Of a stretch of 64,000 nt of DNA, positions 1 to 64,000 are shown piece after piece. The stretch is from Heteronotia binoei (taxonomy: Eukaryota). Position 1 is the stretch's first letter; each line of letters begins with the position of its first letter. A program made the position numbers and the translations under genes. The stretch covers positions 6,944,001 through 7,008,000 of the forward strand of contig NC_083241.1 of the NCBI RefSeq assembly GCF_032191835.1. Direction: 5' to 3'. The notes under the pieces were generated by a model. The model saw nothing but the letters and a program-made list of their open reading frames with translations, did not search any database and was not told the origin of the DNA.

Positions 1-474
1 AATATCTGGGGACTTTGGGGGTGGAGCCAGGAGACATTAGGGGTGGAGCCAAGATCAAGGCTGTGACAAGCATAATTGAACTCCGAAGGGAGTTCTGGCC
101 ATCACATTTAAAGGGACAGCACACCTTTTCAATGCCTTCCTTCCATAGGAAATAATGAAGGATAGAAGCACCTTCTTTTGGGGCTCAAAGAATTTCAATC
201 TTTTTGAAACTTGGGGGGTATTTTGGGGAGAGGCACTAGATGCTATTCTGAAAGTTTGGTGCCTCTACCCCAAAAAACAGCCCCCCCCCCCGAGCCCCAG
301 ATACCGGCAGATCAATTCTCCATGATTTTCTACGGGAATATATCTCCATAGGGAATAACAGAATTCCCAACAGACATTTCCCTCCCCTCCCCCCGCTTTC
401 TGACGACCCTGAAGCAGGGGGAGGGTCTCCAAACCGTGGGATCCCCTGCCCCCACCTGGGGATTGGCAACCCTA
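1..474 (+). mobile_element. hAT-type MITE (TAGGGTTGCCA-terminus family), left end cut by window edge
   Basis: Ends in GGGGATTGGCAACCCTA at 474; body matches the complete copy at 9077-9606. Confidence 0.85.
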
Positions 475-521
475 TCCCCTTGGATGGTAGAGTCCCCTGA
501 ATGTGATGGGGTGGGGGGGGG

Positions 522-718
522 CAGTGTTCCCTCTATGCTGACTTAGTGTGAGCTTGCTCACAGGTTTTTTTAGCTTCAAGCTCCCATATTTTTGTCTTAG
601 CTCTGGAAAAATGGCTCCATAGGAAACTGATTTCTGCAGTAGCTCACAAGTTTAAACAGCCTGCAGCTCACAAAGTAGAATTTTTGCTCACAAGACTCTG
701 CAGCTTAGAGGGAGTATG
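522..718 (+). mobile_element. ~190-bp MITE (CAGTGTTCCCTCTA...TTAGAGGG termini)
   Basis: Terminal inverted repeats; same family at ~7519-7710, 28877-29050, 32890-33086, 33120-33312 and 62444-62637. Confidence 0.7.
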
Positions 719-814
719 GGGAGAGGGGTAATTTGTAGTGGGCTCAAAGCTTTTAAATTATCCTCAATATTTGTGATTGGTTTCACAAATAAGGAACTAG
801 GAAATGTGAATAAG

Positions 815-1594
815 CAGGGTTTCCAGATTTCCTCTTTTTAGTGTGTTTCTGTCCTCTTTGGGGCTCTTTTAAAAAAATGATGAAAATGTCTTTTTGGGGG
901 GCTGGGAGGTTAGGAATATTCTCACTTAGTAGCAGTTATAACAGTTTAAACAGTAGGCTGTTAGAGAAATTTAGTTCATTATTAGAATGCTGAAGAAGAA
1001 TCCAAAATCCTCACATAGCTTTGATTATTGAGCATGAGATAGACTGATTATGTTCTTAATTAATTTTCTATGATGTTTTCTGCCCCTTCTCTCCTCCTTC
1101 CTCAAAATCAGTTAATGAACACCCCTGAACTTTTGGCAACCATTTCCATGGTCACAGTATGGTGATTCTCTTATCTCTCTTAGAAGGATTGTTTTGCTTT
1201 TATCCCTTTCCCAGGAATTTGAAATGTTCTATGAACAGGGAGTGGCTTGAATTGTGTCTAAGGAATGGGATTTAGCTACAGAATCCTGCCCTTTTATATT
1301 TTCCTATAAAGAATGAACTCCAGGTCTGTTCAGGATGCTAGTTTGTAGTTGGTGCCAGAATGAATTCATTCTTAAATAAAACTTCTTCCTTTGATAGCAA
1401 AAAGGCCTTGAAGTGAGTTCTTTCTCTCTCCCAGATATATCTCGGGAAAAGAAGGGTTTTCTCCATTAGGTTTAAAGGGAAAATCTCTGAACAGAGGGGT
1501 ATTTAAAATGAGATTTGTCATAATTATCACTTGTTTGAAGTAGTCAGTGAGGAAACATGTTCCTTTTTTTGCTTTTCAAAATATGGTAACCCTA
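815..1594. mobile_element. Older deleted hAT-like DNA transposon
   Basis: Begins CAGGGTTTCCAGA and ends ATATGGTAACCCTA; segments at 830-960 and 1555-1594 align by eye with 63700-63931. Confidence 0.5.
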
Positions 1595-1607
1595 GAATAA
1601 GAAACAA

Positions 1608-1676
1608 GGAGCCCCGTGGCGCAGAGTGGTAAAGCTGAAGTACTGCAGCCGGAGCCCTCAGCTCACGACCTGAGTT
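1608..1676 (+). mobile_element. Sauria SINE (Squam1), 5' part, split by a CR1 insertion
   Basis: GGAGCCCCGTGGCGCAGAGTGGTAAAGCTG... matches the head of the intact copy at 16069 and stops at GACCTGAGTT. Confidence 0.8.
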
Positions 1677-1816
1677 AAGAACGTAAGAACATAAGAGAAG
1701 CCATGTTGGATCAGGCCAATGGCCCATCCAGTCCAACACTCTGTGTCATACAGTGGTCAATATATGTGTGTGTGTGTACACACACACATATATATACATA
1801 CACACACACACTGTGG

Positions 1817-4800
1817 CTAATAGCCACTGATGGACCTCTGCTCCATATTTTTATCCAATCCCCTCTTAAAGCTGGCTATGCTTGTAGTCACCATCACCTC
1901 CTGTGGCAGTGAATTCCACATGTTAATCACCCTTTGGGTGAAGAAGTACTTCCTTTTATCCATTTTAACCTGACTGTTCAGCAATTTCATTGAATGCCCA
2001 CGAGTTCTTGTATTGTGAGAAAGGGAGAAAAGTACATCTTTCTCTACTTTCTCCATCCCATGCATAATCTCGTAAACCTCTATCATGTCACCCCGCAGTC
2101 GACGTTTCTCCAAGCTAAAGAGCCCCAAGCGTTTTAACGTTTCTTCATAGGAAAGTGTTCCAAACCTTTAATCTTTCTAGTTGCCCTTTTCTGGACTTTC
2201 TCCAATGCTGTAATATCCTTTTTGAGGTGCATTGATCAGAACTGTACACAGTATTCCAAATGAGACCGCACTATCGATTTGTACAAGGGCATTATGATAC
2301 TGGCTGATTTGTTTTCAATTCCCTTCCTAATAATTCCCAGCATGGAATTGGCCTTTTTTATTGCAATCACACACTGTCTTGACATTTTCAGTGCGTTATC
2401 TACCACGACCCCAAGATCTTTCTCTTGGTCAGTCTCTGCCAGTTCACAACCCATCAACTTGTATTTGTAGCTGGGATTCTTGGCCCCAATGTGCATTACT
2501 TTGCACTTGGCCACATTGAACCTCGCCTGCCACGTTGACGCCCACTCACCCAGCCTCAACAGATCCCTTTGGAGTGCCTCACAATCCTCGCTGGTTCTCA
2601 CCACCCTGAACAATTTAGTGTCATCTGCAAACTTGGCCATTTCACTGCTTACTCCCAACTCCAGATCATTAATGATCAAGTTAAATAGCATGGGACTCTG
2701 TACTGAGCCCTGCGGCACCCCACTGCTTAACATCCTCCACTGCGAAGACTGCCCATTTATACTCACTCTCTGCTTCCTATTCATTAGCCAGTTTTTGATC
2801 CAAAGGAGGACCTATCCTTTTACTCCATGACTCTCGAGCTTACTAAGGAGCCTTTGATGAGGAACTTTATCAAAAGCTTTCTGGAAGTCAAGGTAAATAA
2901 TATCTATTGGGTCCCCTTTGTCCACATGTTTGTTCACCCCCTCAAAGAAATGTTACAGGTTAGTGCGGCACGATCTTCCCTTACAGAACCCATGCTGAGT
3001 CTTCTTCAATAACTTGTGTTCATCAGTGTGCCTACTCATTGAACATATGAAGCTGCCTTCTACTGAATCAAACCCTCAGTCCACCGAAGTCAGTATGGTC
3101 TACTAAGACTGGCAGCGGCACTCCAGGGTCTCAAGCTGAGGTTTTTCACGCCAACTTGCCTGGACCCTTTTTAGTTGGAGATGTTGGGGATTGAACCTGG
3201 GACCTTCTGCTTACCAAGCAGATGCTCTACCACTGAGCCACTATCCCTCCCCATTCTGTCCTTGATAATGCTTTTTACCAACTTTCCCAGTATTGAAGTC
3301 AGACTGACTGGCCTGTAATTTCCCGGATCTCCTCTGGACATTTGCTACCTTCCAGTCCTCAGGAACGGAGGCAGATTTCAATGAAAGATTACATGTTTTT
3401 GTCAGGAGATCCACAAGTTCAACTTTGAGTTCTTTCAGAACTCTTGGATATATTCCATCCGGACCTGGTGACTTATTAGTTTTTAATTCATCAATCAGTT
3501 GTAGGACCTCCTCTCTTGTCACCTCAATTTGACTCAGGTCTTTCAACACCCCTTCCAAAATTAGTGGTTCTGGAGCGGGCAAACACTTCTCATCTTCCAC
3601 GGTGAAGACTGAGGCAAAAAAATGCATTCAGCTTCTCAGCCATTTCCCTATCCTCCTTCAGTAATCCTTTTACCCCATGGTCATCCAAGGGCCCCACTGC
3701 CTCCCTGGCTGGTTTCCTGCTTCTAATATATTTGAAGAAATTTTTATTGTTGGTCTTTATGTTTTTTCAATATTCTCCTCATAGTCCCTTTTTGTCTGCC
3801 TGATCTCAGTCTTGCATTTGATTTGCCACAGCCTGTGTTCCCTTTTATTAATCTCACTTGGACTAGCTTTCCACCACTTAAAGGAGTCCTTCTTACCTTT
3901 TACAGCTTCCATTACTTTGTTTGTTAACCATGCAGGCCTTTTCTTGTACCTGTTTGTGCCTTTCCTAACTTGTAGTATATATATTTTATCTGAGCTTCTA
4001 GGATTGTAGTTTTAAATAGCCTCCAAGCTTCCCCAAGGGTTTTGACTGTTTTTACCTTTCCTTTCAGTTTCCTCTTCACATGCCTCCTCATCTCAGAGAA
4101 TGTACCCCTTTTAAAGTTAAACGTGGTTGTGCTGGTCTTTTGGGGCAACTCCCTATCTATACAAATGGTGAAATCAATAACGTTATGGTCACTGCTCCCA
4201 AGCGGTGCGATCACTTTTAGATCTCTCACCAAGTCTTGGGCATTTCTTAGGACCAAATCCAGGATCGCCCCACCCCTGGTAGGTTCTGTGACCATCTGCT
4301 CCATAGCACAGTCATTGAGAGCATCTAGAAACTCAATCTCTTTCTCTCGACCTGAACACATATTGACCCAATCAATCTGCGGGTAGTTAAAATCACCTAT
4401 GACGACACAGTTTTTACGTTTAGCCACTATCTTTAATCCTTCCATCATATTATAATCTTCCTCTATCTTTTGATTTGGTGGGGGATAACAAACTCCCATA
4501 GTTAAATTTCCTTTTGGGCCCTCTGTTTCGTCCCAAAGCATTTCTAGAAGGGAATCTAATTCTCTGACCTCAGTCTTACTGGACTGTATACCCTCTCTGA
4601 CATACAGAGCCGCCCCACCTCCAACCCTTCCCTCCCTATCCTTCCGATATAACTTATATCCAGGAATCACCGTGTCCCACTGATTCTCCTCATTCCACCA
4701 AGTTTCTGAAATTCCCACAATGTTTATGTTTTCCCCCAACACTAAACATTCCAACTCACCAATTTTACTTCGAACACTTCTAGTATTTGTATACGAACAT

Positions 4801-4976
4801 CTATAATTTCCCAGGCAAGTTAGGCCCGCAACCTTCCTCCTGCCGCCTCGAGATTTTGGCAGACACTCCATACTGTTTGTCACCATCTCAGTGGACAACT
4901 CTGATCCATTACCCAGTAGAAAAGTAACAGCTAACCCTTCATCTCTTCGAGATGAGTCCTCGCGAACCAGAGACAT
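1817..4976 (-). pseudogene. CR1 ORF2 (APE endonuclease + reverse transcriptase), frameshifted
   Basis: Endonuclease motifs YTNTRS, GISETWW, GDFNYP, LDLVL, SDH (3924-4976); KSPGPDGIYPRVLKE (3241-3627); GVPQGS, FADDTK (2236-2784); LEKRRLRGDMI, WNSLP (1817-2128). Confidence 0.95.
3041..3251 (-). mobile_element. tRNA-derived SINE (Squam2-like) inserted in CR1 ORF2
   Basis: Minus strand has A box (TGGCTCAGTGG) and B box (GGTTCAATCCC), ~210 bp long, tail GGCAGCTTCATATGTTC; CATT duplicated at both flanks. Confidence 0.75.
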
Positions 4977-5160
4977 TTCATCTCCTGTTGGTTTTCCCCC
5001 AAGATTTAGTTAAAAACTGCTCTGCCACCTTTTTGATTTTAAGCGCCAGCAGCTTGGTTCCATCTCGGGACAAGTGGAGACCGTCTCTTTTGTACAGCTC
5101 CTGCTTGTTCCAGAAAGCATCCCAGTGCCTAACAAACTTAAACCCTTCCTCCCTACACCA

Positions 5161-5790
5161 TCATCTCACCCACACATTGAGACTTCTAATTTGTGCCTGT
5201 CTCTCCAGCCCTGCACGTGGAACAGGTAGCACTTCTGAGAAGGCCACCTTGGAGGTCCTGGCCTTAAGTCTCCCACCTAGCAGCCTAAATTTTTCCTCCA
5301 GGACCTCACAACTGCATTTCCCCACATCGTTGGTGCCAACATGCACCACGACCACTGGCTCCTCCCCAGCACTGTCTATCAGCCTATCTACAACACGCAT
5401 AATGTCCGCTACCTTCACACCAGGCAGGCAAGTCACCATACGGTCAGTACGCGGTTTTGCTGTCTACTTGCCTAAGGATTGAATCACCAACTACCAAGAC
5501 CCCCCCTCTCTCCCTGCCCAGGGATGGTTCCTTGGCGTGAAAGGATACCCGCTCAGCAACTGAAGAAGAAGTCCCTTCTGAGGGCGCATTCCCCTTATCC
5601 TCAGCCCGGTGCCCTCTCGACCCTCATGCTCCCTGGCAGCAACGGGGCTGCCATGTTCAGAGTGGGGCTCATCTAATACGTCCCTGAGAGTCTTCTCCGA
5701 GTGCCTAACGGACCGTCTCTGTTTCTCCAGGTCAGTCACCTCGGCCTCAAGGGTACGAACTCGTTCCCTGAGTACCAGGAGCTCCTTGCA
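5161..5790 (-). pseudogene. CR1 ORF1 remnant (SGNH/GDSL esterase-type)
   Basis: CLPGVKVADI...VVVHVGTNDVGK...KVAFSEVLPVPR (5161-5439), typical of the CR1 ORF1 esterase; coiled-coil-like piece at 5491-5790. Confidence 0.85.
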
Positions 5791-5792
5791 TC

Positions 5793-6024
5793 GAGTTTGA
5801 TCCTGGCGGAAGCTGGGTTTAGGTAGCCGACTCCAGGCTGACTCAGCCTTCCATCCTTCTGAGGTTGGTAAAAGGAGTCCCTAGCTTGCTGGGGGTAAAG
5901 TGGAGATGACTGGAAAAGGCAATGGCAAACCACCCTGTAAAAAGTCTGCCGTGAAAAACGTCATGATGTGACATCACCCCATAGGTCAGTAATGACTCGG
6001 TCCTTGCACAAGGGACTACCTTTT
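5793..6024 (+). mobile_element. Sauria SINE, 3' part (continuation of 1608-1676)
   Basis: Resumes GAGTTTGATCCTGGCGGAAGCTGGG exactly where the 5' part stops; ends GGGACTACCTTTT. Confidence 0.8.
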
Positions 6025-6900
6025 TAGAATAAGAAATGAGGAACCAACTTCATTTTCATTGCTGAGAGATTTCTTGGAAACTATGTCGCTAGCTTTGGGC
6101 TGGGAAATTTCTAGAGGGTTATGGGAGTGGGAATTAGAGAGTGTGGGGTTTGTGGAGGGAAGGGACCTCAGGGTCCCTTTAATGCCACAGAGTCCACCTT
6201 CCAAAGCAGTAGTTTTTTCCCAGGCGAACGGATCTCTGTCAGCAGGAGATCAATTGTAATACCAGAAGATCCCCAGGTCCCACCTGGAGGCTGTGGCAAC
6301 CCAAAGAGAGTAACGTGATATGAAGCACAGGTATACAACCCAAGGCATCCACGTTAAAAGAAATCTCAATAATTTAAACGATTTATATAATGAAAAATTA
6401 CTTATAGTCCAAACACGTCTATAAAGAACATCCATAAAGTACAAGTAGAAACGACTCCCATATACAGCTCAAATACTCATAGCTGATAGTTCATTCTTTA
6501 AGTTTCAAAATCTGGGATGTGGTATAATGAGCCGTAGAGCAGAACAGAGTCCAATGCTCCAAATTCTTTTCTAGCCAGAGGAAAAGATGGAAGCAGCAAG
6601 GCAAAAGTACGCGACACGGATGCGCTAAATCCCTGTTTCACAAGGGGCTTCTACGAGCTTCAGACAACAATTAACAATTCATAATGGAGACCATTCTGCA
6701 GACAAGAAACGGCAGAGATCTCCAGACCCCACCTGGAGGCTGGCAACCCCATCTCCCTTCTGCCCTTCACTTGGTTTGCAGCCTTCCATGAACTTTTAAA
6801 GTGTTTTTACAAACCATTTCTATTGCTTGCAACGCAATTGTAAAAGCCCCCTTCTTAAAACACCTGTTTGGTTTTTCAAAGGGTCAGTGGTCAGTCACAC

Positions 6901-7387
6901 AGAAGAAGAAGATTTTGGATTTATATCCCACCCTCCACTCCGAAGAGTCTCAGAGCGGCTCACAATCTCCTTTCCCTTCCTCCCCCACAACAGACACCCT
7001 GTGAGGTAGATGAAGATATTGGATTTATATCCCTCCCTCCACTCCGAAGAGTCTCAGAGCGGCTCACAATCTCCTTTCCCTTCCTCCCCCACAACAGACA
7101 CCCTGTGAGGGAGATGAAGATATTGGATTTATATCCCGCCCTCCACTCCGAAGAGTCTCAGAGCAGCTCACAATCTCCTTTCCCTTCCTCCCCCACAACA
7201 GACACCCTGTGAGGTGGGTGGGGCTGGAGAGGGCTCTCACAGCAGCTGCCCTTTCAAGGACAACCTCTGCCAGAGCTATGGCTGACCCAAGGCCATTCCA
7301 GCAGCTGCAAGTGGAGGAGTGGGGAATCAAACCCGGTTCTCCCAGATAAGAGTCCACACACTTAACCACTACACCAAACCGGCTCTC
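6901..7387 (-). mobile_element. MIR-derived tRNA SINE (Squam3-like) with triplicated 104-bp tail
   Basis: tRNA-like head at 7320-7387, CORE-like ACCTCACAGGGTGTCTGTTGTG, three tandem tail units at 6903-7215. Confidence 0.8.
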
Positions 7388-8305
7388 CACACCAAACCGG
7401 CACAGGTGATAATCAGACAGGCACACAGATCCCCTGGCTGATGGTCACCCGGGGTCATGTGCAAAAGTGTTCTGCTGCAAATCCAAACCAACTCATGGCT
7501 GTTTTGACTTCTCCTGGTCAGGGTTCCCTCTAGGCTGAGTTAGTTTGAGCTCGCTCCGTTTTTTAGCTTGTGGCTCACACATTTTTGTCTCAGCTCAGGA
7601 AAAGTGGCCCCGGAGCAAACCAATGTATGCAGGAGCTCACAACGTTAATGCCAGTAGCTCAGGAGGTAGAATTTTTGCTCACAAGACTCCACTGTGTAGA
7701 GGGACTATTGCTCCTGGTTCCAGTTTATTAAACAATAAATCATGCGCAGTAAGAGTTAAATTAGTCTTTTACACATAGTTCTTTAAAAAAAAACACCTAA
7801 ATATATAGATATATTTAACAGTTCCCTCTGCAGTGATAAATCCAGACAGTGTGAGAGACATACACACAGGATGTCTCTTTTTCTGCACAAAACTGGTGGC
7901 GACAGAGATTACAGTGGTTAGAAAAGGGCGTTTGAGCATGAAGGGGGGGGAGGGGAGGAGGCAGCTGTAAATTTCCACCCTCTTGCCAACGTGGCAGGGA
8001 TTGTTTGCAAGGCATGCTGCAGTGCATGATGGGAGAGGCCCGGGCTGAGATCCTTTTCACTGTTGCCTGGCAACCACTCTTGGTATGCAGGAAGAAGGCC
8101 ACCTTTTTTCTGGGAGGGCCTTTTGCCCCACCTCCCTCGCTCAGATGTGGATTCTCTTGTGTGAGCCAAGCCAAGGCCAGTGAATCTCACTGCTAAAAAA
8201 AACCCCACCTCTCTGGCTGTGTTAACACCCTCCGTCTTGCAAAAACCCAGCCAGCAGCGAGCATTACTCTGATTCCCCTAGTCTCTTCTTAAGCAGCTAT
8301 TACAG

Positions 8306-8785
8306 CAGCGGTCCCCAACCTTTTTGGGACCAGTTTTGTGGAAGACAAATTTTCCACAGACCGGGGTGGGGAGCATAATGGTTTCACGATGATGCAATTG
8401 TGCACTTTATTTCTAAAGTGTTTGGTGTGGTGGTTAAGTGTGCAGACTCTTATCTGGATTCCCCACTCCTCCACTGATGGCCTTAGGTCAGTCATAGCTC
8501 TTGCAGAACTGTCCTTGAAAGGGCAGCTTCTGTGGGGAGCTCTCTCAGCCCCGCCCACCTCACAGGGTGTCTGTTATGGGGGAGGAAGGTAAAAGAGATC
8601 GTGAGCCCCTCTGAGACTCTGAGATTCGGAGTGGAGGGCAGGATATAAATCTAATGTCTCCTTATTATTCTTATACTACATTGTAATATTTAAAGAAATA
8701 ATTGTACAACTCATGGGCCGGTTGCTAACGGGCCACGGACCGGTATCGGTCCAAGGACTGGGGGTTGGGGGAATTAGGGGGACCC
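8306..8785 (+). mobile_element. hAT-Charlie MITE resembling MER1/Charlie3, interrupted by a Squam3-like SINE fragment (~8420-8660)
   Basis: CAGCGGTCCCCAACCTTTTT...TTTTGTGGAAGACAAATTTTCCAC and CCACGGACCGGTATCGGTCC...GGGGTTGGGG resemble recalled MER1 termini. Confidence 0.6.
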
Positions 8786-9076
8786 AAAGTTCTATAAGAA
8801 TCCTCTCCTTTTCTGGGCGCAGGCTGCAGAAGGGAATGAAGCTAGGTGCTCAGGTTGCCAGGCTCCGTGGCTGGAGATCTCCTGGAATTGCAACTGATTC
8901 CCCTGAGTACGTGCATTGCTTATTTATTATGTATTTATTGAAAACAGATGTTCCACATCTCCTGAAGGAAATAGCCGCTTTGGAAGGTGGACTGCATACC
9001 ATTATACCCTCCCAAATCCCTAGGGTTGCCAGCCTCCAGATGGGGCCTGGAGATCTGCTTTTGCAGCTGATCTCCG

Positions 9077-9606
9077 TAGGGTTGCCAAGTCCAATTCAAG
9101 AAATATCTGGGGACTTTGGGGGTGGAGCCAGAAGACTTTGGGGGTGGAGCCAGGAGACATTAGGGGTGGAGCCAAGATCAAGGCTGTGACAAGCATAATT
9201 GAACTCCAAAGGGAGTTCTGGCCATGACATTTAAAGGGACGGCACACCTTTTCAATGCTTTCCTTCCATAGGAAATAATGAAGGATAGGGGCACCTTCTT
9301 TTGGGGCTCATAGAATTGGACCCCCTGGACTAATCGTTTTGAAACTTGGGGGATATTTTGAGGAGAGGCACTAGATGCTGTACTGAAAATTCGGTGCCTC
9401 TACCTCAAAAAACAGCCCCCCCAGAGCCCCAGATACCCGCAGGTCAATTCTCCATTATTTTCTATGGGAATAAATCTCTATAGGGAACAATAGAGTACCC
9501 AGCAGATATTTCCCTCCCCTCCCCCCGCTTTCTGATGACCCTGAAGCGGGGGCAGGGTCCCCAAACCGGGGGATCCCCTGCCCCCACCTGGGGATTGGCA
9601 ACCCTA
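9077..9606 (+). mobile_element. Complete 530-bp hAT MITE with 8-bp TSD GATCTCCG, nested in a shorter TAGGGTTGCCAGCC element
   Basis: TIR TAGGGTTGCCAA / TTGGCAACCCTA; GATCTCCG at 9069-9076 and 9607-9614. Confidence 0.95.
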
Positions 9607-9671
9607 GATCTCCGGCTGGCAGAGATCTGCTCCCCTGGAAAAAATGGCTGCTTGGAAGGGTGAACTCTAGG

Positions 9672-10283
9672 CAGGGGTGTCAAACATGTGGCCGAGGGGC
9701 CAAATCAGGCCCCCAGAGGACTCCTATCAGGCCCCCAAGCAACTGGCTCTTGTCTGCTTCCTTCTCCCTCTCTCTTGCTTCCTTCTGCATCACAGCTTGC
9801 TTTGCCAGGCTTGCTCAATTGCACAGGAGCTACAGAGCAAAACCTCTATTTTCTCCATTGCCTGAGGCTTCTTCCTTGGGGAGGAAGGGTGGGGGGGGGA
9901 GGGACAGCTTGCTTCGCCAAGCTCTCTCAATCGCACAGCAGAGCTACTGAGCCAAGCCTCTCTTCCTTCTACTGGCTGAGGCTCCTCCATCTCCTGGTCC
10001 CCTGGGAAAGGAAGGAAAGAGCCAAGCCTTTATCCAGCTCCCTGGATCCCATGGGAGAGATACAAAGAAAGCTCCTTTCAGACCAATGAGTGCTAATGTT
10101 TTAAGCATGTTTTAGTTTAAGTTTTTTTAAAAAAAAAATCTTTGTGTTTGTATCCTTTATAAAGTTTATATCTCTCCTACCTAATCTTAAATAGGAACAC
10201 AGACGGCCCAGCCTGACATTGCCCAGCCCAGCAAGGTCTCATTTATGTCAAATCCGGCCCTTAACAAAGGAGTTTGCACCCTG
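9672..10283 (+). mobile_element. hAT-Charlie-type MITE (CAGGGGTGTCAAAC termini)
   Basis: Same family in opposite orientation at 29420-29928 and 48916-49484; TCTAGG-like target at both flanks. Confidence 0.8.
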
Positions 10284-10344
10284 TTCTAGGGCATTGCACC
10301 ATACTGAGGCCCCTCCCCTCCCCAAACTCCGCCCTCTCCCAGCT

Positions 10345-10813
10345 CCACCGGTTTGAAGGCCTTTCCCCCACTTCAGGGTCATCAGAAAGCAGGGGGGGGG
10401 GAATGTCTGCTGAGTATTCCATTATTCCCTATGGAGAATGATTCCCTTAGGGTATAATGAAGAATTGATCTGCGGGCATCTGGGGCTCTTGGGGGGGGCG
10501 GGCTTTTATTTGAGGTAGAGGCACCAAATTTTTAGCATAGCATCCAGTGCTTCTCCTCAAAACACCCCCCAAGTTTCAAAAAGGTTAGGCCAGGGGGTCC
10601 AGTTCTATGAGCCCCCAAAGAATGTGCCCCTATCCATCATTATTTCCAATGGAAGGCATTTAAAAGGTGTGTGGTCCCTTTAAACGTGATGGCCAGAACT
10701 CCCTTTGGAGTTCAATGATGCTTCTCACACTCTTGCTCCTGGCTCCACCCCCAGTGTCTCCTGGCTCCACCCCCAAAGTCCCCAAATATTTCTTGAACTG
10801 GACTTGGCAACCC
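10345..10813 (-). mobile_element. hAT MITE (TAGGGTTGCCA family), partial
   Basis: Reverse complement of most of 9077-9606, ending GACTTGGCAACCC. Confidence 0.8.
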
Positions 10814-11096
10814 GAACTCCACCCCCAAAATCTCCAGGTATTTTCCAGCGCAGACCTGGCAGCCCGACAAGGTCCCTGCCCTCCCTAAACCTCACCTCAG
10901 ACTCCACCCTCAAATCTCCAGCTATTTCCAAACCAGGAGTTGGTAAGCCTATGCATGGCCATTTTAGTGATCTGAAGGACAGTTTTCTGATATTAAACCT
11001 CACTGAATAATGTGGGAATGACTTCTGAGTAGGCTTGTTCCCATAAGGGTAGCCAGATCTGGAGTGGGAAATTCATGGAGCTTAGTGGGCGGAACC

Positions 11097-11977
11097 TAGG
11101 GTTGCCAAGTCCAATTCAAGAAATATCTGGGGACTTGGGGGGTGGAGCCAGGAGACACTGGGGGTGGAGCCAGGAGCCTAGGGTTGCCAAGTCCAATTCA
11201 AGAAATATCTGGGGACTCTGGGGGTGGAGCCAGGAGACATTAGGGGTGGAGCCAGGAGCAAGGGTATGACAAGCATAATTACACTCCAAAGGGAGTTCTG
11301 GCCATCGCATTTAAATGAACATCTATTAAATGCCTTCCCTCCATTGGAAATAATGGATAGGGGCAGCTTCTTTGGGGCCTCATAGAATTGGACCCTCTGG
11401 TCCAATCTTTATGAAACATGGATGACATTTTGGGGAGAGGCAATGGATGCGATGCTGAAAGTCTGGTGCCTCTGTCTCAAAAAACAGCCCCCCCCCCCAG
11501 GCCCCAGATACCCGTGGATCAATTCTCCATTATTCCCTATGGGAATTGGTCTTCTTAGGGAATAATGGAGTGCCCAGCAGACATTTCCCTCCCTCCTCCC
11601 CCTGCATTCTGATGACCCTGAAGAGAATTTATCCACAGGTATCTGGGGCTCTGGGGGGCCCTGTTTTTTGAGGTAGAGGCACCAAGTTTTCTGTATAGTA
11701 TCTAGTGGCTCTCCCCAAAATACCCCCCAAGTTTCAAAAAGATTGGACTAGGGGGTCCAATTCTATGAGCCCCCAAAGAAGGTGCCCCTATCCTTCATTA
11801 TTTCCTATGGAAGGAAGGCATTTAAAAGATGTGCAATCCCTTGAAATGTGGTGGCCAGAACTCCCTTTGGAGTTCAATTATGCTTGTCATACCCTTGCTC
11901 CTGGCTCCACCCCTAATGTCTCCTGGCTCCACCCCCAAAGTCCCCAGATATTTCTTGAATTGGACTTGGCAACCCTA
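11097..11977. mobile_element. Tail-to-tail inverted pair of hAT MITE left halves with an 82-bp end duplication
   Basis: TAGGGTTGCCAAGTCC at 11097 and 11179 (+), and the same end reversed at 11960-11977; no matching TSD found. Confidence 0.75.
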
Positions 11978-12322
11978 GGCTAGTGGCAGGGCTGGGCCTG
12001 GGTCTATTCAGTTCTCCTGGCTGGATCCAAGCCATGCAATCCCCAACAGAGCAGCTGACACCACTGTTCCGGTTCTCTTCTCCGGTTTCTGCAGAGAGGG
12101 AGTGAAAATAAGAATCTTTCTTCTCCTGCAGCACAGATAATTGGTGCCTTTCATGAGGCTGCGAGGGCTGGAGTTTGGTTTCAGCTCAGCCGAAAGTTTG
12201 CCACGCAGTCCTCTCAACAGGTCACGGATTTGGTGTCCATACCTGTAACATGAGGAATGAAGATAGTACCAATAGCGGGACCTTTTCTAACACAAACTGC
12301 ATAGTAAGTTGGGAGTCTGTGG

Positions 12323-12729
12323 CAGGGCCGGTGCTCGGCTTTCTGGCGCCCGAGGCAAATCACCCGCTAGAAACCCCGCATTATTAAAAAAATATATAGG
12401 GAAAATGAAGAGCGCCAAACTTGAAATTTTTCACATTTTGAATTTACTGATTTTTAATATTAATTTTTTTTTTAAAAAAATGTGATAACTTATTAAAAAA
12501 AGTGTGAGAATAAGTGCTTGCCGGACATGCCAGGAAGGAGGGTGGTGGGATAGAATGAGGTGGGAGGCCAAATTGCACAGTGGGGAGGGGTGGGGTGGCT
12601 TGGCTTTGTTGAGGGCAGCTTGGTGATGGGAAAGCAGCCAGAGTTGTGTGTCGGAGAGGGGGCGCCCAGTGGTGTCCCCTAGGCCAGGTGGCACCCTAGG
12701 CGACTACCTACTCCCGCACACTGGCCCTG
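12323..12729. mobile_element. hAT (Tip100-like CAGGGCCGG) MITE with 8-bp TSD GTCTGTGG
   Basis: CAGGGCCGG...CTGGCCCTG termini; GTCTGTGG at 12315-12322 and 12730-12737. Confidence 0.85.
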
Positions 12730-13187
12730 GTCTGTGGCTATTTCCACAAAAGTATATTGCCTGAGGTCTGATGCTTCTGTATTGGTTTTTCTTACTTTGC
12801 CTGCAACATTCTGGAGTTTTTGTACAATCCCAGGGGCTTCCCTGACTTGTCACTTATCTGCTTAGCTCTGGAATTCTGGGAAAGATCACATCATTAATAT
12901 CCTGCCTCTTTCCCATTGGTAAACCCAAAGCAGCTCACACCATTCTTCTTTCCTCTGTTAGTCCTCCCCACCCCCCTTACATACAAGAATAAAACTGAAT
13001 AATAATTTTAAACACGGGACTGAGGTTGTTTTTATGAGATTGCTTAGGTCGCTCTCTTGGGGGGTGGGCGGGAAACCTTCTCTTGTCTTCCATTTTAGCC
13101 TCACGACAACCCTGTGAGGAAGGCTAACCTGAGAGTATGAGATTGTTCCAAGGTCACCCAGCGAGCTAGGTCTTCCAGATCCGAGTT

Positions 13188-14176
13188 CAGGGGTGGCCAA
13201 ATGTGCTTAACAATAAGAGCCACCTAGAATAAATATCAGATGTTTGAGAGCCACAAGATATGAATGTCAGATAGGCTTCCCAATCCCCAGGTCCCAGCGG
13301 GGGATCCCACGTTTTTACAGGCTTCTCCCCGCCCCCAGCCAGCTGGCCAGCAGGGGAAGCCCCGCCCCCCACAGTCACCATGTAGTTTTAGAGCTCCTGC
13401 AGGACTGTTTTTAAAATATGTGCCTTTAAGGCTGAGCAGGAAGCAGGAAACAGGAAGGGCTTCGGAGAACGGCCCCTGCCTTGGTTTTGCTTTCGTTTTC
13501 AGAGCAAGTAAAGTTCTGCAGGAACAAGACCCAGTAAGTATTTGTGTGTGAGAGAGAGGGAGGGGCAGGGGATTCCCTGGTTTGGAGGCCCTCCCTCCCC
13601 ACTTTAGAAAGCGTGTGGGGGGGAAATGTCTACTGGGCACTCTATTATTCCCTATGGAGAACGATTCCCATAGGAAATAATGGGGAATTGATCCACGGGT
13701 ATTGGGGGCTCTGGGGGGTATGTTTTGAGGTAGAGGCACCAATTTTGGGGGCTCAATTCTATGAGCCCCAAAAGATGGTGCCCCTATCCTTCATTATTTC
13801 CTATGGAAGAAAGGCATTTAAAAAGGTGTGCTGTCCCTTTAAATGTGATGGGCAGAACTCCCTTTGGAGTTCAGTTATGCTTCTCACACCCTTGTTCCTG
13901 GCTCCACTCCCAATGTCTCCTGGCTCCACCCCCAAAGTCTCCTGGCTCCGCCCCCAAAGTCCCCAGATATTTCTTGAATTGGACTTGGCAACCCTAATGT
14001 CAGATGTTGGAAGGAAGGGAGGAAGGCAAGGGGAGGGAGGGAGAGATAGAAAGAAAGCAACTTTAACTTTGAACACCTTCTCCAAACCAGCGTTGGGACA
14101 GTGGAGGCTTCAAGAGCCACTCAATATTTATGAAAGATCCACATGTGGCCCCTAAGCCACAGTTTGGCCACCCCTG
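13188..14176. mobile_element. Charlie-type MITE (CAGGGGTGGCCAAA) carrying a nested hAT MITE
   Basis: TIR CAGGGGTGGCCAAA / TTTGGCCACCCCTG; TSD TCCGAGTT vs TCCTAGTT (7/8 match). Confidence 0.85.
13272..13996 (-). mobile_element. hAT MITE variant (TAGGCTTCCCA / TTGGCAACCCTA ends) with 8-bp TSD ATGTCAGA
   Basis: ATGTCAGA at 13264-13271 and 13997-14004. Confidence 0.9.
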
Positions 14177-14941
14177 TCCTAGTTCAACACTTGGCCGTGG
14201 CATTAGACATCTCTTTATTCACATCCCTGAACCCTTTCGTGTCTAAAACTTCCTCTTCTCTTCCCTGTGAGCTGTTGTGTCACAACATGTTTTTTTCTCA
14301 GCTCTGCTCACTCTACTTTATTTCTTGTATTGGCACGTTCAAGCAACAGATCACAGCAAAACTGGGGAGGGAGAGGCAGATGTGCACATTTAGTTGTGAG
14401 TTTAATGTTAGCCCCCCACCCAACACTGCCATCCGTGGGGGCAGACACATAAAAAAGAAACACGTGCCCTGCTAACAAGTCTATTCCTCTGTTTAGGGAT
14501 TTTCAAATGGACTCAGCCTGGCTGCCGGCATTGTTGTTTCATTTTGTTCAGTATCGAGGAGTGTGCATGTACACAAAAGCTATACCTTGAACAAAACTTT
14601 GTTGGTCTTAAAGGGGCCGCTGGACTCAAGCTGTGATCCTTCTGTTGTGAGGATAAAGGAGTGAAGGAAATATGATCTGCTTTGGGAAGAAGATGGTCGA
14701 GAAATCAAAAGCAACATTGCTGAATGTGCTCTACATGACTGCTTGGCATAGGGGTGCCAACCTCCAGGTGCCACCTGGCTGCCCTGGAGGGTAGACTTTG
14801 CAGAATTATAGCTATGGAAGTCCCTTGTCTCCCCAAACCCCTCCCCAGGCTCCACCCCCACCCCCCCAATTTTGGTATTTCCCAATGCAGAGCTGGCACC
14901 ACCAAGGCATTCTTCCAGCAGGATCCACAATCTGCGTGGAG

Positions 14942-15127
14942 NNNNNNNNNNNNNNNNNNNNNNNNNNNNNNNNNNNNNNNNNNNNNNNNNNNNNNNNNNN
15001 NNNNNNNNNNNNNNNNNNNNNNNNNNNNNNNNNNNNNNNNNNNNNNNNNNNNNNNNNNNNNNNNNNNNNNNNNNNNNNNNNNNNNNNNNNNNNNNNNNNN
15101 NNNNNNNNNNNNNNNNNNNNNNNNNNN
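14942..15127. other. Assembly gap (186 N)
   Basis: Run of N. Confidence 1.
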
Positions 15128-15726
15128 GAATTTAGTTTTGCTAAGAGCAGTTCCCCCCCTCAATTCTCCGTTTTCTTTGAATTATAACAAGATATATATA
15201 CAGCATTTGCAGAATTATGCCCCTAACCTCCTCCCCCAACAGAAACAGACAGAATACAATTTTGCAATCCACCGATTTTCAGAATCACACAGGCACGGTT
15301 CCCTTTGATTGCCCTCCTATATCTTACGGCCTGCAACTAGGGCAAGGTTCCTGCCTGTCCCTGGAGGGGGTGTGGATAAGTGTGTGCTTGCGTGTGCCTG
15401 GATGTGGCATGAGACCGCTTGCAAAGACTTTATTGGCTGGGGAAAGGGGCAGAGAGGAACCGGTTGCTATACTAGTCGGGCTATAATTAGAGGACGCAGC
15501 TGCAAGAGGCCTCTGGGACAAGAAGATCCCTGTAATCCCAGGCCTTTCCATAGTTCTCGAATTCAGGCAGCTCATTTCTTCCCTGAGCTCTAGGTTTCCT
15601 GCCCTCCCTCCTGTGTTTTTATTTGGTTAGAATGTAGACTCAGATTCTGAATTCCTTCTGGGTCCTTGGGAATCGATATGCATTGCAGCGTCATTCACAG
15701 AAGTTGCACATCAGGAGTCTCTAAAG

Positions 15727-15940
15727 CAGGGGTCCCCAATGGAGTGGCAGATTTTGAAAACATAGCTTTAGCATTATCTGCCACGACAGCACAGGATCTT
15801 CACCGCACGAGTGAAAGAAAGCTGCGGCAGCCATTTTGTGGCCAGCTTCACCCTCTCCTGCAGCAGCCATTTTGTGGATCTGCACACTGCTCTGTGCCAA
15901 AATTGTAAAGGTACACAGTATCAAAAAGGTTGAGAAACTG
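15727..15940. mobile_element. Charlie-type MITE with 8-bp TSD CTCTAAAG
   Basis: CAGGGGTCCCCAA start, GGTTGAGAAACTG end; CTCTAAAG at 15719-15726 and 15941-15948. Confidence 0.8.
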
Positions 15941-16068
15941 CTCTAAAGTTTGTTTTGGTAGTCACAACTGGGGTAGTTATACTGGGGTAAAGAATTAATA
16001 ATTTTTTTTCACCTTCCACCTGTTCTTCTGCATTTTTTTTCTGGTTATAGAAAGATAACCCCTTTTAT

Positions 16069-16368
16069 GGGAGCTCCATGGCGCAGAGTGGTAAAGCTGC
16101 AGTACTGCAGTCCGAGCTCTCTGCTCATGATCTGAGTTCGATCCCGGTGGAAGCTGGGTTCAGGTAGCCGGCTCGAGGTTGACTCAGCCTTCCATCCTTC
16201 CGAGGTCGGTGAAATGAATACTCGGCTTGCTGGGGGGAAAGTACAGATCCCTGGGGAAGGCAATGGCAAACCACCCCGTAAAAAGTCTGCCGTGAAAACG
16301 TCGTGACGCGACGTCACCCCAGAGTTGGAAATGACTGGTGCTTGCACAGGGGACCACCTTTACCTTTA
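16069..16368 (+). mobile_element. Sauria SINE (Squam1), near full length
   Basis: tRNA-like head, BovB-like 3' end GGGGACCACCTTTACCTTTA. Confidence 0.9.
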
Positions 16369-16883
16369 CTAGTTTTGTCAAGGGATATTTATAGGTAGCA
16401 GAGGTCTCTGAAGGGCTGTGGGCAAAAGCAGGATTTAGCTGAAAGCTGATCCTGGAGAATAGTATCACCAAGGCAAGTGAGGATGGGTGGGACCCCCAAA
16501 CTGGGTCCTTGACCTTAGGTCGGCCTGACCCTTTGAGAAACATGCTTTCTGATGAGTCCCCGGTAGGGTTGCCAGATCCCCCCTCCTGGTGAATTGATTG
16601 GGGGAGGGCGTTTTCCTAGTGTTATACTTGCACTAAATCATATGCATGTATACACATTGTGAATGTTATTATTGATCGGTGGTTACTTATATTTTCCATT
16701 TATACACCAGTACCGGTTACTTGTATTGTATTCTCTTGGAGAAAATGGCTGTTTTGAAGGGTGGACTCTGTGACATTCTCCCATGCTGAGGCTTCTCCCT
16801 TCCATACCCTGCCCTCTCCTGGATCCACCCCCAAAGTCTCCAGGTATTTTCCAACATCCACCTGGCAACCCTACCTGCCCCCC

Positions 16884-17353
16884 TGTCAAGCATGCTGTTT
16901 CTAAGTGTTACTATACTCCTACTTTATCATTCTCCCTCCCCCGCCTCTCTTCATCCTACCTTCCTTTTAGTAGATGCATAATATATCTCCCTGCTTCAGG
17001 ATATGTAAGTAACCTTGTATTAGAAATGTAAAATGCCTCTCCCACAGGTTCTCACCTAAAAGTCTTATCAGCAAGTACAGAATGTGTGAGAAAAGGAGAT
17101 GTCTACATTCTTCAGTAACCGAAGAGATAGTTGTTAGTAGCCTTTGAACTATCAATGCAATTGGCATCTATATGTTATTCTTTTGAAGTCATCTGTAACC
17201 CTGCCTTTGAAGTAACCTTTAAGATACTTTGCACTATGACAATCTATATCACTTCCAAGGTTTGAGTCTTTGGAACAAGCCATGGAGTTTCAATAAAACA
17301 AGTCTTTGATTTAAGACAAAAGCTTGATTATTTCGAAATATCGATGCTTGACA
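16884..17353 (+). repeat. 5' LTR
   Basis: TGTCAAGCAT...ATGCTTGACA, perfect 10-bp terminal inverted repeat; about 95% identical (by eye) to 20310-20783. Confidence 0.95.
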
Positions 17354-17407
17354 TTTTGGAAGTGATACTTCTTGGGAATTTAACCGAACTGGCAACTTTC
17401 TAACCGT

Positions 17408-18390
17408 ATGGCGGAAAGAACTCCAGATAATGGCAGATTCCTTACAACTCCGGATAGGATATGCGGCGGACCCAGAGGAGAGGACGCCGGGGTGAGGACA
17501 GCGCCATGGCACATCATCGACGCCCATCGAGTCATGGGGAGAGGGTCCCCCCTACACATCCAATAACTATTCATCACCCCTAAAGTGTGGGTACCCAGGA
17601 CCTCCACAACCCTGATGGATGAGGCACTGGCTCGGAGAGAAGCAATCCTGGCAGGGCCGTTCCGACAAAGGCGACCGGGGAAGAGGGCAGCCAGGACGGC
17701 GCGAGAGGCGGAGGTGGAGGGGGTTGAGACGAATCGAGACCCAAGGAGGAGGAGGATGATAGAGGTGGCCCAGACCGTCCGTACCCGGACAGGGAGGAAG
17801 AGGAACCCGATCCTGATGACCGAGGGCTCTTGCAAATGGTGAGGGATGAGATGGCTGAAATGGCCAAATGCCTGAGGGACAAGATGCAAGCCAACGCTAC
17901 GTTCATGGCACAAGAGATGAGAAGGCAGCTGGAGAGAATACTGCAGTCGACAGACCCAAGAGGAGGGCCGATACCCCCTCTGGTGAGGCAGCCGGCTGCA
18001 CCGCTACCTCTCCTCCCCCGAGACTATGGGAGAGGGAGAGAACTGGATGCCACCTTCGATGGGGATCCTGAAGAGGTGGAATATTTCTCCATTCAAGCCA
18101 ATAGCTTCATGCATTACTGGAGGAACACCTTCCCTGATGAATTCAGCAGAGCGGATTACTTGGGATCGAAGCTAAAGGGGGCTGCGAAGCGATGGTACGT
18201 AAGTCTACACGAAACCAGGAGCTCTGAATTGGATACAGTGGCTGATTTTCTCCAAGCCCTGCTAACCCGATAAAAGACCCTCTCCCAGAGACCAGAGCCC
18301 TCACTGCTCTGTGAGACCTGCAGCAGGGATCTAAATCTGTGCGTGAGTACACTGCTGAGTTCCGGGCCAACACGGCCAAAGTCTGGGATT
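17408..18390 (+). pseudogene. Ty3/Gypsy gag, frameshifted
   Basis: FDGDPEEVEYF...ADYLGSKLKGAAKRWY (17830-18273) and REYTAEFR, typical of sushi/PEG10-like capsid. Confidence 0.85.
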
Positions 18391-20293
18391 TGAATGAACT
18401 AAAACCCTTCGTGGTGCAATGCGACGCCTCCGATGTCGCCGTGGGGGCAATTCTGATGCAACCTGATGAAGAAGGAGCGTTAAAGCCTTGCACTTACATT
18501 TCTAAAAAAATCATTCATGAGCGGAGGAACTGGTCAGTTTGGGATAAAGAAGCATTTGCAGTAACTTTCGCTTTAAAAATCTGGAGATCGTGGTTAGAGG
18601 GAGCGAGGGTTCCATTTGAGATTTGGACAGACCATAAAAACTTGGAAGCCCTCACAGGACGAAGAAAATTAACTGAAAAGCAAATTCGGTGGGCAGGCTT
18701 CTTTGCTTTGTTTGATTTTACCCTGAAACATATCCCGGGGTCAAAGAATTTTCCAGCAGACGCTTTATCCAGACTCCCCCAACACAATAGTCAAAGGGAA
18801 GAGGTAATTGACTCTCTCATCCCGCCAAGCCAGTTAGGAGGGGCCGTGACTACCCGCTCCAAAGCGAAGCGAGAAAACCTCGAAGAAAAGTGGAGGGGGG
18901 GGGGTTGAGAGATTAATGCGGAAGTAGAAGAAGGAGACCGCAAGCCAGAGGGAGTCACTAAAGGAGAAGGGGGATTCTGGTACAGAGATGGTAAACTTTA
19001 TGTACCAGAAAGCCTTAGAAAAGAAGTACTGCAATTTTGCCATAGCAGCAAACTTTCAAGACACTTTGGATATGTGAAAACGCTGCACTTGGTGAATCAA
19101 CAATTTTGGTGGCCATTTATGAAAAAAGACATTTCCAATTACGTATGTATCTTCATGCCCAATGTGTATAATGGCCAAGAAACGGGGAGGAAAACCCCCA
19201 GGACTATTACAGCCCTTAGAGACAGCTAACCGACCATGGTCGGTAGTCTCCATGGACTTTATTGTGGAATTATCTATGTCACAAGGGAAAACCGTAATTC
19301 TATTAATAGTGGACACTTTTTCCAAACAAGCCCACTTCATCCCTTGTACTCAACTGCCAACTGCTAAAAAGCTAGCCCACTTATTTTTCCAACACGTGGT
19401 AAATACACTCATTCCCGGATAAGGTAATTTGCGACCGGGGCCTGCAGTTTGTTGCCAACTTCTGGAGGGAGTTTTATAAACTGACAGGGATTGAGCAAGG
19501 ATTAAGTTCAGCGTATCACCTGCAGACTGACGGACAGACGGAGAGGGTGAACGCGTTGCTTGAGCAATATTTAAGATGCTTTGTGAACTACCAACAATCT
19601 AACTGGGTAGAACTTGTGCCTTTCGCTGAATATGGATATAATAACAGTGTGCATAGCTCCACAAAGACTGCATCATTTCTGATAGTGAATGGTTATGAAA
19701 GGAAGCCTTTCCCCTTGTTACTGGGTGGATCAATCCCAGAAGTGCTTTCTTCATTTGAACAATGGTAGGGTAGCCTGGGGAAGGTTTGGAAAACTATTCA
19801 AGAAAACTTGGAACTAGTGAAAGACACTTACAAAAAACACTACGATAAAGTCCCCCTGTGTGGGACTTTAAAGTAGGAGAGACTGTCTTTTTATCTACAA
19901 GAATTTGCCTCTGCCTCAACCTTCTAAAAAATTGGCTTACAAATTCCTGGGACCGTTTCGGATAAAAAGGGTGATCAACAAAGTGACAGTAGAATTGGAT
20001 TTACCTAAAATGTTTAGTAAAATACACCCTGTTTTTCATTGCAGTCTACTCCGTCGAGATCCTGGCACCCTCAACCCCAAGGTCCACAACCTATCCAGAT
20101 TGGGGGTCAGAGTCACCATGAAGTCAAAGAAATATTAGATGCTAAAGTAAAAAGGGGGGTATTGTATTTTTTAATTAGATGGAAGCATTTCTCAGCAGCT
20201 CACGATGAATGGGTCGAGAGTTCACATGTCCAAGCAAGGGACCTAATAAAAAAGTTTTATAATGCTCATCCCTCAAAGCCCAGAAGATCTTAG
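18391..20293 (+). pseudogene. pol remnant: RNase H, integrase and chromodomain, frameshifted
   Basis: KPFVVQCDASDVAVGAIL, WTDHKNL (RNase H); HFG...C..C zinc finger, SMDFIVEL, QTDGQTERVN (integrase); EVKEILDAK...YFLIRWK...DEW (chromodomain, 20100-20293). Confidence 0.9.
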
Positions 20294-20309
20294 GGGGGGG
20301 GGAGCAGTA

Positions 20310-20783
20310 TGTCAAGCATGCTATTTCTAAGTGTTGCTTTATTCCTACTTTATCATTCTCCCTTCCTCCCCCCCCCCCCTTCATCCTCCCTTCCTTTTAG
20401 TAGATGCATAATATATCTCCCTGCTTCAGGATTTGTAAGTAACCTTGTATTAGAAATGTAAAATGCCTCTCCCACAGGTTCTCTCCAAAAGGTCTTATCA
20501 GCAAGTACAGAATGTGTGAGAAAAGGAGATGTCTACATTCTTCAGTAACCAAAGAGATAGTAGTTAGTAGCCTTTGAACTTTCAATGCAATTGGCATCTA
20601 TATGTTATTCTTTTGAAGTTATCTGTAACCCTGCCTTTGAAGTAACCTTTAAGATACTTTGCACTATGACAATCTGTATCACTTCCAAGGTTTGAGTCTT
20701 TGGAACAAGTCATGGAGTTTCAATAAAATAAGTCTTTGATTTAAGACAAAAGCTTGATTATTTCGAAATATCGATGCTTGACA
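20310..20783 (+). repeat. 3' LTR
   Basis: Direct repeat of 16884-17353, preceded by a polypurine tract. Confidence 0.95.
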
Positions 20784-21559
20784 CCCCCCCCCCACACACA
20801 TACACACACTATCTTCAAGGAATCCTAGACCTTGGGTTGCCAGCTGTGGACTGGGAAGAGAGCATAGATGATGTTATTGACACGGGAGACTTCCTTCCCC
20901 TTCCCAGTTCAGTGTCCTTCGTGCTGAACCACTGGAGCTGCCAGCAGTATCCTGGCTAAGTCAAACAAGGCAGGGACCAGTGTAGACTAGGCACTGGCAT
21001 GAACTGGGGAAACGGTGGTTCGTGTTGGTTCGTTGTTTGCTTCCCTGCCCAAACAACGTGGTGGTTCATGATTCATTTGATTTCTTCAACTGGTTTGCGG
21101 TTTGTTTGGTTTGGGAGGTGCAGAAAAACCCCCTTGTGAGTCAGAGATGCCAAACTCACTGGGAGTCTTCAGCAGACCCTTTCCCACCCACCCTCCCAGT
21201 TTGACAAGATTGTATTTGGAATGTCCGAGTTATAGGCCCCCAAAACAGATGCAATTGGAATTTGGCCATCCTTAGAGATTAACTTAGAAACAGGCATACG
21301 TTCTCTTCCAAGTACTGCGTCTCGGCTTGCCAGCCTCCAGGTGGGGACTGGAGATCTCCTGCTTTTACAACAGATCTCCAGCTGGCAGAGATCAGCTCCC
21401 TTGGAGTGTTATTTCTAATAGATTTACATTGTAACAGCTCCGTGAAATGGTGAGAGAAGAGGCTGACGAAGAACAGAACAAACGAAACTTTCTATACGGT
21501 TCCTTATTCTTTCCATTACAACATCACAAGCGGAACTACTAAGGATTCCACCCCACATC

Positions 21560-21990
21560 ACAAGATTATACCTGGGATAGAGAAGGTAGAGGAAGAACTA
21601 CTTTTCTCCCTTTCTCACAATACGAGAACTCATGGACATTCAATGAAATTGCTGAGCAGTCAGGTTAGAACGGATAAAAAGAAGTCCTTCTTCACCCGAA
21701 GGGTGATTAACACATGGAATTCACTGCCACAGGAGGTGGTGGCGGCTGCCAGCATAGACAGCTTCAAGAGGGGATTGGATGAACATATGGAGCAGAGGTC
21801 TATCAGTGGCTATTAGCCACAGTGTAACTCTCTGTCTGGGGCAAGTGATGCTCTGTATTCTTGGTGCCTGTGAGGGGCACAGTGGGAGGGCTTCTAATGT
21901 CCTGGCCCCACTGGTGGACCTCCTGATGGTGCCTGGTTTTTTGGCCAGTGTATGTTTCTCTAGGATGCCACTGTATTTTTGGCCACTGTG
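21560..21990 (+). mobile_element. CR1 3' fragment
   Basis: FSLSHNTRT...WNSLPQEV...SFKRGLD-like sequence plus 3' UTR. Confidence 0.85.
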
Positions 21991-22194
21991 TGTTTCTCTA
22001 GGATGCCTGCTTATATTTCAAATGCAGTTGGTCAGTTTACTACGCTGGGACAGGTGTGCCTCATTCTCAGGTGGAGTTAAGGTAATCACTAGGCATCCAG
22101 GACAGACTTTTTAACAATAGGTGCCTTGGGGCTCTCCTGGGTTTGGATGGCACTTTATTTTAACCGTATATATGGCTTGAGTTTTAGATCAAAC

Positions 22195-22862
22195 CAAGCC
22201 TGAATTCTCCTAGAAGCTAAAATGACTAAACTGAGGCTATCGTACTTCGGTCACATCATGAGAAGACTTAGAGTCACTGGCAGGGGTCATTTTGTAGAAA
22301 AATAGATGATGGAGTTCATTAGCATATGCCCCCCCCCAACCAAAAAAACCCACATGCCAGAAAGGAGAGACCCTTGCTCACCTGGGGCTCTCTATGACTG
22401 CCCCCTCCTGCAGTCAAAAGGCCAGCAAGCCACCCATCACCCAAAATCACATCAGAAGTGGAGAAAGGGCGGCATGGGCTTCTCCAGGGGTTCATGAGGG
22501 CTGCTGGGGGCATGGCAAAGCCCCTGGTGGCTGGCTGGCTGTCCGCTCTCCCAATCCAGGGATTGTTACACAGCTGCACCTACTATTCAATGGACAAGGT
22601 AGGTGGGAAGGAAGAGGGGGAACCCTCAAAAAGGTTCAGGAGCTGGGCTCCTGTGAGCTCCTGCTGAATCTGAGGCCTGGTCACTGGAAAAGACAATCGT
22701 GGTAGGAAAAGTCGAAGGCAGTAGGAGAAGGGGAAGACCCAATGTGAGATGGAGTGACCCAATCAAGGAAGCCACAACCTTCAGTTTGCAAGGCTGTTAA
22801 TGACAATGTGTTTTGGAGGTCATTCATTCATAGGGTCACCATGAGTTGGAAGTGACTCGACA
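22195..22862 (+). mobile_element. RTE/BovB LINE 3' fragment split by a hAT element (22281-22679, TSD GTCACTGG)
   Basis: KLRLSYFGHIMRR and GKVEGSRRRGRP..RW pieces; GTCACTGG at 22273-22280 and 22680-22687. Confidence 0.8.
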
Positions 22863-22929
22863 TTATATAATGCACATGTATGGCTAGTTATAAAGTTCTC
22901 TATAATGGCAGAAAAATGATTTTTTTAAG

Positions 22930-23399
22930 GATATAGACAAGCTGGAATGGGTCCAGAGGAGGGTGATGAAGATGGTGCGGGGGCTGGAGACCAAGTTTTA
23001 TGAGGAAAGGTTGAAGGACCTGGGGATGTTTAGCCTGGAGAGGAGGCAGCTGAGAGGTGATAGGATCACCATCTTCGAGTACTTGAAGGGCTGTCATATA
23101 GAGGATGGCGTGGAATTCTTTTCTGTGGCCCAGAAGGTAGGACCAGAACCAATGGGTTGAAATTAAATCAAAAGAGTTGCTGGCTCAACATTAGGAAGGA
23201 CTTCCTGACTGTTAGAGTGATTCCTCAGTGGTTGGCTCTCCTTCCTTGGAGGTTTTTAAACAGAGGCTAGATGGCCATCTGACAGCAATGAAGATCCTGT
23301 GAATTTAGGGGGGAGGTATTTGTGAGTTTCCTGCATTGTGCAGGGGGTTGGACTAGATGACCCTGGAGGTCCCTTCCAACTCTAGGATTCTTTGATTCT
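22930..23399 (+). mobile_element. CR1 3' fragment (second family, ATTCT-type tail)
   Basis: [14 protein letters not shown] and tail CCTTCCAACTCTAGGATTCTTTGATTCTA; similar tail at ~33975-34152. Confidence 0.85.
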
Positions 23400-24265
23400 A
23401 CAGTATATGAGCCTCCCCCCAAGTTAACAAAGCAACAAAGACAAACTTATTCAAAGGTGGAGTTGGATTTCTAGTTGAGTGGACAGTGAAATAGCTGCAA
23501 GAGAGAATTGGTATGTAGGAAAGGAGGGCTCAGCCCTTTTCTCTCTTGAAAACCCCTGTCACAAGCAGGGAGAGCCAATACTGGCTGCCGCCGCTCCAGT
23601 AAGGGTCTGTCCGGGAGGGACCAGAGCACCCACCTGACCTGTCTTCCGTATTAGCAAGCACCTTTTATCTGTGGTCAAAGAGGCGGGCAGTATAACAACA
23701 ATAAGTTTATCGTAAGTGCTCAAGAACAAACAAGCGGGCTGTAATTTTTAGTGCAATAGTGAACATGGAAACAGTAAAGGTGGTACAAAGCAAAATAAGA
23801 AGCCCTGATGCAACTAACGGTGTGTTCCCTTCCTCTAAGTCCAACTGACTCACCATATTTTGGATGAGGGAGCTCTCATGACTGCAGCTTTCCTCCAGCC
23901 CAGCCTTTTCAGACAGAGCTCTCCTGACTGCAGCCTCTCTGGAGAGGACTTTCTCCTTTCTAGCTTAGTTTTTCATTTCCTTCCCTACAAGTCCCACCAC
24001 TCTGGTCTCGACTGGGCATGTTTTCCCTTCAAAATTGCGTCCCACCCAATCAGAGGAACAGAAGGGATCCTGGGAATTATAGACATTATAGCTATTCTGA
24101 TTCAGGCTTCCTTGGAGCCTGTAAGTCTCACTAGGCCTAGGATCATGATAACCTGCATTGTGATTTTTCAATCCCCCCACACACAATAACTGTACATTAG
24201 TAAGCCTGATGTGGGGTGGAATCAATCCAGGAGGATTCTTTCAGGAAAGAATCGGTGGATATGAG

Positions 24266-24436
24266 CAGGGGTGGAATTCTATCAGGAGCTCCTTTGCATT
24301 TTAGGCCACACACCCCTGATGTAGCCAATCCTCCAAGAGCTAACAAGGCTCTTTTTTGTAAGCTCTTGGAGGATTGGCTACATCAGGGGTGTGTGACCTA
24401 ATATGCAAAGGAGCTCCTGCTAGAACTCCACCTCTG
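24266..24436. mobile_element. 171-bp near-perfect palindromic hAT MITE with TSD GATATGAG
   Basis: Left and right halves are reverse complements; GATATGAG at 24258-24265 and 24437-24444. Confidence 0.9.
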
Positions 24437-24722
24437 GATATGAGAGGAGCTAGCTTTCCCTACAAGTTCCCATTATTCCCATCCGGGTTTGGAAAGACAG
24501 GCTTGCTGAAAAATTTAGTCCCACCTTGATAGCGTCCAGGATGGCGATTTAAACAAATAAGGTAACCTCTATATTCAGAGTCAGCAGAGCTCCCAACACC
24601 AGTGATAAGAGTCAGAATTAAGGGAAGGCTTTGTCCTCAATGGCCTATTTCTCATCCCTCCATGGCAATTGGTTGGCCACTGGGTAAAACAGGATTCGAG
24701 ACCAGATGGACCAGTAGTCTGA

Positions 24723-25832
24723 GAGAGCCAGTTTGGTGTAGTGGTTAAGTGTGTGGACTCTTATCTGGGAGAACCGGGTTTGATTCCCCACTCCTCCACT
24801 TGCACCTGCTGGAATGGCCTTGGGTCAACCATAGCTCTGGCAGAGGTTGTCCTTGAAAGGGCAGCTGCTGTGAGTGCCCTCTCAGCCCCACCCACCTCAC
24901 AGGGTGTCTGTTGTGGGGGGAGAAGATATAGGAGATTGTAAGCCGCTCTGAGGCTCTTTGGAGTGGAGGGCGGGATATAAATCCAATATCTTCATCTACC
25001 TCACAGGGTGTCTGTCGTGGGGGAGGAAGGGAAAGGAGATTGTGAGCTGCTCTGAGACTCTTTGGAGTGGAGGGCGGCATATAAATCCAATATCTTTATC
25101 TACCTCACAGGGTGTCTGTTGTGGGGGAGGAAGGGAAAGGAGATTGTGAGCCGCTCTGAGACTCTTCAGAGTGGAGGGCGGGATATAAATCCAATATCTT
25201 CATCTACCTCACAGGGTGTCTGTTGTGGGGGAGGAAGGTAAAGGAGATTGTGAGCCGCTCTGAGACTCTTCAGAGTGGAGGGCGGGATATAAATCCAATA
25301 TCTTCATCTACCTCACAGGGTGTCTGTTGTGGGGGAGGAAGGGAAAGGAGATTGTGAGCTGCTCTGAGACTCTTCGGAGTGGAGGGCAGGATATAAATCC
25401 AATATCTTCTTCTACCTCACAGGGTGTCTGTTGTGGGGGAGGAAGATAAAGGAGATTGTGAGCCGCTGTGAGACTCTTCGGAGTGGAGGGCGGGATATAA
25501 ATCCAATATCTTCATCTACCTCACAGGGTGTCTGTTGTGGGGGAGGAAGGGAAAGGAGATTGTGAGCCGCTCTGAGACTCTTCAGAGTGGAGGGCAGGAT
25601 ATAAATCCAATATCTTCTTCTACCTCACAGGGTGTCTGTTGTGGGGGAGGAAGATAAAGGAGATTGTGAGCCGCTGTGAGACTCTTCGGAGTGGAGGGCG
25701 GGATATAAATCCAATATCTTCATCTACCTCACAGGGTGTCTGTTGTGGGGGAGGAAGGTAAAGGAGATTGTGTGCCGCTCTGAGACTCTTCGGAGTGGAG
25801 GGCGGGATATAAATCCAATATCTTCTTCTTCT
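24723..25832 (+). mobile_element. Squam3-like SINE with nine tandem 104-bp tail units
   Basis: Head GAGAGCCAGTTTGGTGTAGTGG; CTCACAGGGTG recurs at 24896, 25000, 25104, 25208, 25312, 25416, 25520, 25624 and 25728. Confidence 0.9.
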
Positions 25833-26866
25833 TCTTGAACCAGCAGGCTCAACTTGTGTTCCCATAAACAGGAAGGGAGGTAAACCAAATAGGATTTGTT
25901 CAAGATCACAGCATATTTAAATGGTGGCAAGCTGGCAGATAGAAGCTTTGCTTTACAGGTACCCCAGCTCTCAAGTACGAGAACGGATAGACGCTGTATT
26001 GAACTGATGTGTTGACATGTGTGAGGGAGACCCCCTGCCTGGACCGGGGGCTTGGCAGCCTTAGGATACTCTGAGAAGAAAAGCACTCCAGTTTGGAAGC
26101 CAACATGGAGAAAAAGCTCTATGTGGAAGCAGGCTCGGTCAGAAAAGGTTAGCCTGGTTCCTAGGCTAAGTTTTGTTGAAGGATCCAGTTTTAACTTGCC
26201 TTTGCAACTTCTTGCATGGTCTTGGGTGTAACCTCCTGGCTCTACCTGTTTACTGAAAACTGCTAAGGGTGTGGAGGGTTGAGAAACTGGCTCATATGAG
26301 AAGTGTCTCAGAGTAACATACCATTTAGTTTGGCACAGGTACAGTTCAACTGAACTTACAAGGGTGTGAATGGTGAGACAGGAAGCATAATTTGTTTCCT
26401 GCCTCCGACCGCATTTTTGTGTTGTCTTCTGCTCACAGTGGCACAGCAGTGATACAGTCCAACAGAGTGTTGGACTGGATGGGCCGTTGGCCTGATCCAA
26501 CATGGCTTCTCTTATGTTATTTTTCTGCGTCTTCATCCTGTTAAACATCTGCAATCAAATATTAATTATGCAGGTCTGTATCATGAAACCCTGATACTGG
26601 TGGACAGTCATTTTGTGTTGAGGACCTGCACAGTTGATCTCAAACTTGCAATTGCAGGCTTTTTTTTTTAAACTTTATAAGCAGTGGTGCTATGCTGTGA
26701 ACCCACAAAAAAGCTCTCTCAAACTATAATGTTTGAAAATTACCTTGCACTGAGCGACTTCCATGTGGTGATGAGTTCCACTTAAATAAGGTGGCAACTG
26801 GGCTTCCACGTAGGTTTTTCTACATTTCCCCTGCCGTTGTCCTCCATGGTACTCCTTGCCCTGCTA

Positions 26867-27133
26867 AAAGGTAAAGGTAGTCCCCTGTGACTCTGGGGTG
26901 ACATTGCTTTCACAACGTTTTCACAGCAGACTTTTTACGGGGTGGGTTGCTATTCCCTTCCCCAGTCCTCTACACTCCCCCCCCCCCCCAGCAAGCTGGG
27001 TGCTCATTTTACCGACCTCGGAAGGATGGAAGGCTGAGTCAACCTGGAGCCGGCTACCTGAACCAGCTTCCGCTGGGATCGAACTCAGGTCGTGAGCAGA
27101 GGGCTCCAACTGCAGTACTGCCGCTTTACCACT
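26867..27133 (-). mobile_element. Sauria SINE, slightly 5'-truncated, 12-bp TSD CTTGCCCTGCTA
   Basis: TSD at 26855-26866 and 27134-27145. Confidence 0.9.
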
Positions 27134-27814
27134 CTTGCCCTGCTACCACAGTTCTAAAAGTCAGTTCTAAAATTTGTTTTTAGTATTATAATCTTATAGT
27201 CCCAAAATTTTATTTTATTAAGTTGCATCAAATCCACCCATGCCACAATGTTCATCTTTGTTATCAAGTAGCAAAACCAAATGCTTCAAACCAACAAACC
27301 CCTTTCATAAGTCAGTTCCCATTATCCTACCACCCAGCTAGCCCTGCACCGCACTGTATGCCATTCCCATAGAAAACAACTTTTTCGTGAATGCAGTGCA
27401 GTGGTACCAGGAGCCATGTCTGATAAAGGGAGCTTCCAGGCAACAAAAGTCTGTGATGGAATACCATTTTGTGAGTGCCACAAGTCTGCTGTTTATGCAG
27501 TAGCTCAACAGAAATCTACAGAAGAGAGGCTGTAAATTTGTTATGACATAATAGAGAGGATAAACAGGCAAGTTTATTGGGAATACTCTACAGTATCAAG
27601 TATAGCACAAACACGCAAGGAATCATACTAACCCAGTGTAAAAACATAGATAATCTAACCGTAAGTTCTTATAACGAACTTCACTAGAACCAAAAACAGA
27701 TATTTCACAAATTCTGGGGACAACAGTTCAGTTACTTTTTGGAGAGCTTCTGCGAATGCATGGAAAACAGTAATGAATTTATTCCCCCAAGGGAAAAAAA
27801 TGATGCATCATACT

Positions 27815-28311
27815 TAGGGTTGCCAAGTCCAATTCAAGAAATATCTGGGGACTTTGGGGCTGGAGCCAGGAGACATTGGGGGTGGAGCCAGGAGCAAGGG
27901 TGTGACAAGCATAATTGAACTCCAAGGGAGTTCTGGCCGTCACATTTAAAGGGACAGCACACCTTTTAGAATGCCTTCCTTCCATAGAAAATAATGAAGG
28001 ATAGGGGCACCTTCTTTTGGGGCTCATAGAATTGGACCCCCTGGTCCAATCCTTTTGAAACTTGGGAGGTATTTTGGGGAGAGGCACTAGATACTATACG
28101 TAAAATTTGGCATCTCTACCTCAAAAAACAGCCCCCCCAGAGCCCCTGACACCCGCGGATCGATTCCCCATCATTCCCTATGGGAATCGTTCCTGGAGGT
28201 GCATAATGGCTGTGGGGGTGGAGCTTCCCCCGCCGGCCAGCTGGCTGGGGGTGGGGGGAAGCCTGTAAAACCAGGGGATCCCCCGCTGGGACCTGGGGAT
28301 TGGGAAGCCTA
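27815..28311 (+). mobile_element. hAT MITE variant with 8-bp TSD ATCATACT
   Basis: TAGGGTTGCCAA start, TTGGGAAGCCTA end; TSD at 27807-27814 and 28312-28319. Confidence 0.9.
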
Positions 28312-29419
28312 ATCATACTCTGGTTTCTCTTCAGATTTCATAAATCTTATAGTGATTTGGGGAGTGTCCATAACTCACTGGTCAGCTGCGTAGTGTACAA
28401 AGCGTCCCAGCCGGGTCAATCCCTGGCAATGTGAGCCATTCCCAGTCTGAGCAGACAGTACAGATCCTGATAGACCATCGGTCCTATTTAGTATAAGGCA
28501 GTTTCATGTGCTCGTGTGTCAATTACCAAATCAAAAATAAATACTTAAAAAAAACAAACTGGTGGTTGGGGAGGGGGATTGGGACAGGAAAAATGGCTCA
28601 GATGTGGGTGCGCCTGGGATAGAACCGGATTTACCCACACAAATAGCACCCACTGGAGCCTTTGAAGAAGATAGCAGTAAAGCGGGCTTAGGAATGTTTA
28701 CAGGAGAGTTGGGGGGAAGTCAGAAGATGCACAGGAAAGCATCCCAGTGACCTCCCCCCTCCCTTCCTGTCCGCATGATGCTAGACCAAATGCTCCGCGT
28801 GGAAGTGACCTTGGTGAGAGCTTATCTTTCCATGTATTGAGTTCCCCATTTGGCTTAGCCTCAGGCTACTTGTGACTAGTGTTCCCTCTAAGCTGAGTTA
28901 GTGTGAGCTAGCTCACAGCTTTTTAGCCTCCAGCTCACACGTTTTGGTCTTAGATCAGGAAAAATGGCCTTAGAGCAAGCTGATTTTATGCAGTAGCTCA
29001 CAACTTTAACGCCAGCAGTTCACGAAATAGAATTTTTGCTCACAGAATTTTGCTCTCCGTTTGCCCTAATCCAATACTCTGAAACACCCTCCCAGAAGCC
29101 ATCAGGGCCCTGCGGGACTTATTGCAGTTCCACAGGGCCTGCAAGACTGAGCGGTTTTGGATGGCATATGACATCTAATGGGAGAGGGCTGCCGCCACAT
29201 CTGGATCTATTGCACTAACTGCCTAGGATCTGTACGCGTTGAGAAAGGAAATATTACGTGCCTGAAGTAACACCATTGCAACTGATCGAATAGTTTTATT
29301 GTTTTGATATTGCTTATTGTTTATTGTGTATTTTGTGTTGTTAGCCGCCTTGAGTCTGCATAGAATAGGCGGGATATAAATAGAACATAAAGAAATAAAT
29401 AAAACTCCGCAGCTTAGAG

Positions 29420-29928
29420 CAGGGGTGTCGAACTCATTTGTTACGAGGGCCGGATCTGACATAAATGAGACCTTGTTGGGCCGGGCCATGTCGGGTTGGG
29501 CTGAGCCATGTTGGGCCAGGCCATGTGTGTACTTCTTTAAGATTAGGTAGCAGAGATATGAACTTTATAAAGAACACAGACAAACACAATTAGATTTTTT
29601 AAAAAGAAATTTAAAACATGCTTAAAATGTTAGCACTCGTTGGTCTGAAAGGTGCTTTCTTTGTATTTCTCCCATGGGATCCAGGGAACTGGGCAAAGGA
29701 AGCTCTGGCTCTTTCCTTCCTTTCCCAGGGGACCAGGAGGAGGAGGAGCCTCAGCAAATAGAAGGAAGAGAGGCTTGGCTCAGTAGCTCTGCTGTGCAAT
29801 CGAGCAAGTCTTGCAAAGCAAGTTGTGATGCAGAAGGAAGCAAGAGAGAGAGAGGGAGAAGGAAGCAGAAGACAGCCAGTTGCTTGGGGGCCTGATTTGG
29901 CCCCCGGGCCACATGTTTGATACCCCTG
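29420..29928 (-). mobile_element. Charlie-type MITE (same family as 9672-10283)
   Basis: CAGGGGTGTCGAAC / GTTTGATACCCCTG termini; TSD 6/8 match. Confidence 0.8.
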
Positions 29929-30648
29929 GCGTGGAGGGAGCATCGCTTGAGGTAAGAGTCACATGGCCCACATTTTTTTAAGCTTTGGAAAACATTCATC
30001 AAAGGTAGTTTTGGTCTTTACAGAAGAGGCTTCCTGGCCAATGAAAATATTCTTAATTAGCACAGAATTTTAGCTGGATGGAAGAGCACACACATTCCTT
30101 TAGAAAAAGGTGGTAAAAAAATGTTAGAAATAAAGGGTTTTTTTCACTGACATGCATTGTGTAAAGATCTAATGTGAAATCAGGGCTCACTTTTGCTATC
30201 TAAATAACACATTCACTGTGTTTTTTTCACATAAAATTCTGTATCCTACTGCTTCTTAGATAGCCGTTTTGTTCCAAGAAACTTTGATACGGAATTCTAA
30301 AGAACTCTGATTCCGGAATAAAGATACTCTATTTCAAATGAAAGTCAATTATCTGAAAGAGACCATTCATCAACAGCCAAAATGGCTATCATACTATCTA
30401 GTGAACTGCCTTAGAAGTTATCAAAATTCCACATCTAAAATTGGGTGGTTGTTCATTTGACTTTATGAAGATCTGTGAAACCCAGGGCTTTTGGGAGGCT
30501 TAAGAAAAACAAAATGGTTATTCACATGTTGCCATAGAAGCATCAGTCGTCTGTGAATTGCCAATTGTTATCTACAGGAGTATGTCAATTACATTTGAAT
30601 TACAGATTTTAAACTACAGCAATGTGTCAGTTGCATTTGGTAACTGAC

Positions 30649-31115
30649 TAGGGTTGCCAGATCCAATTCAGGAAATATCTGGGGACTTTGGGGGTGGAGC
30701 CAGGAGACTTTGAGGGTGGAGCCAGGAGACACTGGGGGTGGAGCCAGGAGCAAGGCTGCAACAAGCACAATTGAACTCGAAAGGGAGTTCTGGCCATCAC
30801 ATATTTTACTGTTTTAGCTTGTTGGAATCCACCCTGAGCCCTTATGGGAAAGGGTGGAATATAAATGTACAAAAATAACATAAATAAATATAAACATCTT
30901 TTAAATGCCTTCCCTCAACTGGAAATAATGAAGGGTAGGGGCGCCTTTTTGGAGGGCTCATAGAATTGGACCCCCTGGTCCAATCTTTTTGAAAGTTGGA
31001 GGATATTTTGAGGAGAGGCATCAGATGCTATGCTGCAAATTTGGTGCATTTACCCCAAAAAACAGCCCCCCACCCCGAGCTCCAGATACCCTATGGGAAT
31101 TGGTCTCCATAGGGA
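30649..31115 (+). mobile_element. hAT MITE (TAGGGTTGCCA family), partial, with a small internal insertion
   Basis: Matches 9077-9500 except at ~30800-30890. Confidence 0.8.
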
Positions 31116-31261
31116 ATGATAGGGTACCCAGCAGACATTTCCCTCTCTGCCCCCAGCTTTTTTACATATAACTGACATATTGCCCCTGCTGAAAATTGAC
31201 ATATCTCTGTAGCTTTAACACTCCTGGACTCTGGAGCAACAAAACAAAGTAGGAGTCCAGT

Positions 31262-31791
31262 TAGAGTTGCCAATCCCCAGGTGGGGGCAGGGGATCCCCT
31301 GGTTTGGAGGCCGTCCCCCCGCTTCAGGGTCATCAGAAAGCGGGGGGAGGGGGGGGAAATGTCTGCTGGGAACTCTATTATTCCCTATGGAGATTTATTC
31401 CCATAGAAAATCGCGGAGAATTGATCTGTGGGTATCTGGGGCTCTGGGGGGTGTGTTTTTTGGGGTAGAGACACCAAATTTTCAGTATAGCATCTAGTGC
31501 CTCTCCCCAAAATACCCCCCAAGTTTCAAAAAGATTGGACCCAGGGGTCCAATTTTATGAGCCCCAAAAGAAGGTGCCCCTATCCTTCATTATTTCCTAT
31601 GGAAGGAAGGAATTGAAAAAGTGTGCCGTCGCTTTAAATGTGATGGCCAGAACTCCCTTTGGAGTTCAATGATGCTTGTCACAGCCTCGATCTTGGCTCC
31701 ACCCCTAATGTCTCCTGGCCCCACCCCCAAAGTCTCCTGGCTCCACCCCCAAAGTCCCCAGATATTTCTTGAATTGGACTTGGCAACCCTA
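31262..31791 (-). mobile_element. Complete 530-bp hAT MITE with 8-bp TSD AGTCCAGT
   Basis: TSD at 31254-31261 and 31792-31799. Confidence 0.95.
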
Positions 31792-34700
31792 AGTCCAGTA
31801 GTACCTTCAAGACCAGTAGCACCTTTGGTGCTACTTTGCACTCTAGTGGTATATCATCTTTGCTTTCAACCCCCCCTCCCCCCCGCCCGAAAAAAATAAA
31901 CCAAAAAAACAACCCCTGCAATGGCACAGTAAAGGGGAAACAGCAGCCACAGGAGACTAGGGCAAAGAAAAAGTAGAAGAAACATTTCCACCAGGAACAC
32001 CTCTGCATTCAAAACAGCAGCAGAAGGAACACTGAAAACTGTTCCATAACGCAATGGTTTCAGGTGACCCAGTAAGAGAAGTACTTCTGCTTGTTTTGTG
32101 TATCTGGTGTGTCTTTTGTCACAGCTATGCTCCATACCTGATACAAGAAGGCCATGGAAAATGCTTTTGTGTACAATAATTGGGAACTGCCCCTCTGTTA
32201 GTCCATTCTGTGTTCTTATAGATTCCAAATTTTAGCTTTTCAGCAGCTAAATGGTTACTTTCAAGACGAAAGTCAGCCCTAGGGAGGTCCAGTCCTATGA
32301 GGCAGAGTACTGACACAAAAAACAGCTTCCTTTCCCCTCTCCGCCCCCACAATTGCTGCGAACAAATATCCCCTGCTGAGAAACTCAACACCAAATGGTG
32401 CAGTGTGCATCTAAAACATTTCAGGAGTATGTTGCAATGCTTTGCACATACACGAGGCCTATAATAGCTCTGAGGCTGAGAGAATGAGAGGATTTTTTTT
32501 CCCAACACTGTTTGGTGGTTACCAATCAATCTTGTGTACACCCCTTGACCAGATTCCAAATTATTTGAGAAATGGCTGGGTGTGGAAACTCTGGTATTTG
32601 ACAGTTGGAGAAATGTGGAAAGGGCAGCTTGCATGAAGGAGGCTGTTCCCTTCCCCCGCCCCATCTGCTTTCAGCTGACTGCATTCTGCATTATTCTGTT
32701 TGAACGTATTAAGAAAATAAATAAAGTGAAGCAAAACATGGAAAATAAGTTGCGAGGGAAGCACAGTTTTGCAGCTGGGATGTGTTCTCCTGGAAAGCAG
32801 AGTCCCTTCACTTCTTCGTTGGCCATTTGCTGTTGCGTGGGCCATAAGACGGGACAATTCCCTTGAAAAGTATGAAATCTCAGTCCTGGGCAATGTTCCC
32901 TCTAAACTGCAGAGTCTTGTGAGTAAACATTCTACTTTGTGAGCTCCTGGCATTAAAGCTGCGAGCTACTGCATAAATCCTTGTGCTCTGGGGCCATTTT
33001 TCCTGAGCTAAGACAAAAAAAGGTGTGAGCTGGAGGCTAAAAATCTGTGAGCTAGCGCATGCTAATTCAACTTAGAAGGGACACTGGTCATGGGGTAAGG
33101 ATCTGTTGTCCTCTCCATCAGTGTTTCTTCTAAGCCGCACAGTCTTGTGAGCAAACATTCTACTTTGTGAGCTGCTGGTATTAAAGCTGTGAGCTAATGC
33201 ACAAATTATTGTGCTCCGGGATCATCCTTCCTGAGCTAAGACAAAAATGTGTGAGCTGGAGGCGAAAAATCTGTGAGCTAGCTCACGCTAACTCAGCTTA
33301 GAGGGAACACCGCTTTCCATCCCACTTCCTCAAAAGGCTTTTTCCTTGGGAACCAGGATTCTTGGTATCCATGAGCTGATGATCCTGGCATGAGCTCGGT
33401 GTTGGACGAGCTAATCCGATGAGACCACATTACCAAGAGGAGAAATCAGCAAGGAGTTGTTAAGCTTTGGGTAATGACTACTTGCACAGAAAACAAATTC
33501 AAATAACCCCCCTTGATGTTACCTGTGGAATAGCACCAGGTGTTAACAAACAGCTCCATGGGGGGACAGGACGTAAATGCAAGAACACCTTAGGTTCTTC
33601 TTCAGAAATGCTATATAGCAAGAAGAAACTGATCAGTATTGGCTGATCTGTCCAAATATGATAGTCTAGAAAGTAATTCTGACTCAGCTCTTGCCATAGC
33701 TTCCTCTGGAGATGGGATGACCACAAAAGATAACATTTCCCTGAATTTCTCCCATGTGTCTGAAGTTGCAAAATACTACAAGCAGTACTCCAGCTATCTA
33801 AAGGCAAGTTACTGTTCAGGACTTCCCCTCAGCCCAAGAGAACACATTATCAGGCTGAAAAATGAAACCTGAGATATCTCAAAGTCCACATTCAGAGAAC
33901 ACTCACCCTCAGCTTGTGGGCGACGTAGTTCTTTTTGCGCTTTCCTTTGTCCAATGTGGCCTTTGTTTATTTAATCCCAGAGTTGGAAGGCACTACCAGG
34001 GTCATCTAGTCCAATGCCCTGCCTTGGAGGCTAGATGGCCATCTGACAGCAATGAAGATCCTATGAATTTAGGGGGAGTGAATTTCCTGCATTGTGCAGG
34101 GGGTTGGACTACATGACCCTAGAGGTCCCTTCCAACTCTATGATTCTGTGACTCAATGCAGGAAATACAATAACAGTTTCCCTAACAGAGTTTAGTGAGA
34201 GTTCAGTGTCAAAAGATGTAGAAGCCAAGGCCTTCCCCTGTTGCTTCCTCCTATTAGTGCTATTTAGACGTTTGATATCTCTAAATACATAGACTCCCTT
34301 TGGTCTCTATGACTAGTAGCCACTAATGGATTGTGATTTGTGGAAGTCTGATACAATATGTGGATTACATTGTTCAGTGAATAAATGGTATGCCTTAGAA
34401 AAGTAAAGCATATCTGTGGATTCTGTCAGGGTTCCAGAAATTTTATTTATCTCTATGTGACCTCATAGCATTCCAGTCATATGCATGTTTTATATCTCAT
34501 GCACTTGCAAGATAGCTTGGCTTTTCCTTTCTTTTCTGGCTTTGGATATGGTAGTTGTTTTGACAGGCCAAGATCATGATGCTCTGGTCATGCCCATGAA
34601 AAGATGACCCGGTGTTTCAACCCTATTATTTTAGGACAGAAAACAGAAGGCAGACATGTTTCAGGTAAACTAGGTTTAACTTTCACACTACAGACAAACT

Positions 34701-35239
34701 ACTGTGAAACTTTCTTGCTGGACCTCCTCAAAGTGACAATTTGACTCCATCTAGCTAGGTCACATTTGTGGCATCTGTGACATTAGCAGAGGATTGTGGA
34801 AAGCTGAGGGATTTTTGTGGCATTTTCCTATCAGGTGACGTGACTGTTTTGCAGAGGATAATGTACTACATTTGTCGGACAATGAGGAGTACATGTGGCC
34901 AATCAAGATGCCACAAGCTGGTTGCAGTGAAATGTGGAAGCGTCACTATTTATGCATTGACTTCTATGAAGAAGAATGCCAAAAACCATAGGTTAAGATG
35001 AAAGGATTTATGTGATACTTTTTTTGTCACATAGAAGATGGTTTGCTGCGTGCTGAGCATAGTATGCCATTTTTGTGGCCACTGCTGAGGTAGCATAAAG
35101 TGAAGTATGAATGTGGAAAAATATGAAGGAGTCACTGCTTTTATGGTGGCTTATATAAAGATTGCAAGACCAGCCCTAAAAGAACAGTTGATTTTTAAAG
35201 CTGTGGATCATGAAGGTGAAGCTGTAGATCATGAAGGGG

Positions 35240-35420
35240 AAGAAAGAGATGCTCTGTATTTTTGGTGCTTGGGAGGGACAACAGTGTGAGGACTTCTACT
35301 GTCCTGGCCCCACTGATGGACCTCCTGATGGCACCTGGGATTTTTGGCCACTGTGTGATACAGAATGTTGGACTGGATGGGCCATTGGCCTGATCCAATA
35401 TGGCTTCTCTTATGTTCTTA
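35240..35420 (+). mobile_element. CR1 3' UTR fragment
   Basis: Ends ATGGCTTCTCTTATGTTCTT. Confidence 0.8.
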
Positions 35421-35749
35421 AGGAGTTTCTGGTTTACTTTTCCTTAGAAGAGATGACAGTCCACTGAAAATAGCCCAACCTTTGTGGTCTGGCCATGTGT
35501 GTGTGACAACTGAGAGCACATATGGCACTTGATGCAGGAGTCACTGCCTTCTGTGAAGAGGAATTTTCTAAAAACAGGTTATGAATGCAGAGGCATTTCT
35601 TTGGTACTTCTGGGGACCCAGCCATCACTGCAATGGTCTGGGTAATCTGTAGTAGGTGTGAGGGGATGCCGCATAGTTGACGTGGTGGTGAACTGTGAAG
35701 GCATGACTAAGTTGTGTGGTGAGTTCTGTGAAGAAAAAATGTCTAAAAA

Positions 35750-36700
35750 CAGGAGGTGGCGGCGGCTACAAGCATAGCCAGCTTCAAGAGGGGGTTAGAT
35801 AAAAATATGGAGCAGAGGTACATCAGTGGCTATTAGCCACAGTGTGTATGTGTGTGTGTGTATAAATTTTTGGCCACTGTGTGATAGAGTGTTGGACTGG
35901 AGGGGCCATTGGCCTGATCCAACAGGGCTTCTCTTATGTTCTTATGTGACACAGAGTGTTGGACTGGATGGGCCACTGGCCTGATCCAACATGGCTTCTC
36001 TTATGTTCTTCTGTGACACAGAGTGTTGGACTGGATGGGCCATTGGCCTGATCCAACATGGCTTCTCTTATGTGACACAGAGTGTTGGACTGGAGGGGCC
36101 ACTGGCCTGATCCAACATGGCTTCTCTTATGTGACACAGAGTGTTGGACTGGAGGGGCCACTGGGCTGATCCAACATGGCTTCTCTTATGTGACACAGAG
36201 TGTTGGACTGGAGGGGCCACTGGCCTGATCCAACATGGCTTCTCTTATGTGACACAGAGTGTTGGACTGGAGGGGCCACTGGCCTGATCCAACATGGCTT
36301 CTCATGTTCTTATGTGACAGAGTGTTGGACTGGATGGCCATTGGCCTGATCCAACATGGCTTCTCTTATGTGACACAGTGTTGGACTGGATGGGCCATCA
36401 GCCTGATCCAACATGGCTTCTCTTAGGTTCTTATGTGACACAGAGTGTTGGACTGGATGGACCCCTGGCCTGATCCAACATGGCTTCTCTTATGTTCTTA
36501 TGTAACACAGAGTGTTGGACTGGATGGACCCCTGGCCTGATCCAACATGGCTTCTCTTATGTTCTTATGTGACACAGAGTGTTGGACTGGATGGGCCACT
36601 GGCCTGATCCAACATGGCTTCTCTTCTGTTCTTATGTGACACAGAGTGTTGGACTGGATGGGCTATTGGCCTGATCCAACATGGCTTCTCTTATGTTCTT
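35750..36700 (+). repeat. CR1 3' fragment ending in a 13-unit tandem array of its terminal 56-67 bp
   Basis: Unit GTGACACAGAGTGTTGGACTGGA(T/G)GGGCCA(C/T)TGGCCTGATCCAACATGGCTTCTCTTAT(GTTCTTAT), spanning 35880-36700. Confidence 0.95.
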
Positions 36701-36949
36701 AGTAGGCTGTGAAGGTGTTTCTGTGGTACTTGTGGTGGCACAACCATCAGCGAGAATAGGGTTATCAGTAGTAGGTGTGAGGGAACAAGGAGCCGCCTGC
36801 TCGATATAGTGAACTGCGGAGGTGTCACTGGGTGTGTGATAACTCGTGTTAGAAGCGTTGTCTAAACAGCAGGTTATGCCAAACTTGGCCTGAGGTGTGC
36901 CACAACCCCCCGCAACATCTACGGTGAGGGCCTGTGACAGACACACCAC

Positions 36950-37950
36950 CCGAACGAGGGGTCTTGAATTTATCATCCCGCGCAGTCCCTCTCTGACCAA
37001 TCAAAAGAGACGATTCCTGCCCTCCCCCACATTTCGCTACGCCGCGGGCTGAGGCGACTGGGGGAGGGGGGGCTGCAGCGCGAGAGAGCCTTTCGTCATT
37101 GCGAGGGAGGGGGCGCGAGGAGGAGGAGGAGCACGAGAGAAAGAGCAGCCAATCAGAAGGAGAGCCAGCTTGTGGCTCGCGCTAGCCAGCTGCTTTAACT
37201 AAAGGCCTTTAAAAAAAACACACACACACACAACCACGACGGTTGGGGTGCGGACAACGGGCGGGGGAGTTTAAAAAAAAAAACAACAACCAGGGGAGAA
37301 AGTCGACGAACCAATCGCCGCCCGACAGAAGCGAGCCAGAGCGGCCAATAGGGTGGAGGGGAAAGACGAGCCAATGGGAGAGAGCCGCGGGCGCAGGCGC
37401 GGAGCGCGACGGCGAGCGCGCGCGCGCCGGAAAGGCGCGCCCTCTTCTCCCCCCCGTCCCCTCCCTCCCTCGCTGCAGCAGAAGCGGCTGAGGGCGGCCA
37501 TTTTGTGCGGCTGAGGGCGGCCATTTTGCGCTGCTGGGTAGGGGCGGCGGATGGGGGGAGGGGACGAGGCTTCGCTCAGAGACGGTGAAGACGGGCAGAG
37601 GCTTCCCTTCCCTCACGCACACGGCGCAAGATGGCCGGGGAGGCAGCAGCTCGCCGCCCGTGCTCCCCGGACGCACCTCCGCCTTCACCTCCCTCCCGAC
37701 GCCCCTCGCAGAAACCCGCCCGGCCTGAGGCTGCTCGGGGGCTTCGGCCGGGCCCGGGGAGGGTCTCCGGTCCTCCTCGGGGCGGGAAGGGAACGAAACG
37801 CGCCCGGGGGGTCGTTCGGGGCTCTCCCCCCCGCGGCCCCGCGCCCTTCCCCGGGTCGGGGTTCGAGTTCGGCGCGGCCGCCGCTCCTCGGCTTCGGACG
37901 GTGAGTCTCTCTCGCCCCTTTCTGCCGCCCTCCGTGTTCTCTCCCCGCCA
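36950..37950 (+). promoter_or_regulatory. CpG-island promoter of the CHASERR-like lncRNA
   Basis: Very high GC/CpG; CCAAT at 36997, 37149, 37311, 37345 and 37371; NRF1-like GCGCAGGCGC at 37391; YY1-like GGCGGCCATTTTG at 37493 and 37516, AAGATGGCCG at 37628. Confidence 0.9.
37450..37900 (+). ncRNA. CHASERR: CHASERR-like exon 1 (TSS inferred)
   Basis: Donor ACG|GTGAGT at 37900/37901 at the edge of the CpG island. Confidence 0.75.
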
Positions 37951-38284
37951 TTGTCTCTTTGTCCTTGGCCAGGGAAACGAGATGTCCTTGGAGGGGAAGG
38001 AGGGAGGGGGGGGGGGGGGACCTGAGCTCTCTCTCCCCAAAAAACGGCCCTGCTTTTTATTCCCAGGAAGGAAAGATCCGCCTCGACCTCGTTTTCTTTA
38101 CTGGGGGGCGGGTGGGGAGCCTCTGTTCGAGTTTGGGCTGCATGGAGAACTTTCTGGGTGTGTTTTTGGGGGGGGGGTGGGGAGGAGGGGGTTGGTGTCT
38201 GGCAGTCAAGTGGGGAGAAAGGAGCACCCCCCCCACCACCCACCCAGTTCTTCTCGTTCCTTTTTTTGTTACGTGGAAAGAAAA

Positions 38285-39370
38285 GCCCCCCACCCAAGAA
38301 AAAAAAACACCAAAAAAACCACTGGGTGGCTTCCTAAAGTCCGCATTTTGGGGGGAGGGAGAAGTCTTAACAGTCAAGTTGGGAGAGGGGGAAAAAAGCA
38401 GGGCTCGCCACCCTCACCCCAATTCCAAATTTTTCAAATTGCAGTGCTTCTCATTCCTTTTTTATTTTGTTTTTACCAGGGAAGGAGCTCCCCCCACCCC
38501 AAGAAAAAAAATAACGGGTGGCTTCCTAAAGTCCGCATTTTGGCGGGTGTGTGTGTTCAAATGTTGACGTTCAAGTTGGGAGAAAGAAGCAGGGGCTCCC
38601 CACCCCCCAATTCCAAATTTTCAAATTGCAGTGCTTCTCATTCCTTATTTTTTTATTTTGTTTTACCAGGAAAGGAGCTTCCCCCACCCCAAGAAAAAAA
38701 ATGGGTGGCTTCTTAAAGTCCGCATTTTGGCGGGTGTGTGTTCAAATGTTGACATTCAAGTTGGGAGAAAGAAGCAGGGGCTCCCCACCCCCCAATTCCA
38801 AATTTTCAAATTGCAGTGCTTCTCATTCCTTATTTATTTTTTTTTTTACCAGGAAAGGAGCTTCCCCCACCCCAAGAAAAAAACAATGGGTGGCTTCCTA
38901 AAGTCCGCATTTTGGCGGGTGTGTGTTCAAATGTTGACATTCAAGTTGGGAGAAAGAAGCAGGGGCTCCCCACCCCCCAATTCCAAATTTTCAAATTGCA
39001 GTGCTTCTCATTCCTTATTTATTTTTTTTACCAGGAAAGGAGCTTCCCACACCCCAAGAAAAAAAATGGGTGGCTTCTTAAAGTCCGCATTTTGGCGGGT
39101 GTGTGTTCAAATGTGACATTCAAGTTGGGAGAAAGAAGCAGGGGCTCCCCACCCCCCAATTCCAAATTTTCAAATTGCAGTGCTTCTCATTCCTTCTTCT
39201 TCTTTTTTTTAACCAGGAAAGGAGCTCCCCCCACCCCAAGAAAAAAACAATGGGTGGCTTCCTAAACTCCGCATTTTGGCGGGTGTGTGTTCATATCTGA
39301 CATTCAAGTTGGGAGAAAGAAGCAGGGTCCCCCCCTCACCCCAAGAAAAACACACACAAAGAACGGGTGG
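38285..39370. repeat. ~185-bp tandem repeat, ~5.5-6 copies, in intron 1
   Basis: GGGTGGCTTC(C/T)TAAA recurs at ~38324, 38517, 38703, 38888, 39068 and 39252. Confidence 0.9.
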
Positions 39371-42289
39371 CTTACCATTCCGCATTGGGGGGGTGCGGCC
39401 AGTGAAAAACAGGACCCAATCCTGAGTGGGGGAGATGGAGAATTGCAGGGTTGCTCGCACCCTTTTTACGTGGGGCTTGAGGGGTATCCTAAAGCTTGGA
39501 CGCGGTGGGGGTGCCCCAGATTTGGGTTGGGGGGTGGCGGTGGCGAGTAGGGGGCACTTGACAAAAGGACAGAGCCTTGGAGGTGGCTAAAAATGGATTC
39601 CAGCACCCCCCCCCAAAAAAAAACCCCCACACAGTTAAAACATTGCCTCCCCCGTTAGAAGAGTTCCCCAATAGGTATGGGGCGGGGGTACTAAGCAAGG
39701 ACTCCTGGTTGTAGGAGGCGAACATAACGTTGAAGGATATTGATGTCGAGCCCCAGCCGCCATTGGAACTGCAGTTCTTCTTCTCCCCCCTCCCCGTCTT
39801 TTGCAGCACTATTGGGGGGGAGAGCTTATGACACCCCCATCATATAGGATACTTTTCCCCTAATGGAGACCCAAAGATTTGAGTGTGGGCTTTCTGTAAA
39901 CACTTTACTAGGTTGGATTCTGAAGAGCTGGCAGTATTTTTTTTTTCAAATTCCAATGCAGTATTTTTGTATGGGGCAAAATAAGGTGGGGATCTGCAAG
40001 TTGAGACAGCACCCCCCCCCCAAAAAAAAATTCATGGAGAGAAATGAAGGTATGCCGATTCCTTATACATCTGTCAAAGTCCTGAATACTTTAATGGGTG
40101 GTGATGGTTCTCTCTTGCAGCTGAAGGGGAGAAACAACCATGTCTACTTTTTTGTAAGAACAAAAGACGCCATTCTCTCTGTCTCAGATATAAAAAACTT
40201 GGGTTTTGTATGTAGGGTGTTGGCTTTTAACGCCTTCTAAACCAGTTATAGAGAAGTGAACTACAGGAAAAAAAGTTGATAGAGCATTCTTTTTAAATAA
40301 AAGAATCTCTAAAAATGAATTTTGGAGTGCATTTTAACCAGAAAGGGTGGATAATGTGTTGTATTTTGGGACTTCAGATTAATTATTTGCTATGAACTTC
40401 TTTAAATACACAAACATTTTGTGTATTCCAGTTAAACAATTGAATGCACTTCTATATTGGAATAGGAATCCATGGTAAAAGGAATTGCAGTTTTAAAAAT
40501 GGGCTGCACTGACTTTAAAATAACTACGTAGAACTAAGGGCATTTTTAAAGCGTTACTGTCAGTTTTTGTATTAGGCATTTTGATTGTGAGATAAATTTG
40601 GTATTCAGTCTTCTAAGAATGCCTTGAATTTGTAAGAAAACTTGAGATGGAATCTTTGGCACTTGTTTTTCCCTTGGTTTGTTGAAGTTAGCAAGTTTGA
40701 CATTCAGAGTAATTTTCAGATGCCTAGACTTTGCAAGGTACGTCTTTAACTGGCATTTCTGAGATTAAGGCATAGTCATATTTGTGCAGTAGATTGACCT
40801 AACTAATTAGTCCAAATTCTAAAATTTTCATTTTCCTTCTGGGGTTTTGGACCATGAGTGACATGAGGAGTGTACTGTTGAAGAAAGTTCTAGCACAGAA
40901 CTGACTTCTGCTATATTTTTAGCCATGCTGGCAAATTTATTTTTCAAAGGCTTTAGACCTTATTGGCTGTGTAATTAGTTGAAACCAATACTGGTCTTGC
41001 AGAAAACACCATTGTAGGAGTAGTTACTTAAAAGGATTAGTATTATTCTTATCAGTTTGAGTTTTAAATGCTTTGAGCATGGACTTCGATTTATTCTTAA
41101 CAAGATGGAAATATTAACTTGGTTAAAGCCTGTTGGGAGTAAAGTTAACTAACCAACTTGTACTCTAGTGTAAGAAAATAGGACTGAAATCAGTGTAACA
41201 CTACCTTCTGTTATATGTGTAACTGGTTCTAATATTGGCTTCAAAATGTATCCATTGTGTGATCTGTGCCATGTTTTCTGTAATGAGACAGTGAAACTAA
41301 GATACATTGATGGAAAAGCTTATAGTGTCTTGTGTATGGCTGGAAACAATTTTTTTGAAAAAATGCTTAATTTAGAAATATAGTTAGCATTATTTTTCTC
41401 TTACTAATGCTTATTAAAGTTCACCACTTTGTAAATACTGAACATTTTTAAATAATTTTTTTATTTAGGTATTCGTTGAATGCTTATCCCTGCGATAACT
41501 GATGGCTTTCGGATGAACTATAGAATCTGTTCCCAATAGGTGAGAATAATTTCAAACTCATGTTAGTGTATTGTTTGCCTCTAGCTTGTGACCAAGGTGT
41601 CATCCATTTTATACAGTTTTCCTGAATAAGAGGAACACTATATCCCCTGTTCAAACTAAATGCAAACTGATTATTCATAATTTAGTTTATTGCTAAATTT
41701 ATATTTTTTAAAGAAAACTAATATGCTCATTATAAATATATTTGGGGAAAAAATCCTATTGATTTTTGTGGAACATATTTCTGCACTAAATAACTTACGT
41801 TAGACTCCTAAGCTGAGTTGTGCCTTTCTTAGCCCATTGATGTAATTGGAAGGGTGTAATTATTTTTAGGATGGGTCACTGTCACAGGCAGCTATTGTGA
41901 ATGTATTAAATAAGCCTAAAGAAAGGGGGAATTGCTTCCAAATAAATCTTTTTGATCAGGATGTTCATGTGTGAATGTTTTTTTTAAAAAAAAACCTCAA
42001 GCTGGGAAATAAGGAGGTAGGCAGACTTAAGTATGCTCTGTAACTTTTAGAAAGTTACATCATGCTTGCATAAATGTCTACACAGGGAGTTAAGGACTAG
42101 GGACTTGTTCATACTCTTGTAAATAGCTTTTGTAGCTAAACACCTGCTAACTTCCTTGGGTTTAGATAGTTCGTTTTAAATGTGTAACTGATATGAAGCT
42201 GAATTGTAGCTCAAAATTACCATTAACACCCTTTTTCTTAAAAAAGGTGACATAGATTTTTGAAATAAACCCATGTTTTCTTTTTAAAG

Positions 42290-42366
42290 ATTGCTTTGGG
42301 TTCTGCCCACTGGGCATTCCTTATGGTGGTAGAAGAGGAAATGCAGAATCCTGTAAACTAATTCAG
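42290..42366 (+). ncRNA. CHASERR: CHASERR-like internal exon (77 nt)
   Basis: Acceptor TTTTCTTTTTAAAG, donor CAG|GTACGT. Confidence 0.7.
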
Positions 42367-43511
42367 GTACGTTTCACTTCTAGTCAACTCCGTGGATACC
42401 ACAGGTGCAGTTACGGTCTCCTTCGTCACAGCCCATAAGCTTTTAATAGAATCTCAGTTTCCATTTATAATTGAAGAGGTCCTATTTCTGGTGCATTAAT
42501 CTGAACACTTTGCCAGCCCTTGCTTTTATGTATTAAGTGAGTAGGAGTGTGCCAGTATTCTTTTAGCGTTAGAAGTAAGACTAGCTGAACAAAAAGTAAC
42601 GTTTAGTGTTCAGCACTTGCGCCCAATTTGACTTTTATATATTAGCTCAGTACTTATACCCCAGGGCTTTAAGGAGGGTTGAATGTGGGAGGCTGAAACT
42701 GAGAGATGGGGGCTTATCTTAAGTCCAAGGCCACCACAGTGCTCCTGTTTGAATTGAGATGTTACAAAGAGACTTCCAGTTTATGCCTCATATTCTAAAC
42801 CATTGTTCTTGTCCCAGATCTATGAAGGGCATCTTCAGAGTGTTTTTTTCTATTTGTGTTATCAGTGTTATCACACTGCAGTCCTGATGTTCCCTTTGGT
42901 CTTATGTTCTTTCCTGTTTAATTCAAGACTGTAATTGAAGAGTTGGAATGTGCCACCTTAATATGTTACGTAGTATGAATATCAAATGGAACGGATGTGC
43001 TTCGCATGGAATGCACAATTTGGATTCCAAGTCTTAAGTGGATTCAAAATCAACAAACCTCTTTTTACAGTTTAGCAACTTGGTGAAAACCATCAGTATT
43101 TGTTTGAACCTATAGCAAAACACTCTTTCTTTGCTCAGAAATAACTTTGCTAGGAGTATGTTGGAATTTACTAGCACCTGGTTTTAATACATGTTACCAC
43201 TTAATGTAAGTAAAGGTCAGTTTCTCTTTGCTTATGTCAGAAATTTTGTCAATATGTACAGCACATCTTGTATACACTGAATACTTGAGAGAATTCACCT
43301 AACTTGCAGCGTTGTCAAGTAAATAATTTGATGGTATGATAACTTACACAAAGCTAGCGAAAGACATCATTTCATAAAATGGAGGCTAAGAATTGAGACC
43401 CATTGAAAAAAAAATCGGTTATTGTTTTGGGAATACTTTTGTCCTGTACATGAATGACTTCAGAACTAAGTTCTAAGTACATTTGCTTGGAAGTAAATCT
43501 TCACATTATTT

Positions 43512-43734
43512 AGAGCAAGAGAGTCCAGTAGCACTTTAAAGACTAACAAAATTTGTGACAGGGTATAAGCGCTCGTGAGCCTCTGCTCACTTTTCAGACA
43601 GTATCTGATGGTGTCTGAAGAAATGAGCAGCTACTTGTGGAAGTTCATGCCCTACCGCAAATTTTGTTAGTGGTGCTGCTGGACTCTGGCTCGTTTTCAG
43701 CTGCTACGGACTAACAGCTACTTGTCTTGATCTA
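43512..43734. mobile_element. Penelope-like element remnant, inverted pair of terminal repeats
   Basis: 43512-43599 and 43613-43700 are imperfect reverse complements of the reptile PLE-type tail (GAGTCCAGTAGCAC...GACTAACAAAATTTG). Confidence 0.6.
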
Positions 43735-45176
43735 TGTAGAAGTTCACTGAAATCCTATGAGTTATGTACTCTTACGCCTAGTGGCTTTGGCAAAGGTGTA
43801 ATTCTGCATAGGATTGCGCTGTTAGTCTTCCTGTTTAATCTAAGATGATGACATGATAGGGTATGAGTACCATTGATAATTAGTCTTGCAAATGTAAGTG
43901 TTTCTGCTAGTTGAGGTTAGATTTTTATGTTTTCCTTGCTCAAAAATGGTTAAACTTCTACTTTTAAAATGCAGCTTGCATTCCTTACACCCTTCCTAGT
44001 GCGTATTATAGTGCCGGAGAGCAATGTTACAAGACTGGGTAGACTGGTTTTCTGCTGAGTTGGAATCATGGAAATTGCAGAAAACTTTGGTCTTTGAACA
44101 AATTCCTTTATAATTGTAGTTCACGGTAGGATTCTACCTTCCTGCAGTACCTGACAAACCCTTGAAAAATGCCTGGATTTAGGAACCTGACCAAAGTGTA
44201 AAGCGCTGTTACGTGTAATTCAGCAATTAAATAGCATCCAGGAATTTAGGTGAAGAGCAAATTATTAGTTTATGAAATCAGACATTGTGCTTATGTCAGT
44301 GGGACTCCTGGCAATCATTTGAAATCAACAAAATTTTGAGTTTTATTTCTACATAAAATGCTTTAATTTACCTGGGCATGTGGTATTGGTACCCTGTTTT
44401 AGTAATAATACTACTTTCTCCAGAATGGTGTTAACAAGATCCTAGTGCCTGTAGCTTCCTTTTTGGTAAGGTTCTACTTTAACATATATGTGGCTGTATC
44501 AAAGAGAGTAGCCACTTAATAAGGTTAAAAAGATCATACTAAAATGTATTCAGTCTATCATTATGCTTTATCTACTAGTTCAGTTTCTGCTCTTGAAGAG
44601 TAAAACTTGAATCATAACGCAACTACTTTAAAATGTCAGTCGAAGTTGCAGTTTTGTGTCTTTACCTGTAAGTCCCATGAAAATTCCTTCCTGAACATCC
44701 TTCAGGAACAGCATGCTCTGGATCAGGAGTGTGTCATGTTTGATGTAGATTGCAATGGGAACCCCACCTGTTCAGCAAGCCCAGTGTGGTTTTTGGCATG
44801 CTGCTGAATTATACATTCGCTGACTCTTGGCAACATACTGAATCCGGAAGTAATAGATATGCTAATATAAGCGTTGCTTTGAGAGTTGCATGTTGGGAAA
44901 GAAATTCAGGAAATGTAGGTTTTAAGAGGACTGTAATATGTTGGCCACAGATGACACTGGCTCAGTCATTGGTTGAGAGTATCCAATATATATGTATCTA
45001 AAATAAACCAGACTGTGTTATTTAATATGAACAACCTAAAACATGAGGCTAGGATCTGCATACTTAAAATCATGAACAAGTTTTGTTACTAGGTTCCTAA
45101 GGTATTTTGTATTTGGTTAAAATGACTGGCCTGTTGGAAGATTGTGTTGGGAGTAGACAGTGAGTCCCTATTAAGA

Positions 45177-45516
45177 CAGGGCTCCCCCACCTTTTAAGCT
45201 TTGTGAGCACCTTTGGAATTCTCACATGATGTGGTGGATGCAGCCACAGAATGGCTGCTGCAGGAAATGGAGCCAGCCACAAAACAATTGCCTCAGCTTA
45301 ACTTCAGGCCCACAGTGAATATCCTTGATCTATGATGGCAGTTGCTGCCGCACCAGCTCCTTTAAAATTTACACAGCAAGTCAGATCTCCGGTAGCCAAC
45401 CAGAAGCCAAAACTGAACCTGGCCCCGCCTACTTCTAAAAAACCCCCACTTGATGGGTGCCAGAAAAGATCTGTGTGGCCACCATGGTACACAAGGACAA
45501 ATTATTGGGGACCCCT
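45177..45516. mobile_element. Old Charlie-type MITE
   Basis: CAGGGCTCCCCCACC start, TTGGGGACCCCT end; internal similarity to 15727-15940. Confidence 0.5.
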
Positions 45517-46152
45517 ATTTTAGGAATTAGGTTAAATAGTAAGAGGTTTGGCTTTCATTCCTGAGTTTAGGAAGAATTTCAGGACAAGCTGTATCTGTTT
45601 AAGTACACTCTGAAGTACATTTTTAATGGGCTGTTTTAGCTCTAGATGATGGCAAACTATTTGATGACACACCAGTTTATCTAGGGTTGCACTTTTCTTT
45701 ACAGCAAAGCATATTTGTTTTTAAGAAGAGGATGATTAAAAATGGAAGCAGTATAACTAAGAGCAATTGGCTCTCAGCAGTCTAATGCTGCATCAATAGA
45801 ATGGAGATGATTCTAATGATTTGCTTCCAGGAAAATTAGGGCTTGAAATATTCTCTTGCTAGTCAAGAGCACTTATAACAGAAGATACGTTTCCAGGCCC
45901 TAGATTATTATGTCGGTTATAAACTGATAGCATCAGAGAATTTTAGATTATGTTTTCTGAATGATTAAAATCATTATGCTTGGCTCATAATGCAAATGAC
46001 AATTGATATCAAATTTAGACTGCATTCTTGAATGTAACTAAATCAAAATTGTTGAAAACATCAGCTTATTTGAGTTAACATCCATAAACATGACTGTCCT
46101 AATGGTGAATTTAAGTTGACTCATTTAATAGCATATTAAACTTTTCCTACAG

Positions 46153-46204
46153 ATAACATTGATGGATTGAATGTATTTCATACCTGATGCAGGCTGAAGC
46201 ACTG
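46153..46204 (+). ncRNA. CHASERR: CHASERR-like internal exon (52 nt)
   Basis: Acceptor CTTTTCCTACAG, donor CTG|GTAAGT; stops in all three frames. Confidence 0.7.
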
Positions 46205-48915
46205 GTAAGTTATTGTCTTAGTATGTTTGCATGTGACTTGTGTGTTTCCGTAAATGTACGTGTTGCAATTCTTTTCACTGAGCAAGTCTCCAGAAGTAAA
46301 AGATGTAGATTCAATTTAAAAATATTTGCAGTTAGCCATTCATTCAGGATAATTTTAGTAGAATTAAATCACAAAGCTTTGCTTGGATTAAAGTATTCCA
46401 GGCTCCAATTAGGCAAATCACGTGTGTGAATACTTCTGAAGTTCTCTGTTTACATTCAGTGGGTTAGAGAGAAGGGCTGAACAGGGACTCTTCTTTGTAT
46501 GTGTTAGTTTTATATGTGTGGCAAAGTTTAGTACGGGGAGCATTCATACATGTGATTTCTCCCACTTGCAGCCTGGAAGTAGCTTGGTTCACTTGGTTCT
46601 GCTGACGTGTATAAGCCAAGAGATTTGTAGCAGTTCAGGTATGCATTAATTTAACACAGAGGTTGTAATCCACTTTCTACTTAAGAGGAATGCTAAAGTT
46701 GTTGATGAGAGGTCTGTCCAAAATTATTCAGGATTAAGTAGCTAAACTAGTTAGCATAATCAACCAGCCTATTATCTCATGGAACAGGAAGCAGGTATAT
46801 TAATATAAACCTCCACAAATTTTCTGTGGATCTAAAAGCCAGGCCAGGGGTCCAGCTCATTTAGGAACCAGGGTTTCATATTTTAATGGCTGCTTTCTAA
46901 TTATTTCTGCCATAAAAACAGATCCCAACCTCTTCACTACAGTGTTGAAGTGCATAAATATGTGGGTTAATCATAGTTGTCACCACAAAGAGTTAGCTAT
47001 CCCTAGCCAAACTTCTCTCCAGTTTTTCATAATTCCAGTGTAGAAAGCAACTGGTTAAGAACTGAATTCACTCACCACCACTGAATAGTGTAAATTTAAG
47101 TTTGTGTGTACACGGCCAAGGACAAGAACTTCATACTCCTGTTTCTATCATATGACTAAATGTTCTGATGTGAATTGACAAGTAAGCTTTGGGTTGAATT
47201 TGGCCATCTTTTTGGTTTGATCTTGGCCAATTCCTCATGTTATTATGGGTCCTATTCTACATGGGTTCTGATCGTATGGGTCTTCTGGCCCCAAATAGCC
47301 TTTTTAGTGGCCAGAGAGAACACTTTCCTTTGTTCACCATTGAAGAAACAGATTGAGTTCAGCCCTTTGTAATTCTACTGAGAATTGCTGAGACACTACA
47401 ATGGACTCATGGTTGAAAATGCTATGCACCACAGTGACATTTGTAGGTGGCATGGAGACTTGTCATATGGGATTTGTCAAGCTCTGTATTAACACTGTTT
47501 CTTAAGATGTATGAAGTCCAGAGTTCTCAAACGATCTCTTAAAAAAAAAAAAGTCAAGAGTACTTTTTGTACCTTTTGCAAATAACAGATGTAAACATTT
47601 CATGGTAACTGGTATGCCACTTTATAAAAGAAGGGTGATGTGAATATAATGTTTATATAAAGTTCATGCTTTGCTTCCTTTATCATTTCCTCTGGTCTAA
47701 GGTTTCTAATTTATTTATTACTTCACATTTATATCCCGCCCTCTCTGCAAGCGGACTCAGGGCGGATTCTTAAGATGTATGGAGTCCAGAGTTCTCAAAC
47801 GATTTTAATAGTATACTACTTTTTTTAATAGTATACTAGTGTTCTAGAGTATAACAGTTTCCAAATATGTGAAGGTATGTTGTTACATCTGGAGATGTGG
47901 TGAAACATTTTTTCAAATGAAATTGATTCTACTTCTCAAAATTGGGCTTATGGTTGCAGAACACAAGCAGTGCCTTGTGCGAGATAGTTACTTTAAATAG
48001 TATGGCATGGGGCTTGCCTCTTATGGCCATTCGTCCACATGGAGAGATCACTCCAAGGTGAAGCCTAGTGTTTTCGTAACTCTCCCAAGCCCATATGTAG
48101 ATCACTCTGTTCCTAGGCTCCTTGGAGTTGCGCTGAACCAAACAGCTCTGGTGTGATTTTGTTAAAAGAGTGTGCATAGAAGTAGGTCTTGATGTTGTCT
48201 GTCTTAATGGCAGCATTCAGGCTTTCGTTACATCTTTCTAAACTTGCCCTGTGTGGCATTTATTAAAGCTCACCCTTTCCTCTATGCATTATAGACCTCA
48301 ATTCCAGCATCTGAAGATAATGTTGGTGTTTAGCATATTACTGTCTTAAATGTGTTTATTTAAACAATCCATTTGTTTTGATGGTCCATTGATTTCAGCG
48401 AAGTAAAGTCACTCAACAGAAGTTGCAGGTTCAAAGTGTAAAATGCTTTCTGACTTGAATATTGTTCTATTCTATCAAAGGACTTTTATGTTACCAAACG
48501 TTACACAGAACTGTGACCTTGATCCAGAAAAGAAGGAATCTTGTGACAATGAAAATAACTCATTTATTGTGTCACAATAAAATCTCCCAGTTTTTAAGGT
48601 GTCACAAGACTCCTTTTTGTTCTTGCTACACTAGTGTAACACTGTTCCCTCTCTGAAGTTTTTATCCAATAAACCAAAACTCTACATGGCCCCTTTATCC
48701 AATAAGAATGGCATGTTCCAGTAATATTCTTTCTAGACCAGCAGGCTTCAAACTTTCTACCTTAAGGAACATCCTTTGTACATTGTGTCTGAGAGAAATT
48801 CCTTTGATCGCCAGTGGATTCTAGGACATGTTCTAGGGGTAAAGCTCACATAAAGTACTAGCCAGGCCTATGGAGTCTCATAATTGCCTACATTAACTAA
48901 AAGCATGTCATAGAA

Positions 48916-49484
48916 CAGGGGTGTCAAACTCATTTGTTATGAGGGTCAGATCTGACATAAATGAGACCATGTCGGACTGGGGCATGTCAGGCCGGGCCAT
49001 GTGCGTATCTATTTAAGATTTGGTAGAGATAAATTTTATTTAAAAACCCCCAAAAGTTAAAACATGCTTAAAATGTTAGCACTCATTGGTCTTAAAAATG
49101 CTTTCTTTGTATTTCTCCCATGGGGACAAGGGAACTGGGCAAAGGAAGCTCTGGCTCTTTCCTTCCTTTCCCAGGGCACTGGGGGGGGGGGGTGGAGGAG
49201 CCTCAGCCAATAGAAGGAAGAGAGGCTTGGCTCAGTAGCTCTGTTGGGCAATTGAGAGAGCCTGGCAAAGCAAGCTATTCCTCCCCAAGGGAGGAGCCTC
49301 AGCCAATGGAGAAAATAGAGGTTTTGCTCTGTAGCTCCTTTGCAGTTGAGCAAACCTTGCAAAGCAAACTGTTACGCAGAAGGAAGCAAGATATAGGAAG
49401 CAGATGACAGCCAGTTGCTCAGGGGCATGATAGAAGCCCTCCGGGGTCTGATTTAGCCCCCGAACTGCATGTTTGACACCCCTG
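48916..49484 (-). mobile_element. Charlie-type MITE (same family as 9672-10283)
   Basis: CAGGGGTGTCAAAC / GTTTGACACCCCTG, perfect 14-bp TIR. Confidence 0.85.
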
Positions 49485-50468
49485 TGAACATTCCTTATGC
49501 TTTTCTTTGACTGGTAGGGTTAGCTCTAGAAAACTGTCTGCTAAAGAAAATCTGTGGTTAACTCCTCTTAAAATAGAACCCCAGCTTTTAAGAAACTCAG
49601 GGTTCCTACGACATCATTGGAAAACACAGCTCTAAGTCATCCTGTCCCTTTATTTAGAATGTTTATATGCCACTTCTTCAGAGTCCTTTGAAGTGGCTTT
49701 ATTGCTTGTGCTCCTTACTTTGTTGGCTCGTGGATCTTCCTGCTTCTAACCAGCACAAAAACTGCATCTCTTGAGACGCCACATGTGTGCTCTGTATTGT
49801 AGCCTTCTCCTTTGTGTCAGTATTCTATATTTAACTCGGTCCAACAGCAGCATTTGATAATCCCATATTAATTACTATAGCATTAGTACCAGGGATAGGA
49901 ATTGAAACTGAACCTTGAATTTTCCTCAAAGAAAATTGCAAATTTCTTAACAGGTACTAATCATGCTGCTTACAACTTAAGAGTCATCAGCTTCCTAATA
50001 GGAATCAAAAGAACTGTGGCTGAGGTGTAGTTTATTGTGGAAAACTGAATTATGCTAGTTAGCTTCCTAAAATTATCTGATCACCTGCAGTTTTTCACAA
50101 ATGATCAATTAAAATGCTGCTTTGCTTGTTTTCCAACCTTCACTTTCACTTAATTCTGTAGCACATAGGTCACCAATGTGTTGCGTGTGAGCTCCATGGT
50201 GCCCATCAATACCTTTCCTGGTGCCTGCCAGGTGTTTTCAGAAAAAGGGTGGGGCTGTTGCCCAGCATGGCTTCCTAATTGGGTACTGCAGATCAGATTG
50301 GCTCTGCGGATTAAAATAACATTGATTCACCAGCAACTGCTACTATGGTGTTGGTTTTATTCCATCTCTCTCTCTCTTTCCCAGTGTAGTGTTTGAATTA
50401 CCCCTCTTCCCTGCTCTTTTCTCTGGGGGTGTGCATGGCTGTACCTCTGTCGGCAGCCATGGTAAAAA

Positions 50469-50790
50469 CAGAACATAAAAACATAAGAGAAGCCATGTTG
50501 GATCAGGTCAATGGCCCATCCAGTCCAGTACACTGTGTCACACAGTGGCCAAAAAACCAGGTGCCATCAGTGGGGCCAGGACACTGGAAGCCCTCTCATT
50601 GTGCCCCCCCCCCCCCCAGCACCAAGAATACAGAGCATCATTGCCCCAGACAGAGTTCCAACAATACGCTGTGGCTAATAGCCACTGATGGACCTCTGCT
50701 CCATATGTTTATCCAATCCCCTCTTGAAACTGTCTATGCTGGCAGCTATCACCGCCTCCTGTGGCAGTGCATTCCATGTGTTGATCACCC
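50469..50790 (-). mobile_element. CR1 3' fragment
   Basis: Reverse complement of the CR1 tail and of the WNxLPQEA..AS sequence. Confidence 0.85.
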
Positions 50791-53592
50791 TTTGAGTGTC
50801 ACGGTGCCCACCACCCTGCATCAGAATTCCAAAGGTGTCTACACGTTTTAAAAGGTTGGGGACCCCTGGTATTGCCCATTATTAAATGCACCTTGGTTGA
50901 TTTCTCCAGGTAGCATTCTTTTGAGAGAAGAGGATGGGATTATAATACATAAAATCTAAGTGCCCGTATATTTCTAAAACTAGTTTTTCTTCTCTGGGAA
51001 CTTAGTTTGTATTCAAAATGAGAGCTGCCCTCTGTTCTTCACTTTAAGCACAACTCATGGGGATAACTAAAAATGAACAAAGGTCTCTTAGAGAGGCTCT
51101 GAAGTACTTATCCCTTTGCTTCTTGCAATTGAACTAATTGAGCCACAGCAAGGTCTCTAAAAAGAGCCTGCATCTGTTTCTAAAGATGTTCAATATTATA
51201 TGGTACATCTTTTCCCCCTGTATAATTCCTTTTGATAGTTCCATGTTGGGGAACTAACTGTTATCTGCTTGCTTCTGTTTGTTTTTCCCATAAAGTGATG
51301 GCATATGTTCAGTGCTTCATTGTGTTTATGTAGGAAACTTAGATTCGACAATTACGGTTTTCACTATGAGCTTCCGACATTGTCCTGCACATGCCACCAG
51401 TTTGCTATACTTCAAGAAAGAAGTTGAATGGAGTACAACTATTTTTTTGCTCTGGGATTGTAGAGTTTTTTTGTTTTGCTTTAGAAGACCAAGGACTCAT
51501 AAGTAGATCAGCACAAAGTTCCAGTGAAATGGCTGTTGGTTTAGATTTGTTTGGGTTTTCTTTAATAACTAAACCACTTTAATTGCTGTTTGGTTTTTGG
51601 AATTGCCAAATAGGGTGTAGACTTTCAAAACTGAATTTCAACAATATTTGGGTTGCCGTTCAAGTAAACTTAGTAGCCTTTCTTCATTTTTCTTGACCAG
51701 CCATGGTAACCAGCAGTTGGTGAACTTTCTTTCGCTGGATGATGATTATTGGCTGGATTTATGTTTTTTTATTAGTGAAATGACTGCTTTGAAATAATTC
51801 AAGAACTTCTGAAAGCTCCTACAGTATATGGAGAAGGGGATTTGGAAGAAGTATGATAAGGAACCTAAAATATACATACTAGAAGAAACAGTCACTTAAG
51901 TGCAGAGACCAAGTAGTTAACAACATAAGGATATAATCTGTAGATACTTTTCTTATGAGCCATTCATAGACAAGAGCCATTCCTGCCCTTAAGCCTAATT
52001 GCTTAATTCTTACTTATGGCTGCATTACAGCAGTCTGACTGTGGCTTCTTGATGCAACAACATGGTGGAACATGTTGTGATAGGGAGTAAATTGAAAGAC
52101 ACCTTCTAAATAGACATATTCTGTAATCCACCTTGAGTCTTCAGGAGAAAGGCGGGCTACAAATAAAGCACTGAGATAAATGTTTACGAGCTTAAGTGAT
52201 CACATAGATTTTTCCCACCCTGACTCTGCCCACTTCAATGACTGAGTTCTTTGTACCTTTCAAAGGCTCGTTATAGATCAGGTGGTTATAGATCAGCTCC
52301 CAGTTGGGTTTTCAAGTTGCAGCTGAAGTAACTAACTTTGTGACCTTTCCAGTTATTCTTAGTCACCTTTCCAGTTAATTAACCCAGTTTGTAGCCTTGT
52401 GAGAAGAATCTGCTAATTTCATAAATTGGCTTAGAATTGAAGTTTTCTTGATCATGAAGTGTCATGGGACATGATCGCCTAAGCACTTCTTAAAAATTCT
52501 GTTGTATTAGCTAAAAATCCCAAAAATCTTTCTTATATATTCCATGGAGTACCATATTTGGCTTTGCCTCAGCAGTTGGGTACTGTCCTTTAAAATTATA
52601 GGCTCACCTATTTAGATTGATGGGTGCAATTAAGGACTGTGTGGGAATGAGGAGGGGGGCAGGTGTCAGAGGGGTTTGACCAGAACACCCATTTGCTTTG
52701 TTTTGATTGTCCACATGAATTGAAACTGAGGTTACATCTTTGCTCAGATAATGAGAAATGCATTGGAAGGGGTGCAAAAGTACCGGCAACTTCTAAGATT
52801 TCGCTGTGGATTACGTTAAACTACTGCAGGCATTGGAGTATCTTCTATTCTGCCATTTTGTTCTACGTTCATAGGAATCAGAACAAAGGAATTCCATTTT
52901 TCTTTAAATCTTGATGGCCAGAAATTAGGCTGAAACAAACTTCATACATAATATGAGCAGTCCCACTTTTACCAAATCTGTCCTCAGTTTCACCTGGTGT
53001 CTGTTTGCTGAAGGCTGAGAGTGCATTTTGACATTCTTTGAAATTCCCACTTGCATCCCATGTACTACTTCTGTCTATGTGGCTAGCCATAGAGTATTGC
53101 CTATGTGTGCTAGAGTTTTCTTAGACTGATTTGTAATTGCTCTTTATGTATTTGTATAGTGATATATTAATTTCATCAAGAACTCAATTTAGGAGTTTCC
53201 TCCTTTGCAGATACTAAAAAGACCTGCCAATAGTTTGTGGACAATGAACCCAAAGCAAATGGGGGTTCTGGTTTACAGTTTAACTGTAAATTGTGATTTT
53301 AAAAATTGTGGCTAAAGCTAACCTTTTTATGTGTCTTCAGTGGTGGTTCAAAGTAGAATTTTTATATTAAAGGCATAAATTCTCAATATTCCCTATAGTG
53401 ATTCTGAAAAATGGTTAATGGATTGGCCATGAATTATACGAAGTTTTGACCCATCTAATTTTGACATTACTTTACTCCTTTAAAACATGTTGAATTCATT
53501 CAGATGTGACAATTCAAAGTATTGGATGCTTAGTTTAAGGATAAAATCACATGTATTCCAACAGCATATTTCTTTTAATTTTTTTTATCAAG

Positions 53593-53955
53593 AGTCCAGA
53601 CAAAGGAAGAATCTCAAAGAGAGACTGCAAGAGTTCCAAATCAAGATGGCAGTTCCTACTGATTGAGAGGTTGAGAAAATGATCTAATGCATGGTTGCCG
53701 AGTATATCCATCCAAGACAGGGGCACTTTAGAATGGACTACGCTGTTTTCTAAACCAAAGAAGACTGGGCCTTATGGTCATCTTACAAATGATTTTTTAA
53801 AAATTAAACGTTTTAAGTCTTGTATCAATGCAAACTTGTTTGGGGAGATGGAAGTGGCTTACTCAATTCTGGTACCATACATGTTTGACTCCTGTCTGTT
53901 GGCAGAAGCGCAATTCAATCTCAAATTATTTAAATAAAAGGTTTTTTTACATTTT
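53593..53955 (+). ncRNA. CHASERR: CHASERR-like terminal exon
   Basis: Acceptor TTTTTTTATCAAG; AAGATGG at 53643; ATGG at 53646, 53691, 53733, 53774 and 53848; poly(A) signal at 53933. Confidence 0.8.
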
Positions 53956-53975
53956 TATTCTTGTTTGTCATCTTT
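53933..53975 (+). terminator. Polyadenylation signal AATAAA with downstream U/GU-rich element
   Basis: AATAAA at 53933-53938, CA at 53950-53951, then TTTTTATTCTTGTTTGTC. Confidence 0.8.
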
Positions 53976-56039
53976 CGGACTGAATGATTATCATTGTATC
54001 AGTATCTTCTGTTGGTGGTTTTGACAGAAGAAATGTGAGGATTATATTCTTGGTTGGGGTTGTGTTTTGTGTGCTCTCTGGCTAGTTACACAAATATTTT
54101 CATATTTGATGGGTTACATGTCTGCCTGACTTGAAATGGTGGTAGCTATTAAGACAAAATATTTCCAAACTGGTGCAGCAATTTTACAATGGTACAAATC
54201 AAATGGTTTCAGTGGAAATAATACCACACAACACCTTGTGGTTTGAAGTCTTCTGTTGATGTTCTAGAGTTTACCAGATATTCACATAACCTACAAATGG
54301 AACCCATTCCTTTTCAACATTCCTTTTAATTAGATTGACTTTCTTACTGGTTCATTGAGCTCCTTTTGTGAACATACTGCCATGAAATAATTTGGGCCTG
54401 GTAACTCTAATAATTCTTACCAATGTATTGAATGGGTTGCTGTTTGTACAGATGTTCATGAAATCCATGAGCCTATTTTACTGATGTCCATGTTACTGTT
54501 TAAAATGATGAGGTTGCGCTTTTGTCTCTCTTTGCCTGTGTAAACACCATTAAAGAATCATAGGTATTTTCTTGAGTTGTTTTGCCATTGAATGTCTGAA
54601 ATGCCAAGCAGCTACTTGGCCAACCAATGTAGGTTGATGGTCACATTGTTTTTGGACAGGAGATCCAGTTTGCTATTGAAGTAGTAATGTGAAGGATTAC
54701 TGAGGGAAAAGCAGACAGAAGTTTACTTGAGGCCATGTTGCTGTTGGAATGATGTTGGCGTTCATTGATTTGTGTATTCGTGGTTTTGGAGATTATTACC
54801 CACCTGCTCACTCCTAACAAATACCCTTTGTTGATGGCATAAAATGGTGACTTGGGTCTAGACAAAGCACCTGAGGTTTGGGCTAGTGGTATACTTTGGA
54901 TGTGGAATTCTTCCAGAAGTACTACCATCTGTGGTGCCCCCTAATTTGGACATCTAGAGCCTATACCCAAGAGGTGCCCTTGTTGCTTGTAGCTCCTATT
55001 TGATTCTTAAACTAGGCAACTCTTGACTGACTTTGAAAATGGGTATTGTAGATTGCGTGTGGGCTGGAAGAATGTGGCCAAATACAACAGATTATGGCTT
55101 GTACTGGTAGAGCCTTTGTTACAAGGTACTGTGTGTCTTTGGATCGAACTCTCATCTACATGAGTCCATGTGGACTCTAAATGCATTAAGAATGCAATGG
55201 GATCATGGTGAACTTCCTCAGATCTAGGTATTGGGCATGCTCAGCAGTGAGGTACTAGATGCACTTCTTTCCCATGGAGTTCTGGATTGTTGGACCATCA
55301 TCACTGTTGCTCAGAAAAAAACTGTTGGAAATGGAATACAGCTAAAATATGGACCCTTATGGAGTCTTTCTTATTGAATATCTAAGATCTGCCATATTAA
55401 GAAAATGGACATGACAACACAATGGATTCGATTTTTACAGCCGCTTCAGTAACTAATGAATTGGATTTTCAATTGCCCCATTTGTTGCTTCCAAGTGGAG
55501 CCACTAGGGAGGCGCTATGGAGATTGGCAGGGTTAGTAGCTAGTTCTTTTTCACTGGAATGACTGCTCTAAGGGGCATGTTTATGGCCAGTTTTCCCACA
55601 GTGGCTATTAAACAAGAAGATACTTCCTCATTTTTCTGAGAATTACCCCATTGGGTGGTGGGCTTGCCTACCCATGTGGAGTACTGGGGGTAACCCAATG
55701 GACCCCAGTCTGGACTTCCACTGCTTCAAAATGGCTTGCTGCATCACCACTTCCTGTCCAGGGAGGAAGTAATTTTAGCCCAAGGACAGAAATATGCCAG
55801 CCCTCTACAACAAAAGAAGCCAATAATCTCTTTCTGGCTTGGAAAGGGTGTCTGAACCAGATGGGGTTAAGTTGCCCCCTCCACAAATTGGGGTAGTCTG
55901 AGATGCCCAGGGTTGGGGGGCCCCTTCCCTTTAGGTGGAGGCTCCCTTTCTGGGTTTTTTTGGGTGGAAATGAAGGGGTGGGTCTATGGTACATCACCTG
56001 AGTTGTGGGGTAAATGTAGAGAGTGTCAATCAAAGGCAG

Positions 56040-56587
56040 AGCTCAGAGCTGGGAAGAAAGCTCTAGATGGCGGCTGTGCCTTGGAGAGCGCGCTGAGCCT
56101 CCCTGCCTTTTTTCTCCCCCTCCTCCACCACTTTTGCGCAACTTTCCCCAACTTTTGGGCAGTCTCAAGGGGCTCTGGCGGCCCCTGGCCTCTCGTGGGT
56201 GCCGGCGTGGGGGAGAGCGAGCGTTTTTGGGGCAGAAAAGCAGCTTCGGGGGGCTCTTTTCCCCTCGCCTTGTTGGAAAGAAGCAGCCCAGGTCGTTGTT
56301 TTTCCCAGCTTGGAAGCCATGGCGCACCTCCATTTTTGTGCGCTCGCCTAATGAGCTTTTCCTCCGGATCTTTTCCTTTCGCTTTAATGATCGCCTCTGG
56401 CGATTAAACGACGGCGGATCTTTTGGGATTAAACCTTTATTTGTTAGATTTTTAGGGGGGAATAATGTTTTTTTAAAAAATAACAACGACTCCCGGTCCG
56501 TCTGCCTTGGGAAACATTTTGGAGCTGATGTTTCCCCACTACCCGAAACTAATATCGGGTAGGACCTGGCGCGGGTGCCCTGATCAG
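56040..56587 (+). other. CHD2: CHD2 exon 1 (5' UTR; start approximate)
   Basis: Blocks such as CTCAGAGCTGGGAAG, GCCTTGTTGGAAAGAAGCAGC and CCCAGGTCGTTGTTTTT match the recalled human CHD2 5' UTR; donor GATCAG|GTAGGT at 56587/56588. Confidence 0.8.
56319..56351 (+). promoter_or_regulatory. Upstream ORF in the CHD2 5' UTR (MAHLHFCALA*)
   Basis: GCCATGG Kozak context, 10 codons, ends TAA TGA. Confidence 0.7.
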
Positions 56588-57028
56588 GTAGGTGGGCGAT
56601 TATTAACCATCGTTTTTGAGATTTTTGTCCTTTTTTTCGGAGTACTTTGAATTTTATTTTGTCGTCGACCGATTTGAACGATCCTGAATGACGCAATAAA
56701 ATACCTAGAATATTTGCCTCCACGGTTACTTCGGGAAAGTTTGCACAGTGTCCCGCAGGGCTGTGGACCCTCTTTTTAAATTTTTTTCGGGGGGGAAATG
56801 TAGTATTTAATTATCGATTTCCCCCCTTTGCTTTTGTGAGCCTTCTGCATTATTGGAAGCATTGCAACGTCAGGACTTTTTGTTGTTCGTCGTCGTGAAA
56901 AGCCAAAGGCAGCGAGTGGGACTTTACCTTTCTTTCAACTTTTGACAGTAAATACCTGGGCACGGGACTTCAAAGCAGACCCAAGCGCTCATTTGCCTTG
57001 CTCTTAATATTTTTTTAAGAATTAAAAG

Positions 57029-57090
57029 ATGATGAGAAACAGGGACAAAAGCCACGGAGAGGAGGGTTCTGGCCACAGCAATGCATCGAG
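57029..57090 (+). CDS. CHD2: Chromodomain-helicase-DNA-binding protein 2, first coding exon (exon 56949-57090; 62 coding nt)
   Basis: MMRNRDKSHGEEGSGHSNAS+AG versus recalled human [21 protein letters not shown]; acceptor TTTGACAG|TAAATACCTGGGCAC and donor GAG|GTATGA; missed by the ORF track because it is short. Confidence 0.93.
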
Positions 57091-59768
57091 GTATGATCTC
57101 AACTTTATTTTGTGTATTTTGGTTAACCTGATGACACTGTTTACCTCTTGACAGCCTTGGATTCCCAGCGATACAGGAGTAAAATATGTATTTCATTGCT
57201 TTTGATTCTTTGCTTAAGGAGTGACCTTGAGATTTCGAAGATGCCACACCCTAATTTTTTATACCAATTTCGGAAAGTTGGGCTGTGACTTAGAGGCCCC
57301 ATGGCATAGATAAAAAGGTAATGCACCTTTCTCCTGATGCAGCCCTTTATTTGTTATATTATGCTCTTTCAGCTTGTGGATTTCGTGCTTTTGGAGGGCT
57401 TTTGTGCTGTGAAAAATGACCTTGCCTCTTTAGCTGTTGCTGCATTGCACCATTTTATGTAGAAGGCATTTTTTTTCCCCCTTTGAAGAATTTCTGAAGT
57501 CTAAACTTCCAACGGAAGGCCTGGTAGTTGAATTCCATAGTAAATAAACACCCTGCAGAAGTGATATGAATGAAAAAATGCTCATTTTGAAATAAAAATG
57601 GAAATGAGGTGGTTAGGTTGAACCCCATTGCGAGATATTTGGTTTTGGCATATCGAACTTTGATACTGTCTTAGTTGTTTTTAGGGTATTTTGATACACT
57701 TTAACCACATTCTCCTACTGATAGTGGTTGGTTGTATTTAAGAAAGAAGTCATCTATACTGCGAGACCCTTTGAGATGTGATGTTCACTTTGGCTCTGAT
57801 ATTTTTACCAATCTGGGTGAGAAGCAGAACCCAAGATGCAACTTTATTTTGTACCATTATTTTAAAAAAAACCCCAACAAACACACTTATGCTAAATCTA
57901 CAGTATTACTTTTCTACGTATTGATTTCCCCCTCTTTATGTTAAATCTTTCTTTTTTGCTTTTGAGCATTTGTAATTCTGAAGCTAACTTCTGTAGCAAC
58001 CTGTGCTTGTGGCGGAGGAATGAATGAAATCTTTTGATATCCAGACTTAACCCATTAAATACACTGAAGTTGAAAATGACGTTCTGGTGGATAAGCTGTT
58101 GAGAACAACAAGTTAAGGGATTGGAGGGTGATTTCTGGATGTAGCCAATTTGAAATTTTGTGGTGGGAGTAAATCTACGGTAATTGCAAAACTAAACAGA
58201 TTTTGCTGCAATTTATGGAGTGGGGGGGGGGACACAAACCACTAATTTCTGCACAAACCCTTTATGGATACCACTACCCCTGGAAATGATGTTATAAAAC
58301 CATTGACTTAGTTAGAAAGTTGATTTTGAAATTAATCATCCTGCTCCACAGTTAGTGATAGGAGAAAAAAGTGCAGTTTTCATTTTTTTTTAAAAGAAAT
58401 GATAAACTGAACAAGGAAGCTTTAGGAGTATTGGAGGCCCACCAGGCTACGCTTTGAAACAAGGGTCTGGGCATTTGAGGTGTATCAGAATTAAGAATTA
58501 GATACAGTCCTCCCTTCAGAGATTCTTTTTTTCTTTCCCTTTCCCTTGGGTAAGTTATTTGCATAACCTCCACATGTGAACTCTTGCTTTCTGGGTAACA
58601 GATCATATGTTCATTGTCAACCAATATGCGAGCAGCTACTGTAAGAAAATAAAGCCCGGCCTCCTTGTTTCTTCCCCCACCCTTGCCCCTTTCATCAGAA
58701 TGTATTGACTGCTGGCAGTTCTCAGTCACATGGACTGTGGGAAACGGGAGTTCTCTAAGCAGTTGTCTTTGAACTTCTGAGCTTCCAAGGCACCTGTCAG
58801 TCATAAAATGTGCTTTTTTTTTTTTTGCTTCCCACTCTTGACTTTGCAGAGGTAGGCCTGTGGTGGAATCACTTCTAAACAAGCAGCGTGGAAGTGTGAT
58901 AGACTTCAGACTTCCTCTCTCCACCAGATTGAAGAGGAAGCACGTAATCTATGACATCAAGTCCTCTCTTTAGTGGGAGGTGTGTGTGTGTCTGTGGAGG
59001 GGGGCGGAATGTATGTAAAATGGAGATGAATGGCCCATCCAACACAACCCCTCCCCATCAAAGGTCTACCTCAAGATTTCCCCCCTCTGTTTCCCACTCT
59101 GAAGGACTCTACAATATCAATATAAAAGGAAGGTAGTCCTTCCTGGGAGTTGCTTTGCAAACATTTTTTTATCATCTTTGAATGAAAACATGTATCTTGA
59201 CTCTTTTCCTGTTCAGTTTTAGAAGATGGCTTCATACTTGACTAGTAAGATATGGGTGCCCCCCTATTCTTCAGGAGTCAAACATACCAGAACGGGGTAG
59301 AAACTTGGAAGCTTCATGTTGGCACAGGAAGCACCCATACTTCAAAAGTACAGGTGTCCCAATTGGAAGTTTTCACAATTACAAAGATTCAAAGCAATTG
59401 ACTCTAGCCTGGAGTGAGAATTTCAAAGATCACCAGCATGGATTCTGAGAACCAACTGCCATGCTGGCTTCTTCCCTAACAACTGTCGAGGTTTGGGTTG
59501 TGATCAAAGTGGAACCAAGTCTGTTCTGTGGAGTCTTCACAAAAGGACAAGTGGTGGCAGTGGATCCTTCTGTGTAAGCTTAGGACCTGTAGTACACTTT
59601 ACTATATTTCAGTACTTCCCAGTATTAAAGCTCTCTGAGAGGCCTGCAGTATACATCAGAAAATGAAACCATCAGGGTCCCATACAACATTTTGTCATAG
59701 AAAAATTCCGACTTAAAACCTGACTTCATTAAAAAGGTTATTTGTGTTAAAGAATCCTTAACTTTTCA

Positions 59769-60057
59769 GGAGACCAGTGTGGTGTAGTGGTTAAGTGTGC
59801 GGACTCTTATCTGGGAGAACCGGGTTTGATTCCCCACTCCCCCACTTGCACCTGCTGGAATGGCCTTAGGTCAACCATAGCTCTGGCAGAGGTTGTCCTT
59901 GAAAGGGGGCAGCTGCTGTGAGAGCCCTCTCCAGCCCCACCCACCTCACAGGGTGTCTGTTGTGGGGGAGGAAGGGAAAGGAGATTGTGAGCCGCTCTGA
60001 GACTCTTCGGAGTGGAGGGCGGGATATAAATCCAATATCACCATCATCATCTTCTTC
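59769..60057 (+). mobile_element. Squam3-like SINE with a single tail unit
   Basis: Near-identical to 24723-25000. Confidence 0.9.
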
Positions 60058-60849
60058 ACATGAAGGCCCTTGGGGGAAAAAGGCTAATGTGCGATTTCCT
60101 GGGCCACAGGTTGCCTAGTAGGTAAAGTCCCACCACCCAGGGGTGCCAGATGTTTACAGTCACCTGCCCTGCTCCAGATGTTGGGGCAACTGCAAAAAAC
60201 CCTTCCATATACACCTGTAGATTTTTAGTGCGGAATGGTATGATTTTTAAGACTGCAGTCCTGTTCATACCTTGCAACCATTCTGACAGCATATTTTCCT
60301 GAGACATTTAATTCCATTTTAGTTCAGGGGGATTTACTTCTAGGTAAATGCAGTTAGGATCAGGCCATCGGTAGGGGAAATGCATTGAAGTCAACTCTGC
60401 AAGTTTGGGCGTTCGTGTGCAAGGAGACGGTGGTTTACATGGTACGCGCATAACAAGACAAACTTGTGTCCCCCTAGAAAAATGCGTACAGTTCATCCTC
60501 TGCGTTGGCAGTGTCGTCTTGGTTATAAATGCACCCTGACTTAGAGCGCATTGTTGTGCACATCGCTCAAATCTGAAACATTAGGGTTGGAGGGTGGATT
60601 TAAAGCTGCGTTTCTGTTAATTTTGTAAAGCGGGGCTTTATTTATGGAGTGGCTTTCTCCTGGAACCAAGTTGGGCTGGGGGGAGCTGACCGACGCAGAT
60701 TTCTGCTCACCAAATATCCTGGTGGCAGCCATTTTATGAAACCACTACTCAGCAAGGAAGATTTTAGTTGGAGACAATGAACCAAGGGGAAGGAGGGCGG
60801 GAGATAGCAAAAGAAAGCAGCAGCCGAACTGTGTCAGTGTTCTTTGCAC

Positions 60850-61500
60850 AGTGATGTCTCGGGTGCAAGCCACTTATTTGGGGGAAGGAGAAAAAAGGGG
60901 CAGACGGGAACCTAAAAGGCAAAAGATGCCAGGCGTTTTAAACCGCAAGCCCGGTTTGTCACAAAATGGCTGTTTCTTTGTGCTGCATAGCTGAGAGACA
61001 TAGTGCAATGCAGTGTGCATGGAGGTGGGGGGGGGGGAGGGAGAACCACAGCAGGAAGTTGCTGGTGGGGAGTTCAAAGGTCATTTTGGGCTGGCCGCGG
61101 GATCCGGTTGGCTGTCGGCTCGCCTGGTAACAGGAGGGTCACCGCTGGAGGCTCCACGGCAGCCGAAGCCCTGCCTTGCTCGTGATGTCAGCTGGCACTG
61201 CTCTTTCCCCCCCTCCCTCCCTCTCTGGGCCACTCACAGCTCCATTCTCCCGCTTTTCTCGGCTTCTGCCTTCCCAGCCACAGGCAGGCAGGCAGGATTC
61301 AAACACGGCCTTGCAAGACCGGGCGGCTGTTTCGTGCTCCTGGAAAGCCGGGTTTGAGCCACAGGCGATTTCGCTCCCCTTGTACTCTCTCTCTAAAAAT
61401 AAAAAATGCTAACGAACACAAACCGGGTTTCAGAGAGCCAGCGACTGGCGGTGTTGCTGCAAGCTTTTTCACAGTCATCAAGTGCTTGCATGTGCAGTCA
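60850..61500. promoter_or_regulatory. CpG-enriched segment in CHD2 intron 2 (putative alternative promoter or enhancer)
   Basis: Local rise in GC and CpG in non-repetitive sequence; GCCATTTT at ~60728 and AAAATGGC at ~60963. Confidence 0.4.
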
Positions 61501-62055
61501 GCATCTTTGGAAGCATTAATAACCCCTTGGTGTGGAACGTCCCTGGGCCAGAGTGTGTGTTCTCAAATGTCCGACCCACAGCCTTGTTTGTACGAGAATG
61601 GCAAGGGAGTTATTTTTTTTTAAGCGATCTAGGGCCAGACTGCCCCCCCCCACCCAAAAAAATATCATAGTGGCTTTGACCTCAGATATTGTGTTCTGTT
61701 AGCATTTGGTATTGTCTGATGTACTTAAAGAGGAATATTCAAGCATTTGTGTGACAGATTACAGTTCTCTGTGGGAATATTGGCCCCCTCCAGTTTGAGA
61801 ATCGAAACTGCTAACACTCCACAATGATTTCTGCTTACCCCAGTAAATGAGGATAGATTTCGTGTCCCCTTAGACCTTGGCCGTGTGACTTCCTTTGCTA
61901 AAAAAATTCTAGTTGCGAGTTCAAAAAGACGCTGCTTTGAATGCTCAAGACATCTAAAATCCCACGACTCTCCAGTCAGTAATAACTCCCACTGAACTGG
62001 AAGGTCGTTCTGATCTTGGCTGTGTTTGACAATAAACTTGTGCTTGGTACTCAAA

Positions 62056-62310
62056 GAGAGCCAGTTTGGTGTAGTGGTTAAGTGTGCAGACTCTTATCTG
62101 AGAGAACTGGGTTTGATTCCCCACTCCTCCACTTGCAGCTGCTGGAACGGCCTTGGGTTAGACATAGCTTTCGCAGGAGTTGTCCTTGAAAAGGCAGCTG
62201 CTGGGAGAGCCCTCTCAATGTCTGTTGTAAGGGGAGAAGGTATAGGGGATTGTAAACTGCTCTGAGACTCTGATTCAGAGACAGGCGAGGTATAAATCTG
62301 CCGTCTTCTT
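62056..62310 (+). mobile_element. Squam3-like SINE, diverged
   Basis: Same head and body as 59769-60057, with more mismatches. Confidence 0.8.
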
Positions 62311-63659
62311 GAAGAAAAAGCCACATTTGCTCAGATGTAGGTTTTTATTTGCACAGATTCCCTGGGAGGAGCTCCGTTGCGGAGATTTGGATCCAGGGGC
62401 TCAGGCCTTTTAATACTTGGCTCTCAGTGCACTGCCCTGCAAACAGTGTTCCCTCTAAGCTGAGTTAGTGTGAGCTAACTCACAGTTGTTTAGTCTCCAG
62501 CTCACACGTTTTTGTGTTAGCTCAGGAAAAATGGCCCCAGAGCAAACCAAGTTATGCAGCAGCTCACCACTTTAATGCCAGCAGCTCACAAAGTAGAATA
62601 TTTGCTCACAGGACTCCACAGCTTAGAGGGTCTGCTGCCTGTAAGACCCTTGAACTGTCAGGTTTGAAATATTTCATTAGCTGGAAGTGAGCTAGCTCTT
62701 TTTACTAATCCCCAAACCGCCCCTTCTACTCGCTGCTTTCTGAAATCCTCCAGCCGTGCTTGGATAAAGGCTTCCAAAACCACATTGTAGCTGGTTTTAA
62801 AAAGCAAAAGGCATTTGCGTGTCTGGGGGTGGTAGATATTTTTATTGCATTAATTTGGAAGAGCAAACCTGCCTAACAACAAACGTTTAAAATGTAAGGA
62901 ACCTGGAATGTCAAAAAACAGGTGTCTTTCTTTTTTTAAAAATCTGCCTTCTCTGTGATGGTTGTGAATTTCCAGATTGGATTCACTGATCTGTTCTTGC
63001 TTCTCCTCTGTTCTTGCTTCTTCCCAGCAGTCAGCAGGTTGAGCCAAGCTTTCAGTCTGGTTTCCTAAAGAGAGTCATTGCCTTAAATCTTTGCCAATGT
63101 CCCTCCATCATTCCATGCCAGACAGACGTTTTTTTCTGTCTCTCAGAACGACTACATGAATGATCGGACTACGCAACCACCATGAGTTTGCTTAATTTTT
63201 TCAAATCTTGGCGGAAACACCTGTTGGATTATCCCCCTTTTCTACATTTCCAGCTTTTAGCAGCCATCTGTCGTGTCTCGGTCACAAAAACGGTTATTTT
63301 AAAACATGAAAACTGCCGTTTAGGGGAACAGCTCCGAAAGGATCATCCATCCGCATCTGGAAAAGGGGTGGGGGAGGGGAATTGGTAGAGCTGCAACTGA
63401 TGCTGGGCTCTTGGTGCTGTTTTGGTTGTGAAGATGCAAACACTCTGGGGGTGAAGTTAACTTTCAGAGCTTAACGTGATCTAAAGCGGTGGTGTACCTA
63501 GCGTATCAGGCTAGGATCTGGAAGACTTACATTTTGAATCCCCACTCAGCCAGGGTGTCTTTGAGACATACATTCTGTCTCAGCGTAACCTACCTCGCAG
63601 GGTTGTTGTAAAGATCAAATAGACTGTAATCCCCTATGAGTTCTTGGAGAAAGAGTAGG

Positions 63660-63931
63660 CTAGGTTAATCAGATGCCCTGTTTTTAGACAAGTCTTGGGG
63701 TTCTTTTTGTTAGTGTGTTTGTGTGTGTCGTCCTTTTTTGGGGTTCTTTTTAAAAAGCTGACGAAAATGTCCTCTTCTGGGGTTGGAAGGTTAGGAATAT
63801 TCCTCGTTAGTAGAAATTATCGCAGTCTAAATGGTAGGAGCATTCCAAATGAGACTGGATGTAGCGATCATTTATTTGAAATAGTCGGGAAGTGTGTCCC
63901 TTTTTTTGCATTTTGAAATATGGTAGCCCTA
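63660..63931. mobile_element. Older hAT-like element related to 815-1594
   Basis: Shared GGTTAGGAATATTC block and the AAATATGGTAGCCCTAG end. Confidence 0.5.
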
Positions 63932-64000
63932 GGCTAGGCCCAGTAGTAATTGTGAAATAACCATAGTTTAAATAAACAAGTCAAAAATAAACTATGTTGA

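What the first reader, a model, noticed from the sequence alone, without database searches (positions are those of the whole stretch)
37450..53955. Squamate ortholog of CHASERR, the cis-repressor lncRNA of CHD2, reconstructable from sequence
Seen: a CpG promoter, three canonical splice junctions, a poly(A)-signal exon, and then CHD2 exons 1-2 about 2.1 kb downstream on the same strand. Established: in mammals CHASERR (LINC01578) sits in this arrangement and restrains CHD2 dosage in cis. Inference: this is the reptile ortholog. The ORF track cannot see it, and it is likely missing or poorly annotated in this genome.
Basis: partly seen in the sequence, partly recalled or inferred. Interest (0 to 1): 0.85.

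Follow-up and report, generated by a model that had tools for sequence, protein, structure and literature searches.

The report
Lizard CHASERR lncRNA upstream of CHD2
This is a real, spliced five-exon non-coding RNA gene just upstream of CHD2, the reptile counterpart of mammalian CHASERR, but a lizard CHASERR is already published, so it is a correct annotation rather than a discovery.

Summary
RNA reads show GT..AG splicing on the + strand: 42366->46153 directly, and 46204->53593 through 28 reads whose overhang equals window 53593-53622.

Exon 42290-42366 is joined instead to an overlooked 71-nt exon, 41469-41539. That gives five exons and about 1.0 kb, the published CHASERR architecture.

The terminal exon holds a 15-nt block identical to mouse Chaserr exon 5 (AAATCAAGATGGCAG, chance 0.01) and a second gapped match. 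RRAUGG-type motifs are enriched and AATAAA lies at 53933.

Exon 1 sits in a CpG island. It carries the mammalian TISU-like start CAAGATGGCCGG and a 99-codon ORF that ends in exon 2, as in mouse. The CHD2 start-codon exon (MMRNRDK...) is at 57020-57090, with its CpG island about 2.1 kb past the poly(A) signal.

Not shown: the exon 1 donor and start site, the poly(A) site, and any effect on CHD2.

Rom et al. 2019 (Fig. 1a) and Ross et al. 2021 (Table S1) already include a lizard CHASERR. Verdict: already known, low interest.

The parts
37000..38000 (.). CpG island: promoter and first exon of the lncRNA
   Evidence: GC 0.64-0.71 and CpG observed/expected 0.89-0.98. Three + strand CCAAT boxes lie at 37311, 37345 and 37371.
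37450..37900 (+). Exon 1. The 5' end is uncertain, somewhere in 37440-37625. The donor at 37900 is inferred.
   Evidence: GACG|GTGAGT is the best donor in 37450-38600 (10.2 bits against 7.2). The exon ends in G, as the start of the X1 spliced contig at 41468 requires. No reads were laid here.
37627..37638 (+). TISU-like start context CAAGATGGCCGG of the exon-1 ORF (ATG at 37631)
   Evidence: 11 of 12 bases match the mammalian CHASERR ORF start CAATAUGGCCGG quoted in 10.1101/2025.05.28.656657. The ORF begins MAGEAAA, like the human TGCB peptide AGEAAAPR.
41469..41539 (+). It holds the ORF stop TAA at 41496-41498.
   Evidence: GT..AG joint 41539->42290 in X1 and X2 contigs and in 7+3 raw reads. 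The X1 spliced contig starts at 41468. The acceptor reads tttttttatttag|.
42290..42366 (+). Exon 3 (77 nt)
   Evidence: Joints on both sides. The splice sites are read.
46153..46204 (+). Exon 4 (52 nt)
   Evidence: Joint 42366->46153 in 12+5 raw reads and contigs. A loose end behind 46204 in 28 reads leads to 53593.
46572..46638 (+). Minor alternative cassette exon. The 3' end is inferred.
   Evidence: GT..AG joint 46204->46572 in 2+3 raw reads. The donor TTCAG|GTATGC scores 8.2 bits.
53593..53951 (+). Exon 5, the terminal exon. The 3' end is inferred.
   Evidence: The acceptor at 53593 is used by 28 reads. RNA-library contigs hold 0.79, 0.38 and 0.29 of its sampled words. It resembles mouse Chaserr exon 5.
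53638..53691 (+). Motif-containing region: AAATCAAGATGGCAG, then TTGAGAAAATGATCTAATGCA
   Evidence: The 15-mer is identical to mouse exon 5 (expected 0.01). A gapped pattern that fits both mouse and the window matches once (expected 0.00). RRATGG occurs 3 times against 0.64 expected (P about 0.026) and ARATGR 4 times against 0.93 (P about 0.008).
53933..53938 (+). AATAAA poly(A) signal
   Evidence: Sequence only. CA at 53950-53951 and a T/GT-rich downstream stretch follow. No 3'-end reads.
56000..56587 (+). CHD2 CpG-island promoter and putative non-coding exon 1 (donor at 56587)
   Evidence: CpG observed/expected is 0.72-1.14 over 56000-57000. GATCAG|GTAGGT scores 10.1 bits. Not tested with reads.
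57020..57090 (+). CHD2 first coding exon (ATG at 57029)
   Evidence: It translates to MMRNRDKSHGEEGSGHSNAS. Its likeness to the human CHD2 N-terminus rests on my own knowledge. The exon is flanked by ...tttttttaag| and |gtatga.

Best explanation
Window 37.4-54.0 kb (+ strand) is the CHASERR orthologue of this reptile.

Shown: it is a CpG-island-driven, spliced, five-exon RNA of about 1.0 kb whose last exon lies about 2.1 kb upstream of the CHD2 CpG island on the same strand.

Inferred from mouse and human work: transcription and termination of this RNA just upstream of the CHD2 promoter restrain CHD2 output in cis. This would form part of a negative feedback loop in which CHD2 protein acts at regions downstream of termination sites.

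Also inferred: the RRAUGG/AARAUGR motifs at the start of the last exon promote recognition of that exon (splicing coupled to cleavage and polyadenylation), which prevents read-through CHASERR-CHD2 fusion transcripts. The ORF that starts in exon 1 and stops in exon 2 makes the RNA a likely target of nonsense-mediated decay, as in mouse.
For: Splicing on the + strand:
- GT..AG joints 41539->42290 and 42366->46153 appear in raw RNA reads of two samples and in RNA-library contigs of two runs. In the raw reads the introns are almost empty.
- 28 reads link 46204 to 53593.

Homology to Chaserr:
- Window 53638-53652 is identical to a 15-mer of mouse Chaserr exon 5. It lies 46-50 nt from the exon start in both species.
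- A second block at 53671-53691 fits a pattern written to match mouse.
- Further collinear similarity is visible by eye between the sequences printed.

Motifs and signals:
- RRATGG, ARATGR and AARATGR are enriched.
- AATAAA lies at 53933.

Exon 1 and the ORF:
- G/C 0.75 and a CpG island.
- CAAGATGGCCGG against the mammalian CAATAUGGCCGG.
- A 99-codon ORF ends in exon 2. Mouse has a 117-codon ORF that ends in exon 2 (Rom 2019).

Architecture and position:
- Five exons and about 1.0 kb match the 'typical five-exon isoform, ~1.1 kb'.
- The CHD2 start-codon exon and CpG island lie downstream on the same strand. The spacing is close to the mouse ~2.2 kb.
Against: - The exon 1 to exon 2 junction, the start site and the poly(A) site were not observed.
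- The raw libraries are unstranded, so the strand rests on splice-site orientation.
- The two contig runs (X1, X2) also cover the introns evenly, so they hold DNA or pre-RNA. Their 'holding' the last exon does not prove expression.
- The comparison with known CHASERR used only the mouse exon-5 fragment and short quoted motifs. No alignment to the published lizard, chicken or human sequences was possible.
- CHD2 identity rests on 20 N-terminal residues recalled from memory.
- Cis-repression is entirely inferred from mammals.
Confidence: 0.88

Rival explanations
1. The exons are not an independent lncRNA. They would be alternative upstream 5'-UTR exons of CHD2, from a distal CHD2 promoter, and the 'terminal exon' would be a minor dead end.
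For: CHASERR-CHD2 fusion transcripts exist naturally in mouse, human and zebrafish.
Against: 28 X16 reads leaving exon 4 agree at 0.98 on the sequence of 53593 onward, not on CHD2 exon 2. The exon has AATAAA and is homologous to the mouse terminal exon. CHD2 has its own CpG island and a strong exon-1 donor.
Confidence: 0.04
2. The transcript is mainly, or also, a microprotein gene. The exon-1 ORF would be the orthologue of the proposed human TGCB peptide, and that peptide would be the selected product.
For: The start context is TISU-like and the first seven residues, MAGEAAA, equal the human TGCB N-terminus (peptide AGEAAAPR).
Against: No protein in 5.8 billion resembles the 90 exon-1 residues and no Pfam family matches. 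The sequence is Pro/Arg/Gly-rich, as any G/C-rich DNA would translate. ORF length varies widely (41 aa in human, 101 in pig, 117 in mouse, 99 here). Rom 2019 calls the mouse ORF non-conserved. The shared start may reflect a DNA or initiation element rather than a peptide.
Confidence: 0.1
3. It is an unrelated, lineage-specific spliced transcript that happens to lie upstream of CHD2.
For: Position-conserved lncRNAs without sequence homology are common. The internal exons could not be compared with any orthologue.
Against: An exact 15-mer and a second 18-base gapped match to mouse Chaserr exon 5 occur at the same offset and in the same order. The exon number, the ORF layout and the start motif are also the same.
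Confidence: 0.02

Closest known systems
Mouse Chaserr (1810026B05Rik) / human CHASERR (LINC01578), Rom et al. 2019, PMC6841665
   Same: Tandem, same-strand position about 2 kb upstream of the CHD2 start site. Five exons, about 1 kb. G/C-rich CpG-island first exon. An ORF that starts in exon 1 and ends in exon 2. A last exon of a few hundred nt with AAGAUGG near its start and AAUAAA at its end.
   Different: Only short blocks of the last exon are visibly alike. ASO1's full 20-nt target and ASO3's 18-nt target are not found within 3 mismatches. The ORF is 99 codons, against 117 in mouse and 41 in human. Function is untested here.
Lizard CHASERR as shown in Rom et al. 2019 Fig. 1a (RNA-seq SRP009831) and curated in Ross et al. 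2021 LncLOOM (PMC7798263, Table S1)
   Same: The same gene in a squamate. The published definition (less than 2 kb or so from the CHD2 start site, five exons, AAGAUG in the last exon, a poly(A) signal) is met here.
   Different: I could not obtain that sequence, so identity or divergence is unknown. The species of this window is coded in the run tables and was not established.
Other tandem upstream lncRNA / coding-gene pairs that act by transcriptional interference or promoter competition (for example PVT1-MYC, cited in Rom 2019)
   Same: A non-coding transcription unit next to a dosage-sensitive regulator that acts in cis.
   Different: CHASERR is defined by its specific last-exon motif region and its CHD2 feedback. 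No homology to those loci exists.

Membership tests
CHASERR (CHD2 adjacent, suppressive regulatory RNA) | Lies immediately upstream of CHD2 on the same strand, with its 3' end about 2 kb or less from the CHD2 start site | tested here: met
   Poly(A) signal at 53933. CHD2 CpG island from about 56.0 kb. ATG exon at 57020-57090 on the + strand. The gap is about 2.1 kb. The exact CHD2 start site is not mapped.
CHASERR (CHD2 adjacent, suppressive regulatory RNA) | Characteristic five-exon architecture, about 0.6-1.3 kb mature RNA | tested here: met
   Five exons and about 1010 nt. Three of the four junctions are supported by RNA reads. Exon 1->2 is inferred.
CHASERR (CHD2 adjacent, suppressive regulatory RNA) | [quoted passage not shown] | tested here: met
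   Exon 1 GC is 0.75. CpG observed/expected is 0.89-0.98 over 37000-38000.
CHASERR (CHD2 adjacent, suppressive regulatory RNA) | AAGAUG / AARAUGR / RRAUGG motifs clustered at the start of the last exon (the motif-containing region) | tested here: met
   AAGATGG at +51 and AAAATGA at +84. RRATGG occurs 3 times (P about 0.026) and ARATGR 4 times (P about 0.008). The 15-mer around the first motif is identical to mouse.
CHASERR (CHD2 adjacent, suppressive regulatory RNA) | AAUAAA at the 3' end and a polyadenylated transcript independent of CHD2 | tested here: inconclusive
   AATAAA is present at 53933, and reads from exon 4 go to this exon. No 3'-end or poly(A) reads were examined, and read-through was not examined.
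CHASERR (CHD2 adjacent, suppressive regulatory RNA) | Exon-1 ORF with a TISU-like start (CAAUAUGGCCGG in mammals) that ends in exon 2 in mouse | tested here: met
   CAAGATGGCCGG at 37627. The 99-codon ORF stops at 41496-41498 in exon 2. This depends on the inferred 37900 donor.
CHASERR (CHD2 adjacent, suppressive regulatory RNA) | Significant sequence alignment to other amniote CHASERR RNAs | tested here: inconclusive
   Only the mouse exon-5 fragment printed in a supplement and quoted motifs were available. Two blocks match far beyond chance and two ASO targets do not. No full alignment was run.
CHASERR (CHD2 adjacent, suppressive regulatory RNA) | Represses CHD2 in cis | not testable with these tools
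   This needs knock-down or deletion with allele-specific CHD2 measurement.

The most novel reading that the evidence does not exclude
The translated start of the CHASERR exon-1 ORF may be an ancient amniote feature under selection. The start context (CAAGATGGCCGG) and the first seven codons (MAGEAAA) are the same in this reptile and in human, and the ORF again runs from exon 1 into exon 2.

On this reading, translation of CHASERR itself is conserved, although the rest of the peptide is not. It might trigger nonsense-mediated decay and keep the RNA nuclear, or act as an upstream ORF in CHASERR-CHD2 fusion mRNAs. Published work describes the ORF as non-conserved (Rom 2019) or conserved across mammals only (the TGCB preprint).
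Probability: 0.3. Interest if true: 0.4.

Novelty: already known. Interest (0 to 1): 0.15.

Why it matters
CHASERR is one of the best-conserved vertebrate lncRNAs and a therapeutic handle for CHD2 haploinsufficiency. A read-supported exon model in one more squamate adds a data point for motif-conservation analyses of the LncLOOM type and for genome annotation.

It changes no concept. The orthologue's existence in lizards, its architecture and its motifs are all published. The only mildly new point is that the ORF's start and first codons are shared with human.

Tried and rejected
- Mouse ASO1 target (20 nt) and ASO3 target (18 nt) searched with up to 3 mismatches: no match. Only the core of each site is kept.
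- Protein search with the 90 exon-1 ORF residues: no hit at E<=0.01. Pfam: none.
- Rfam on 36.5-57.5 kb: no family.
- Two scans of metagenome contigs, one for the motif-region pattern and one for the predicted exon 1/2 junction: nothing. This was expected for vertebrate RNA.
- Earlier notes of this scan: none on this place, and none mention CHASERR or CHD2.
- A short exon 1 ending at 37537 (CTGG|GTAGGG) was considered and set aside. It scores only 4.8 bits against 10.2 for 37900, and it would leave out the conserved ATG at 37631.
- A spliced divergent transcript from the two minus-strand CAAAATGGCCGCC elements: no good minus-strand donor within 900 nt. Not pursued.
- No further CHD2 coding exon was found in 57.1-64.0 kb.
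- The second sequencing-run search was left unused.
Full report
**Observation**

The window has a sharp CpG island at 37.0-38.0 kb. GC is 0.64-0.71 and CpG observed/expected is 0.89-0.98, against 0-0.4 on either side.

Acceptors with pyrimidine tracts lie at 42290, 46153 and 53593, and GT donors follow 37900, 42366 and 46204. An AATAAA hexamer sits at 53933-53938.

Downstream on the same strand there is a second CpG island at 56.0-57.0 kb. An exon at 57020-57090 opens with ATG at 57029 and reads MMRNRDKSHGEEGSGHSNAS. From my own knowledge this resembles the N-terminus of human CHD2. No tool here could test so short a peptide.

**RNA evidence**

The last exon is held by RNA-library contigs of three runs, at 0.79, 0.38 and 0.29 of its sampled words. 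Raw RNA-seq of the same species label was offered.

In the raw runs coverage is confined to the exons and to two dispersed repeats, so these are clean RNA libraries. The call showed four things.

- Joint 42366->46153 (GT..AG) appears in 12 and 5 raw reads and in contigs of both other runs.
- 28 reads of X16 run past 46204 into a 30-nt consensus (agreement 0.98). That consensus occurs once in the window, at 53593-53622. This confirms the third junction and the acceptor of the terminal exon.
- The acceptor at 42290 is joined to 41539, not to 37900. The joint is GT..AG and is seen in 7 and 3 raw reads and in one contig each in X1 and X2.
- A minor joint 46204->46572 (5 reads) points to a cassette exon at 46572-46638.

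The third point reveals a 71-nt exon, 41469-41539, behind a tttttttatttag acceptor. The X1 spliced contig begins at 41468 and ends at 42366. That is where spliced and unspliced paths would branch in an assembly graph.

The libraries are unstranded, so the + strand follows from the GT..AG orientation of every joint.

The X1 and X2 contigs also cover the introns evenly, at 1-2% divergence. They therefore contain DNA or pre-RNA of close relatives. Their share of words alone is no proof of expression.

**Gene model**

| Exon | Coordinates | Support |
|---|---|---|
| 1 | ~37450-37900 | 5' end uncertain, donor inferred |
| 2 | 41469-41539 | reads |
| 3 | 42290-42366 | reads |
| 4 | 46153-46204 | reads |
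| 5 | 53593-~53951 | acceptor by reads, 3' end inferred |

The exons sum to about 1010 nt.

The exon-1 donor at 37900 (GACG|GTGAGT) was not seen in reads. It is by far the best donor near the island, at 10.2 bits against 7.2 for the next. It also ends in G, as the start of the contig requires.

**What it is**

The literature defines CHASERR by the following features:

- tandem position about 2 kb or less upstream of the CHD2 start site;
- a five-exon isoform of about 1.1 kb;
- an extremely G/C-rich first exon;
- AAGAUG / AARAUGR / RRAUGG motifs at the start of the last exon;
- AAUAAA at the 3' end.

All of these are present here.

The mouse exon-5 sequence is printed in the LncLOOM supplement. 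It shares the 15-mer AAATCAAGATGGCAG exactly with window 53638-53652 (one match, 0.01 expected). The 15-mer lies at nearly the same distance from the exon start in both species.

A pattern written to fit the mouse ASO2 region (TTGAG-AAAATG-NNN-TAATGCA) matches once, at 53671-53691, with 0.00 expected. By eye, further collinear blocks follow, for example CCAAGACAGG against CCAACACAGG, AATGGAC, and TACAAATG.

RRATGG occurs 3 times against 0.64 expected (P about 0.026). ARATGR occurs 4 times against 0.93 (P about 0.008).

Two full ASO targets do not match within three mismatches, as expected at this evolutionary distance.

In exon 1, CAAGATGGCCGG at 37627 matches the mammalian ORF start CAATAUGGCCGG in 11 of 12 bases. 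With the inferred donor, the ORF runs 90 codons in exon 1 and 9 in exon 2, with its stop at 41496-41498. [quoted passage not shown]

The ORF begins MAGEAAA. The human TGCB N-terminal peptide is AGEAAAPR. The rest is Pro/Arg/Gly-rich and has no relatives.

**How it most likely works**

What is shown is a spliced RNA that stops, or at least has its conserved terminal exon and poly(A) signal, about 2.1 kb upstream of the CHD2 CpG island.

What is inferred comes from mouse and human. Production of this RNA represses CHD2 in cis, through interference near the termination site and CHD2 feedback. The motif region secures definition of the last exon, so that transcription does not read through into a CHASERR-CHD2 fusion mRNA. 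None of this was tested in a reptile.

**Rivals**

- A distal CHD2 5' UTR. This is unlikely, because exon 4 reads go to the terminal exon at 0.98 agreement.
- A microprotein gene. This is possible as a second function, but the evidence is limited to the start.
- A chance lineage-specific transcript. The matches to mouse exclude it.

**Novelty**

Rom et al. 2019 show the lizard locus with RNA-seq in Fig. 1a. [quoted passage not shown] Ross et al. 2021 curated a lizard CHASERR among 16 species (Table S1). Literature searches found nothing further on reptiles.

The finding is therefore a correct re-identification with an improved exon model, not a discovery. Whether this genome's annotation lacks the gene could not be checked. 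The species is coded in the run tables. Other first-stage notes of the scan call the genome a lizard, which I did not verify.

**Limits**

- One read-laying run of 6 kb was available, so exon 1, the start site, the poly(A) site, CHD2 exon 1 and any fusion transcript remain untested.
- No vertebrate genome or transcript database was available for alignment.
- The assembly gap at 14942-15127 was left alone.

Noticed in passing
window 43520-43565: A roughly 45-nt piece in the intron between exons 3 and 4 has very high depth in all four RNA runs: summed contig depth 478 and 827 in the two contig runs, and 15-38 reads deep in the raw runs against about 0 beside it. Many reads have heterogeneous loose ends on both sides. 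It looks like a fragment of a dispersed repeat (SINE-like) that is present in many transcripts.
   Followed up: partly
window 38323-39334: Tandem repeat of a 185-nt (or 364-nt) unit, about 5.5 copies, 90-94% alike, in intron 1 just past the CpG island. It explains the long spurious ORFs on both strands there.
   Followed up: partly
window 37484-37536: A 23-nt unit is duplicated in tandem (2.3 copies), each copy carrying GGCGGCCATTTTG. On the minus strand this reads as the YY1/TISU-like CAAAATGGCCGCC. A mouse Chaserr qPCR primer also begins GCCATTTTG. This could mark a divergent start site or YY1 sites inside exon 1. No strong minus-strand donor lies nearby.
   Followed up: partly
window 37631-37651: The first seven codons of the exon-1 ORF (MAGEAAA) equal the N-terminus of the proposed human TGCB microprotein (peptide AGEAAAPR in 10.64898/2025.12.04.692433). 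Conservation outside mammals has not been reported in the papers I read.
   Followed up: partly
window 46572-46638: A minor alternative exon is joined to exon 4 in 5 raw reads. Its 3' border and its downstream partner were not seen.
   Followed up: partly
window 41250-47250 (runs X1, X2): The contigs of the 'metatranscriptomic' RNA libraries cover the introns evenly at depth about 10-13, with 1-2% differences from the window. They contain host DNA or pre-RNA from closely related animals.
   Followed up: no
window 2236-4976 (-) and 18339-18908 (+): Retroelement remnants. One is a LINE with endonuclease (PF03372/PF14529) and reverse transcriptase (PF00078) pieces. The other is an LTR-element RNase H fragment (PF17917).
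   Followed up: partly
window 36500-36701: A 67-nt unit repeated three times (94% alike) immediately upstream of the CpG island.
   Followed up: no
window 45233-45284: Another short repeated piece in the intron between exons 3 and 4, with raised RNA depth, loose ends, and a 'goes back 52' joint in one contig.
   Followed up: no
window 14942-15127: A run of 186 N (assembly gap or masked stretch). Left as it is.
   Followed up: no
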